Source: Mytilus edulis
Taxonomy: Eukaryota
Direction of reading: 5' to 3'
Length of the DNA stretch: 64,000 nt
NCBI RefSeq assembly: GCF_963676685.1
Contig: NC_092349.1
Span: 31,558,001-31,622,000 of the forward strand
The position numbers and the translations under genes are program-made. Positions 1 through 64,000 of the stretch are shown one piece after another. How positions within the stretch are numbered: the first letter of the stretch is position 1; the number at the start of each line of letters is the position of its first letter. The notes under the pieces were generated by a model. It had not been told where the DNA came from and searched no databases. It was given only the letters and a program-made list of their open reading frames with translations.

Positions 1-1429
1 TGCAGTTCTAACGTAAAACGTGCCCTTTTGTAAATTTCATGCCATAAATTGAAAAATAAAAACACATTTAAACTGGTCTTGTTTACACCAGAAATCAGGG
101 AGGTTCATGAAAGCAGGACGTATCCAACATTTTCTGTCTTGTGCCCAACCTGCTCGAAGTGAAGACAAAGTAGATTGATTTGATTTTCAAATCATGATTC
201 AGACCATTTTTACTCAGAGATTTTATCCCTTAAACAGGAACAGAGGTAAAAGACAAAGCCAATCAAGGTGCACTCAGTGGGTTGAAAGATTGTTCAGATT
301 TTTTATTTTCAAATAATCACCCTTGCACACAACACAAATCATGTGTGCCAATGCATGTTTGTTTTCCTTGATTCCGTATCATATAGACGCTTCAATACAA
401 AAATGCCTTGATTTAAAACGCTTATTGACTACAGCATCGGAAAGGTATGACAAAAAACCAACGCACGTTTACTACAGCATCAGATAGATATCACCAAAAC
501 CCAACATAGCAACAAAAAAAATTTTGGACAAGAATGGCCAATACAATTTTTCGAGTCGCGGCGATTTTACCGGGTCGGTGGTGGGAGGGGAAACAAACAA
601 TATTTTATTATTGGCCCTGTCCAAATCCCAACTTCTAAATCATATATATTCTGAACCGCCACATCAAGAAATCTAAAAGGCTTAATAGAATTTTCTTTTT
701 GTTTGGAATGACGTATGTTCATGCCACAACCCTTCGTATCATTCCTTTTTACATTTTTTGAAAACTGTGAACTTGATTTAGATTCATCAATCATACATAT
801 GAGTATTCTTATTTGTGATAAAATTTCATTTTTTTGTTTTGCGTTGTCTTTATTTGAGTTTATCTAGATATGAAGGGGTTACAGTAGTTTTGGGCTACGA
901 AGTCCACCTAGCTAATCATTTAAATATTCTTAATATAATGTTTTGCTGCTCACTTTCAATAATCTGTACATAAAAAAATGAAAACAACACGTTAAAAATT
1001 TCATGCTTCTACTCTGAAACTCTGAATTGTTAATTATATATATTCTACTATAATTAACAAACATAGATTTAATATCTTTACAAAATATTTCCATTTCTGT
1101 AGTGATACGCTGTTTTGCTTTCAAAGAAAGAAGTAAATTTTCATATCGTTAAAGGCAGATCAATTTTCCTTGACATTACAAATGACAGGGTACTCTAATA
1201 GACCTTGAGAGGTGATTGAAATCGAATTGAGCACATGGTCGCAAGATGATATCTTTTAAGTTCGAATTGTCTAATTCCAAAAATCTTCTCTAAACCTACA
1301 AGGTTATTTTTGAATATTTTATTGATTTATGAAAGTAACACCTTTCGTTTCATTTATTTGTTAGACGTTACCTAATACAGTGTAATTAACAGATTGTATA
1401 ATGCCATGTTATTTACATATTTTTTGTAG

Positions 1430-1557
1430 GCACGATATTGTACCAGAAAAATGCAGGTACAAGTTAACTCCATCTATCATAGAGATAACACTTCCCAAGA
1501 AAATTAGTAGAAGGTGGGGTGCTTTAATGGCATCACTAAATTCACCCCTTTCAAAAG
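1430..1557 (+). CDS. Isolated internal exon encoding the C-terminal part of a CS (p23-like) domain, resembling USP19 CS2
   Basis: ttttgtag acceptor (AG 1428-1429) and AAG|gtaaga donor. Translation HDIVPEKCRYKLTPSIIEITLPKKISRRWGALM fits the CS-domain pattern I.PE.C.(Y/F)....I.I.L.K....RWG.L. No further exons of such a gene were recognised in the window. Confidence 0.6.
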
Positions 1558-1722
1558 GTAAGAACTGGCATGCATTATCGTGAAAACATTGATTAAAGAC
1601 TTATAGCATACATTAAAATGATGCATGAAATAGTTGAGGTGCCAACAACATAAGCGACAGCGTTTACAATTTGTATACACAAAATGAAAGACCTGACAAC
1701 TCAATTTCTTATATACAGATAC

Positions 1723-2490
1723 TTTACGTCTGTTTACGGGACGTAATATTGTAAACCGTTGTTCGTCATTTCATCTGTCTGTCCCTTCGTCTGTCTGTCC
1801 GTCTGTCCGTTTGTCTGTCGTCGACATGTCGTACAATATCCAGATGTTTCAAAAACGCCTTTTCCAATTTGCATGAAACTGTAGTGAATTGTTTTTATCT
1901 ATAGACTTAAGCTCCTTTCCAAGTTTTATAAATTCTAGTTTTTACATTTCCAAGCGTCGTTTGTTTTGATAATTCAAAATGCAAACTTTTCAGACAAAAA
2001 CTTAAAACTGCTTTGAGCAGTTTTCATTAAAATATGGTGAATTGTTTATATCTATTGATATAAGCTTCTTTTGAAATTTTATAAATTTTAGTTTTTACGT
2101 ATTCGAGTTATGAGGTTTCATTTATAACAAAATGTGGATTTTCCAGTTTTTAGACAATACCTCCAACATGCTTTGAGCATTTTTAATGAAACTTTTGTGA
2201 ATTGTTTTTTTATCTATTGACGTGCACCTCCTTTCAATCTTTATAAATGTAAGATATAACATTTCGGAGTTACAATAAATGGGGTTTAATTAATAAAAAA
2301 GGGGGACTTCCCAGTTTTCGTACAATAACTCAAATGTGCTTTGAGCAGTTTCTTGAAATTTTGGTGACTGGTTTATATGTGTTAAAACTACATCCCTTAA
2401 GCTTTTTCTCAATGAATTTTTGAATTGACATTGAGGACTTGTGAAACTTTATTCTTTGAAAAAGCGACTGATGTACCAAGCAGCTCTTTG
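1723..2490 (+). mobile_element. Non-autonomous Helentron/HINE-like interspersed repeat (family 2)
   Basis: 5' end tttacgtctgtttacgggacgt, (GTCT/GTCC)n microsatellite, then degenerate internal tandem repeats. A related copy lies at ~10648-11270. Confidence 0.55.
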
Positions 2491-3054
2491 ATGACGTTTT
2501 CGTCTCTCCTATTGTGTTGTCGTTGTGCTACATGCTATATAATAATTCAGTGACAGCTTTTATTGTTGAATTAGTATATCCCAATGTGTATTAAATCAAC
2601 TAATTTAAATGAAACAGCGAGATATGATAAAAAAAAACAACCCCAGATATCAAAATTTGAGCCGTTAGGTGAAGAAAGTTTCCTTAGGAGAATATTTTTT
2701 TTTAACAAACTAATACCCATTCTGACCAGTTCATATCTGTTTATAACAGCTAATATCAACAGATACGATTGAGTTTGATATTCAAAATAGCCTTCGCTTC
2801 AAGGCGAAATTAAGAGTCAAAGGTACATTCTTGTGTATTTAGCCCATCGATGGTTAAATATGCCTAATAGAAGACAAAAAATAAACGAAGACTATGCTAG
2901 GTGTTAACAAGCATAATCCGAGCTATGACGGTATGGTAAATGTTGTTTAAAGACTATTTTAAGCCTAAAGATAGATCACAAATCTAAGAAATGCTACAAG
3001 CATTTTTTTGTTTTTTTGTTTTATCTAATATATCTAGGTTACTCGAGGAGAATT

Positions 3055-3218
3055 ATAGAATAACTAATCGCAGAATTAAAATAGAGAAAAATATTTAATG
3101 AGTGACCGAACAACACATTCATTTACGAATGCGCCTAGCGCATGAGTTAATTATCAGTGTTGTTCGGTCACGAGTTGAATATCTTTCGATATTTGAATTC
3201 TTTAATTAGTTATTCTTT
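3055..3218. repeat. Long imperfect inverted repeat (fold-back element)
   Basis: agaataactaat...gtgaccgaacaacac pairs with gtgttgttcggtcac...attagttattct. Confidence 0.6.
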
Positions 3219-3779
3219 TTAATTACATTGGCAAATGGCTTTTTAAAAGAAATTAATGTAAAACATGTAAGGAACTATATCTTTTTTTCTGATCCGCCGT
3301 TATCAACGTCTTGACAACGCCTATTGTTGTATGACGTCAGAGAGTGAAATAACCACGTTTATTTCACATGTGAAATTATCGGTTTTTATTTAACTGGGAA
3401 ATCAATGTAATTCATTGCAACCAATGTAATAACAACATATATTTATATTATGAATATAAAAAAGTACGCGATTATTCGAGTATCGCTCGGTAGTACCGAG
3501 TATCGAATTACAAAACAATACTCGACTAATCGGTTTCCTGTTAGAATATTGCTGACTTCTTAATATGCAATTGATCTTCTTCAAAACATTTTTCGGAAAA
3601 TTAAAAAGGCATCACTGACAAATCATACTAGTAAAATTTTTTTTTTGTTACGAATGCTATTCCTAGAAGGTCTCCGAAAATACGTGCGTTATACATACTA
3701 GGCTAATACTTCAAACTAAACATGTCAAATCCTTTCCATAAAAGTAAATGTTTTCGTTTGCAAGACTGTTATTTACAAT

Positions 3780-6610
3780 GTTGCAAAAGTGACTGTCCCC
3801 AATAATAGTTGACAAGAAAATAGCTACATCAAAGATTACTTCTATGCATCTACTGTCGATCCTCAGTGAATGTTTTAACTTCTTATTATTACTTCTTTAT
3901 GTTCTTTGTATACATAAAACGTGTTTTTATAACGATTGCCAAATAATTTTGTTTGATATGGTTTTCCGCTGTTACAATTATTACTTTTATCCAATTTCTG
4001 TATAAATTTGTCTGTCAGATTTTGTTCTACAAATTTAGAAATCCACAAGGCAGTAAACGTTCCATGTTGATTCCAAATATTTGACATTCCACAATTGTCT
4101 AGCTATTGTGATTTTTATAAAACACAGCCATTTTACTCTCTAAACCACAATTTTTCGAATCCATAAATAATAACTTATATTAAAGAGAGGAGAATTTCTC
4201 TTATTTTTCAAGTGATATGTTACACCGAAATTTTACCACATGAACTCTTGCATGAATTGAAATGGAGTATCTACTCAGCTCTACGTAAATGACAAAACTG
4301 AGGGACAAATTGATAAATGTAGCCAGACTTCAAAGCAAATGAAATCTTTTGAGAAACTCCAAGTTTTAAAAACCCAAAAGTTCACATTCATACAAGACTA
4401 TTGGTAAAAGGGTTTTGTCGGAAAATATATTACAGACATTCAATAAATGAAACTTTTTTTTCTACATTTTTGTAAACACCAATACATTTTTTGTAGCATT
4501 TTTCTTCTTATCCCAAGATATTTAATAACTATCTCGATTTCAAATTTTTCAATATAAAATTTCAAATTCCTTGACATTCCACCTTTTGAAAATATCAATA
4601 CTTTTGTTTTCAGCACATTTATTTTCATTTTTATTTGTTTACAATAATAAAAAAAAAGTCATTAAGCACCAATTGTAAGTTTTCACTTGATTATGTCACC
4701 ACAATTGTATTGTAAATCCGTTATCAAGATACATTTCATGTGAGAGAACAATTTATTTTGTTTAATCCTTTTATCAAAATTGACAGAACGAGTATTCATT
4801 TTTACAGATCTTGGTACACGAAAGACATAAGGTTAATCAATGATGTTCATGATATTGTAGATGACAATGGCGAATGTTTAACCAAATGAATAATATGAAG
4901 GTTACTTTTGTAGACATTCTATCAATTAAACTTGACCGGAAAGATTTGTTATTACTTCAACAAATGGCACCTAACAGCAACTCATTTGGATACGTTTTGG
5001 GCATGAGAATAAAAAATTGCCTATTAGTAAATTATTTGCTAAAAAAGTACATTTACATTTTATTGATTAGCTATAGTGAAGTGTTCCTCCGATTAAACGG
5101 CAAAGTTGCGTGGAAGATTTAATACAGAAGTTAGTGATGAAAAAATTGGAAATTATTTATTTACTGGCTTTTCAGTGTACTATAGAAGGAAACTACAAGT
5201 TTTACGAAATAAAATTGTATACGGAATAGTCTCTCATACTTATCTTCTTGAAAAATATCCGATTTTTTCTGGTGCCAAAATATGCCTATCCTTGCAAAAT
5301 GTTTTTGCGTATTCCGACTACATACTTAATCAGATAATTTCTTCAGGTCCCCTAGTGTGTCGGATAACTCAGTTTACACTGTATTTTGTTTTTGAGCAAA
5401 ATATCTTTGAATAAAGACAGTGTCATGTTTAGTGTTTTGAATTCCGCTAACTTACTTTTAAATTATTATATTTTACAGGCAAAGTATTACATTTATTATA
5501 TTAAGATCACATAACTAGACAAAATGTTTATATCTGTGCAAGCTTTCCTTAAATTTTGAAAAGAACTCTGGATATTTTAGAATATTTATATATTTCAAGA
5601 GACAAACACGAGTCATTAGTCGATGGATTGAGGGATTTATGAAATTTATTTAATTTATTTGGAATATGTTTGCATATCTAATGGTTTCTAACGCATTTCA
5701 GATGTATCATTTACTATGTATTAACATCGTAGACTTGTACCTTTTTACTATTTCCCATACGCATAATAACAATAATAGCAATGCTATTTGTCATTCGCTT
5801 ATCATGCTTATGTCTTGTAACAACCTATGTATGCACTGTAGTTTGAATACGGAAAAAAAATCAATAAAGAATTTAAAAAATTGTATTGTCAGCATAAAGT
5901 TTTAAATAATCATTTTCAAATTAACCATTTGTACATTTTCTATACCTTTACTACTAGTTTTTAAACTTAAGCATTTATAGTTTCGGTAAAGTCATGCAAG
6001 TCAATTAGAAAAAAGAAAGATAGAGATGTTCCCCTTGTCTAACTCGTATATTACAGGCAAAGACGCAGACTTTTCATTATTAAGTACTAGCATTGACTAT
6101 ACAACATTTCGTATCTGCATAGAATTTTTTTTTTAAATTCCAGTTTTTGTGGTCCTTAGAATCTTGAAAAATTAAGAGTTTCTATGTACAAAGTCAAAGG
6201 CTTTTTCAAAATCTACAAACGCACAGTACAAATGCAGTAAAGTGTTGTTTTTTTTCTTCATAAAAACCATAACTGATACAATATTTACAGGGGAAAATAT
6301 GTTCGTTGAAAGATTATCAAAACACTAGCTGTGAATATCTTCCCAATTAAAGATAGAAGTGTTACGGGTCCTATAATATATTGTTTCAATTTAACTCCTT
6401 TAATAAAATAGGTAAAATATTTCCAAAAAGCCACGACTCTGGAATGATACCTGTATCAAAAATCAAATTGAATAAAAAACCATAAATGTCAATCAAAGAG
6501 TTCTATAGAGATGACATGTATTATTTGATAATTAATCACCTGCAAGTTTGTCATTTTTGCTGATTTGTGTGATGATTTCATTGTCTTAGATACTTAATTT
6601 GCAGATGTGT
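3780..6610. pseudogene. Highly degraded non-LTR retrotransposon fragments (CR1/L2-like on -, L1/Tx1-like on +)
   Basis: Minus strand shows KINVLKTKVLIFSKG...KYLG (4440-4628) and LYCAFVDFEKAF (~6195-6232), both RT motifs. Many stops; boundaries approximate. Confidence 0.5.
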
Positions 6611-6644
6611 TTTCGTAAGTTGCACAACAAACCACGAGATGTAA

Positions 6645-6878
6645 GGGACGACATCAAAAGATCGATGTAGGATAAAAAACTTAAATCAAATAGTTTGGGG
6701 GTGGGGGGTCAACATTGCTGCAAGTTTTGTTAATCTAAAATCGATTTTACATATATCCCTATTGGTCAATCAATTTTTCCCAAATTAAGTTAAGAGGGGG
6801 GGTGTAGGGTGTGGGGGTCAGTGAAAAAACTATGTGAATTAAGTTTTTTATCCTTCATTGAACTTTTGATGTCGTCCC
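6645..6878. mobile_element. PIF/Harbinger-type (Tourist-like) MITE
   Basis: ~40-bp TIRs GGGACGACATCAAAAG..GGATAAAAAACTTAA; TAA on both flanks (6642-6644, 6879-6881). Confidence 0.8.
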
Positions 6879-7147
6879 TAAAGTGCGGAAGTTTTTCATG
6901 TTTTTCATATATTCCCAAGCTTGTACTGGAGTATCCCTCGATAAAACCAACGAGGACTCGATAACAATTGTTCACTGAGTTGATATCCCTAGTTAATATC
7001 ATGTTAAAACGACTACAATAATATCATTGTTGAAGGCCTTAACGTTATGTGTACCAATTGGTTGGCCGATTCAATGTCAATATTGAAATACAATACACTG
7101 CAGCAACACGTATAGCTGTATACAAGAAAGTTTCCATTTTATTTTAG

Positions 7148-8052
7148 GAAGGAACAATACGACTGAGTTATGTGGTCCATGTAGAGTTAATCATATGAGT
7201 ACAGATCCAATGTATTGGTGTTCATCTTGTGAAGAGGGGTTGTGTGAGAACTGTTATAAGTATCACAAATTAATAAAAACCTCACGAAATCATAATACTA
7301 TAGATTTCAGAAAGTTTTTGAACATGGAGTCCTTTCTTTCATCCATTTACACAGTTTGCAAAACTCACGAGAGTTCGCTTGAGATATATTGTCCAAACCA
7401 TGACGAGCCTTGCTGTTCAAATTGTGCTTCTGTGAAACATTCGGATTGCATTGGTTTGAAGTCTATACAAAATGTCGTGACAACATTTAGGAAGTCAGAT
7501 TATTTGAATGATATTAACGGGAGGTTTGAAGTTTTAGTGAACAATATTGACAAAATACGAGATAATCGTTTACGAAATAAGAAGGAAATTGTGGAACAAT
7601 CAGCTGAAAGTCGGTGCGATATAAAGAATATCAGAAAAGAAATCAATGCTCATCTTGACAGTTTGGAATGCTATTTAAGTATAAAGAGTGATGAAATTGT
7701 TGAAGCTGAGAAGGAAAACCTTGACAGTGTATTAAAAGAATTAGAAGAAGAAAAAATTAAGATGTGTGAACTTCGAAAAAATTTCTCAGAACTAAAAACA
7801 TTCGGATCTGACTTGCAAGTATATATGTCCAGCAGGAAAGTTGATGAAATAATGCAAGCAGCTGAAGAAAAAAATAAATCTTTAATAGGCTTGGAGCGTA
7901 TGTTCGATTCAAGTTTACAGTTTAAACTACAGCCAAATATAAAAGAAAAATTGTTCGATCTTGTAGATGTATTTCTGAAAAAAGAAAAGTGTTCCTTTAC
8001 CTTAGAATCATCTGACCTTAATTACAGATGTTTTCAAGTTGATAGGGCATAA
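7148..8052 (+). CDS. B-box/coiled-coil TRIM-like protein, truncated (no beta-propeller); possible pseudogene
   Basis: Acceptor attttag at 7147, then an in-frame CGPC..WCSSCEEGLCENC..H B-box1, C..H...IYCPNHDEPCC..C...H B-box2 and a coiled coil. Paralog of 53736-55411, but it stops at 285 aa where the paralog continues into propeller repeats. Confidence 0.75.
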
Positions 8053-8435
8053 GTCCAAGTTTCAAGCATTGTGACGAGGTGAGACGATACAAGAGACGAA
8101 CGACCAAGAGGACGACAGTAGCTGTAGCGGGGATTTATCTGTATCCATAAACAATGTTATAATTGTAGGAAAAGTCAAATAAAAAGAAATAGTATAAATG
8201 CCATCAAGACAACACTTCACCAGAGATAAAATGACATTGCAATTAACAATTATAGGTCAATATTCGGCCTTCATCAATGTGCAAAAACCCTACCACCTAG
8301 TCAGCTATAAAGGGCCAAAAATAAAACAAGCGTAAAATGTTATAAACGAGAGAGCGAACAGCCTGATATATGTACAAAACAATGAATGCATAACAAATAT
8401 GATAGGTAGCAACAAACGACAACCACTGAATAACA

Positions 8436-9735
8436 ACCTTTCCAATTGTAATACGAATATTAAGCGTATTTAAGAAAGACATTATGAAAAACAAATACAT
8501 TATATACACCGTATTTTTCGTTACGTGTAAATGCATTTGGAAAAACAATTACAAAATATCTTAAAAGAAATTTAGGATTCCCTTTTGACTCCCTTTCAAT
8601 ACAAGGGAACTTTTCGAATTGAATTAATGTTATATATAATCGATAATATATATTTGAAATTATAGGTTAAACATTAGAAAATAAATGACATTTCTGTGGG
8701 TAGATGAAAATCTCTATCCTAAATTCGTAAACTATTAGATCTTGACTTCGAATCATCAGAGTAAACAGTATGAAAGTGCTTTGATTTAACGTATTAAACA
8801 AGGAAGTATTATTATAGTGGATTTACCTGTTTTACTGTATCGTCAATTGACTCTTTTTACGTTTCCATGTTTCTGACATTACTGCTTACATGTACCTTGA
8901 CTCAATTTGGCACTACAGTATCAGGTTGCAGTTAAATATTTATATAAAGTAAAAGGAATATTTAACTTTCAGATTCAATATTCCTTAAAAGTTCCACTTA
9001 AATAAATTGTGTATGTGTATGTAAACAATATGTGAACACTGGTCGCATAATTGTAAAAAGAGCAAGCGAAGGAGTTATTTATTCCTGTTTTATTTATATT
9101 AAATGCGATTAGAAATTAAGCAATATCAAATCAGTCTTTTAAGCCACTGCTAATTTTTCAAGGGGAGGAGAAGGAGGAAAGTGGTTGCTATGATTTTTAC
9201 AAGAAAACCAAATGTTTGTTTAGCTTGAATTTAAACAATTTTACGTTAGAAGGTTTTGTTGAAAACTGTTTTTTTTTCTTTCTTATGTTAGAAAGCCAAA
9301 TTGTTTAAATATTTTGTAAATTTCAAACAGTAAAATTCGGGCAAAGTTTTGATTTTCATGGTTAATAAACAATTATAGCTTTGGCAATTTTTTGCAGGAA
9401 TTAAACGATATTTTTTTTTGGGGGGGGGGGGTGAAAGATCTGTTAACTAAACTGGCCAGAATTTCGTTTTCTCTAGTACTTTAAAACCATTTATATACAT
9501 TACAAATATTAGCATGACAATTAAAATTTAGATATGTTCACATTACAAATTTCAACAGTCATAGATATTCTAATGGGAACATGTCTTAAAAACACACTAT
9601 AATATATGCCTATAATAGTGTTTTTGGCGTCTTTTTAGGTACATAAAAATTGGTTATATTCGATATACCATTGAGATAAAGGCAATGGTGAATTTCAAGA
9701 AGATTTTTGCAGATGACAAATGGATGATGCATGAA
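8436..9735. repeat. Copy 1 of a triplicated non-coding segment (copies at ~16961-18720 and ~29684-31430)
   Basis: Colinear shared blocks acctttccaattgt, ggatttacctg, agcaagcgaaggag, atagctttggcaattttt, aaattggt. Confidence 0.75.
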
Positions 9736-10020
9736 CCTCTGCTAGGATTATGTTTGAGATTTTGCCATTTGATAAGAGACTTTCCGTTTTGAATTTTCCT
9801 TGGAGTTCAGTTTTTTTGTTATTTTTTTTTCATTTACTCATGTATTACTTGCTAGTTTTTCATTGCATTTTTACATTTTTCTTTTTTCTTTTTTTTTTAT
9901 CTTACCTGTTTCTTGAGGTAATATGGTTAAACTTTCTTGTTTTGTGTATGACAGATGGAAACTAAATAAAATCTTTGAATTTTGAAATAAGATAATGATT
10001 TATTTTGAATTAAAAAGTAG

Positions 10021-11640
10021 TTTTTGTCTTCCCTGCGAAGTATGCGTGACAAAGGTATTACTATTCGGCGTCAGAGGGGGAGAAAACTATTTGTATAAAG
10101 CTTTATACTTTAAAAATTTGAAGACCTGGTTGCTTCATACCTTTTCTGCAAATACCTTATGCAACGAAGTGTCTGTCAGTCATATGCCCATTGTCCATGA
10201 CCTCATTTCCATGGTTCAGTGACTGCTTGACAAATATACAGTTCTTTGTCATGTGAATTTCTCACTTACTATGAGTAATATGATAACTATAATTGGTATA
10301 TAGGTTTCTTGCAATTTCTACATGTCTGACCTCAACCTCAATTCATGGATCAGTGATCAGAGTTAAAGTTGCGCGATTAGATCTATTTCTCTGATACTAC
10401 AAGCAGCTCGTCAACTGTATGTGGTTATGGAATGATTTTAAGGGGGACATGTAAGACTGACAAGCTATCTGACCCTGACCTGACCTGACATGTTCATGGT
10501 TCATTGGAATTGTTATTTGTTTGTGTTTTGATCTGTAGTCAACAGGTCAATTATATTTCAATTTATATTGGTGTATGGAATGATCGAAAGGTGTACATGT
10601 CTGTCATGCTGGTGTGATCTGACCAAGACCTCATTTTAATGAGTAATGTTTATACGTCCGTTTACGGGCGTTATTACAGTAAACTGTTGTCCGTCCGATT
10701 CGCATGAAACTTTGGTGAATTGTTTTTATCTATTGATGTGAGCTCCCTATGTTTTTTATAAATTTAAAATTTTTAGTTTCCGAGTTTTTTTTGTTTTTTT
10801 TCCATTTAAACGGGGGATTTTCCAGTTTAGGGGCAATATTTCAAAAACTCTTTCACCAATTTGCAAGAAACTTTGGAGAATTGTTTAGATCTATTGACAA
10901 GAGTTCCCTTTTGGTTTTTTTTAAATTTTCGATTTTACGATTTAGAGTTATATTCATTAAAAAAGGGTGATTTTCCAGTTTTCAGCAGTTTTCATAACAT
11001 TTTTGTGAAATGTTTATATCTATTGACGTAAGTTCTCTTTCGATTTTACGTTCAGGTATTATGTGCTTTTATTCATAAAAGGGGGGATTTTCGAGTTTTC
11101 GCAATGCTCTGAGCAGTTCGTGATCACGAATCTTTGAAGACTGGTTAATATCTATTAAGATAACCTCCCTTTGGTTTTTCATAAATTTCTGATATGATAT
11201 AGAGAATTTATTAAACTTTATTCTTGAAAAATACGACGTGCGTATCATGCGCTCAATGCGCAGCTGTTTATTGTGTTTTGGTCTGTTTTCAAATACTAAT
11301 AGCAATAGGTTAACTATATTTCATGTATGGAATGATTTTAAGGTGTACATGTCTGTCTAGCCAGTAGCATGCGATCTTGACCTCATTTCCATTGTTCATT
11401 GGTTTTTATTACGTTTGTGTGTTTTGGTCTGTTTTGCAATTACCATAAGCAATGGGTCAACTATATTTGATGTTCAGAGTGATTGTAAGGAGTGCATGAC
11501 TATATAGCAGTTTTAATCTGACATTGGCCTCATGGTTATGGATCTTTAAATCAAAATGTTAAGTTAATATGATATTTGTAGACAAAATAAATCAATGGTG
11601 AGTAAGACAGGCGAGACATTTTAGCATATGAACTCTTTTT
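10021..11640 (+). mobile_element. Degenerate HINE family-1 copy with a nested family-2 element (~10648-11270)
   Basis: Shares gaagacctgg.tgcttcatac, gacctcattt.catggttca repeats and the 3' end gcgagacattt..actcttt with 18727-19812. Confidence 0.65.
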
Positions 11641-14467
11641 ATTATTTTAGGGTTTTATTTGATGGTCATTATATCTGCTATGTATGTAAGTCATAAACGT
11701 TTAAGTTGAAAAAAGCAAAATATTTTATGGAATAATTTTCCCATTGCGAGTTCTAGCGGGTGCACAGACTAGAAATCATAAACAGCAGTACATTTGAGGA
11801 AAGGCCAAGAATATTTGATTGTTAACTCTTCTGATTATATTCTTTGCCATTTTTGTGTCCCTTCTGATAAGAAAGTGGTGACTTGGGGCTGCTCCATTAT
11901 TATATAAACGATGATCATTAAAGGCACTTTTTAAGACCTCATCCACCAATTATAAAAAAAATTAATTTTACTTATAAATCTTACGTATCTAAGGATAATG
12001 GAATCACCTATACTTAATGAATCTAAATACCTCCTAAACCCAACCATAATCAATGTTGAAGCTATCTAACATTGTCTGTGTTTTAATGAAAAACTTCTAA
12101 GAAGCATTTGCAAACTAGTTCTAAATTATCAAAATAAAACAATATTCTTTAAAGATTATACTTAATCTCTTTTAAAAGCTAATACTGAATTAGTGATGTT
12201 TTTTTTCTTAGAGTATTTTGACGAAATTGAACAAAACTGATTACTTAAATAGTAAAATATTAATTTACATATGTTTTGTTATTGTTGTTTGGCAGTATGT
12301 TCTTTCTTCCGTATACAAATTTTAAACAATGAAAATTGCTGTCTGTTTTTATTGAACTTGTGATTTTCTCTCGGTATGTTTTGTTCAGAATATGAAGCTC
12401 TACAACTAATGGGATCAATTATCACACCCAACTCAAAACTTAATGTTAACAAGATCATTTGGACTGCTGTTCTAAGAAGACCTGATGTGAATATGAATCC
12501 ACTTTTGAGTTAATTTTTTTTTCAATGAGTTCCAACAACATTTGTCTTGTATAAATATACTGACCGACTTTAGAAACGCAACGCTAGATAATTCTTTTTA
12601 ATTCCTATTTTCAAATATGCAATTCTTGTTAAACAAATGTATTAACTAAATTTCATTCAATACTGCATTGTCTAAACAATAAATAAGGCCGGGTAAGACC
12701 CCTTTTTTGCCCTAAAATATAGCATTTTAAAAGAATATTAAAAAATGTAAACTTTTGACTATTTATTGGAAAGTAGACTTATGTTGCTACACACATGTTG
12801 GTTCTTTGATTGTACAGTACATTTGCATCAGGTACTATTATAATTTATGCAAAATTACTGAAATCTTCAACATTTTAGCATTTGTGTTAATTTGCAAACA
12901 TGTTTTGTCTAAATTCAAAGTGGCCGCAGTTGTGTTCAGACTTTATATTCAAATATATGTTGTATTGGATGATAATATAATACATAACGTATATAAAGGT
13001 TGAGATTGAACACGAATGCGACCACTTCTGAATTAGACAAACATAAACTAATGAATTCGACTAAGTAGACACTTAGTTGTTTAAAAAATGTCAAAAATCT
13101 TTCATCCGGTGTTCTTAAAATTTTAGGCCAAAATTAGCCATTACCGGACCCTCTCCTCTTCTTTGAAATATTAACTTGAAAGTTGAATTAATTACACTAT
13201 TTGCATGTTCAAATTATGTGGTATGCACTAAAACCATGATTATCCCTTATCAATAGATGTGTCACCAACGAAAACAATGACTGCATGTAAACAACTTCAA
13301 AATGATTCTGGAAAGGTCAATCAATTCTGTTTTGAGTTCCGTTCTGTACATTCTGATTTTTTCTTTGTCCGACCCATAACAGTGTGTTTTTGCAATTATG
13401 CAGTTTAACCTTTAGGTCTTAAAATGTTTTTGCATTGGATTCTTCGACATTTCAGTTGATGGGAAACATTTTAGCATGCATCTGTCTGCAATGGCATTTG
13501 GTGATTTTATAAGCAATTGACGCTGCGGCGGTAAACATGTCTTGCAAAAGACGTTGCGTAATCAATTTCTTTTGACGTGGCGTTATCTCATAATATTGAT
13601 CTTGTCATTGATGTTCATCAACTAATCCCGTATGCCTGTATCGTTGTTGGATGAACAGTGACGTCTAAATGTCTGGTAACAGCACGTTCACGTTTTCTCG
13701 TCTACAATTTTCTTATGGGCTGAATCAGATTTTCGCTACTCTGTCTCGGCAATACTGGGATGCATCATTTTTTTAACTTAGTAATGTGTTTGTATGGATT
13801 GAAAGAATTGTTTCACAAAGAAACGAAACTAAAAAAAATCATTTATGGGTTTCAAATGTCGATGTAAGAAATTCGTGCGACTTAGTAATAATAATCCGGT
13901 ATCTTCTATAACTTCAGGTAAGTCAGAAATTGATTTTTTTAAACAGAAAGAAGTATGGTAATCATAAATAGTATTTATTGAAGGAATTGTCATGATTTTG
14001 ATGTGGGTTTCGTTTTTGAAGTCCGTCAGTATATATGTACAGAAGAACCGTATTTATAAGGACTTAATCATGTCGAACGTATCACTATTTTGCTGTTCAC
14101 ATCTATATGTCCTTTGGAAAGTTAGTGATGCCTTCAACACATTAACCTGTTTATCGAATTGGTTATGCAGATATCCAGACAAAGACTATTAAGTGTCCTG
14201 GTTATAAATGAATATCAAGGAAGTCATTGCAACAACATTAGTGATGTCGAACAGTAATCAAGAAACATTGTTTCTTGTAATTGTTAGATATTTCCTAACA
14301 TTTTATTTGACAATACTTGAGCGAACAACTTAGAAGTTTGCTTTGATAAAATGTCTTTATGATAATTGAGATAACATCAATAACTTCTTTATTCAAGCAT
14401 GTCAAACAGATGCAAAGTTATATAATGTTCATTAACTTTCAGATCAAGAATTCTTTAGTTTTCGTTT

Positions 14468-16142
14468 TCACAAAAATACTAAAATCTCAATGGTAGAGTA
14501 ATCTGAAATAAACAGTTTAGAGAAATCTTTACAGAAAGCAAAGCCATATGGTTTATTCAATTCATCTTTTGTTGTCAAAATAGTTTTCATAGATTTATCT
14601 TCAAACGAAAACAGCTTTTAAAAAATTTGATGTATTATATTCCAGTAAATATGCATTTCCTAAGCTGTCAATTTTAACATGAATCACGTGGTAAGTATCT
14701 TCAGCAGGGATAGACGTATCTGTTTCATCTAATCCTATGCATGTTAACATTGATTTTCCTAAATTTGCCTGAGCGTAGTAAGGTTGATCATTTTCCCCAA
14801 CTGATATTGAGTAAATCATACTGATGTTTCCAACATGAAGTGTCTTCTTTAATTCACTAGTTTTACTTATAATGTATATTTTGCCGTCGTTCCCACCTAC
14901 AGAAATTTGATCGTCAATAAGAGCAATACCATAACACTGCTGTGGTACTTTGATCAGTTTTCCTTTCGTCTTCATTGTAACGATATCTACCTCCTGAACT
15001 GACTGTATATATATATATATATAGTAGTGTGATCCAAGCTGTATTCGCTTCTTCTTCCATAGCTATTCCCCACTGTTTCCCGTCCATTTGAATTGTTGCC
15101 AACTGCTGACCTTTGTCTGACATAACATACAAATTGTAATGAAATTGATTACACATGAACAATCTATTGTCTTTTGTCACACTTATACCGGCAAGGGATG
15201 CATTCGGAACTTTGAATTTAGCATCAAGTTTGATTTGTGTTGGAATCTATCTCTGTTGTTGCAGGTGTTGCGCTTGTTGACCTTTAAATTGTTTGTATTT
15301 GATATCAAGGGAAGACTTCTTTATTTCAATGGAACCAAATGATTTCACGACGGACAACAAATCAGACTCTTTAAGTGAAAGAGATACACCATTTTGGGTC
15401 AATAGCAGTTCTTGAAAATCATTTGCATGACAGTTCAGTTCTTTTTTTTTATATTACTAATGAGCATACATATTTGACTTTCTGATCCATGTGTTGTGAC
15501 GGATTCAAACTGTTCAGAAATATTTTGTATCTGTTTTCGTCGATTGCATATTTTGTCAAGGTCGTCACTACATTCTTTTGACAGGTTTGTATGCATTTTG
15601 TCAATTTCAGATATGAGAGCTGCTTCCATTTCTTGAATACGCTTCTGCAATTGTTTCTTCAAGTTTGTAACTTCTTGCTGAACAATCTCCTTACTATTAT
15701 CAAGACTGACCATGCCTTTTGTCTTTTTATCTTCCAGCTCGTTAACAGCAGTATTAAGAATACGAACATCTGTTTTAATTTCCTCAAACCTTGTCGAAGA
15801 TTTGACTCCTTTCGCAGCTACTTCAATTGGCAGCAGTTTGTCACATGACCGATGATCACTAGCCATGCATGACCGACAGCACATTGTATCATGGTCAGAG
15901 CAAAAGTATTCTAAAACCATATCCGGATGAATATCGCATGATTTATAGACAATATATGGACTTCCATCAATCACGTTTACATCTATAACATGATGGGTCG
16001 CACATAATTTAATGCTTCCGTGAACATCTAAACATTCGGAACACAGTGCATCCTAGCAGTCTGTGCAATACTTTATAGCTTTGGTGGATTTACTTCGTCT
16101 TGAACAGGTTCCACAAAACATGTTTGGTGATTTTGACGCCAT
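14468..16142 (-). pseudogene. B-box/coiled-coil/NHL-like TRIM pseudogene, tandem paralog of 20606-22264
   Basis: Colinear with the intact paralog from ATG 16142. GAG>TAG stop at 16053-16055, frameshift in the T-run ~15442-15450, (TA)n expansion ~15007-15022 and a frameshift near 14620. Confidence 0.9.
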
Positions 16143-17940
16143 TTCCTGAACAAAAATATTTAATTTTGTATTTTTAGGCGTCCAGACCTATCTATGAAAT
16201 TTGAATATATTTGTTGCGGAATATCTGACTGTCTTCATACTTATATTTGAAACTAAATATTCTAAAACTTACATATACAAACTGTAACTAAAGTCAACGT
16301 ATGTTAATTGATTTGTTACCTATTATTTCTTATTATTAGTCGTCTACAATAGCTGCTGCTCAAGACTGCTTATGTGTCATCACTCCTAAATTAGTTTGTA
16401 TGTGACTGTATATTTTCCTATGCAATGTTTTGTTTATAAATAGTATTTGTTTTTGTTTTATAGATACGGATTCCCTGGTAATAGTTTGTAATTATTATTT
16501 AAATATTAATTTCACATTTGTATTTGACAAACATCTTAGCTAGCATTGTGTTAATTAACTTAAAATACCACTGAATTAAGTGATCTTTAATTGAAGAAAA
16601 TAAATATTTAAAGGTGTAAATGTATTCAAAATTTCATGGTTTACTGATAATACATAATCAATTCTATCTTCTTTAAGTCAGTGGTATAAAGTTTTAAAAA
16701 AAACATAGTTTCAATGTAATTTTTTGGGCAAATTTACTTTTAAGGGAACAATTTATGAATAATGTCGGTTATGTGACGTATTTTTAAGTTTCTTATTATC
16801 TTTTGTAGACCTGTGTAAAAAGGAAATTTATGAAAATGACAAGGTAATTGATATTCAGGTCAACACCGAAGTGCTAACTTCTGGGCTGGTGATACCCTCG
16901 GGGACGAAACGTTCACCAGCAGTGGCATCGACCCAATGGTGTAAATACTTATCAGATATGCGGATATTGTTTTATTCTCTTTAAAACCTTTCCAATTGTG
17001 AACGAAAATTAAGCGCATGATTTGTCAAAGAAACTTTACAAATCAATAAAATATGCACACCCTATTTGTCTTTACATCTGATATGCATTTATAAAGATAA
17101 TTATGGAAAATCTTTAATGAATTTTAGGAGTCCTTTTTGACCCCAAAGCAAAACAAGACAGCAGTACTTGTAATTGAACATATGCTATATTTTTTTTTAG
17201 GTCAAACATGCACTGAAAATTAGAGTAAATACCATTTGTCTATGTGATATCAAAATTCCTATCTTTAACTCGTACATGTCGTAAACAATCAGATATTAAG
17301 ATTATCGGAGTAAACTGTACGACAGTACTTTGATTTTATCGTACTATACAAGGTAGTAGAATAAAATGGATTTACCTGATTTTTTAAATCGTTCTTTTTA
17401 CGCCTCCCTTTACCTTTTTCCCCGTTTTTCTGACATTTATGCCAACCTTGACTTATTTTTACTATTCAGCACAAGACTACAGCTACACACATATAATTTA
17501 AATGTAATATTTACCTTTCAGATTCAATATTGCCACTTCCAATGGTTGACTTGGACTTTAGTCAAGCTATAAAAGGTAGACAACTTGTGAATGTTTACTA
17601 CCTTTAAAGACTGTTATATAATCGAGTTATTATAAAAAGAGCAAGCGAAGGAGTAATTTATTTCTACTTGATTTATATTTAATGTGATAAGAAATCAAGC
17701 AATATCATATCCGTTGTCATTGATGGTTATTATCATATCAGTCTATTGACCTTTTTTAGGGGGGGGGGGGGTGGTGGAGGACGACGATGGATGCTATAAT
17801 TTTTAACAAGACAAGCACGTTTTTAAGCTTTCATTAATAATAGCTTTGGCAATTTTTTGCAGGAATTTAACAAATTCATATCAGTCATGGATATTCCTTT
17901 TGGAAACTAGTCTTAAATCACACAGTAATATATGCCTATA

Positions 17941-18487
17941 TTATTAAATCGTATATTTTAACAAATTTGATTCGTTTAGGGATAGTCACATGTTGAACTA
18001 TATTTTCGAAGGTAGAGAGAAAACGGCGGATAGCAAAACGCATATTGAACGGCAAAAAGCATATTGCACGGTTATTTTTAGAATATCTAAAAACCGATAT
18101 ACTTTGTGACGTCATGTAATGAATTTCAGGATATTGTTTAACGTTTTGAAACAAATGATATCTGTGATCGGTTATTTGAGGGAAAAAAATCTTCAAATAC
18201 ATAAGATGTCCCAAAAAAAGTAAATGAAATAACAACTAATATGTTGTTATTGTCAAGGAGACAATGTAATATCTATAAAGTTCCAACAAACCTAAATGAC
18301 GATTTTGATACAAACATGGTCGGAAATTAATAATATAACAAATATAGCCTTTGTATGAGGTCAATACAGAATATATCGACCCAAAGAAGTATATCGATCT
18401 CGGACTTCGTCCTCAGTCAATATACTTCTTTCAGGTCAATATATCCTTGTATCGACCTCATACAAAGGCTATATTTGTATAATAATA
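17941..18487. mobile_element. Insertion ending in a ~150-bp fold-back hairpin (Crypton-like non-autonomous element by architecture)
   Basis: acaaatatagcctttgtatgaggtc...gacctcatacaaaggctatatttgt (18338-18478). Absent from the paralogous segment near 30890. Confidence 0.55.
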
Positions 18488-18726
18488 TTTTTTTCTCACT
18501 TTTTTCAGGTACCCCAAAATTGGTAATATTCAATAAACCATAGACATGAAAGACAATTCAACAAGATTTTGGCAGATGAAGCATAAACCCCTGCCTTTTC
18601 AACATTGTTCAATGATGAAATTAAAAGAAAAAATAACCATAGGAAAATTTAGGGGTAAAAATGTATGCCATACAAAAATTCACCTTAGCGATAGGCACAG
18701 TGGAAACGTTCAGTCGACTAGTTTTA

Positions 18727-19812
18727 TTGTCGAGCCTGCAACTTTAGTTGCAGAAAGCTCGACATAGGGATAGTGATCCGGCGGCGGCGGCGGCGGCGGC
18801 GTTAGCTTAATTCTTAAAAGCTTTATATTTTAGAAGGTGGAAGACCTGGATGCTTCATACTTTGTATATGGATGCCTCATGTTACGAAGTTTCCGTCAGT
18901 CGCATCACCAATGTCCTTGACCTCATTTTCATGGTTCAGTGACTACTTGAAAAAAAGTTAGGATGTTTTGCAATGTTAAATTCTCCCTTATTTTAAGTAA
19001 TAGGATAACTATATTTGGTATGTGCATACCTTGCAAGGTCCTCATGCCCGTCAGACAGTTTTCATTTGACCTCGACCTCATTTCATGGATCAGTGAACAA
19101 GGTTAAGTTTTGGTTGTCAAGTCCATATCTCAGATACTATAAGCAATAGGTCTAGTATATTCGGTGTATGGAAGGACTGTAAGGTGTACATGTCCAACTG
19201 GCAGGTGTCATCTGACTTTGACCTCATTTTCATGGTTCAGTGGATATAGTTAAGTTTTTGTGTTTTGGTATGTTTTTCTTATACTGTATGCAATAGATCT
19301 ACTATATTTGGTGTAGGGAATGATTGTAAGGTGTACATGTCTAGTTGGCAGGTGTCATCTGACCCTGACCTCATTTTCATGGTTCAGTGGTCAAAGTTAA
19401 GTTTTTGAATTTTGGTCTTTTTTTCTAAAACTTTATGCAATAGGTCAACTATATTAAGTGTATGGAAATATTTTATGATCTAAATGTCAGTCGCGCAGGT
19501 TTTATTTGACCTTGACCTCATTTTCACAGTTCATTGCTCAGTGTTAAGTTTTTGTGTTTTGGTCTGTTTTTCTTAAACTATAAGCAATAGGTCAACTATA
19601 TTTGTTGTATGGAAGAATTGTTAGCTGTACATGCCTGCCTGGCATGGTCATCTGACCTTGACCTCATTTTCATGGTTCATTGGTCAATGTCCAGTTTTCT
19701 TGGTTAATGTTAAGTTTATGTGAGAGATGTAATAAAGCTTTGTATTTAGGACTATCAACATTATATAAATGATTAGTAAAGAAAGCGAGACATTTCAGTG
19801 TGTGCACTCTTG
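18727..19812 (+). mobile_element. Non-autonomous Helentron-associated element (HINE family 1)
   Basis: 5' hairpin GTCGAGC..TGCAAC/GTTGCA..GCTCGAC, (GGC)n tract, ~147-bp internal tandem repeats and 3' gcgagacatttcag..gcactcttg. T-rich insertion site; empty site in the paralog at ~31400. Confidence 0.8.
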
Positions 19813-20605
19813 TTTGTTAACTTGTTGCCGCAAGTGAAAAAAGGGGAGGGGAGCAATTTGCAACAACAACGTGTCAAATTTTTAATAACGATCAAAATTC
19901 GGACCTGTATCGAGCGGATTAGGGTATCTATTTTTGCCCCAACTGTTTAGGGTCGTATCCAGCTGCGCTCGGCGAAGCAAAGTATGTTATAATGACAAGT
20001 TACAGATCAAAATCAAATTTTGTTCCTGCCTAAAGATTTTGTTCACAGTTATGGTCCTTGGACTTGGATAATTCACTCAAATAATCAGTTTTCCACACCT
20101 TTTTCGTCATTCTTTATATTGAATTGCTAATTGGTATATAGGTTTTTTTTATAACAAGTTATAAATTATAAATTAGCTTTATAACTTTAGAATAGGCGAA
20201 CATATCACTTGTTTACTGTCTTTATCTTTATTAACAGTAGGAAAGATTATAATGTCTTACAAGCCAAATATTCAATACGAAACTAATCTGTTAATCGTAT
20301 TTGATTAATTCGAAAAGACAATATTATTAGGGCCTGTTATCAAAATTTGTCAAGGGACACAATGCAACAACTCAAAGAGATGACGACAAGGATTTATGAA
20401 TCACTGTTCCCTAGAATTTGTTTAATATTTCCTAGTATTTCATAGACATTGCCCATATAAACACTTTCGTAGTTTACTTTGACAAAAAACGTCTTTATAA
20501 TAACAAATGGAGATATCCTCAATAGCTTCTTTAATCAAGCATGTCAAACAGATGCAAAGATACCGAATTATGTTAATGTACGAATCAACCATTAATTCTT
20601 CATTT

Positions 20606-22264
20606 TTATGCGCGCAGAAATGTCAAAATCTCTTTCGTACAATAATTTGAAATAAACAGTTTAGAAGAATCTTTACTGGAAGCAAAGCCATATGGATAAT
20701 TCAGTCCATCCTTTTTTGTGAGAATAGTTTTAATAGATTTATCTTCAAACGAAAACAGTTTTAAATTTGCTACATGGTATTCTAGTAAATATGCATTTCC
20801 TATTCTGTCGTGTTCAACACCAATCAGGCCGTTTAGATTTTCAGCAGAGAAAGAAGTAACTGTTCCATCTAATCCTACGCTTTTCGGTGTGGATTTTTCT
20901 ATATTAGCCTGAGCATAATAAAGTTGATGTGTTTGTCCAACTGATATTGAGTGTACCTCGCTGCCTCCAACATCAAGTGTCTTCTTTATCTCACCGGTTT
21001 TGCTCATAATGTATATTTTGCCGTAACTACCTACAGCAATTTGATCGTCAATAAGTGCAATACCAAGACATCGTCCTGGTGATTTGATCAGTTGTCCTTT
21101 CTTCTTCATTGTAACGACATCTACTGCCTGGACGGACTGTATATCTGGTAGTGTGACCCATGCTGAATTCGTGTCTTCTTCCATAACTATCCCCCACTGG
21201 TACCCGTCCATTTGAATAGTTGCCAGCTGTTGACCTTTGTCTGACATAACATATAAATCGCTACCGGTATAATTACACAGAAATAATCTATTGTCTTTTG
21301 TCACACCTATACCGGCAATAATTGCACCCGCTGCTTGGAATTTAACATCAAGTTTAAATTGTATTGGCATCTTTCTCTGCTGCTGTAGGTTTTGTGCTTG
21401 TTGAACATTAAACGGTTGGTATTTGATATCAAGGGAAGACTTCTTTACTTCAATGAAACCAAATGATTTCACAACGGACAATAAATCGGATTCTTTAAAC
21501 GAAATAGATATATCTTTTTGGGATGATAACAGTACTTGAAAATCATTTGCCTGACAATTCAATTCTTTTTTGATACTATTAATGAACATAAATATTTGAC
21601 TTTCTGATCCATGTTTTGTGATGGATTCAAACTGTTCAGAAATATTTTGTATCTCTTTTTGTCGATCGCATATTTTTTCAAGGTCGTCACTTGATTCTTT
21701 TGACAGGTTTGTATACATTTTGTCAATTTCAGACATTAGAGCTGCTTTCATTTCTTGAATACGCTTCTGCAATTGTCCCGTCAAGGTTTTAACTTTTTGC
21801 TGAGCAATATCCTTACTATTATTAAGACGAACCATGCCCTTTCTCTTTTTATCTGCCAGCTCGTTAACAGCGGTTTTAAGAAAACGCACATCCGTGTTTA
21901 TATCCTCAAACATGGTTGAACTTTTGACTCCTTTTGCAGCTACTTCAATTGGCAGTAGTTTATCACATGACCGATGGTCACTTGCCATGCATGACCGACA
22001 GCACAGTGCATCATGGTCAGAGCAAAATAATTCTAAAACCATATCCGGATGAACATCGCATGATTTATTGACAATGAATGGATTTCCGTCAATCACGTTG
22101 ACATCAATAACATGATGGGATGCACATGATTTAATGCTTCCGTGAACATCTAAACATTCTAAACACATGGCATCCTCGCAGTCTGTACAGTACTTTATAG
22201 CTTTTGTGGATTTACTTCGTCTGGAACAGGTTCCACAGAACATGTCTGGGGATTTAGAAGCCAT
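20606..22264 (-). CDS. RING-less TRIM-like protein: B-box1, B-box2, coiled coil, NHL-like beta-propeller (552 aa)
   Basis: Open frame from ATG 22264, just after the ttttcag acceptor. CGTC..YCTDCEDAMC..C...H and C..H...FCSDHDALCC..C...H B-boxes, a heptad region, and propeller repeats (GIGVTKDNRLFLC, WGIVM, GLNYPYGFA). Confidence 0.9.
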   Translation of the reverse strand: MASKSPDMFCGTCSRRSKSTKAIKYCTDCEDAMCLECLDVHGSIKSCASHHVIDVNVIDGNPFIVNKSCDVHPDMVLELFCSDHDALCCRSCMASDHRSCDKLLPIEVAAKGVKSSTMFEDINTDVRFLKTAVNELADKKRKGMVRLNNSKDIAQQKVKTLTGQLQKRIQEMKAALMSEIDKMYTNLSKESSDDLEKICDRQKEIQNISEQFESITKHGSESQIFMFINSIKKELNCQANDFQVLLSSQKDISISFKESDLLSVVKSFGFIEVKKSSLDIKYQPFNVQQAQNLQQQRKMPIQFKLDVKFQAAGAIIAGIGVTKDNRLFLCNYTGSDLYVMSDKGQQLATIQMDGYQWGIVMEEDTNSAWVTLPDIQSVQAVDVVTMKKKGQLIKSPGRCLGIALIDDQIAVGSYGKIYIMSKTGEIKKTLDVGGSEVHSISVGQTHQLYYAQANIEKSTPKSVGLDGTVTSFSAENLNGLIGVEHDRIGNAYLLEYHVANLKLFSFEDKSIKTILTKKDGLNYPYGFASSKDSSKLFISNYCTKEILTFLRA

Positions 22265-23754
22265 TTCCTGAAAATGAAATAAAACAATTTTTTTTCGTTT
22301 TTGTGTCATTGAACTGATAATTTAGTCTGCGTTCAGACCTTTATGTGAAACTGAATATATTTGATGTGGAATATCTGTCTGCCTTCAGACTTATATTTGA
22401 AACTGAATTTCAAAAACTAACATATACAAAGTGAATTTAAAAGCGATCTAGGTAAACGTATGAGTAACCTATTATTTCTGATTATAAGTCGCTGCAAAAG
22501 TTGCTGCTCAAGACAGACCGCTTATGTGTCATCAAACCTAATTTAGTTTGTATGTGACTATTTGTTTTCCCATACCATGTTTTGTTTATTAATTGCATTT
22601 GTTTTGTATCCGTTTTGTTGACACGGATGTTTCTATTTTGTATTTGGTAAACGTCTTAGTATGTGATAATTATCTTAAAAGATCACTAAATTAAGTGATC
22701 TAGAATTGGAGAAAAAAAAATATGAATAGGTAATTATACAGTGTAAATTTTTTTATTAAATTTGAAGGTTTTTGTGAGTTCATATACATGATATACAAGT
22801 TATAAGACTTGATTGTATCATCTTTAAGTCAGTGGTATAAAGTTTTCAAAAACATAGTTTCAATGTGATATTTTTGGAAACATTTATTTAAGGGATCATT
22901 TTATGAATAATGTCGTTTTTTGACGTATGTATTAACATGTATTTAATTCTGGTAATTTCAGATATTCCAAGTTTTTATATATCATCACTATAAGGATTTA
23001 ATCTCATATACATGTAAAGAAAAACTCGTCATCTGTAATGTATGAAAACAAGAATAAAAAATGTTGATCGATGGCATTCTAACTGTGGAAAACACAAAGA
23101 TCTAGACCAGAAAATTGAAACATGAAGCAGTATACAGCTTAGATGTTATTACAAGTTGAAATTGAAAGCAATATTGGTATGTTAGTGTAATACCATTGCT
23201 AATGTATACTCTGCTATGTTTGTTTAGCTTTAAGTGGTGTGAAATAACACTTTCAGAGCGCTTCTTGTTACATCATGGCGGCCAGTTTATATTGGTTTAC
23301 CTAAATTATGGTAACATTGACTAATTGAAATAACATAGAAGAGTTGGAGATGAGAAGATTCATAAATCTTTAATATAATTTTAGGGAAATATTATTCACT
23401 TTCTAAATAGTTATCAAAGATACCAGGATTATAATTCGGTTAGAAGCAAAATACGATAGTCATATATTTATTTTTAGATTCTAACAAAATATTTGGACCA
23501 GATGTGATCCGACATAAAATGCAAAATTGTGTGCTTTTTTCTGGACACAATTCAGAATTTGCTCACCTATCACACTAAAATAATGATAACCTTTTCAAGT
23601 ATTGAAATTTCAGACCTGAATACTAAACATATCCATACAGTATGACTAGCATAACAAGTGCTTTAAAGTTACAACAAGCAAACCCCATAGCGCATAGCTG
23701 ATTGCTTATGGTGGTTTTTACATAACATTAATTGGAGGGAAGCGTCAAGTTATT

Positions 23755-26700
23755 TTTTTTTTTTTTTTTAACAACATAATAATTTTATTCATCAAATATT
23801 GCTTGTTACAAAAACTATCAAGATTCCAAGCTTCTCTTGATGTACCCTGTTACACTCCATTGACTACCCAGGTAATAATCAGCTGATTAGATATACATTT
23901 ATACATTTTATTAGCTATATAGGTACAGTTACTGTAAAATAACATTACTATAAAATTATTCGTATGTTATGTTATTTTGAATTTTTAATAGCATTGGACT
24001 TATTATCTTATCTCTATTTGTGTCTACTCTCTTATTAAATTCATTCACAAAAATTCTATAGACATCTATATTTTTGTTTTCTGTTAAGATACATAGTATG
24101 TCTTATAGATAGAAAAACTAAGTATTGTAATTAAAAAATTGATGGAGAAATACTTATTGTCTGTGATTTTGTACCCAAATATTAGGTGTTGTAGTTTTAT
24201 CACAAAATCTATATTACATCTTATAAGGAGGTCATCTATTTGTTGCCAAAATCTTGTCAAATAAGAACACTTAAAAAAATAATGATTATAGTCTTCTTCT
24301 AGGTTACAAAAATTACACAGATTATTGTTAGTTATTTTCCATTGTGATAGAAGCTTTTTTGTTGGTACAATAAATTGTAGCAGTTTCCATCTGAAAATTT
24401 TTAATTTATTTTCAGTTAAAAGTTTAAAAATAAAATTATACAATGACCTCATATTTGGGGCTTCTTGCATTGATAAAACTTTAAGCCACTTGTTTATCCC
24501 TATTGATGGTTCGTTTATATTGCTCACTAGTGAATCATATAACATTTTATTTGAAAAACATGTAGTCTCAAAATAACGATTTTTCCATGTGATCTTATTT
24601 CTCTGGACATTTACTGTACTTTTAACAGAATTTTCTTTTTTAACAATATGAATCCAATTATGTGGAATAGATTGTTTCAGTTTATGAAATTGAGCAATCC
24701 AGTTTATCTTACTCTTTAATTTTTTTTAAATATTATTTTCTGATATTGACATAGTTTCGTCAAGAATGTCATTTTTATAAAAGTATATTATATCACTCTT
24801 TATCCAGTTTTAAAAAATGATTGGTTCATTATGAAATGTAATGAATTTATTTCCCCATATTATTTGCTTTCTTATATCAAAATATGTGGCTGGTTGTTTT
24901 GTTTGCCCACCCCCAGTCAAAATTCAAGCCTTTATTACTTCCCTATAAAATTCGGGAACATATTTGAAGTATTCTATATGTTTTATATCATTTAAATTCA
25001 TTTTGAATATACACAAAATATAATTTGACACTTTTAGATATTTAAAAGGTATAAGCTTCCAATTGGCAATTTTACCATTAACAAGTCTATATACCCATGA
25101 TGCCTTTAGCGACAAAAAATAACTTTTAAAATCAACCATTTGTAACCCCCCTTTTTCATATGGACGTATTATCAGATTTCTTTTTACTTTGTCAGGCTTC
25201 CCATCCCAAATATATTTAAAGCTTCGTGTTTCTAGTTCTTTAATATAACTTTCGGGAATTATGCAAACGCTTCCCAAGAATGTAAATAAAGGCAAGATAA
25301 GTGTTTTTATAATAAGTATTTTCCCTAAAATTGAAAGATTTCTTTTTTCCCACGTCTTGAACATTTTAATCATTTTTTTTATTTTGCAATCCCAATTTAA
25401 TTTTTTGCATTCCTCTTTATCATGGCCAAAAAAACACCCCTAAAGCTTTGATTGGTTTATCTCCCCAATTAATGCCGGCTATTTTATCTTTACATGATTT
25501 CAACTTCCCAATCCATAATCCTTCTGTTTTATTTCTATTTATCAATAAACCTGAAAACGAACCAAAAATTTCTATTACATTCATTGCAGATACTACATCG
25601 TGTCTATCTTTACAAAATAAGGTTGTGTCATCTGATAATTGCGAGATCTTTATACTATGACTTCTTCCATCTAATTTAACAGTGATTCCTTTTACCTCTT
25701 TGCTATTTCTCAATTTTAGAGCCATAATTTCAACCGCCAAAACAAACAATAAAACTGATAAAGGACAGCCTTGTCGAATTCCCCGTGAATTTTTGAAATT
25801 TTCTGATACCCACCCATTATTCATGACACATGTTTGAACGTCTGTATACATAGTTTTAACCCACTTAATAAATGATTCATTAAAACCAAAATGTTTCAAA
25901 GTTCCAAGCATAAAGTCCTATTCTAACGAATCAAAGGCTTTCGTGAAATCTATAAAAACAATTGCCCCCTCAATTTTGTATGTTTCTGCATAGTCTATAA
26001 CATCTTGGATTTGTCTTAGATTAAACCCAATAAATCTATTTTTAACATAACCAGTTTGATCCTCATTTATAATTTTTGGAAGTACTTTTTTTAAACGTTG
26101 AGCAAGAACATATGACAAAATTTTAAAATCTATATTTAGAAGAGATATTGGACGATAGTTTTCCAAAAGTAAATGGTCCCCCTTTTTGAATATCAAAGTT
26201 AATATACTAGTACGTTGTGAATATGAAAGACTGTTTCTATCGTATCCTGTATTTAAGACATTTACAAGTAATGATTTAAGTTTATTCCAAACCATTCTAT
26301 AAAATTCTACCGTAAGTCCATTAAGACCTGGAGATTTATTTGATTTCATTTTATAGATACCATGTGTGCATTCCTCCAGTGTAACTTTTCCATCACATAA
26401 AAGTTTATCATTTTCATTAACTTTATTTTCTAATTTTGTTTCACTGATATATGTTTCAGTTAAATCTTTGTTTAAACTATTTTTATTATACAAATTTTTA
26501 TAATAATCTTTTATTTTATTAAGGAGCTTCTCTTGATCCGAAATTATTTCCCCATTATCTCCCTTTAACTTACTTATGGATTTTTTTACTTGTCTTCTTT
26601 TTTCTAACCCAAGAAAATAAGAATTATTTTTTTCCCCAAACTCTACCCATTTTTCTCTAGATCTCACTTGAGCTCCTTTCGCCTTTTCTTCGTATATTTT

Positions 26701-26875
26701 ACCTAGCTCTTCTTCAATATCATTTATTTCTTTTTCTATTTCATTATCGTCTCTTATTTTAATTTTTTCTTCCAGGTCTTTCTCCAAAGTAAGTCTTCGC
26801 CCCTTGTTTAACTTTACTTTATTTTTGTCGAGCCTGCAACTTTTGTTGCAGAAAGCTCGACATAGGGATAGTGAT

Positions 26876-26914
<39 letters not shown>

Positions 26915-29353
26915 TTAGCTAACTTCTTAAAAGCTTTATATTTTAGAAGGTGGAAGACCTGGATGCTTCATACTTTGTATATAGATGACTCATGTTACGA
27001 AGTTTCCGTCAGTAACATGCCCAATGTCCTTGACCTCATTTTCATGGTTCAGTGACCACTTGAAAAAAAAGTTCAAATTTTTTGCAATGTTGAATTCTCT
27101 CTTTTTATAAGTAATAGGATAACTATATTTGATATATGCGTACCTTGCAATGTCCTCATGTCTGTCAGACAGTTTTCACTTGACCTCGACCTCATTTCAT
27201 GGATCAATGAACAAGGTTAAGTTTTGGTGGTCAAGTCCATATCTCAGATACTATAAGCAATAGGGCTAGTATATTCAGTGTATGGAAGGACTGTAAGGTG
27301 TACATGTCCAACTGGCAGGTGTCATCTGACCTTGACCTCATTTTCATGGTTCAGTGGTTATAGTTAAATTTTTGTGTTTTGGTCTGTTTTTCTCATACTA
27401 TATGCAATAGGTCTACTATATTTGTTGTATGGAATGATTGTAAGGTGTACATGTCTAGCGGGCAAATTTCATGTGACCTTGACCTCATTTTCATGGTTCA
27501 GTGGTCAAAGTTAAATTTTTGTGTTTTGGTCTGTTTTTCTCATACTATATGCAATAGGTCTACTATATTTGTTGTATGGAACGATTGTAAGGTGTACATG
27601 TCTTGCGGGCAGATGTCATGTGACGTTGACCTCATTTTCATGGTTCAGTGGTCAAAGTTAAGTTTTTAAGTTTTGGTCTTTTTATCTAATACTATATGCC
27701 ATAGGTCAACTATATTTGGTGTATGGAAATATTTTATGATCTTTATGTCAGTCGCACAGGTTTTATTTGACTGTGACCTCATTTTCACGGTTCATTGCAC
27801 AGTGTTAAGTTTTTGTGTTTTGGTCTATTTTTCTTAAACTATAAGTAATAGGTCAACTATATATGTTGTATAGAAGCATTGTTAGCTGTACATGTCTGCC
27901 TGGCATGGTTCATCTGACCTTGACCTCATTTTCAAAGTTCATTGGTCTATGTTTAGTTATCTTGGTTAATGTTAAGTTTATGTGACAGTTGTTATAAAGC
28001 TTAGCTTTATACTAAGGACTATCAACATAATATCAATGATTAGTATAGAAGGCGAGACATTTCAGCGTGTGCACTCTTGTTACAATAATGTGTTGTTACT
28101 TCCCTTACCGCGATTTTAAAACCATCCCATAATAATCTACAATCTAGGTTTTCTTTTTCGAAAACATATGTATCTATCAAATTATTAATCAGTTCTTGGT
28201 AATCTTTATCTTGCAAAACTGAATTATTAATTTTCCAATACCCATTGCCCCTTTCTGATACCCCTGGTTTAAATTTAAGAAATACACTTTGATGATCAGT
28301 GGACCGAATAACAGCCGGTTTAATTTTACAAAATTCTACAAGTGGTAAAAAATCTGACCCCATGAAGATCATGTCAATCCTACTAGCTTGTGATTGGTCT
28401 CTTCTTCTCCATGTGAATTGCTGTTTACATTTATTTAAATTTCTCCAAACATCTGACAGTTTGTTAGTTTTTATCAAATATTTTAAACCGTGTACGGGTT
28501 GCGTAAATTTACATGGACGTTTAGATTTTCTATCAATTGGGTTAAGTGTCTCATTAAAATCGCCTCCAAGTATTGGTATACCTAGACCCTGTTCCTTCAA
28601 ATTATCACTGATTCTTTTGAAAAAAGAATTTCTAGATGTTTTACAGTTAGGTGCATATATACTAATAAATGTAAAAATTGAATTATTTATTTGCACATTG
28701 ATAAGTACAAATCTTCCATCGCTATCAATGAATTTATTAATTAGTTCGTCATGTTCGTAGCTCAGTGATTTCTTAATTAAAATAGCTACACCCCTACTAG
28801 CCGAAGTACCATGACTACAAAAAGTATCATATTCCGTTTTACTATTTATTTCTCTTTCAATAATTTCATCAAAATGAGTTTCTTGTAAAAAAGTTATAAC
28901 GCTTTTTTGAGCCGTAACCCATTCTATAACCCTATTTCTTTTTTCCCGTGAATTAATTCCGTTAACATTGAGACTACATAGATTAATTGTATTTGAAAAT
29001 GTCATAGTTTATAATAGTAAATACATTATAAATATTCTTTGATTTTAACGCACTACATGAAATAACTATTTTATAACACTTAATTGCTACACATTTGAAA
29101 TACATATTGATTATTTTAGATATTATATAGTTGTTACACATATTTTTACAACGTAAATAATAATAACAGGTACCTTTTAGCTGGTGTGACCTTAAACCAA
29201 TTGTTCCGGTATTGAACCTCGTGTATGTTATGTGTACTTTAAAACACGGTGTAATTCTGTTTGGATAATTCGCTAGTGTAGGAATTAATGCATGATAGTT
29301 TAATAATTCCGAATTGTATATATGTGTTTGAATGGAAAAAAATTCGCAAGTAT
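23755..29353 (-). mobile_element. 5'-truncated L1/Tx1-clade LINE (ORF2: APE endonuclease, RT, C-terminal Zn knuckle), inactivated
   Basis: 15-bp TSD aagcgtcaagttatt (23740-23754, 29354-29368) and poly(A) at ~23753-23769 with AATAAA. Motifs LNVNG/LQETH/GGDFN/TDH, RPISLLN, DFTKAFD, RQGCPLS, LSDD, CNFC..EDYNHYFFKC. Contains stops and frameshifts; no ORF1. Confidence 0.93.
26825..28079 (+). mobile_element. HINE family-1 element inserted in LINE ORF2
   Basis: Same structure as 18727-19812 with one extra 147-bp unit and a longer (GGC)n. Removing it restores the ORF2 frame (..THYCKNKVKLNKG..). Inserted in a T-run. Confidence 0.88.
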
Positions 29354-31043
29354 AAGCGTCAAGTTATTGATATTGAGGTACTTAAGTATAGATAGCTATA
29401 TTATATTAAACACAAAGATATTAATTCAAAAAGATAAAGCAATCTTGAAAAAGTTTGATATTAACACTAAAAAGCTTTACAATTGTTCTCCTAAATTTAG
29501 ATTTTTATTAATTTGTTGACACAACAAAATGCTGCAAATAAAACCGGCATGTACAAAAACCCAAGGTAAGTAACCACCTATCAGTGTCATAAGACAGCAA
29601 TACAATGAAGGCAGTATATCATATAGGACTAACAAAACATTTATAAACATGTATGTGTACTAAGTGGAATACCTTAAAAAGTTCGGATATTGTTTAATTT
29701 TCTTTAAAACCTTTCCAATTGTGCTACGAATAGTACGCGTGATTTATAAAAAAAAGTTATACAAAACAAATTAATGCGCACCCATTTTGTTTTTATTTAG
29801 ATAATTATGGAAAAGTCCCTATTGACCCCGAAGACAAGACAAGACAATAGAACTTATTGAATTGAACGAATGTGATATTTTTGTATGCCAAACATGCACT
29901 GAAAATGTTGGAGTAAATAATAGTTCTAATATTTGTCTACGGTGAGATGAACATCTCTATCTTGAATTCGTGAACAATCAGCTATTAAGATCATCGGAGT
30001 AAACCGTACGACAGTACTTTGATTTTATCGTACTATACAAGGAAGTATGATTATAATGGATTTACCTGATTTTTTATATCGTTTTATTTACGCCACATTT
30101 TAAGTATTTTCCTATGTTTCTGACATTTATGCTTACCTTTACTAATTTGTACAGTTTAGCACCATACTGCAGTTATATATTCAAATAATGTTAAAGGAAT
30201 ATCTGCCTTTCCGATGCAATAACCAAACTTCCACTGGTTGACTTGGACTTAAGTCGGGTGACAAAAGGTAGGTAACTTGTGTTTGTTTACTACCTGCTTT
30301 AACCGCATTGATATTGTAAAAGATCAAGCGAAAGAGATATGTATTCCTTTCAAATTTATTCAATGCGATTAGAAATCAATCAATACCATATCTTTATCAC
30401 TCAATGAGGTGGTTATTAACATATAAGTTTATTACTCTATTTACTTTGGAAAGGGTGGTGTGCGTAAAGGGGGCGGGAAGGGGGATGGTGGTTGGTATGG
30501 TTTTTACAAGACAAACATTTTTTTGTTATAGCTTTCATTAAAACAAAATTAACGGTAGAAGGTTTGGTATAAAAATCTGAATTTTTTCGACATATTTTCT
30601 TTTGATATTATTGAGTAAGAAAACCAAAATATTTGAAAATTTCGTAAATTTCAAATGTTCAACCTCGGCAAAGTTTTTTTTTTCATGGTCAATAAACTAT
30701 AATAGCTTTGGCAATTTTTCTGCAGGAATAACACGATACTTTCAACCATTTATATACACCCAGACTACAAATATTAGCATGACATTTCAAATTACTTTTT
30801 AGACATGTATGTTTTTACTACAAATGTTGACATTCATAGATATTCCGAATGGGAAGTCTTTAATACACACAATAATATATGCATACATGTATATTAGTGT
30901 TTTTCACGTTTTTTGGGTACTCAAAAATTGGTAATTATCTATATACTACAGACATAAAACGGTGAATATCAACAAAGTTTTGGCAGATGATACATCAAAC
31001 CCTTCCCTTCCAATGATGAATTTAAAAGAAAAAGAAACAACAG

Positions 31044-31362
31044 GACATTTTTGGTTAACAATTTTTGCATGCCATAAAATTATACACCTGACATTTTTGG
31101 TTAACAATTTTTGCATGCCATATAATTATACACCTGACATTTTTGGTTAACAATTTTTGCATGCCATAAAATTATACACCTGACATTTTTGGTTAACAAT
31201 TTTTGCATGCCATAAAATTATACACCTGACATTTTTGGTTAACATTTTTGCATGCCATAAAATTATACACCTGACATTTTTGGTTAACAATTTTTGCAGG
31301 CCATAAAATGATACACCTGACATTTTTGGTTAACAATTTTTGCAGGCCATAAAAATATACAC
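31044..31362. repeat. 46-bp minisatellite, ~7 copies
   Basis: Unit gacatttttggttaacaatttttgcatgccataaaattatacacct starting at 31044, 31090, 31136, 31182, 31228, 31273, 31319. Confidence 0.95.
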
Positions 31363-31455
31363 CCTCAGTCGAAAAAAACTCAGTGGAAACTTTCAGAAGA
31401 CTAGTTGTATATTTGTTTTTATCGCAAGTGACTGAAGTGTGATTCAGATATTGAT

Positions 31456-32738
31456 TTAATGATCACCTGGCCATAAGGGCGAAGGGCCAGCTGAACTTTT
31501 CTCATCACTTGTCGTCCGTCGTCCGTCGTGCGTCGTCTGTCGTCTGTAAACTATTACAAAAATCTTCTCCTCTGAAACTACTGGGCCAAATTTACCCAAC
31601 TTTGCCACAATCATCATTAGGGTGTCTACTTTAAAAAATGTGTTCGATGACCCGGGCAACCAACAAAGATGGCTGCCATAGCTTAAAATAGAACATAGGG
31701 GGTAAAATGTAAGTTGTGTCTTATATCTCTGAAACCAAAGCATTGAGAGCAAATCTGACATGGGGTAAATTTGTTTATCAGGTCAAGATCTATCTGCCCT
31801 TAAATTTTTAGATGAGTCTGACAGCCCGTTGTTGGCTTCTGAATTCGTAATTCTAAGGAAATTTTGTCGTTTTTGGTTATTATCTTGAATATTCTTATAG
31901 ATAGAGATAAACTGTAAACAGTAATAATGTTTAGCAAAGTAAGATCTACAAATAAGTCAACATGACCAAAATGTTCAGTTGACTCATTAAGGAATTATTG
32001 TCCTTTATAATTTCTTTTAACAATTTTTCATAAATGTTTGTAATCTTTTACAAAAATCTTCTTCTCTGAAACTACTAAGACAAATCTAACCAAAATTGTC
32101 CATAATCATCATTAGGGTATCTAGTTTAAAATATGTGTAATATGACCCTGCTCGGGAGCCAAGATGGCCGACATGGCTAAGAATAGTACATAGAGTAAAA
32201 TACAGTTTTTGGCTCATATCTCTGTGACTAAAGCATTTAGAGCAAATCTGACAGTTTTAAATTGTTCATTAGTTCAAGATCTATCTGCCCTGAAATTTTC
32301 AGACCAATCAGGCGACCTGTTGTTGGGTTGTTTTAAGAAAATTTTGCAGCTTTTGGTTATAATCATGAATATTATTATAGATAAAGATAAACTGTAAAGA
32401 GCAATAATTTTCAGAAAAGTAAGATTAAGTAAGTCAACATGATCAAGATGGTCAATTGACCCCTTAAAGAGTAATAGCCCTTTATAGTCAATTTTTAATA
32501 ATTTTCGTAAATTTTGTGAATAATTGTAAATTTTTACAAAAGATTTTCCACTGTAACTACTGGGCTAAGTTCATTTAAGATAGAGATAATTGTAGGCAGC
32601 AAGAATGTTCAGTAAAGTAAGATCTACATATACATCACCATCACCGAAACACAATTTTGTCATGAATCTATGTGTGTCCTTTGTTTGACATGTAAATAGA
32701 CCAAAGTGAGCGACACAGGCTCTTTTGAGCCTCTAGTT
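31456..32738 (+). mobile_element. HINE-like element (family 3)
   Basis: 5' tcacctggcc..gggccag.tga, (GTC/GTCC)n microsatellite, large internal duplication (aaaatcttct.ctctgaaactact at ~31559 and ~32053), 3' gtgagcgacacaggctcttttgagcctctag hairpin. Confidence 0.75.
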
Positions 32739-33038
32739 TAATAATGCTGATGCGAATTAGGATTAATAAGCTAACATTGATTAAACTTCTGATATTAATA
32801 GCCTAACAAACAAATCATTTAAAAATCAACACAGCAACACACAAAGAGAGAAGATTTGCTATTTAGTTGGCTTAAACAATTTTGTCTTTTTGTTTTTGTT
32901 TAAAGAAATATAGAACTTATATATATTCAAATGAACATTTAACCTGACACAAACAATCAACCATTAAACCCTTTCCTAGTGTAGGAAGTTAGTTGCTGTG
33001 TTATTCATTACTACAATCAATACATAAAATACATAAAA

Positions 33039-33236
33039 CTGTGGATTCATCATTATTCGTTGGATATAAATTTTCGTGGAATCAGGTGAACCACGAATTC
33101 AAAGCTCAACGAATAACATATTTCCAATGCGCCTTTTATACAGAGATTGCCAAAACCACGAAATCAAATATCCACGAATATGCAAGTTTTCAGCATTCCA
33201 CAAAAATTGATACCCACGAAAATAAATGAATCCACA
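33039..33236. mobile_element. ~200-bp MITE
   Basis: TIRs ctgtggattcat..ttcgt.gg / cc.acgaa..atgaatccaca. Confidence 0.6.
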
Positions 33237-33639
33237 TTGCCACAGAATCTGGAGGGCGCTTGATCATATTGATGTCTATTCTTCAAACATATCAATAAAT
33301 AAACGAAATAATTTCTTAATTGACTGTACTGTGATTTCATCGTTACATATTTGTATTCCTGTCGTGGTAACAGTTAAAACGAAGTAGAATTTTTCTATAA
33401 GGTTTTAATAAAGTTTGCGAATATCATGAACTCTATTGCCAATATCTCTTCAAAAACATTAGAATAGAATAAGGATAATTTGGTTATTTGATCGGAATTT
33501 GTCATAGAGATTGAAGTGTATGAAGCTAAAGCAATATGACTTTTAGTTTTTTCTACATCTGTTACTTTTTCTTTTGACGTTAAACGAAGTGTAAAGTCTA
33601 CCTGGTACATTTATTGACACTAATTGTCGTTGCTTTATT

Positions 33640-34103
33640 TACACCACTGGGTCGATGCCACAGCTGGCGGACATTTCGACCCCGAGGGTATCACAAGCTC
33701 AGTAGTCAGCACTTCGGTGTTGAAATGAATATCAATTATATGGTCACTTTTATACATTTACTGTTTGAAAAAATATAAATTACCCGAAATACTAAAGATT
33801 TTCTTATCCTATTCATAAATTACCTTAACCGTAATTGGCACGAATTTTTGGAATGTTTGGTCCAATCTCCGGCGCAGTACTTACTTCGTATCACTACACT
33901 AAATATGTATTGTAGTGTACTAAGTATACGGAAAGTAAACGAGCGCTGTACGGAGATTGCGTTTGGTCCTCCATGCTCTTAAACTTTGTACTTGTCTTGC
34001 ATTTCAGACTTTTTGTTTTTTTATCAAAGCGTCACTGATGAGTCTTATGTAGACGAAAAGCCGGTCTGGCGTATTAAATTATAAGCCTGGTACCTTTGAT
34101 AAA
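33640..34103. repeat. Abundant interspersed repeat with a small palindromic insertion (~33863-33959); related copies at ~16850-16955, ~36030-36310, ~39580-39890, ~42765-42920
   Basis: Shared blocks gggtatcaccagcccagtagtcagcact and cgtcactgatgagtcttatgtagacgaaa in both orientations. Confidence 0.65.
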
Positions 34104-34353
34104 TATTTAATGGGTATAAAGAGATAACAATGAATTAAAACATATTAAATGTTGAACGAAGTAGACATTTTCTATTGGATTTTATAACAATGTCACTAAC
34201 TCAAACATTCTTTTAAAATCTAAAATAGAATAAGAATAATTGACCTAGTATTTGTGATAGAGATTGTACTGTAAAATCATTTGCTGAAGCAATCAATAAA
34301 GCAATTTGACGTTTAGTTTTTTCCACATCTGTTGCTTTTGACATGCAACTAAG

Positions 34354-34359
34354 TATAAA
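34354..34359 (+). promoter_or_regulatory. Putative TATA box of the cysteine-rich peptide gene
   Basis: TATAAA ~40 nt upstream of ATG 34398. Confidence 0.4.
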
Positions 34360-34397
34360 GTCTTCCTTGTAAATTTATTAACAAGAATTTTGTCAAG

Positions 34398-37300
34398 ATG
34401 AACGCATGCAAAATAATCGCTGTTCTGATTTTGTATTCAATACAACAATCACAGAGTGCCAATATTGGATGGCCCGTGAAATGCAAGGGTAGGATCATTT
34501 TTTAACATCTGTTATTTCATTAGTTTAAAATTGCATGACAAAAATTGGTTTTAATACTTACCAACATCATTGTTTAAGTTTTAAATTGAAATAGCAGAAA
34601 CCACATAATAATTCAACAAAGAAAGTTTTACACGTTTTATTAAGCATTGTGCATTGGCGTTTTTTCTCATTTATGATTAACATATCTCTACCTACCAGAT
34701 TCCGACAGATACCATTACCAAGGTCACGAAATGACCGAAGCATAGAGATGTACAAAATTATCCTAGTTCCGTCAATCTGTATTTCCATCCACAATAAAGG
34801 TGATCTTCGGAATTTATCGTTATGCCTACAGAAATGAGTCTAATTTTGGTACATAAACATACGTCAAAGATTTAAAGTATGACTTATGCTTTCTCATCGA
34901 ATTCTGATTCCTATGCAGAATTATGGCCCTCAAGAATTATCGCAGTTAAAAAAAAAAAATTTTTTAGGCAAAATAATGAATTAATGGTATCAACTCTTTT
35001 AATTTTGTACTTTTAGTGAATTTTATCTTATGCTTGATGATCTGGAGCTGATTTCAATACATCATTGTAAGATAATGACTCACATACAAAATAAGATTTT
35101 TTCTTGTTGACCGACTTTTCATTGGATTGCGCACATTGATTAAGAAAGTTCACGAGAAATCCTCTTGTATTGACAAATTTGCTTGCGTGTCTTAATTGTT
35201 AGATTATCAATGTATAACATTAATGAATTGATAAATTCACTGTGTCCCGACCCGATGTTAGTAATAAAATTGACGGAACAATTGAACCATACGCGGATAT
35301 TGGCTATTCAGTGATGTTCTGGGCAAAAATATGTGAAAAACAAAAGCTTATTTTAAACCAAAGAGTAGAACGGTTAACACATTCGGTCAAGCTGTCTGAG
35401 CTTTACATTAGCGGGATATTACTGATAATATACCAATATATTTATATCATGCCAATTTCAAAGCACAGGATACTTTAATGGTGATAATCTCGAGGACTAA
35501 CTGTCAACCAGTAAAGATTTTCGACCCAGTAAAAATAATAACATTCATTCAACAATAACAATTTACAACTCCAGTTGTGCATTTTGACAATATGTCAGTG
35601 ATGCTCAAGGCCAAAATGTAAAAAAAAAAAAAAAAAAAAAAACACAATTCTTCTCATTCTTATCATGAAAGCTAATTATGAACAAAAAGGGACAAAATTA
35701 TAGCCAAAGACGGACAATGATTTGGAACTTTTCACAAGAACGATAAATCCTTCATGCCTTATGTGACAGAAAGATAGTTTTTTATTTTTTCTAAATAAAT
35801 CAAATTTTCAAATAAATACCGCTATGTCATTAAATATCAAGTCCAACTATTTCGTTGCATCCTTGTTAAAAGTCAATATGTATAATACACAGGATAAGTC
35901 CAAAATATAATACAGCCAAGTTTTGTATTTGTTACATCTTAAAATAAATTGATTGACGGATAATTATACCTAAAACGATCACTATAGCAATATGACATTT
36001 AAATTCCTATCATAAGCAATTCTGTGTTGACTTGAGTTATCATTGATATATTCATAATTATAAATTAACTGTTAACAACACTTTGAATTTTTGAAATACT
36101 AAGGCTTGTGTACCCCAGGAATAGATTACATCAGCTGTTTTTGTGAAAACGTTTAGAAAATTTTAATCCTCAATGCCCTTCAACTTCATATTTTGTTTGG
36201 CTATTTAGCATTTTTTCATTCAAGCATGACTGATGAGTCTGTTGTATACGAACCGTGTGTCTGGCGAAAATATAAAACTTCAATCCTGGTATATCTGATG
36301 AGTTTATTTTCTGAACCTTTTGATATTTAACGAAATATAGAATTATCCTGGTACATTAATTGAAAAAAAAATCGGTCTTCTGAATTTAATTTAAAAAAAC
36401 CGCAACGAGCTTGACTCAGAGGAAACTTTTAGTTAACTAGTTTATGTCTAGTTGGTATAGTTCGTGTCGCTCAGTCCTTAGTTTTTTATGCTGTGTGTAC
36501 TATCATTTGTTTTGTCTTTTTTGTAAGCCATGGCGTTGTCAGTTTATTTCGATCAGTGAGTTTGAATGTAACTCTGTTATCTTTCGCCCCCCTTTTTATC
36601 TCATTAAAGTACGTTAAAGTCAATTAAAACCCTATGTTAACAATTTTCATTTTTCTCGATTGTTAAAGTCATAAGAAACCTCAAATTAAAAAAAAATAAT
36701 GCACATGTTTTTTATGACTCAATGGATAGTTTTCATTATAAAACTTATTTACATATACTTTTTTCTGAAGAAAGAAGTTTACTTTATTTTGATTGCTTCC
36801 TCTCTTCCAGGAAGCAATCTCCCTACATATTTTGCGTATGCAAAGTGACCTCAGCATGACCCATCTCGTAAAAATCCGGTTATCGCAATACGCATGTGTG
36901 TCCTTAAAATAAACTATTATCTGATTGTACATGCATGTTGTTAAACACGTACTCAATAGCCATGCTTTTTATTAATTGTTGACAAACAGATGACAATCGT
37001 TAAACTTCGGCTTCAAAACACGAAATTTATCTGCCATATTTTCACAACAACACTGACCGATTGAAAAAAAAAGTTGACGATTATACGAAATTTATGCGAA
37101 AAAATTTATAAAATCGTGCAAAGAAGACTAAGTTTATGATGTTTGTATGCATTGGTTCAAGATTTTCGTTTATTATGACTTTAAAAATCCATTTTTTTGG
37201 TAAGCGAGTACATTATTTTCAGAAAGCCTGTTTTAAACTAATAAGTATTGATAATTGATCTCGACGAAAATCAAAAATCCAATTTTGTCATTGTATTTTC

Positions 37301-40300
37301 GATCCATATTAATACACACACCGTAAACACAAATATAAAGAATTTTTATAATTGATATATATTTTTGAACATGTAGAATATCTATGTAAACAATCAATAT
37401 AGAAATATGACTGTTATTTTTTTTTTCTACATCTGTCACGAAACTTTTTGATGTGAAACGAAGTATTAAGATATCCTGGTTCATTTATTTGCAGATATTT
37501 TGTCAAGATGTGCGCATGCAAACAATTTTTTCCTGTAATTTTTTATTCAATTCAACAATTGAAGAATCACATATGTATGGTTTTCTAACCTTTTTTCAAA
37601 TTTCTGTTGTTCTGTATATGCAAGGAAAAATGAAATATAAATATTTTTTCTGGAGGTATTTAGAAAAGACTGACGTTGTATTTTATTAAACACCTCGTTT
37701 GTCTAAGTGTATATGGTTTAGGATGTTCAGGATGTTGCGCGTCCAATACCTTACCTTTTCATTTTCTATTTTGAGAAATGTGGGCTGTTGGCAGATCTTA
37801 GTTTGTGTCTGTTAATTTAAAAATCGAAAACTCGGGATTACTTTGGGGTTGATATACTATATAGCTCCATGTGTATTGTTAAATACTTCTTTGCTGTTGT
37901 TGTGTTGATATATACTCTACATGTATTACTTTACAGATATTACCACTTATCCTCTTACTTACTTTTCATACTTATCTATTAACAATGCACAGAACCATTA
38001 TCACACAGATCTCACACAGAACATATACTTTATGCTATGAATGCAAATGTACCTTTACTGACATTTTTCAGGCGCAATGGATTGTGATGTTTGTCCTCCA
38101 CCTGGCATTGGTTTATGTGTAGAACTTGGTGGTTGTCCGACTGGACAACTACTATGTTTTAACGGATGTGGACATACATGTTTCCATCCTGTAAAGGGTA
38201 AGTTTTGAATTCTTAACCATTTAAAACACCCAAATATACTGAGTGCCAATGAAAACGCAACACTTTTGTTTTTCCAAAAAATCTTATAATTTTTATTTTA
38301 TTTATATTAGAACTTTGTATAGTTGGTTGAAAATGACTTTTAAGACAATTTTCGACAACTTTACGGTTGAGTGATTTTTGGAACAAATGCGAAGTAAGGG
38401 TTATTTTGAAAGAACAAAAACCGAGTTCACCGCTTTTCAACATACGCACCATTTTCACGATTTTGTCATTTAAAGCTTGGCTAATGTCATGAATTTTCCT
38501 GCCCTTATTGTTAGGAAACTGCAATAAACAGCTGAGTAAATGACAGGACTTTCCGACAACCAGCGACATGCAGTTTTGGGCATGATCCAATGAAGCCTTT
38601 CACAGTATACAATTACGGGAAGACTGAAGTTGTAGCCTCTACAATAACCCAAAACATCCACAAATTCAACCAAAATGGATCATTTAATGATAAGCCACAT
38701 CCCGGGGTACAAAAAGCAAGAAACGCTCAGCAAGACCGATACATTTGGTCTTTCACATATCCGATATCGACTATGATGGCTGTCCAAATGTCAAAGAGTT
38801 CAATAGTGGCCACGGTACAACCTTTGGAGCCATTCAGTTAAAAGCACTATTTGCGCAGAAATTGTTTAAGAGCACCACAGTCTTTCCTTAGTGACATTTA
38901 AACGGCCGTCTGGCGTAAATATCGAATTCTGTAGACCAAAAAGCATTCATTATGTACAAAAAACGTCAATGGTGGTTACATAGACATTTGGCACCCGCCT
39001 TGGCTAAAAGTCATGCTTTTCGCCGGATTTTGGTCCGATCGACCAAATTTTGCATCAGATTTGACATGTTTTAGACGATGAAAACCACCTCCAATATCAT
39101 AAAGTCAGCTTGCGTTTGCTTTGCGGGACAAGTGGAATAACATTCCTCGGGATCACATTAAACGTCCGGGATGATCAATTCCACGGCGCTGTCGAGATTG
39201 CGCTGCACCACGGGAATGTAACATTTTTTGTTAGGACTGTTAGTTGATGATTCGACATTGGATGTTTCGTTTACCTATTGCGCCCGAAAGATGACAATAA
39301 AACATTTTTGTTTGATATCGATCTATTGTTAAAATAGCTAATTTTCAAGAACAATTTATTTTGAGAGATTATCATTTCTTATATAAATTTTATTTTTGAA
39401 AAACCAAGTGTAGCGTTTTCATTGGCACTCAGTATATTTCCATCATTCACAAGGAGTAAAAGTACAAGAGGAAAACTTTTAACATCGTAGTAAATGAGAA
39501 AACAATAAGATAACAAGAGTACAATACCTAGCAAGATGTTAAAAATAGTATATGTTTTTATACTTGTTCACATAAATAAACTTATCATAGATACCTGGAT
39601 TAAAATTTTATATTTACGCTCGATGCGCGTTTCGTCTACAAAAGAGTACTTCAATCAGTGACGCTCGAATAAAAAAATGTTAAAAAGGCCAAATAAAATA
39701 CGAAGTAAAGAGGACCAAAAGTTCCTAAAAATTTTGCAAAATACAGCTAAAGTTATCTATTCCTGAGGTAGAAAAGCCTTAGTATTTAAAAAAAATCAAA
39801 GTTTTGTTAACAGTTAATTTATGAGAATGAACATATCAATTGTAACTCAAGTCAACACATAAGTGCTGACTACTGGGCTGGTGATACCTTACATAAAGTT
39901 AAGTCCATAGCTATTAATTATGGATTCCCCCGAACAATTATAACATTTCAAAAAGAAAAATGATCAAAAATACCTTACTAGTATTTACAGATGACAAGAG
40001 ATCAAAGTTACTACACAAAAAGAAATGTCGAAAACAGTATACCAAAAATAAATAGATATATAATTTCTTGATTTTCTTAAATATCTCAAAATTCATATGA
40101 AATCTGTGCAAGAAACTAAGATGATGGGTGAATAAAAAATGAATTTCTGAATACAATTATTCAATGCCTTGTGAAAACTATTATTCTCGAAACTATGTTA
40201 ACCGTACTGCCAAACCATCAATTGTAAATTTTCAAACTTTGTTTTTATTCCAAATCCTTTTATATTCACTTGATAGTAGCAACTTGGGTAAATAAAACAT

Positions 40301-40415
40301 TTTGAGTTGTATATTCAACAAGGAAGAAGAAACTTACATAGCCTTACTTCTTTGTATTTTTTCAGTACAGCTTATTTAAACAGTTTGATATTTTTCAGGT
40401 TGTTGTGATAAATAG
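34398..40415 (+). CDS. Predicted secreted cysteine-rich WAP-variant peptide, 77 aa; exons 34398-34488, 38072-38197, 40399-40415
   Basis: Signal-peptide-like exon MNACKIIAVLILYSIQQSQSA ending in a phase-1 donor. Symmetric phase-1 exon with branch point CTGAC, ttttcag acceptor and gtaagt donor, encoding CPPPGIGLCVEL..CPTGQLLCFNGCGHTC. Last exon GCCDK* followed by AATAAA. Confidence 0.65.
37508..37574 (+). other. Diverged duplicate of exon 1 of the WAP-variant gene (alternative or decayed first exon)
   Basis: ttttgtcaagATG.gcgcatgcaaa...tattcaat.caacaat is shared with 34388-34450; phase-1 gtatgg donor. Confidence 0.5.
38237..39434 (+). mobile_element. Degenerate Tc1/mariner transposon in an intron
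   Basis: TIRs tactgagtgccaatgaaaacgc.acactt with TA flanks. Remnant GSFNDKPHPG...QDRYI and a decayed WP..SPD..PI-like segment near 39000-39050. Confidence 0.8.
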
Positions 40416-40839
40416 TGTGATGATGGATCTGAAGAATAAATTGAAGAAATATAAAATACGGCTACAGACTTCAGAGATTAAAAAATAATAAATTGATTAT
40501 CAATTTCTTCCTTTTGATTCTTATTTGATATTTCCATTTACACACACATTTACCATATACATTGTTTCGATTTTCTAGTTTGAAACATATTGAATCAGGA
40601 GTATCTTGTATCAGTTCAAGATCTGTTTTTCACTAATATACAAAATAGTTGTATAAACAAATGAACCTTGTCAACAACTAATTTTTCAAAATGTTTCAGT
40701 GTTTTGATACAAAAAATTAAATGCAACCAGGGCTAATTCATGATTACTTATATTTGATAATTCCTGCATGATCACCCTAAATTTGATGACCTTTCCACGT
40801 TAAATAATAAAGGAAAATAAAAGACAGACGATAGGTAAA

Positions 40840-41165
40840 TTTATATACAATATTAGGTCAATGTCAGGAAAATATAAACTTTTGGTATGAGGTTGAGAAA
40901 CTGGTGAAGGTCGAGGTTGCGCCGAGTACATTTTTTTTTATATTTTTATGACATTGACCTAATATTGTTTTTATACTGCAACTTAAATTAATTAAATAAT
41001 AGCTTTTTTAATCGCACACTTAATCGTAACACAAATGTCAAACTTATTTTCCTCCCTTAATGAAACTCTGATATTGTAGAAAGGGTTCCATGATGAAATT
41101 GAAATTATACAAAAAATAGCTATGTTACTATATTTAGGAAATAAACACAACTAGTTGCAGTAAAA
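40840..41165. repeat. Fold-back element with nested inverted repeats
   Basis: acaatattaggtcaatgtca / tgacattgacctaatattgt, and tactgcaact / agttgcagta. Confidence 0.55.
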
Positions 41166-44100
41166 AAGCAATTATAAGTCACTGTACGGCCTTATCGTAC
41201 AGTCGACTATGTTCAGTTGTCTACAAAGCATAGCTCAATTGTATTCGGTTTATAGAGTAATCATAAGGTATTAATGATCTTCATATACAATTTGCTTAAA
41301 CTTATTTTTTTATAAAATTTAAATATCCTTGAGAATATTATATGTATTATTTACCAAATATCTGATTGACAGGTTCAGATCAATTCCGAGTTCAATCAAT
41401 TCGACTCCATTTCACCTTTATTTGATTTGCATAGTTCAGCGGTTAAAACAATTTCGGTTTATAAGGAAAGCACTGTATGTAATATGCCAAAAAAATTGAG
41501 AATGGAAATGGGAAATGTGTCAAAGAAACAACTCAACAGAAGAGCAAAACAAAACGCCAAAGGCCAGCAATTGATCTTCAACACAGCGAGAAAATCTAGT
41601 AGACGTAGGTTGGCTACAGCTTCAAGTAGTTTTGGTTCCGTCTGATATGTTTAACATTACTTTAGTGAGTTGTTCCAGTAGTGATTATCGTCTTGTTTCT
41701 CCTATGCTGGCACTATATAATGTTAGATGTAATTTACATCAACGATCACACAATGACATATAAACATTTGACTCTTGTCTTGTCTTACCATATGTCATCA
41801 CCAAAAACAAGGAGAATTTCTTATACGCTAAATGCAAGACATCAAATATCTTTGACTAAAATAATCATTGTTTGGCGTTCATGTTTGTTTGTCAATATTT
41901 TTTTCTATCAGTGGTCATTGCTGATTTGTAATCAAAACCCGTTTATCAAGATCTTGTATAAAAGTAGCTGATGTGAACTATTTTTAACAAATTATTCCGT
42001 CATAATCCAATACCCTTCGTTTACTTGTTCATACTGATTCGTTGCTGGTTGAGCTTGACTTTTTAGTTGACCTCTTTTTCACACTGATATGTTATAGTTG
42101 ATCGCTTGTGCTTTCAATAACAATTCAATTTGATATGATTGACACATCTGTTGCACATAAAGATTTTTAAATATACCATATCAATATTTAAGGAGATTAA
42201 GTAAGATCAATCAGCACGTTTGATTATCAACAAAGTTATATTAACATAGATGTTTTATCATTCAAGTCTTCTTTACATTTTCATTTAATATAATTTACAC
42301 ATCTGTTGCACATCTCCTGTTAATAATAGAACGTACTACACCAACATATATACACATGTACAATTGTGGCATGCATAGGGTTCATCTGCCTGTTTGAATA
42401 TTAAGGAAAGTTAATGAATAATGTCATGCAACAATTTTGATTTTTTTGTTAATCGAAGAAGTAGGATGATGTACATCAATGAACGAAATACTCAAAACCA
42501 AAAAATAAATTACCAGACCTTAATAAGCTAACCTGTAACCTCTAACAAAATACAATAACAGTCTAAGAAATATGTCAAGCTCTTTATCGCCTAGAGTTTA
42601 TGTGAATAAAAGCAACTTTAATTTCCTAAAAAGACAAAAGAACGTTGAGACAATACATAAAGCAATTACTAACTTGGTTCACATGACCTGATTCACACAC
42701 GTGCATATGTTACAGGGTTAAACTAAACGGAAACTCAACCATAATCTCTAAATATCTTAAATAATTATCAATGGTACCAAGCTTATAAATTAATACGCCA
42801 AAAGCGCGTTTCGTCTACATAAGACTTTTCAGCGACGCTTAGATAAAAATAGCTAGAAAGCCAAATAGACAAAGTTGAATAGCATTGATGACCAAAAATT
42901 TAAAAAAAATGTGCCAAAATAAACAGTCTTCGTTACAAAAGAGGAGCTAAATATCCCAACGTAATAATCAAACACTTCAGTCAAAGTGACAATCCCTTAA
43001 TAAAACACGAGCAAACCGTCAAAAAGTCAAAAACAGTTTACAATATACACAGCAAAGAACAAAATAAAGATTGAGCAACACAAACCAACCAAAAACCGGA
43101 ATCGATCTTAGGTACTCCGGAAAGGTTAGCAGATCCTGTTTAACATGCTACACCTTTGACAAAACAAGAATCTCTTCATTGGCTGTCTTTAGTTATATCT
43201 GAATGTTATTTTGCTTTCAGACGATTTTTACGTTGATACATGTAGGTAGACTAGATCCTTGATAGTCTCGGTTAAACAAATTTGTGCAAGTTTTATTATA
43301 AAAAGTGATAATGAATGCCGCTTAATTGATATGACAAAGAGGTTTTGGCAAGTTTATTATAGCTCTTTGGATGAATTCTTTTGATTATATAGGATGAAAT
43401 TTTTAATACATGAGTACGGTACAATAGATCTACTAGGTCAAGCCATAATTAGGTAATTGATATAGCTCGAGTGCTACTCATATACCTTATCAACTAATTT
43501 GTTTTAGCGTTATAATGATCCCAAAGAGTACATAAAAAGAATCAGATAATGATTGACAAAAAATAGTTATCGCAAATTTAATTTATTGCTAAAGTTGAAT
43601 TATATGGATGATCTTCCAGAAACTGGAAGATTGCAAAACAAAGAAAGAAAAAACAAAAATTCTGCATTTTGTAATGTAGATGGCATTGGTGATGAATACC
43701 ATTACATGTTTTATTGTTTAGCTTTTGATAACTGCATGATAAACAATGTATTGCATTTTATATTAGGAAAAGACCTAACACGTCGAAGTTTGATGAGTTA
43801 ATGAATCTAAAGCATTTACAGAACTGAATAAACATATTAAGGAGATCAATAACAAATGGAACTTTTCAGGATGACCAATAGTAAATGCCCGTTTTTAATT
43901 TCGTACTTAATTTTTTTAATCATATATATACCTTAAAGTTTATAATTTGGTTTGAGAGAAAACAGATATATTGTGTGTTTTGGCTTCCGTCGGTCCCGCT
44001 ACACACATTAAAATATGATTAACTAGGTTGTATCTCTAATTCTTAAAGTGTTTCTTTTCCTTTAAAAACTGTATTATAAAGATAATCTTCCTCTGGCGTC

Positions 44101-44521
44101 CGTCTGTCCCCGATATACACACCGAAATTGGTTGTATCGCTAACGTCTAATGTAGTTCTTCTCTTCCGCAATAAATTAATCATCATGCCTCTGTGTCCTA
44201 TATAGGTATCATTCATAATCGCAATTGTCATCCATTCTTATTATTATTCAGTTTGTGTTCAATTGGGAGAAAAACGAAAAAAGGTATTTTTTCCGTCATC
44301 AGACCGACTTTTAAGTCATGGACAAGACTTCTGGGTTTTAAACTTTTAAACATAATTTTCATAATTACTCGGGAATAGGACAATTATTTTCGCGTTATTC
44401 TGCATGTATGCAAACTCTCTATATAATAAAGCAGTGATCGCCGTGGAGAAGAAACTTTGAATTGATAGTTCATAGCAAATACACTTTATTTATAATATAC
44501 GTATGTTATTAGTATCATGAG

Positions 44522-45095
44522 TGTAAAGATTGTTGCCAATCTTTAATTTAAAACAATATCTTTGGTTTCTGGATATTAAATAATGACTAAACAACTTTTA
44601 AAAGTATCAGAGATTATTATTATCAATAATAATAAATACAGGTAAATGAAATACAATATGTTAAAACGTTTGAATGTGTTTTTCGTGTATGCGTTATTAC
44701 CTCTTGTATTCTTTCAAGCTTGGTTCAAATGCGTTTCGTTATCAGAAAAATCCGGTTTTTATAATACTTAGCACGCCTTATCCTTGCGTGTAAGAATATA
44801 GTCCGTTGCCGGTCAAGGTTAAATCATGTAAATAACTGTCAGTACGTACATACATATGAATTATAAAGAAAGCAAGCATAATTTCGTACGTCTCGACACC
44901 GATTCAACGATATAAAGCATGTAAATACAAGTAACTAAAAAAATGTAGGATTCATAACAAGCTAGAAAACAAAGATGTTATTCGAACGCCACATGTTGGC
45001 GGAATTTCGTAACGTTAAATCGGCAACTGTCAAATTTGCCGGGAACGTGTTACGTTTACAAAAAGGTACTGCCGCGATATTTAACGTTCACAACA
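44522..45095 (-). repeat. 3' LTR
   Basis: Direct repeat of 49386-49702 + 51268-51525 with only about 4-5 differences seen by eye. Confidence 0.92.
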
Positions 45096-45355
45096 CTGCC
45101 CTCCGTCAAAATAGAATTTCGTCTCGAAATTTAAACAACTACGAAATATTAAATCAATTTATACAATCAAACAAAGTCAAGTTAAACAAGCACCTGCTGC
45201 TGAATATTAAAATTAAGAAAATTTGGTTTTTTTTTCTAAATCACGAATAACCTTATATCACGATTCATGACACGTGTAATGGTAAAATTGTACCAACGGC
45301 ATACAAAACAATATACATATAAATAATGTCAACAAATTTCTGAATTTGTGTCTTT

Positions 45356-46501
45356 TCAGTATAATAAATCTTGTAATGTATCTTGTGTTCTTTCTCCTTC
45401 TGTATCCTCTACTGCTCTTTTCTTCCTTTTTCTCCAATCTTTTCGTGTGTCTTGAGTTACATGTTTTTCATTCTCAAGTTCTTTCTGAGTTTGGTTTAAA
45501 TCTGTGTTACGGAACCTATCTTTCAGTTGACTATTTTTTTCCTTCTGACAGAACTGGTTTCCGTCTTCTTCTGTAACAGGAACATTTTCATCTGTAACAC
45601 TTAAATTATCTTCTGTAACATGTTGCAAAAGTTCAGGCAACATTTGGACATCGACCTTGTCCGTCTGATTACCCTTATAACTTGCACTTGTAATATTTCC
45701 TATATATTCACACATGTCTTGCGTACTTGCTACCATGGGTTCTCTGTCATCTGCCATTACCGGCTCTTCTATTGAATCTCTGGTTGACAGGAACTCACTT
45801 CTTTCCGCTTCTTTGTAAATGACTAGCCCAGAATTGGTGTCCTTTTCTCCGACTCTGGCTACTTTCATTTCATCAATTAGGTCACATCCTAATAACATGT
45901 TCTCTTCAATGGGCGCTACATGAACTGGCCATTTGAATGTTTCACTCCTCAGATTAACTTTCACCTCTGTAATCCCTTCTGTTGTCAAGTTCTTTCCGGC
46001 CTCAGCAACTTCTAATTTTCTTGCTGCTCTCCTTAGTTTTGGCCGTTTACTTTCAGGAATCTGATCATACAACTTCTCACTTAGAACAGTCACCTCCGCT
46101 CCAGTGTCAATAACTGTATTCATCACAATCTTGTTAATGACCACTGGAACTGCAATGCTAGCTGCTGTCACCCGATCAATGATAACATTCTCTTCTATCC
46201 TGCTGGTCGTTTCTGCACTACCCATTACCTCCTTTGGTGTGTTCTCTGGTGTGTTCTGTTGTATCTCCTTACACTCCTCAAACAACATCTCTAGGCTTAA
46301 ATCTAGGTCCTGTATATCTAGGCTATCTTCTTCAAATGATCTCTTTATAGAAACTGTACCCACTGATGTTTTCGGTTCAACCAAATGCTCTTTCATTTGA
46401 CAAGGTTTCTCTTCATCTTTTAAATTATTCTCTTTAACTATTTCTTTATTATGTTTAGGGGCTGACACTTGGTCGATAGTCTCAACCCTTAGCAGTTTAA
46501 A
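45356..46501 (-). CDS. Retropepsin-like aspartic protease ORF (-1 frame to gag) fused to a low-complexity acidic tail
   Basis: VIDTGAEVTVLS and MLLGCDLI motifs; the frame is open back to the TTTAAAC slippery site. Confidence 0.8.
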   Translation of the reverse strand, partial: FKLLRVETIDQVSAPKHNKEIVKENNLKDEEKPCQMKEHLVEPKTSVGTVSIKRSFEEDSLDIQDLDLSLEMLFEECKEIQQNTPENTPKEVMGSAETTSRIEENVIIDRVTAASIAVPVVINKIVMNTVIDTGAEVTVLSEKLYDQIPESKRPKLRRAARKLEVAEAGKNLTTEGITEVKVNLRSETFKWPVHVAPIEENMLLGCDLIDEMKVARVGEKDTNSGLVIYKEAERSEFLSTRDSIEEPVMADDREPMVASTQDMCEYIGNITSASYKGNQTDKVDVQMLPELLQHVTEDNLSVTDENVPVTEEDGNQFCQKEKNSQLKDRFRNTDLNQTQKELENEKHVTQDTRKDWRKRKKRAVEDTEGERTQDTLQDLLY

Positions 46502-48284
46502 GACTCTTCAGTTTGGTTTTGACTCCTTTCATCATTCCTTATAAAACCACTTCTGTTTTCTTTATGATAGGGGCTTCTCTTTTCTTTTGGACAATCTCTT
46601 ATGTAATGGCCATCCTCATTACAGTTAAAACATCTGCGATTCTTCATCTTGGTCGTATGGTCTCTATACACTTGCTTATTATGCCATGCACTACTGTCAT
46701 AATCTTGTGGTGCATTATACTTTGCCATTTCTGTTTGAATAACTTTCTCTAGTGACTGGGCGATGGACTGGGTGATGGAGTTTTTCATCCCTCTTTCAAA
46801 TTGTGTAAGCCTCTCCTCAGTTACATATCTTTTCCCACCAACTTTCCTTATTTCAATATCATCTTCACCTTCATCTAAATCAACAGTTTCTTGCATATTC
46901 AGCTGACGGATCTTTTATATGTTTCATATAAAGTCACCTGGTGGATAGCTTCAGTCATACTGGTAATCCTCTTTGTCAGTAATTCTATAGCAATGCTCTG
47001 GTCGGACAATCCTCTCAACATGTACTCCACACTCAATGTACTGTGAGTGGCTACGTCAATAGTAGGAAATGACCGTCTGACTAGCATTTCTACTCTGGAA
47101 GCATATTCATGGATGTTTTCTTTGCCCTGTTTCCTTAATGTGTGCAATTCTTGTCTATATGTCTCTGGATAACCATGGTCACCAAATATATTCGACATAG
47201 CTGCAAATAGCCCAAAGAAAGATCTTTTGGTCTCTGGTGAGAGGTAGGAAGCATAAACCATTGCCTCATCTTTCAGTGCGGTTACTAATTCAATGGCTTT
47301 AGTATAAGAATCCCATCTGTTGATCTCTGCAATAAGTTCAAATTACATAAAATAGGCATTCCAGGGATCTCTGCCGTTGTAAAATGGCACTCTGTTTCTT
47401 CTCCCATTGTCTATATTGGAGTTTTCATAATTATGGTGCTGTTGCTGTGGTCTGCCATACTGTTGCCTAGGTAACCAGTTTGGTACTGAGGAATTGTTTG
47501 GATACTGCTGGTAGTCTGGACGTTGCTGGATTTCAGGCATGACTGTACTCGTACAAGAATAGTTTGGACGATGCTGGATCTCAGGTATTGTCGTATTTGC
47601 ATAGACATATGATGGTTATTGCTGGGTCTCTGACAATGTTGTATCCATGTATGTGTGTGTAGAACGTTGCAGGGTGTCTGGCAATGTTGTGTTATTATAG
47701 GAGTAGGTTGGACGTTGCTGGGTCTCTGGCAATGTTATACTATTGCAGGAGTTTGTGGAACGTTGCTGGGTCTCTGACAATCTTATATTATGACAGGAGT
47801 TTGTTGAACGTTGCTGGGTTTCATAACTATTTTGACTGCTGATAACAGGGTCAGATTTCATCTGAGGGAAATATTGAGCATTGTTTTTCATCTGAAGGTT
47901 TTCATTTCTTAATGCCTCTATTTCTTGTCTCATCTGTATTTTTTCATCACTCTCACATGATTTGTCTTTTGTTATAGTCGCTCTTGCACTATCACTCTTA
48001 CTTTGAGTTGGGAAAAGAAATGGGTTTGTGCTTACTTCTCTTTGAATATTATTCGCAGTTCTACTAAATGGCATGGGGCTTGTATTTATCTCCTTCTGGT
48101 TTAAACTAATAGCCTGGTTTGAGGCTAAATAATTATGAGAAGTGACATCACCAAATGAGCAGGTATCAATATTTATAGATGCAACAGACCAAGTGGGAAT
48201 GATTGGACTAGCTAATGTGGTAATTCCCCTACTTAGTGAATTGGACCCCTGTGGTATACGAGATCTGTCTCTTGAATTATACAT
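46489..48284 (-). pseudogene. gag: gag, with 20-aa N-terminal repeats, capsid-like region and CCHC zinc knuckle
   Basis: ORF pieces 47616-48284, 47343-47540 and 46899-47261 are one frame broken by TAA stops. Frameshift near 46900-46915; CFNCNEDGHYIRDC. Confidence 0.8.
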
Positions 48285-48329
48285 TTTACTTTTAATTGCT
48301 AAATGGAATCAAGAGTTTCAATTTACTAA

Positions 48330-49139
48330 TCAACTTGGATTAAACTTTATCCTTGTTAATCTTGTACTTTTTCAGAATTATTCAACTTAGATTACTTTTT
48401 ATCCTTGTTGAAATCCGAAAAGAATTTCCTATGTCTTACTTATTTGTGAAATAGACTATATAAATAACAAATTTGAAAATAGACTATAAATTTTTCAACT
48501 TTGACCTTATCCAAATATTATTATATCTACAACTTAGATTTATATTTATCCTTGTTGTACAAAAGAAACTTTTGAAATAGACTTTAATTTACAACTTTGA
48601 AATAGACTATAGTTTTTACAACTGGACCCTATTGAAAAATTATGGTCTAATACTTAACTTGGATTCAGATTTATCCTTGTTAAAAATAGACTCCTAAATT
48701 TAAACTCAACTTGGATTAAAATGTATCCTGGTTGAATATGGCATTTACTTTAATATATTTAAACTTTCAACTTAGATTAAAATTTATCTCTGTTGAATTG
48801 TACCCTTAACTATTTTCAACTTGGATTTATATTTATCCTTGTTGATATATATTCTAACTAACTATATTATCACTTTTCAACTTGGATTAGAATTTATCCT
48901 TGTTGAATTTTAAATTATAACCTTTTCAACTTGGATTAGATTTTATCCTTGTTGATATAGATTCTGACTAACTAATATAGTTTTCCTTTTCAGCTTGGAT
49001 TTGAATTTATCCTTGTTGATATAGAATTTAACTAACTATATAATTACTTTTCAACTTGGATTAAAATTTATCCTTGATGATATCTCTGAAATTCAATAAC
49101 TATTTTATTTCAACTTGGATTAGAATTTATCCTTGTTGA
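48330..49139 (-). repeat. Array of ~12 conserved 30-nt hairpin repeats with variable spacers in the retroelement leader
   Basis: + strand consensus TCAAC-TT-GGAT-N8-ATCC-TT-GTTGA at ~48330, 48382, 48529, 48654, 48706, 48767, 48816, 48877, 48926, 48990, 49051, 49110. Confidence 0.9.
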
Positions 49140-49373
49140 ATTTAAAATTACTTAAATATATACTCTAATCTAATTTATATTCACCAACTGTACTATCTAT
49201 TTCTTTCAGCTTTCGTTGAAGTGTCTTTTTTTTATGTTCAGTTTTTTTTTTTTTTTATATGTAACCAAATATCATAACATATGGACAGAAATAATGTATG
49301 TACTTAGCAGTTGCGTGCCTAATAAAATATTCACGTAAGTTCTTAAAATTTTCTTAAAAAAGAAAACTAAATT

Positions 49374-49384
49374 CGCTGCCACCA
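49374..49384 (-). promoter_or_regulatory. Primer-binding site TGGTGGCAGCG (tRNA-Leu-like 3' end)
   Basis: Starts 1 nt inside the 5' LTR boundary; complementary to ..CGCUGCCACCA. Confidence 0.75.
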
Positions 49385-49385
49385 G

Positions 49386-51525
49386 TGTAAAGATTGTTGC
49401 CAATCTTTAATTTAAAACAATATCTTTGGTTTCTGGATATTAAATAATGACTAAACAACTTTTAAAAGTATCAGAGATTATTATTATCAATAATAATAAA
49501 TACAGGTAAATGAAATACAATATGTTAAAACGTTTGAATGTGTTTTTCGTGTATGCGTTATTACCTCTTGTATTCTTTCAAGCTTGGTTCAAATTCGTTT
49601 CGTTATCAGAAAAATCCGGTTTTTATAATACTTAGCACGCCTTATCCTTGCGTGTAAGAATATAGTCCGTTGCCGGTCAAGGTTAAATCATGTAAATAAC
49701 TGCAAGGCCGTAGCTACCCTTGAGGCAAGTGAGGCAAATGCCTCACTAAAATTTCGACACTGATTATTTTTTTTTATCAATATAATAGTCATTTGTTGTT
49801 CTGTCTCAACCTTAATTTCTATATAACTTGTCATCATTCCTTTTAAACTATTCTTCCTGGATATAACTCAGCATCTCAGCGGGTGATGTTTCTCGATAAC
49901 ATTAACCTAGTAATGATAATCATCATGGATCTCTAGTTAAAAACAGGCTCTTGCAGAAATGGAAAAGCGACACTGAAGGTAAAGAAGGAATAATTCTAGT
50001 AAACTAGTTTTTTTGTGAACAGAGTCTGAGTATTGCATATAACTTCATTAGAACAATCCAAAAACGATAAGTAGACTGACAAATCCAGTACTGGTCTTGG
50101 GAGGGGGAAGTCCTGTCTGCGTATGGATTTCTCCGTTTAACCAACTTTTGACAAATCAAGTCATCGCAAGGGGGCAGTCCTGTCTGCGTATTCATTTCAC
50201 GAACTTTCTTTTCAGATAAATACAATATAAATAATATGAAACATGCATGGATTAGTTTCTATCCATGTTTCTTTAACCTTAAAAATTGAAAGAATATCCC
50301 ATATTCCAATTTGATATTATTGAGGAATGGTAGAACCTTTAACACAGGATTTTGTCTTTACTTATTCAGGCGGGACTACGGAATTTCGTTTCTTTATATT
50401 CGGGGTTTCGGAATCGGACACCCCATACCCCTAACCCCTAAATTTATAGATTCTGGAACTAAAATACCACCAACTATTTCCAGAAATAATTTGAAATTAT
50501 GGACCTACATGTAAACGTCAAAAACTCCATTCCAATTTCCCTGTACCCATATCATATATACTCTATAGATAGAATCCTATACATGTATCTTATCTCATTC
50601 TATCCCTAGTTTGTCTACTCTTTGTCAGCATAAAAGCGAGTTTAATATTTTGTAACTGCAACTGTATGATGGTGCTTAGAGCAAAACTTAATTCCCTTTT
50701 GCAAACAAAACTGTTACTACCGATGCTACTACCAAATTGCCTATGGAGAAGGAATTGGAAGAAGACATTGATCATTGTGTTGATGATAATGTGCTTCCTT
50801 TAGAAACACAGACTGCCCTGAAACGACTGAAAACTTGGAAAAGAGCATGCATGAGTGGCGAGAGATTGTGCGGGCTTGCCATGTTCATCGCGATAAGGAT
50901 ATCAGCAGACCAAATTATGATTCTGAAACGATTTGACTGAACCGGCCATAGAAAAATTTGGCAAACTCTACTGAATCGATGTTTGTTCTATGCTATGGCA
51001 GCAGACTCAAATCAGTGACATTTGGATGATTATCTTACATATATAAATTTAAATAAAGTTGTTAAAAATTTGGTGTTAGTAAAAGTCTTAAAATAAAAAA
51101 AAAAATTATATAAAAAGTGTCCAAATTCAAAACATTATCAAAATGCCTAGAATGCAGGATTTTGCACCATTCATTTCATACCCTCCCAAAAATATTTTCG
51201 CCTCGCTTCGCTCGGCTCAATCATTTTGCCTCACCAAAATAAGATGCCTGCCTACGGCCTTGAACTGTCAGTACGTACATACATATGACTTATAAAGAAA
51301 GCAAGCATAATTTCGTACGTCTCGACACCGATTCAACGATATAAAGCATGTAAATACAAGTAACTAAAGAAATGTAGGATTCATAACAAGCTAGAAAACA
51401 AAGATGTTATTCGAACGCCACATGTTGGCGGAATTTCGTAACGTTAAATCGGCAACTGTCAAATTTGCCGGGAACGACGTTACGTTTACAAAAAGGTACT
51501 GCCGCGATATTTAACGTTCACAACA
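49386..51525 (-). repeat. 5' LTR, interrupted by a 1560-bp DNA transposon
   Basis: Matches the 3' LTR on both sides of the insertion. Confidence 0.9.
49703..51262 (+). mobile_element. Non-autonomous hAT-superfamily element with a 5-bp TSD (hAT5-like)
   Basis: TIR CAAGGCCGTAG plus subterminal GTGAGGCAAA; TSD AACTG (49698-49702, 51263-51267). Remnant ALKRLKTWKRACMSGERLCGLAM resembles the hAT dimerisation domain. Confidence 0.85.
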
Positions 51526-52195
51526 ATGATTATAAAGAAACGCCAAAATCATGGAATTTAACAGAAGAAGAAAAAATAACGGACTTTGGAAAAAAGGGAG
51601 AGGGCTTAAAATAAATGTCCTGTCTCCATATTCTATGACTTTACGTACCTTTTCTGAAATTCTCCAGACATAAAATCTTTTACAAAAATTCATCCTACAA
51701 CAGTTTACATACTTTCAACCAAGCTCTAAATGCCCGCGATTTCGCGGGTGTGTTCTAATATTATAGTTATAAATGACATTTCTTTATGGATCAAAAGTAT
51801 TTCAAGTTTGTCATTTAATACATATTATATTTAAACTACTAAATTATTTTACATGTATGTCTTTATCTCTGATATATATACTTCTTTACTTCTTTATCTC
51901 TATATATATACAGTCATAGTTAATTACCGTGCACAAATGGTGCAGTATATGTTTTTAATCTTTAGAATTTTCAGCCTTTTGTCGTCAAATTGTGTGCATT
52001 TTTTTCTTAACCATGATAAAAAAATAACCTGATAAATTAAAGATTAAAACTCAATGCTCATTTATGAACGTGTCAGATATCTTTTATTTAAAGATAATAC
52101 TTGTTATATTTCGTTTCACCTTTGGTATGCCGTAATAATGGGAGATAATCAGGCGAACATACAGGATCATATGGGTAAACAAAGACGGAGTTCAA

Positions 52196-55100
52196 ATGGC
52201 AGAGTTTAAATTAGACACAGGACAAACTTTAGAAGAAGGTATATTTTTTATACATTAAATAATTTAAGCAACGTTTAAATAATACATAAAAGTAAGAGCT
52301 GTTTGCGTTATATATATATTTAGATTTCTTCAAGGTAAATTTTCAAATGAGACAAGTACGGAAAGCAACTTCTGACTTATAACATTTGATGCGACCTATT
52401 GCAAATTGGGATTTCTGCATTACTTCTTTCATCGGAAAAGTTCGTCAAATATGCTCTCCTTAGTTTATCGTGTTTATAACATCACATACCAGAAGCATGA
52501 AGTAGATTCGTGACGAGTTTTTGTGAAAGTCATTGTGTAGAATCATCTAGAAATAATGTTCATGATGTTTCCCTAACGACTTTAGTGCAAATTAACAATT
52601 ATAAATATTCAATTGTAAGAATATGTCATGCAATACAGTATCTCAGCGTTTTATTTCTTTGTTAAAGGCAGTGGTCATATTCTACTGAAAGACATGCCAA
52701 GAAATCCTCGCTTAAAATTCCGGTCGACCTCCTACGGCAGTCATTAGTAGCTAAAGATTTGATTTCATTCAAGAAATTAATTTATGACCTTCATGTACGT
52801 GTCGCTGAGAACACGGTCATATACCAAATGGTCAATATTAATCATCCATGTAATTTGCTCTATGGGGTGTTTGCAGAATTTCAACGGATGCAATTTCTTG
52901 GCATGATGCTCACAGCATGGGCGTTGTTAACCTGTTTAATAACGAGCGTTAAAATGTTACTACATGTTTTTCATCATTATCAGAATACATATACTCTTTA
53001 ATTGGTATAATAAGGATTGACCTATACTATGATTACATTATGGGGAAAAGTAAGTTAAGGTTCATCATAACAAATTGACAAATGTGGCCGAATTTTAACT
53101 AAAAAATTCACTAGTACTCTGTGTGCAGACTTACCTGTGCAATTTGGAAAGTATTAAGGTCTAGCATCCACTAGATATATAAAAGTTAAATGTATTTTGC
53201 ATATCAGAAAGATGAATTTTTTTTTGGATTTTATTGGGCATTTTTTTCACTTCCTGTAGAAGGTGTAAAAATAAACTAAGTTGGGATATAACTTTTAGAT
53301 GCTCCCTCTCAGGTAAAAACTGGTTTGTCTTGTATTGATTGTCCTTGATACATATTATATTTAAACTACTTGGCATGGACAATAGATATCTTCACATTTA
53401 TAGTGAGTTAATCTGAGTGGACAGTATCAAAGTAATCCAGGTGTTTGTTTATTTTTACATCTTCTGCAGTAGGGAAAAAAAATGCCCATCAAAATCCAAA
53501 AACGATTTCATCTTTTGGGAGCATAAAAAGCATTTAACTTTCATATATCTAGTGGATGCCAGGCCTTAAAACTTTCCAAACTTCACAGGTAAGTTTGTAC
53601 ACTGAGTAGTTTTAGAGGTGAAAATACGGCCATATTTGTCCATTTATTGTGATGAACCTTAAATACGACCAACGCAATTCGTTGTAATATTCTTCTCTCT
53701 TAAGAAGTCTTTTAATACTACACTTTTCCTTTCAGATAATCCACCAACATCTAACAAATATTGTGGTCCATGTGAAACCAGACTTGTGACGACAGCGCCA
53801 CAGTATTGGTGTAACTCTTGTGAAGAAGGTTTGTGTGCAGAATGTTTCGAGCACCACAAAGCCATTAAGGCATCTAGAAGTCACATAACTGTAGATTTTA
53901 CAAAATTCATGAAACTTAAACCGTTTATATCAACTATCGACACGGAATGTAAGATCCATGACCTTCCATTTGAACTTTATTGCCCTAATCATGAAGCGAC
54001 TTGCTGCTCCTTTTGTGCAACTATGGATCATTCTACATGTTTAGGATTAAAATCTCTACCAAATGTTGTGGCATCATTTAGGGAGTCAGAATATCTAAAT
54101 TGTCTGGACGAGAGATTTGATGTTTTAGTAAATAATATCGACAAAGTAATCGAAAATCGTGAAAGAAATAAAGAAAAAATTAGTAATCAGTCTAAAAAAA
54201 GTCGATCAGATATACAAATTTTAAGAAAAGAAATCAATAAGCATTTAGATAATTTAGAGAGCCAACTTGCTACACAGAGTGACATAATTATTGAAGACGC
54301 AAATGAAAAACTTGAGAATTTCCTGCAGAGGTTAAAAGAAAAGAAACGCAACGTGAATGTTCTTAGGAACAACTTCTCAGAATTGAATAAAGGTGGATCT
54401 AATCTACAAGTATTTATATCCAGCAAGATGATAGATAACACACTTTCCGAATTAGATGAGACGTTGAACTCCGCAATGACAGAAGATAATATGTCAGAAT
54501 TGAATTTAAAATTTACGTTAGACCCCTACCTGAAAGATACAATCACTCAGCTTTTAGAAGTTCGTCTTCAGAAGAACAAACCTACCGTTATATTAGACTC
54601 ATCCACAAAACTCACTTGTCAAATTGTTTCAGAGGATGTTTACAAGATGACTGCAGTTCACAAAAGTAGTTTTGATAAATCCGCGTTCAATGAAACATCA
54701 AATATTACTTGTATTACTTCTTTGCTACCAGACGGAAAATTAGTAGTTGCCGATTATGGCTCTTCTTCGATATTGGTATTCAGTACAGAAGGAAGCATTG
54801 TCAAAACTGTTAGGTTTAAAAAGTCATCCCGGCTTTTTGGAGTAACATACGTTGTCAAAGATCGTATAGCGGTTTCCTTTCCAAGTAGCGAAAAAATTAA
54901 AATATTAGATACAATGGAATACAAGGAGTTGAAAGAAATACAATTAAACAAACCATGCTGGGGTATACATTCTGTAGATGACCTGATATATGTAGCAATC
55001 AGAAGCACTGAAATTTTAGTTCTAAATTTAGCAGGCAAAATTGTCAAAACTATACAAGCAAATCAACAGAACTTGATTTATTTGTGTTTATTCGAAGACC

Positions 55101-55411
55101 TACATTTTCTTTCTGAAATTGAAGAGGGATGCGTATGTTGCTACAATTTCGCTGGTTGTAAATTGTGGCAGTTTAAAAATGAAACAACAACAGGCGCAAG
55201 AAACATGTGTGCCGACTCGCATGGAAATTTATTTGTGGCCTGTCAAAATTCTAATAGTGTTGTGTTGATTTCAAATGATGGTAAACAAAGCAAAGTGGTG
55301 GTGAATGTTTCGGAACCTAAGAGTGTCTATTTCGATACGAAAAATTCTACTTTATATGTTTGCAGTCTTCACGGTGATCACTTTTCCTCTTACAAAATAC
55401 TCAACCGATAA
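52196..55411 (+). CDS. RING-less TRIM-like protein: B-box1, B-box2, coiled coil, NHL-like propeller; predicted exons 52196-52238 and 53736-55411
   Basis: Large open exon after the cttttcctttcag acceptor with CGPC..WCNSCEEGLC, B-box2, coiled coil and propeller repeats. The upstream phase-1 exon MAEFKLDTGQTLEE (caaATGG context, AAG|gtata) is inferred with lower certainty. Confidence 0.88.
53059..53658. mobile_element. TTAA-flanked MITE with ~190-bp TIRs (Kolobok-type termini)
   Basis: TTAA at 53055-53058 and 53659-53662; GGTTCATCA.../...TGATGAACC with long inverted arms. Confidence 0.8.
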
Positions 55412-55490
55412 ACAATTACATGCACAAAAATACCCTTTTCGTGCTGTAAACCTCGGTCACTTTACCGGCTGTCTTCTTTAATGTACACTA

Positions 55491-56085
55491 CTGTAAACCG
55501 GGATATTTTCGCGCAGTCTTTTTTTCGCGGTTTACCAACATAATCTAGATTCGCGCCGTTTTGAATTCGCGCTGTCCCATACGGTGTCGTATATAATTGT
55601 TTTCAGAAATGATTTAGAAATGAATGATTTTAAACCAAGTGATGAAACCAATCAAATTCTTGCTTGTTTGTTCATAGTTTTTACTTTTATTCATGTTTTT
55701 TTGTAAAAACACAATCACATCAACAAAGAGGAATGATCCAATTAAAAGTGAATAAAATAATGACAAAATAACTGGTCATTAATTAATATTTTAATCTGAT
55801 TGATCAGTGCAGCAGATACAATTGGTAATTATTTTAAAACTGATTGGCAGGTGTCATTTTTATAACTGTAATAACATTTGTTTATTTAGCAATATCCGTA
55901 ATGTCATCTTGGATTAATTAGGATAATCATAATATAAAGTTTTGATATAGACATACGTTCATGTATGGACTTCATATTCGTTTCGAATTTCTTTGAAATA
56001 TTCGCGTTCGTTTTATTTTCGCGTTTCAACTGTTACCGCGAAAAAAGCGAAAATAAAACTGCCGCGAAAATTTCCCTGTTTACAG
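55491..56085. mobile_element. TA-flanked MITE (Tc1/mariner-type target) 80 bp after the TRIM stop codon
   Basis: TIRs ctgtaaac.ggga.attttcgcg; TA at 55489-55490 and 56086-56087. Confidence 0.8.
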
Positions 56086-56374
56086 TACTTATTTACCGTT
56101 GCTATTTGAACAACTTAGATACCTAAGATAACACATATTAGCCAATTAGAATGACCTGTCTGCAGTGCTGTATAATTGGTGACGCTCTTCATAAGTCATT
56201 GTGTTAGTGTTTCATGTACGCTTACTTTGTTAAAAAACATATATGCCAGGAATAATAATGAGTGTGGTAATATTATTCCCTCATGTTTGTCTACATTGCT
56301 GAACCGCTGTAACTGGTAGTCCTCCTGTACATTTCAAAGATGACGCGACCACTCATTATGCGAAGCATATAACG

Positions 56375-56529
56375 CAGGGGCGGATGCAGGAATTTTCGAA
56401 AGGGGGGGTGCTAACCCAGGGCAAAGGGGGGGGTGCAAAACATATGTCCTGATACAAATGCATTGATCGGCAAAAATAAAGGGGGGTGCGCACCCCCGGA
56501 ACCCCCCCCCCCCCCTGGATCCGCCACTG
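56375..56529. mobile_element. 155-bp hAT-like MITE with 5-bp TSD
   Basis: TIR CAG(G/T)GGCGGAT(G/C)CAGG; TAACG on both sides (56370-56374, 56530-56534). Confidence 0.8.
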
Positions 56530-57299
56530 TAACGACGAGGGAAATTTAGAAAGTCATGTAAAAACTACATCAAGCGTGAATGTGTCATTTCTTTCACCGT
56601 AATAAAGTGAATAACGTATTGTATAATTAACACTACTTCAGCCATGAATCCATCTTTTAGGAGTATTGTGAGAAAATATGCTACATTACTCTTGGCACTT
56701 CTCAACAACAGTTTCAAAATCCAATGACAAACAAACTCTGACAATTGGACAGAAACAAAAACAAATGTGAAACAAAATAATGTGAAAAAAATAATACTTG
56801 ATAACTGGCCTGGCAGTAAAGTCCTCAATCACTATGCCTTGTTTGCTGATTATAAAGAACATGGACAATGAGATTTTGTCTTACACAATACATAAAGGTA
56901 GTTTTAGTCATTGAAATAGACCAGTATCAAATGTAAATATCAGTAAAATAAAAGTTAAACGAACACTGTATTAATTGAATATCTTATGTCTGGTCATTGC
57001 TATCTACATGCAGTTGATAATTTCAGAGCAGTAAAATACCATGATAATTAATAGGTATAGGGACAGATGGACAGACAGACGAAAGGATATATAGAAAGAT
57101 ATTTCGGTTTCTAAGATTTTCGTTTGAAATCCGAAGTTAAACGATAAATTTTTCATAAACATGCTGTTGTATTTTTTTTTTATCGATTGCAGGTTCATGT
57201 CCTTATCAAATAATTTAAACATTTCCTAAAATGCAATTTTATGGAAATTGGTTGTTCCATTTTTTAGTATTTTTAGTATTTGTGCTAAAAGAAATGCAT

Positions 57300-60200
57300 T
57301 GCGTCAGCCTAAAAACACCTTTACAAATTTAACCAAACCTTAAACAGACTTATTCAGAAAGGATATAGTGACGATACTGTTGTCAGATAATTAGGAATTG
57401 CATATCTTGGTATTAATATTCATTCACTTATAGGATCTTTGCAACGGAAATAAACACATCTATTCCAAAACCAGTTATTGGCATGATACGGGTTATATTT
57501 TATGATGGTATGATACTAAACCCATTACGGGAGGGACTGTACTTGATTTTAATATGATGAAGATATAATATTTCAATCAGTTTAATTGAGGTCTGAGGCT
57601 GGCATGTCAGTAACTACAAGTAGTCCTTTGTTCATTTATGTATCATTGTCATTTTCCTTATTTTCTTTTGTTACCTATTCTGACATCGGCCTTTTTTTGA
57701 ACTGAGTTTTTCTGTGCGTATTGCTATGTGTGTCTTTATTCTATATTAGCTAGATGTATAGGGGAGGGTTGAGATCTCACAAAACATGTTTAATCCCGCC
57801 GCATTTTTGCGCCTGTCTCAAGTCAGGAGCCTCTGGCCTTTGTTAGTCTGATATGTTTTTTTTTTAATTATAGTTCATTCATATGTTTTGGAGTTTAGTG
57901 TGACGTCCATTTTCACTGAACTAGTACACATTTTATTTAGGAGTCATCTGAGGACCACCTCCGGTGCGGGGTTTTCTCGCTGCATTGAAGACTCATTGGT
58001 GGCCTTCGGTTGTTGTCTGCTCTTTGGTCGGGTTGTTGATTCTTTGAGATATTCCCCATATCCATTCTCAATTTAAGATTTATTTGATGTGTGTTTATGT
58101 TATCAATATAGCTTAATGCGTTATCGCAGAAACTTTTTTCGTTTTGGTCCATAGCATTCACATTAGACAGACCAAGATGAAAGGAGATGATTAACATGTT
58201 TAAGAACATAGTTTAACCCTACCATATACTATTTTTATAGTCCTAGTCAGCAGTCCTTCAATGGTTGTCGCTCTTTATATATAAATGTGTTCTTATTGAT
58301 ATTCTGTAAACTTCAAGTTTCAGGATAAATTTTTGATATAATTTATATATAATTTGTGTTTTGCAAAAGAAGTAGAATACTTCAATCTGATTTTCAACAT
58401 AATTAAAAAACAGGTGATTTCAAGTATTACGTATATTTTCTAATACTTCCATATGTAATGGACAATATTAACACTGGGCGTTTACTAATAAGCAATAAAT
58501 CTTTTATATACTCTTCAAATAATGGCCAACACATGGTTTACGCTTATGAAGATCCTCTCCTGATCCGAAGAAATCTTGTGTATGGTGATGTGTACTAATT
58601 GCTGTCTAGTTAAAATGTACACCATTGCTCCTTTAATTTATCATGGATTTTCAGTATAGATGAAGATTACAAATACACACCTAATGATGAGTTGTTGTCC
58701 GGATCTTTCGTCGATCTGTATCTTTCAATATAAGTCAGATTGATATGGACGTATAACTAAATATAAAAGCTTTCATACAGTTTAATAAATGTTCTTGTTA
58801 AAGCCAGGTTTAAATCAACATTTTCTCCATACGGAAATGCCTGTACCAAGTCAGAAATATAACAGTTGTTTTCCATTCGTTTATTTGTTTGAGCTTTTGA
58901 TTTTACCATTTGTACAGGGACTTTCCGTTTTGAATTATCCTTTCAGTTCGGTATTTTGGTTATTTTACTTTTTCAAACAAGCGTAAAAGGTTGTGGGTTT
59001 AAGAAAAAGTCGGTAAAGCACGACAATCGTTCATTTACTAAATGCTTTGCTTTATCTTTTCACGGATTTGAATATATGAATTGTTATTAGCTTTCAAGTT
59101 AGAGTTAATGAACATTATAGCCGTTTATGTTTTACTTCGACTTATTTCTTTTTACTTGCAACCATCTATTATTGTGTACCGCTATCTGTTGATTTCAAAC
59201 TTCCAGTGTCAATGTTAAGCATCGTGGCATTGAAGTGTCTTTTTTTATATTTTAAGTGCCTTTTTAATTCTCAAGTGGTGTGCATGGATTTGAGAATCTA
59301 ATTTCAGGTTGAAGTTATTGAAAATTGTAGCAAATGGTTGCGTCCATGCACTTTAAGTGTCGTTTTAACTTCACATAGATAGCTATTGGATTACGAAAAA
59401 TGTTCAATTCAACAACATACTATATTATGTAATCCCTTTTCAAATGTCACGTAACCAAAACTACCTTTTAAATTACTAAGCGAAATGACTGTAACAAATC
59501 GTTTCGTCAGTTTCCACAGGTAAGTGTGCGTTTACTAAAATTTGTAAACGTACTGTTGAAAAATTCATAAATTGAGCATTAACATTCGGTAAAACATGTA
59601 AAACTATGGTATAATTATTGATTGCATATAACTTAACATTGTCAAATGCAAGGTTGGAAAAATGTAGTTATGACCACTAATGGAGCTAGTTGATTATTTA
59701 TTATTATCGTCATATCTTGTTCTAGCCATTGAATTTTTTTACTACCTTTCTTGATGATGAATTACATTAAATATCATATCATCGCTTACCACCCTGGATA
59801 AGATATATTTTTTTCGAAATCTTATTCGAAAAAAATATATAACTGAAAAGTTACTTAATAATTGATATACAGGTATTTTGTCCTAAAGAGAGACTCTGAA
59901 GTAGAAAATGTATTTCATTCATTTTATTTTTCAAAAAATAAACAAGCAACACGATATACATAAATCAATTAGAAATGACATTTTAATATCACTAATTCTT
60001 TAATGAGAGTACACACGGGGAAATATCTAACCTGTTCAATTTAATTCATTTCATGTTGACATTCTATTAGATACTTATTTTATCCTTTTACTAGGAAAAA
60101 AAAAGAAAATATCACTTTAAAGAATTGTGCGTCCAAATGGCTTGTTATTGATTAACCTTCATTAGGAACGCACAAAGCCAAAATTTCGAAAGCTAAAAAT

Positions 60201-60985
60201 GTTTTAGTACCAAAACACGAAAACTATTTAACCAAGAAGGTTTTCATAGCAAAACCATCTAATAACTTTGCCTGAGAGAATTGGAACTGCAGTTTCTTAA
60301 TAATTTCTAATTTCATGAACGAACAATTTAAGAAATAGTCTAAAATGCATATTTTTTTTCATTAGTTGTTATTGGCTTTGAACTAGCTGTGTGTAACTGC
60401 GAGTAGTTTAAGATCTGTATTTAGTGTCTTTCTGTTGTGTTGATGTATAAGTACCCATCCACTTCTATTTTGTGTTTTTGTTAGATGTATTTCTATTTGT
60501 ATCCATCTGATGAGTTAAGCCTTTATCAACTGATTTTTTAGTTAGTTAGTGTTCTTATATTGTACTGTTACACCACTGTCCTAGGTTTGGGTAGTGTTGG
60601 CGCCTTTAATCGAGTTTAGCCCCGCCACAGTCTACATATGCCTGTCCAAAGTCAGGAGCCTGTATCTAAGTGACTGTTTTTGCTGTTTGTCATATTTGTT
60701 TTGTTTAGTGTCTTCTTTTTTTGTGCTGTTACACCACTGTTTCCGGTTGTGATGAGGGTTTTGGGCTGCCTGCCCCAAGTCAGGAGCCTGTAATTCTGTG
60801 GTTGTCGTTTGTTGCCGTGTAACATATTTGTTTTTCGATCAATATTTAGTAAATAAATTAGGCCGTTAGTTTTCTCGTTTAAACTATTTTAAATTGTCAT
60901 TTTGGGGCCTTTTATAGCTGATTGTGCGGTATGGTTTTCGAAGAGTTGTTTCTTTGCCAACCATACCACATCTTCTTATTTGTAT
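57300..60985 (+). repeat. Cluster of related SINE-like/retro-derived interspersed repeat fragments (~57300-58080, ~58790-58975, ~60360-60985)
   Basis: Recurrent gcctgt.ccaagtcagga.. core. Related pieces at ~8160-8430, ~9740-9820 and ~41480-41600; family not assigned. Confidence 0.5.
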
Positions 60986-61275
60986 ATGTTATAAATCATG
61001 CGGGTACAAAAACATTGACAACTGAGCTGATGACACCCTCCGGAACTAGTAGTCTCCCAGCAGCCTTTATGACATAATAGTGACACTTCAAATGACCTTT
61101 CTGAACCAAAGTATCCAAATAATATTAACCTATTCAGTTGTATGCAAAAATAACATAATTTTGAAATTCTTGAACAAGATTACTATTTTTGCAATTTCAG
61201 CGCCAAGTAACAGCTCTTATCATACTTCCTAATTTACAACAATATAGAGTATTACCAGATATCAGAAATAATAAG

Positions 61276-62089
61276 TACATGACTATGAAAAGCATTGGTA
61301 ATATAAGATATAAACAATCTAACTCACAGAACACACAGAATAATTATTAAAAATATGTACATGGCAATGTAAAGCATTAGTAATATAAGATACAAACTAT
61401 CTTATTCATAGAAAACACAGTATACTAATTAAAATATGTACATGGCTATGTAAAGCATTGATAATAAAAGATATAAACCATCTAACTCATAGAACACACA
61501 GTATACTAATTAAAAATAAGTACATGGCTATGTAAAGCATTGATAATAAAAGATATAAACAATCTAACTCATAGAACACACAGTATACTAATTAAAAATA
61601 AGTACATGGCTATGTAAAGCATTGATAATAAAAGATATAAACAATCTAACTCATAGAACACACAGTATACTAATTAAAAATAAGTACATGGCTATGTTAA
61701 GCATTGATAATAAAATATTTAAACAATCTAACTCATAGAACACACAGTATACTAATTAAAAATAAGTACATGGCTATGTAAAGCATTGATAATAAAAGAT
61801 ATAAACAATCTAACTCATAGAACACACAGTATACTAATTAAAAATAAGTACATGGCTATGTAAAGCATTGATAATAAAAGATATAAACAATCTAACTCAT
61901 AGAACACACAGTATACTAATTAAAAATAAGTACATGGCTATGTAAAGCATTGATAATAAAAGATATAAACAATCTAACTCATAGAACACGCAGTATACTA
62001 ATTAAAATATGTACATGGCTATGTAAAGCATTGATAATATAAGATACAAACTATAATCTAACTCATAGAACACACAGTATACTAATTAA
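61276..62089. repeat. 82-bp minisatellite, ~10 copies
   Basis: Unit gtacatggctatgtaaagcattgataataaaagatataaacaatctaactcatagaacacacagtatactaattaaaaataa; central copies are nearly identical and edge copies diverged. Confidence 0.95.
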
Positions 62090-62717
62090 TGATATGTTTT
62101 TTTTATAAATATAAGTTAATGAGATATGATTTTACATTTAACATGCTTCTTAACAACATTCATGTAACGTCTACAAATAATTATAATATTTTTAACAATC
62201 ATATAATAAAATAGAAATTATCAATAACAGATAAAATGAACCTATTGAAATAGTATTTTATGAATGTGAGATATGAATGGATCTGATTACTTTTCCATTT
62301 CCGTGAAAAGAAATCACATTAAAACAATCGATTTTTACATAATACGAAAGAATATAATGTAGTAATTCATGACACAAAATCACCATTTGCTCTCATTGAT
62401 AAATGCTTCCTTTCCTATTCTCCATTTCTTAACCATAACAAGGTATTTAATGTTCTCAAAACTCTAAACTTATTATTAGGTCAAGTCAGCCCCATGTCGA
62501 TCACAATACAACTGTGATGTAGTATTAGACATGTTACGAAAAGGTATATTCACGACGCTGAGGTTGACAAATTACACTTTAAATGTTGGGACCGTGTCAA
62601 AACACAAAAAAGATTACCTGTGTATACATTGAATATTATTAAACTGCATTAATTTGATCCTTTTGAAGGCAATTTCGTCTGGAACGAATATTCAATAACA
62701 TTTGTACGAGCCCTTAA

Positions 62718-63073
62718 GGTGGCTCGGGCCTATTCGAAGTTTTTATCAGAAGTGTCGTATTTTTTTGTTATCTTAATCTTTATAGAAAGTGAATCAAATT
62801 GGTCGAAAAAAAATAGGAGGTCCCGGACCATTTAAGCTCAAAATATTACTTTTACTCAGGTATGTGGGAGGGACCATTTTTCAATGAAATGATAGGGAAA
62901 ACAGAGGTGTTGACATATTTTTATCGGAATGTCAAAAAAACTCTCGGTAACACTTGGTCCAAAACTGTAATATAAAAAGCTTCAAAGAATAAGCAAATAA
63001 AAAATATAGGTCACCGACTAGAAACAAAAGTATTGTGTGTGAAATTTGCGCAGTCGAATAGTCCCAAACCACC
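62718..63073. mobile_element. Kolobok-type non-autonomous element
   Basis: TTAA flanks (62714-62717, 63074-63077); short TIRs GGTGG(C/T)T(C/T)GGG. Confidence 0.65.
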
Positions 63074-63259
63074 TTAATAGACCTTGCAAATAGCATTAAG
63101 TATTATTATAATCTGTTTTATACCTACTCGTTAATATATATGTAACGGTCATTTTTATATAGTTATGAATTTGTTTTTTCTTTATAAGAAGTTTGTAATT
63201 GATTGATCGTTGGTTTCTTAACATCCAGTTGCAAATATTTCATGCATGTTCAGAACTAT

Positions 63260-63990
63260 AAGAGGTTTTTGACACCAGAAACACTCTCGGAAATGTTAGG
63301 CGTAATTGGACATCCAATAAACCGTCTAATGATAGTAATTTTGTGTATGAGAAGCTACCCTTGCTATGTAATGCTGTCTTTACTCTTTGACATTTCTGTT
63401 CATGTTGTCAGTGCACCAATAAATGATTCTCATTCTTTGGGAAATTATATATGCCCCCAATATTATATGGTCATCCGAGGAAATTTGGCGCCAACTTCGC
63501 GTAGGTTGACATACATTACCCGCAGCGATAGCTGCAATCGACGGAACCTCTCGTGTCATTTATACAGACCACAGATGGAGCCTCAAGACAAATACTCCGG
63601 ACACAGACACAGACATTGCATTCATACAAAAGTGATTGTGGACAACAGAAATCATATAGGATTTATTCGAAGTGGTTTCCTAGGACACCAAAATGATATC
63701 CAACATAGTAATCTATTGCCTTCAATTGTACCAGAATTTTGATATCGCTCCTCTTTCCCCCCTACAGAAGCCATCTAAACACGAACAGAAAGATTAAAAT
63801 GTAAAAAAATGAATTTGTGTATAACAGAGTGTCGGGTATATGTCGAACACGCTATAAGGCGCTTACAAAACTTTCAGGGTCATTGAAAACTGATGGAGAC
63901 ACCCGAGAGACAAGATCAACTAGACTGTAGAGCTTTGTGCAGGATTAGTGGAGCGACAGATTAAACTTTTTCAGGAACTGTAACACAACA
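63260..63990 (+). pseudogene. PIF/Harbinger DDE transposase (HARBI1-like) remnant
   Basis: AIDGTS (off-frame), YRP...YSGHRHRHCIHTKVIVDN...SGFLGHQND and RVYVEHAI motifs, with frameshifts. Confidence 0.75.
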
Positions 63991-64000
63991 ATAAAACTAA

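What the first reader, a model, noticed from the sequence alone, without database searches (positions are those of the whole stretch)
34398..40415. Hidden secreted peptide gene with a rewired WAP disulfide core
Absent from the ORF track. Predicted product: MNACKIIAVLILYSIQQSQSANIGWPVKCKGAMDCDVCPPPGIGLCVELGGCPTGQLLCFNGCGHTCFHPVKGCCDK. Against the WAP four-disulfide core (C1-C6, C2-C7, C3-C5, C4-C8), exactly C3 and C5, a bonded pair, are missing and the loop between C2 and C4 is shortened. Two extra N-terminal and two C-terminal cysteines give an even 10 in the mature peptide. Inference: coordinated loss points to a functional three-disulfide WAP variant, possibly an antimicrobial, protease-inhibitor or shell-matrix peptide.
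Basis: partly seen in the sequence, partly recalled or inferred. Interest (0 to 1): 0.7.

Follow-up and report, generated by a model that had tools for sequence, protein, structure and literature searches.

The report
Mussel peptide with trimmed WAP core
A three-exon mussel gene, spliced in public sequence assemblies, encodes a predicted secreted 57-residue peptide whose WAP domain lacks its third and fifth cysteines, a trimmed form we found only in Mytilus; it likely acts as a small binding or defence peptide, but its job is untested.

Summary
The gene is real. Contigs of 2 of 6 runs laid join all three exons without a mismatch. Exon 2 derives from a WAP domain and lacks exactly C3 and C5. 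The pattern holds in a tandem paralog and in M. galloprovincialis and M. coruscus records, and in 0 of 353 other full-length WAP domains retrieved. New here: 2 of 6 runs splice a different upstream exon (ends 30267) without a signal peptide onto exon 2, and no database record gives the complete secreted peptide. Six-cysteine WAP domains are already known from whipworms and shrimp crustins (C2/C7 lost), so this is a new variant of a known kind. The peptide is about neutral and lacks the elafin loop spacing, so it is probably neither a membrane-lysing antimicrobial nor an elafin-type inhibitor. Fold models were weak; disulfide pairing, tissue and function are untested.

The parts
34354..34359 (+). 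TATA-like box, 28 nt before the 5' end of the longest spliced contig
   Evidence: sequence; contig of X4 begins at 34387; promoter role inferred, contig ends do not prove a start site
34398..34488 (+). Coding exon 1: predicted signal peptide (codons 1-20) and start of the mature peptide with extra Cys29
   Evidence: joined to exon 2 in X4 and X9; 29 of 30 residues identical in M. coruscus record P0002
34489..38071 (+). Intron 1, 3583 nt, GT..AG, phase 1
38072..38197 (+). Exon 2: extra Cys35 plus WAP-derived core with C1, C2, C4, C6, C7, C8 (Cys38, 46, 52, 59, 63, 67); C3 and C5 absent
   Evidence: Pfam WAP 14.8 bits, E 0.035, below cut-off 20.8; alignments; column census
38198..40398 (+). Intron 2, 2201 nt, GT..AG, phase 1
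40399..40505 (+). Exon 3: last five codons with Cys74-Cys75, stop at 40413-40415, 3' UTR to at least 40505; AATAAA at 40435 and 40487
30197..30267 (+). Alternative upstream exon spliced onto exon 2, giving a form without signal peptide; 3' end shown, 5' border inferred from P0001
   Evidence: loose ends of X1 and X14 match 30236-30265 exactly, once in the window and once in the genome; GT donor at 30268; hydropathy peak 1.16 against 2.86
29549..29565 (+). Probable first coding piece of the alternative form (ATG to GT donor)
   Evidence: inferred: with 30197-30267 it gives 27 of 29 residues of the N-terminus of M. galloprovincialis record P0001; not seen directly in a contig
37388..37559 (+). 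Degenerate duplicate of promoter and exon 1 inside intron 1 (72% identical); stop codon in the paralog's copy
   Evidence: no contig covered it as its own exon in 6 runs, which proves nothing
33497..33625 (+). Degenerate duplicate of the promoter region only (72% identical)

Best explanation
This is an intact, spliced Mytilus gene for a predicted secreted 57-residue peptide, descended from a single WAP-domain exon that lost cysteines 3 and 5, which likely folds as a three-disulfide WAP core stapled by two more disulfides and likely works outside the cell by binding a protein or microbial surface in defence rather than by lysing membranes. Shown: gene model, splicing, WAP descent, missing C3 and C5, spread in Mytilus, a second form without signal peptide. 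From established knowledge (recalled): WAP pairs C1-C6, C2-C7, C3-C5, C4-C8. Inferred: secretion (about 0.9); the core keeps Cys38-59, 46-63, 52-67 while Cys29, 35, 74, 75 pair among themselves and tie the two ends together, making up for the lost bond (about 0.65); non-lytic binding role in defence (about 0.4). The leaderless form is most likely a by-product of transcription from an element that flanks each neighbouring B-box gene (about 0.65).
For: Splicing: X4 and X9 join all three exons with no mismatch; they carry two different organism codes and two studies. No intronless copy in the genome. WAP descent: only Pfam hit; best PDB sequence hit nawaprin, E 0.083; 24 hits among 1.84 billion representatives, 2 of this family, 1 unrelated repeat protein, 19 eight-cysteine WAP proteins among the 20 read, 2 not read; top two Foldseek rows omwaprin and 6atu, the entry that names elafin, though not significant. 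Paired loss: 4 of 357 full-length domains lack C3+C5, all of this family; 336 have all eight. The six-cysteine rows form one clade, 98/95. Kept under divergence: paralog B intact with all 11 Cys; M. coruscus P0002 70 of 72 identical against 102 of 116 for the adjoining B-box part of the same record, Fisher p 0.03; P0003 keeps the six with 4 of 43 residues changed. Charge -0.1, pI 6.9. [quoted passage not shown]
Against: No tissue, induction or activity data. AlphaFold models are weak (pLDDT 50.8 and 64.5), give no significant Foldseek or VIA match and neither held all ten cysteines. Between copies A and B amino-acid divergence (pN 0.028) equals intron divergence (0.026); 5 replacement and 3 silent changes, p 0.38, so no purifying selection is shown for that pair. 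Copy C is truncated. High identity across species is unlike the hypervariable mussel CRP-I peptides (PMC4558851, abstract start), which weakens a defence role. WAP proteins also occur in mussel shell (PMC3896809, PMC5854119, passages). [quoted passage not shown] No run laid is on record as RNA by its library field; the case rests on the joints.
Confidence: 0.45

Rival explanations
1. An atypical protease inhibitor: the loop behind C2, freed from the C3-C5 bond, still binds a protease of mussel or microbial origin.
For: C2-C7, which anchors the contact region in elafin-type inhibitors, is kept (PMC9680087 places the contact region around C2). Whipworm six-cysteine WAP proteins are classed with MEROPS I17 by similarity (PMC5012510). 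The charge is near neutral.
Against: Inhibitory WAP domains have 6 and 8 residues between C1-C2 and C2-C3 (PMC11408880) and usually a Met in the loop; here 7 residues, no C3, no Met in the loop, and only 5 residues to C4.
Confidence: 0.2
2. A shell or byssus matrix peptide that binds mineral or cross-links into matrix, like perlwapin.
For: WAP domains occur in Mytilus shell proteins (PMC3896809, PMC5854119). Strong conservation between species suits a structural partner. A terminal Cys-Cys could cross-link.
Against: M. galloprovincialis perlwapin has three WAP domains with conserved cysteines; this is one trimmed domain with three acidic residues plus one near the end. No tissue evidence either way.
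Confidence: 0.15
3. The ten cysteines are re-paired into a fold that is no longer WAP-like; the extra cysteines take over partners inside the core.
For: No significant structural match to solved WAP domains; Pfam score under the cut-off.
Against: Spacings C4-C6, C6-C7 and C7-C8 equal the canonical ones; the model keeps the C-terminal hairpin; Atlas models align best to WAP domains, TM 0.53-0.57, under its own bar. Eight-cysteine relatives also carry an extra cysteine before C1 (P0014, P0015, L007).
Confidence: 0.13
4. A decaying duplicate with residual transcription and no function.
For: Copy C is broken; A against B shows no constraint; 2 of 6 runs carry a form that cannot be secreted; the region is a tandem array with transposon insertions.
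Against: Intact frame, splice sites and all cysteines in copies A and B and in the matching parts of records of two named species; loss is of a pair, whereas two other WAP domains of this genome lost single cysteines (L059, L064).
Confidence: 0.07

Closest known systems
WAP four-disulfide core domain (Pfam PF00095; elafin, SLPI, nawaprin 1udk, omwaprin 3ngg)
   Same: C1, C2, C4, C6, C7, C8 in register, Cys-Pro at C1 and the GCG motif at C7, single phase-1 exon, predicted signal peptide
   Different: C3 and C5 absent, C2-C4 stretch 5 instead of mostly 9 residues, no K-x-G before C1 and no D-x-D-C, four extra cysteines at the ends; Pfam score below cut-off
Six-cysteine WAP (SLPI-like) proteins of Trichuris and Trichinella, e.g. 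Tm-WAP49 (PMC5012510, PMC6130879; passages read)
   Same: WAP domain with exactly six cysteines, mostly secreted
   Different: 1-10 repeats per protein; their logos are aligned on the CXXDXXC motif, which by my reading holds C3 and C4, so the lost pair is probably not C3-C5 (inferred from the legend; the figure could not be seen)
Crustins with atypical WAP domain, Litopenaeus vannamei Ia-1, Ia-9, III-1 (PMC7401287, passages read)
   Same: Secreted single-WAP peptides that lost two cysteines together; type I crustins also carry four extra cysteines
   Different: They lost C2 and C7; their four extra cysteines all lie before the domain; crustins are described as cationic; no sequence relationship shown
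Short-loop eight-cysteine WAP peptides of invertebrates (Actinia tenebrosa XP_031567773 = P0009; P0014; own-genome locus L007)
   Same: Nearest sequences, 56-64% identical over the core; shortened C2-C4 loop; some have an extra cysteine before C1; weakly grouped in the tree, 90/81
   Different: All keep C3 and C5; no sister lineage could be resolved
Perlwapin-like protein of Mytilus galloprovincialis (P86855; PMC3896809, passages read)
   Same: Secreted mussel WAP protein
   Different: Three WAP domains, shell matrix; not compared by sequence here
Database records VDI07685.1 (M. galloprovincialis, P0001), CAC5358017.1 (M. coruscus 'WFDC3', P0002) and P0003 (M. coruscus)
   Same: The same gene family, 90-98% identical over exon 2
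   Different: P0001 has the leaderless N-terminus; P0002 has the signal exon but runs on into a B-box gene in place of exon 3; P0003 hangs exon 2 on a B-box protein; none gives the complete secreted peptide

Membership tests
WAP four-disulfide core (WFDC, PF00095) | Eight conserved cysteines forming four disulfides | tested here: not met
   six of eight columns; 3 and 5 missing
WAP four-disulfide core (WFDC, PF00095) | Pfam gathering score 20.8 bits | tested here: not met
   14.8 bits, E 0.035, profile 5-41 of 41, exon 2 alone
WAP four-disulfide core (WFDC, PF00095) | Descent from the family (sequence homology, cysteine register) | tested here: met
   matches a WAP profile built here over C1-C8
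WAP four-disulfide core (WFDC, PF00095) | WAP fold (central beta sheet with outer loops) | tested here: inconclusive
   pLDDT 64.5 with a hairpin at 26-29/34-37; Foldseek top rows omwaprin and 6atu at E about 5; VIA none
WAP four-disulfide core (WFDC, PF00095) | Disulfide pairing C1-C6, C2-C7, C4-C8 in the remaining core | not testable with these tools
   pairing recalled, not from a call; the fold tool returns no bonds
Elafin/SLPI-type protease inhibitors (MEROPS I17) | 6 and 8 residues between C1-C2 and C2-C3; Met in the contact loop | tested here: not met
   7 residues, no C3, no Met in the loop (rule from PMC11408880 and PMC9680087)
Elafin/SLPI-type protease inhibitors (MEROPS I17) | Protease inhibition | not testable with these tools
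   needs an assay
Crustins / cationic WAP antimicrobial peptides | Cationic mature peptide with complete C-terminal WAP domain; 12-cysteine signature in types I, II, V | tested here: not met
   net charge -0.1, pI 6.9, 10 cysteines split over both ends (definitions)
Six-cysteine WAP of Trichuris/Trichinella | Six cysteines with central CXXDXXC motif | tested here: not met
   six cysteines, but no CXXDXXC between C2 and C4; sequences not compared
Perlwapin (shell matrix WAP) | Three WAP domains, presence in shell matrix | tested here: not met
   one trimmed domain (definition); presence in shell not testable
Secreted peptide | Cleavable signal peptide | tested here: inconclusive
   Lys5, hydrophobic core 3-12 (peak 2.86), small residues at -3/-1 before residue 21; SignalP not available

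The most novel reading that the evidence does not exclude
Mytilus has rebuilt the WAP scaffold: the internal C3-C5 bond and its loop were traded for two end-to-end staples, giving a five-disulfide peptide type not described before, and the gene switches between a secreted form and a leaderless intracellular form through an upstream promoter shared back-to-back with the neighbouring B-box (TRIM-like) gene.
Probability: 0.15. Interest if true: 0.65.

Novelty: new variant of a known kind. Interest (0 to 1): 0.4.

Why it matters
It adds an unnamed, conserved cysteine-rich peptide to the mussel secretome that all three database models get wrong or incomplete, so proteomic searches would miss its true N- or C-terminus. 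It is a natural test of which WAP disulfide is dispensable: described reduced domains lost C2-C7 (shrimp crustins), this one C3-C5. A 57-residue, ten-cysteine peptide can be synthesised and mapped directly. The importance is modest: reduced WAP domains are known and no function is shown.

Tried and rejected
No RNA holder listed: none of 24 runs is on record as RNA; not used for or against. Run X20 covers exon 2 unspliced at depth 2: DNA or pre-mRNA, uninformative. Contig depths cannot rank expression. The 37522-38071 joint in X18 (26 letters, 80% setting, ends CA..CA) is read as true exon 1 matching its degenerate copy, because exon 1 was outside the stretch laid; inferred. Folding: two AlphaFold jobs (P0001 with 20 rows; exon 2 with 31 rows) were weak; the complete mature peptide was not folded. 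Foldseek and VIA gave nothing significant. Atlas hits were all under 0.9: leads only. Metagenome scan: 4 loci of 183 stretches, three eight-cysteine WAP exons and one chance hit; no orthologue outside Mytilus. Word searches found only P0001-P0003; small unannotated orthologues in other mytilids would be missed. A hit resembling the signal exon near L007 was chance. The tree could not name a sister (28 of 48 inner branches open, bootstrap unsettled). A genome-wide pattern for a C5-less core gave copies A and B and one stop-containing chance hit, with 9 control matches; it covers only GCG-type domains. Accession search in papers: 0. No complex prediction was sent: no partner is proposed. The C1-C6, C2-C7, C3-C5, C4-C8 pairing was not found in a passage and is recalled.
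Full report
Observation. The window is AT-rich animal DNA from a 1.37-Gb genome, G000:C6; the nearest named proteins are from Mytilus. The leader has a basic residue, a hydrophobic core (peak 2.86 over 9 residues) and small residues at -3/-1 before residue 21; the 57-residue remainder has ten cysteines, about 5.85 kDa, net charge -0.1. SignalP could not be run.

Expression. Of 24 runs listed for exon 2, 20 hold at least half of its words; none is on record as RNA, so the case rests on joints. I laid 6 of them. X4 and X9 each have one contig through all three exons with no differing letter, skipping 3583 and 2201 nt. X14 bridges intron 2 with 36 letters, X1 with 22, and X18 runs on into exon 3 letters. 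X20 is unspliced at depth 2. The genome has no intronless copy, so the joined forms are best read as cDNA. They come from two organism codes.

A second first exon. In X1 and X14 (two studies) the 122 letters before exon 2 are not exon 1. The 30 shown match 30236-30265 exactly, once in the window and once in the genome, followed by a GT donor at 30268. The M. galloprovincialis record P0001 has this N-terminus, 27 of 29 residues equal to the window's 29549-29565 plus 30197-30267. It has no hydrophobic leader. Its exact start is unresolved: only 30 of 122 letters were visible. Homologues of this element stand on the 5' side of all 5 minus-strand B-box genes found in the array, also where no peptide exon follows, and the start codon is not kept in all. 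I therefore read the leaderless form as likely read-through from the B-box genes' promoter region; this is inference.

Family. Two more copies lie 96 and 120 kb upstream. Copy B is intact; copy C lacks the signal exon nearby and has lost C8 and the donor. Protein searches of 5.8 billion clusters gave three relatives, all Mytilus. P0002 (M. coruscus) matches residues 1-72 at 70 positions and then runs into a B-box gene; that B-box part matches the window's at 102 of 116, p 0.03, a rough baseline since the neighbour may evolve fast. Against this, copies A and B differ by 5 replacement and 3 silent changes, pN 0.028 against 0.026 in intron 1, so constraint is not shown for that pair.

Relation to WAP. 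Exon 2 hits only Pfam WAP, at 14.8 bits, below the cut-off. HMMER over 1.84 billion representatives gave 24 hits; of the 22 outside the family I read 20: 19 are eight-cysteine WAP proteins and one an unrelated repeat protein. Alignments place the six core cysteines on C1, C2, C4, C6, C7, C8; C5 is replaced by Leu and C3 falls in a gap. In a column census of 385 domains from the 147 proteins held plus exon 2, 28 were partial; of 357 full-length ones 336 had all eight, 4 lacked C3+C5 (all this family), 1 lacked C2+C7 and 16 lacked or misaligned one. That set is biased towards canonical domains (best 120 of 922 hits, plus earlier hits). In the genome 28 of the 30 best of 79 WAP matches have eight cysteines and 2 have seven. 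Short loops are not unique: an Actinia peptide and others have 7 residues between C2 and C4 with C3 kept, and some carry an extra cysteine before C1. The five six-cysteine rows form one clade (98/95) inside a weakly supported short-loop group. That C3 and C5 are bonded partners is recalled knowledge; joint loss of C2 and C7 in crustins fits the same scheme.

Structure. Neither model held the complete mature peptide. P0001 gave pLDDT 50.8; exon 2 gave 64.5 with a C-terminal hairpin. Foldseek ranked omwaprin and 6atu first at E about 5; VIA found nothing. The fold is therefore compatible with WAP, not shown.

How it likely works. Secretion by the leader; oxidative folding into a three-disulfide core; Cys29, 35, 74 and 75 pairing among themselves to tie the ends. 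The elafin-type loop needs 6 and 8 residues between C1-C2-C3 (PMC11408880, passages) and usually a Met (PMC9680087, passages); neither is met. Antimicrobial WAP peptides rely on cationic and hydrophobic residues there; this peptide is neutral. [quoted passage not shown] This step is inferred and weak; protease inhibition and shell or byssus matrix (PMC3896809, PMC5854119, passages) remain open.

What is known. Six-cysteine WAP domains were described in Trichuris and Trichinella with unknown effect on function (PMC5012510, passages and a supplement search of 12 of 14 files that did not name the pair; Supplementary Fig. 5 could not be seen and bears on this; PMC6130879, passages). Three shrimp crustins lost C2 and C7 (PMC7401287, passages). 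A review's list of mussel antimicrobial families holds one with ten cysteines, myticusin, at 104 residues (PMC10608444, passages). PMC6697025 names a WAP protein in a haemocyte table without sequence. I found no paper on this peptide or on a C3-C5 loss in ten searches; the library lacks most subscription journals. An unreviewed note of this scan (e1-9819242) says a shortened six-cysteine module also occurs in other mussel, bird and mammal proteins; it does not state the pair and I could not test it, so the C3-C5 loss may be less rare than my census suggests. Note e1-9839753 gives C2-C7 as the pair lost in an arthropod family and in whipworms; the legend I read is compatible.

Verdict. Observation confirmed; interpretation partly supported. 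A real, conserved Mytilus peptide gene, WAP-derived but failing the four-disulfide definition, with an unexpected leaderless second form. New variant of a known kind; interest 0.4.

Noticed in passing
window 7087-8052 (+), 14481-16150 (-), 20606-22321 (-), 53663-55411 (+); G000:C6:31,470,409-31,491,119: Tandem array of B-box (TRIM-like) genes around the peptide gene. All 5 minus-strand copies found have a homologue of the 30150-30300 element 1.3-7.8 kb on their 5' side, with or without a peptide exon behind it; it may be their promoter or first exon.
   Followed up: partly
G000:C6:31,496,614-31,501,297 (L015) and 31,475,992-31,476,958 (L016): Copy B is intact (5 residue changes, all cysteines kept). 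Copy C has no signal exon nearby and a 24-nt deletion that removes C8 and the exon 2 donor.
   Followed up: yes
window about 23755-29400 (-): LINE-type element (endonuclease and reverse transcriptase frames by eye, with stops and an alanine-codon run) between the B-box gene and the alternative exons; the other units of the array match only its flanks, so the insertion looks recent.
   Followed up: partly
window about 45350-48300 (-): Broken LTR-retrotransposon-like gag and aspartyl protease frames (Pfam PF13975, PF00077).
   Followed up: no
window 31003-31409: 46-bp tandem repeat, absent as an array from copy C.
   Followed up: no
L018:7405-7557 (G000:C6 near 49,057,400): Cationic eight-cysteine WAP exon with short loops and extra cysteines on both sides, same chromosome, phase 1 borders; its other exons were not found.
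   Followed up: partly
L051 (G000:C11 near 38,210,800) and L057 (C11 near 30,653,900): A full WAP domain followed in frame by tandem repeats of only its second half (the C5-C8 part), an odd four-cysteine repeat.
   Followed up: no
L059, L064: Two WAP domains of this genome lack a single cysteine (C7 and C1), leaving an unpaired partner.
   Followed up: no
P0002, P0003: Two M. coruscus database proteins join the peptide exons to neighbouring B-box genes; probably gene-prediction fusions, not tested against reads.
   Followed up: partly

What the first reader, a model, noticed from the sequence alone, without database searches (positions are those of the whole stretch)
48330..49139. CRISPR-like repeat-spacer array of covarying RNA hairpins in a Gypsy leader
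Seen: about 12 copies of a 30-nt unit lie between the PBS and the gag ATG. In the sense strand the unit is UCAAC-AA-GGAU-N8-AUCC-AA-GUUGA (5-bp stem, 2x2 A loop, 4-bp stem, fixed 8-nt loop). AT-rich spacers are mostly 19-34 nt and much more divergent than the unit. Stem changes are paired: TTAAC/GTTAA (48654), ACAAC/GTTGT (48529), AGAT/ATCT (48767). Single changes at 48330, 48382 and 48529 give G-U pairs only on the minus (element-sense) strand; two copies (48990, 49051) carry mismatches. Inference: selection on a repeated RNA structure, such as a multivalent Gag-binding or packaging signal, a dimerisation/export element, a translation-control module or a source of processed small RNAs, rather than a neutral minisatellite. 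I do not recall this motif being described, but cannot search.
Basis: partly seen in the sequence, partly recalled or inferred. Interest (0 to 1): 0.88.

Follow-up and report, generated by a model that had tools for sequence, protein, structure and literature searches.

The report
Selected RNA hairpin array in retrotransposon leader
Twelve copies of a small RNA hairpin sit between the primer-binding site and gag of a gag-protease-only LTR retroelement. They have been kept intact by selection while the spacers drifted. Related Gypsy-type families in the same genome carry their own hairpin arrays at the same place, so this looks like a natural multi-copy protein-docking signal on the element's RNA.

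Summary
Twelve 30-nt units lie on the minus strand at exactly the stated coordinates. Each folds as a 5-bp stem, an AA/AA internal loop, a 4-bp stem and an 8-nt loop. About 17 family copies in this 1.37-Gb genome carry the array, and the motif occurs nowhere else in it.

A test with a neutral control shows selection. Variants private to one copy are equally dense in units and spacers. Variants shared by two or more copies are 0/216 in stem columns and 96/447 in spacer columns.

Three paired changes and three G-U changes are fixed in the family and break no pair. Private changes break 35 of 43 pairs. One-sided states are always G-U on the sense strand. The AA/AA loop is not palindromic, and ATG is depleted on the sense strand only. 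This favours sense RNA over double-stranded DNA.

Related Gypsy-type families have their own arrays just upstream of gag. One has the same architecture with different stems. Another has a 7-bp covarying stem and a conserved loop.

Function is inferred: a multivalent protein-binding platform, most likely for the element's own Gag (packaging).

The parts
44521..51525 (-). Whole LTR retroelement: LTR, leader, gag, protease, tail, LTR. It is flanked by a 4-bp target-site duplication TCAT (44517-44520 and 51526-51529).
   Evidence: Self-BLAST, comparison with other copies, junction read-out.
44521..45095 (-). 3' LTR, about 575 bp, starting TGTTG and ending TTTACAC. It is preceded by a purine-rich tract GACGGAGGGCAG (45096-45107).
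49385..49702 (-). 3' part of the 5' LTR, 99.7% identical to 44520-44838.
49703..51262 (.). A 1560-bp foreign insertion inside the 5' LTR, with terminal inverted repeats CAAGGCCGTAG and a 5-bp duplication CAGTT. It is not part of the hairpin system.
   Evidence: Other copies have the two LTR parts contiguous.
51263..51525 (-). 5' part of the 5' LTR, 98.5% identical to 44834-45095.
49373..49384 (-). PBS-like TGGTGGCAGCGA directly after the LTR end. The tRNA it matches was not identified.
49140..49372 (-). Leader before the array. It is well conserved between copies (0.059 shared variants per column) and contains a small UUCAAC-GAAA-GCUGAA hairpin at 49205-49220.
49110..49139 (-). Hairpin unit 1, canonical: UCAAC-AA-GGAU-AAAUUCUA-AUCC-AA-GUUGA.
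   Evidence: -9.4 kcal/mol.
49051..49080 (-). Hairpin unit 2. It has a private U.U mismatch at pair 4/27.
48990..49019 (-). Hairpin unit 3. It has a private A.C mismatch at pair 4/27.
48926..48955 (-). Hairpin unit 4.
48877..48906 (-). Hairpin unit 5, canonical.
48816..48845 (-). Hairpin unit 6, with loop AAAUAUAA.
48767..48796 (-). Hairpin unit 7. Pair 8/23 is A-U instead of G-C, a compensated change fixed in the family.
48706..48735 (-). Hairpin unit 8, with internal loop CA/AA.
48654..48683 (-). Hairpin unit 9. Pair 2/29 is U-A instead of C-G, a compensated change fixed in the family.
48529..48558 (-). Hairpin unit 10. Pair 1/30 is A-U instead of U-A (compensated), and pair 8/23 is G-U.
48382..48411 (-). 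Hairpin unit 11. Pair 8/23 is G-U, and the loop is AAAAAGUA.
48330..48359 (-). Hairpin unit 12. Pair 2/29 is U-G. The unit ends 45 nt before the gag ATG.
48449..48623 (-). A second repeated motif (sense UAUAGUCUAUUUC, 5 copies) in the two long spacers around unit 10. Its role is unknown.
   Evidence: (D4-D6).
46899..48284 (-). The gag frame, starting at ATG 48284. About 7 tandem 16-aa Q/S/T-rich repeats lie at 47619-47819, and Retrotrans_gag lies in 46899-47261. This copy has two in-frame stop codons.
46489..46896 (-). The gag zinc-knuckle (zf-CCHC) piece, in a different frame from the piece before it.
45356..46468 (-). Retroviral-type aspartyl protease ORF. No RT or integrase follows it.

Best explanation
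The twelve units are hairpins of the element's sense RNA: a 5-6-bp stem, a 2x2 A.A internal loop, a 4-bp stem, and an 8-nt loop with fixed AAA..A edges. Selection in the transposing lineage has kept them. They act together as a multivalent docking platform for a sequence- and shape-specific protein.

The most likely partner is the element's own Gag. Under this reading the array is a high-avidity signal that selects the genomic RNA and nucleates particle assembly (a repeated packaging signal). It sits where retroviral packaging signals sit, between the PBS and the gag AUG.

Shown here:
- the units exist, fold, and are under purifying selection;
- pairing is maintained through compensated and G-U changes;
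- the signal is on the sense strand;
- sister families have their own arrays at the same place.

Inferred:
- that a protein binds;
- that the protein is Gag;
- that the outcome is packaging.

My odds are about 0.8 that this is a selected sense-strand RNA hairpin motif and about 0.4 that Gag binding or packaging is its job.
For: (1) Selection. Across 16 independent copies, private variants per column are equal in units and spacers (83/312 against 122/447, p=0.87). Shared variants are 0/216 in stems, 1/48 in AA/AA, 0/48 in loop edges, 12/48 in the loop middle and 96/447 in spacers (p=4e-23). In the unambiguously aligned 3' half the figures are 1/156 against 48/290 (p=6e-9).

(2) Pairing. Three compensated pairs and three G-U states are fixed in the family, and no fixed change breaks a pair. 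Random placement of nine stem substitutions leaves no broken pair with P=3e-4. Private changes break 35 of 43 pairs (Fisher p=2e-4).

(3) Strand. Every one-sided state that is fixed or recurrent, in this family and in the two sister families, is G-U on the sense strand and would be A.C on the other. That is 8 pair positions against 0. Private transitions are 6 G-U to 9 A.C. The internal loop is AA on both arms of the same strand, so it is not a DNA palindrome. ATG is the most depleted trinucleotide of the sense leader, 3 against 13 expected (P=0.0005), while the antisense has 11. The relA leader shows the same, 4 against 13.5.

(4) Recurrence. relA (L086 1155-1671) has 10 units in one copy, 16 pattern matches in a second copy, and 77 matches in the genome at 10 loci. 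Each unit is ACACC-AA-GAGUU-AUUGA-AAUUC-AA-GGUGU, the same 5bp/AA.AA/stem/loop design. Two outer pairs are exchanged relative to the window unit, and C-G, U-G and U-A variants occur within the family. relC (L088 1856-2225) has 8 units with a near-invariant loop, 100% pairing, and 3 pairs changed on both sides. Both arrays end 50-85 nt before a gag ORF.

(5) Context. Each family has its own hairpin and its own gag, as expected for cognate recognition. In the folded 1.1-kb leader, 9 of 12 hairpins have pair probability above 0.7 on the sense strand, against 6 of 12 on the antisense.
Against: - No binding or packaging data exist.
- RNA-seq raw reads of two runs gave no read on 48416-49311, although depth on the rest of the element was only 1-7 reads. 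Transcription of the array is therefore not shown.
- The canonical unit has no unpaired G, which is the usual contact of retroviral zinc-knuckle nucleocapsids (my knowledge of HIV-1 and MLV).
- All covariation comes from comparing paralogous units and families inside one genome. No other species could be searched.
- Compensated changes could in part come from template switching within quasi-palindromes.
- relD has only three weak hairpins, and relB has no clear array.
Confidence: 0.4

Rival explanations
1. The hairpins are selected sense-RNA structures, but the partner is a host factor rather than Gag. The array would then serve nuclear export of the unspliced RNA, RNA localisation or stability, or control of gag translation.
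For: The evidence for a selected RNA structure is the same as above. The conserved unpaired residues are adenines, not the guanines preferred by zinc knuckles. ATG depletion shows that the leader is shaped as a scanned 5' UTR. The arrays end 45-120 nt before the AUG in four families.
Against: The families use different hairpins: UGCAUUUAG-loop hairpins in relC against AA/AA hairpins in the window family and relA. This fits family-specific partners better than one host protein. Hairpins of -7 to -9 kcal/mol are too weak to block scanning.
Confidence: 0.25
2. The units are double-stranded DNA binding sites for a host or element protein. The array would be an enhancer or insulator in the 5' UTR, like the 12 Su(Hw) sites of Drosophila gypsy.
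For: [quoted passage not shown] Partial palindromes are typical of dimeric DNA binders. The unpaired positions are as conserved as the stems.
Against: Compensated changes keep complementarity, not a half-site sequence. All one-sided states are G-U on one strand, 8 against 0. The AA/AA positions are strand-asymmetric in all units. Centre-to-centre spacings of 49-64 bp are not in helical phase.
Confidence: 0.1
3. The array is a functionless by-product. A hairpin stalls reverse transcriptase, template switching duplicates it into a minisatellite, and homogenisation keeps the units alike.
For: Tandem repeats in untranslated regions of LTR retrotransposons are common and have been ascribed to aberrant strand transfer (PMC7004042). 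The number of units varies between copies from 8 to 13. A 110-bp higher-order repeat shows recent duplication.
Against: Units 7-12 each keep their own diagnostic variants in nearly all copies, so they are not being homogenised. Even so they carry 1 shared variant in 156 constrained columns against 48 in 290 spacer columns, with equal private-variant input. The four middle loop bases inside the units drift like the spacers.
Confidence: 0.07
4. The hairpins act through RNA-RNA contacts, either as kissing loops that dimerise two genomes or as a source of processed small RNAs (the 'CRISPR-like' reading).
For: Some loops contain short self-complementary runs: AAUU, AAAUUU, AUAU, and UGCA in relC.
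Against: The middle of the loop drifts freely, and three of the six loop types have no self-complementary run. Stems of 9 bp with an internal loop are too short for Dicer-type processing (my knowledge). The spacers are recurring AT-rich types, not unique captured sequences. No small-RNA data could be examined.
Confidence: 0.05

Closest known systems
Su(Hw) binding-site array (gypsy insulator) in the 5' UTR of Drosophila gypsy
   Same: [quoted passage not shown]
   Different: The Su(Hw) sites are 12-bp, non-palindromic, double-stranded DNA sites read by a zinc-finger protein. Here the unit is a 30-nt hairpin with compensated and G-U changes on the sense strand and no sequence likeness to the Su(Hw) consensus.
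Retroviral packaging signals in the leader (HIV-1 leader with two dozen NC sites; the gammaretroviral pair of hairpins with conserved loops)
   Same: These are cis-acting structured RNAs between the PBS and gag that bind many copies of the nucleocapsid domain (PMC7395439). In gammaretroviruses, adjacent hairpins have conserved loops and covarying stems (my knowledge).
   Different: Those signals are single, non-repetitive multi-helix domains. Here one small hairpin is reiterated 8-16 times with spacers. No unpaired G is offered, and binding has not been tested.
Xist A-repeat and similar repeated-hairpin modules of long RNAs; engineered MS2/PP7 hairpin arrays; the multi-stem-loop packaging signal of alphaviruses (all from my knowledge)
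   Same: All show conserved short hairpin units separated by variable U/A-rich linkers. Several copies act together by recruiting many copies of one protein.
   Different: They occur in a different molecule, with different sequence and different partners. None lies in a retrotransposon leader.
Tandem repeats in untranslated regions of plant Tat/Ogre LTR retrotransposons
   Same: These are short tandem repeats inside the non-coding part of Ty3/gypsy elements, variable in copy number (PMC7004042).
   Different: They lie in the 3' UTR, are hypervariable and are regarded as by-products and seeds of satellites. Here the units are in the 5' leader and under purifying selection, and the motif is not amplified outside the elements.

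Membership tests
LTR retrotransposon of the Ty3/Gypsy kind | Two LTRs, a target-site duplication, a PBS after the 5' LTR and a purine tract before the 3' LTR. | tested here: met
   LTRs of about 575 bp, TCAT duplication, TGG-starting PBS and GACGGAGGGCAG tract.
LTR retrotransposon of the Ty3/Gypsy kind | A pol gene with the order protease, RT, RNase H, integrase. | tested here: not met
   The window copy and all ~17 leader-bearing copies end after the protease. One copy with the family LTR has protease then RVT_1 in one frame, and so does relA. This excludes the Copia order. Integrase position was not seen.
LTR retrotransposon of the Ty3/Gypsy kind | A gag gene with a retrotransposon capsid domain and a zinc knuckle. 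| tested here: met
   PF03732 (E=2e-4, just under Pfam's cut-off) and PF00098.
Any described RNA family (Rfam 15) | A match to a curated covariance model. | tested here: not met
   No match over 44400-49800 at E<=1, apart from a chance CRISPR-DR63 hit elsewhere (E=0.81, below threshold).
CRISPR array | Identical repeats with unique spacers of foreign origin, adjacent cas genes, and a prokaryotic host. | tested here: not met
   The spacers are recurring AT-rich types in a 110-bp higher-order repeat. The array lies inside a eukaryotic retroelement. No cas genes were looked for or expected.
Su(Hw)-type insulator array | Units match the YRYTGCATAYYY consensus and act as duplex DNA. | tested here: not met
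   The unit sequence is unrelated. The strand-specific G-U pattern argues against duplex recognition. Function on DNA is not testable here.
Retroviral/retrotransposon packaging signal | Located in the leader between the PBS and gag on the genomic RNA. | tested here: met
   The array spans 48330-49139, the PBS is at 49373-49384 and the gag ATG at 48284.
Retroviral/retrotransposon packaging signal | Bound by Gag/NC and needed for RNA incorporation into particles. | not testable with these tools
   This needs binding and packaging assays.
Neutral minisatellite | Units and spacers evolve at the same rate, with no constraint on pairing. | tested here: not met
   Shared variants are 1/312 in constrained unit columns against 96/447 in spacers, with equal private-variant density.

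The most novel reading that the evidence does not exclude
A clade of invertebrate Gypsy-type elements has evolved family-specific tandem hairpin arrays of 8-16 copies in the 5' leader. These act as multivalent, orthogonal Gag-recognition tags, a natural counterpart of MS2/PP7 arrays. The gag-protease-only family in this window uses its array to out-compete its RT-bearing helper for encapsidation.
Probability: 0.3. Interest if true: 0.8.

Novelty: new variant of a known kind. Interest (0 to 1): 0.6.

Why it matters
How Ty3/Gypsy Gag proteins pick their own RNA is poorly understood outside yeast. The same question applies to domesticated relatives such as Arc and PEG10.

A short hairpin with clear recognition features is an unusually simple system for binding and packaging assays. 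Those features are the AA/AA internal loop and the fixed loop edges. The hairpin is repeated a dozen times and is matched to a gag gene encoded right behind it.

Several families with different hairpins in one genome would give ready-made orthogonal RNA-protein pairs. They would also give a natural experiment on packaging specificity and on how non-autonomous elements parasitise helpers.

If instead a host factor binds, the arrays point to a host pathway (export, localisation or translation) that these elements exploit.

Tried and rejected
- **Rfam:** a scan of the element found nothing.
- **Covariance model:** model R1 was built from the 12 units and run on the whole genome. All 150 scored candidates fall in the known family loci.
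- **Metagenome scan:** a pattern scan gave two single chance matches that do not form the hairpin.
- **RNA reads:** two raw RNA-seq runs gave too few reads, and none on the array. This is no evidence either way. DNA contigs of two other organism labels hold near-identical copies and add no divergence.
- **L083:** the region upstream of the RT-bearing copy at C4:9.81 Mb has no array. That copy joins the LTR almost directly to the protease.
- **relB (L087):** it has only a 2-3-copy long repeat far from its ORF and is left unclassified.
- **Kissing-loop and CRISPR-like readings:** rejected on loop drift and spacer types.
- **Genome-letter allowance:** Later pattern hits came back without their letters, which limited the between-copy analysis of relA and relC.
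- **Earlier findings of the scan:** nothing on this place or theme.
- **Organism:** not identified, and 'mollusc' is untested.

Full report
**1. What is there**

Read on the minus strand, 48330-49139 holds twelve 30-nt units with the common form UCAAC-AA-GGAU-AAAUUNUA-AUCC-AA-GUUGA. A scan of the whole window finds these twelve and no others, and none on the plus strand. Tandem-repeat tools see the same array, with a 110-bp higher-order period made of two units and two spacer types.

Each unit folds alone as the proposed hairpin at -6.6 to -9.4 kcal/mol. About half of the units add a sixth U-A pair. In the folded 1.1-kb leader, 9 of 12 hairpins keep a pair probability above 0.7 on the sense strand, against 6 of 12 on the antisense.

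**2. The element**

The host element runs from 44521 to 51525 on the minus strand, between TCAT target duplications. The true LTR is about 575 bp. In this copy the 5' LTR is split by a 1560-bp insertion that has inverted ends and a 5-bp duplication.

After the LTR come these features:
- a TGG-starting PBS-like site;
- a 233-nt conserved stretch;
- the array, followed by 45 nt;
- the ATG of a frame that later contains Retrotrans_gag;
- a zinc knuckle;
- an aspartyl protease.

No RT or integrase follows, here or in any of the ~17 other copies with this leader. One copy with the same LTR carries protease plus RT but no leader or gag. The family is therefore a non-autonomous gag-protease derivative of a Gypsy-type lineage. 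In this copy gag has two in-frame stops and a frame change, which I only describe.

**3. Is the array more than a minisatellite?**

The motif occurs 114 times in the 1.37-Gb genome (at most one mismatch, reversed control 0). All listed places, and all 150 hits of a covariance model, lie in the family's leaders.

I aligned the leaders of 17 copies. I left out one member of a tandem pair and sorted variants into two classes. Private variants occur in one copy and are mostly decay after insertion. Shared variants occur in two or more copies and were inherited through transposing lineages.

| Column class | Private variants | Shared variants |
|---|---|---|
| Stems | 47/216 | 0/216 |
| AA/AA internal loop | 17/48 | 1/48 |
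| Loop edges | 19/48 | 0/48 |
| Four middle loop bases | 14/48 | 12/48 |
| Spacers | 122/447 | 96/447 |

Pooled over the constrained unit columns, private variants are 83/312 against 122/447 in spacers (p=0.87). Mutation input is therefore the same. The shared-variant contrast between constrained unit columns and spacers gives p=4e-23. The result holds in the 3' half, where orthology is unambiguous: 1/156 against 48/290, p=6e-9 (map).

This is purifying selection on 26 of the 30 positions, paired and unpaired alike.

**4. Pairing**

The variant units are old. Nearly all copies share the A-U at pair 8/23 of unit 7, the U-A at 2/29 of unit 9, and the A-U at 1/30 of unit 10. They also share the G-U states of units 10, 11 and 12.

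The family thus fixed nine stem substitutions without breaking a pair. Random placement achieves that with P=3e-4, and three compensated pairs arise with P=3.5e-5. On the window's own units, 4 pairs change on both sides against 0.8 in shuffles (0/500).

Private changes behave differently. Of 43 changed pairs, 35 are broken, with 6 G-U and 9 A.C among them. The contrast with fixed changes gives p=2e-4.

**5. RNA or DNA, and which strand**

- Every fixed or recurrent one-sided state is G-U on the element's sense strand and would be A.C on the other strand. Counting the sister families, this holds for 8 pair positions against 0 (sign test 0.004).
- The internal loop is AA on both arms of the same strand in all units, so the site is not a DNA palindrome.
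- ATG is the most depleted trinucleotide of the sense leader, 3 against 13 expected (P=0.0005), while the antisense has 11. The relA leader shows the same.

Together these points favour a sense-strand RNA that is also a scanned 5' UTR. Plus-strand single-stranded DNA cannot be excluded by sequence alone.

**6. Sister families**

Using the protease as a probe, I found Gypsy-type relatives at 36-48% protein identity.

- **relA** (L086/L077; protease and RT). It has ten 53-nt repeats ending about 85 nt before its gag. Each holds ACACC-AA-GAGUU-AUUGA-AAUUC-AA-GGUGU. This is the same design as the window unit (5-bp stem, AA/AA loop, inner stem, loop), at -9 to -11.5 kcal/mol. Compared with the window unit, the letters xCAxC-AA-G...C-AA-GxUGx are shared, and pairs 1/30 and 4/27 are exchanged on both sides. 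A second copy shows ACACU/AGUGU, GCAUC/GGUGU and G-C for G-U in the inner stem. The family has 77 pattern matches at 10 loci, with control 0.
- **relC** (L088; gag confirmed). It has eight hairpins with a 7-bp stem and a near-invariant loop, separated by A-rich spacers. They end about 55 nt before gag. Pairing is 100%, three pairs change on both sides, and 0/500 shuffles reach the score. There are 66 matches genome-wide, in clusters.
- **relD** (L089). It has three weak GUUGA-GAAG-UCAAC-type hairpins ending 117 nt before its gag ATG.
- **relB.** It is unclear.

Repeated small hairpins just upstream of gag are therefore a recurring trait of this group, and each family has its own sequence.

**7. 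What it most likely does**

The data fit a reiterated recognition site for a protein that reads both shape and specific unpaired adenines. The site is strongly constrained in paired and unpaired positions, and its middle loop and spacers drift freely. It sits in the leader just before gag, and each family has its own hairpin next to its own gag.

I favour the element's own Gag, meaning RNA selection and assembly nucleation, at about 0.4. A host RNA-binding factor for export, localisation or translation comes next, at about 0.25. Lower down are a duplex-DNA enhancer or insulator like the 12 Su(Hw) sites of Drosophila gypsy (PMC2374998; 0.1), a functionless by-product of template switching (0.07), and RNA-RNA or small-RNA roles (0.05).

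Several points count against Gag:
- the unit offers no unpaired G;
- nothing has been tested at the bench;
- RNA-seq gave no reads on the array, at very low overall depth.

**8. Known or new**

Rfam has no such family, and my paper searches found no description of hairpin arrays in retrotransposon leaders. The general kinds are known. They include repeated cis-elements in Gypsy 5' UTRs, structured packaging signals with many nucleocapsid sites (PMC7395439), and tandem repeats in LTR-retrotransposon UTRs (PMC7004042). I therefore rate this a new variant of a known kind.

**9. Limits**

All comparisons are between paralogues in one genome. Other animal genomes could not be searched. The organism was not identified. 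E-values of the home-made model are rough.

Noticed in passing
window 49703-51262: A 1560-bp element with terminal inverted repeats (CAAGGCCGTAG) and a 5-bp duplication (CAGTT) is inserted in the 5' LTR of the retroelement. It looks like a non-autonomous DNA transposon.
   Followed up: partly
window 44521-51525 and loci L002-L017, L053-L076: The whole family (~17 copies) encodes gag and protease only. Copies fall into two protease subtypes (about 90% and about 75% nucleotide identity to the window copy), while the flanking parts stay similar. This suggests recombinant subfamilies.
   Followed up: partly
G000:C1:28956880-28966987 (L004, L005, L055, L056): Two family elements lie in tandem and share the middle LTR (LTR-internal-LTR-internal-LTR).
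   Followed up: no
L070 (G000:C4:9809023-9812481): The family LTR is joined, within about 70 nt, to an open frame with protease and reverse transcriptase, without leader or gag. It is a possible remnant of the helper lineage.
   Followed up: partly
window 47619-47819: The N-terminal part of Gag holds about seven tandem 16-residue Q/S/T-rich repeats (48-bp DNA period). A repeated, probably disordered protein segment is thus encoded right behind a repeated RNA signal.
   Followed up: no
window 46787-47559: RNA reads of one run cover only this capsid-like piece and continue into constant unrelated sequence on both sides. Some other transcript or element seems to carry just this gag fragment.
   Followed up: no
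window 49205-49220: A small UUCAAC-GAAA-GCUGAA hairpin uses the same outer-stem letters as the units. It sits in the conserved leader before the array.
   Followed up: no
window 48449-48623: A second short motif (sense UAUAGUCUAUUUC) is repeated five times in the two long spacers around unit 10. The stretch between units 10 and 11 is well conserved between copies.
   Followed up: partly
L089 1164-1262; L087 (reverse strand) 266-556: relD has three weak GUUGA-GAAG-UCAAC-type hairpins ending 117 nt before its gag ATG. relB has a 2-3-copy long repeat with UUGG-CAAAUUU-CCAA, 1.3 kb before its ORF.
   Followed up: partly
window 36015-36316 / 39566-39867 and 53055-53279 / 53444-53662: Two pairs of inverted repeats of about 80% identity lie elsewhere in the window.
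   Followed up: no
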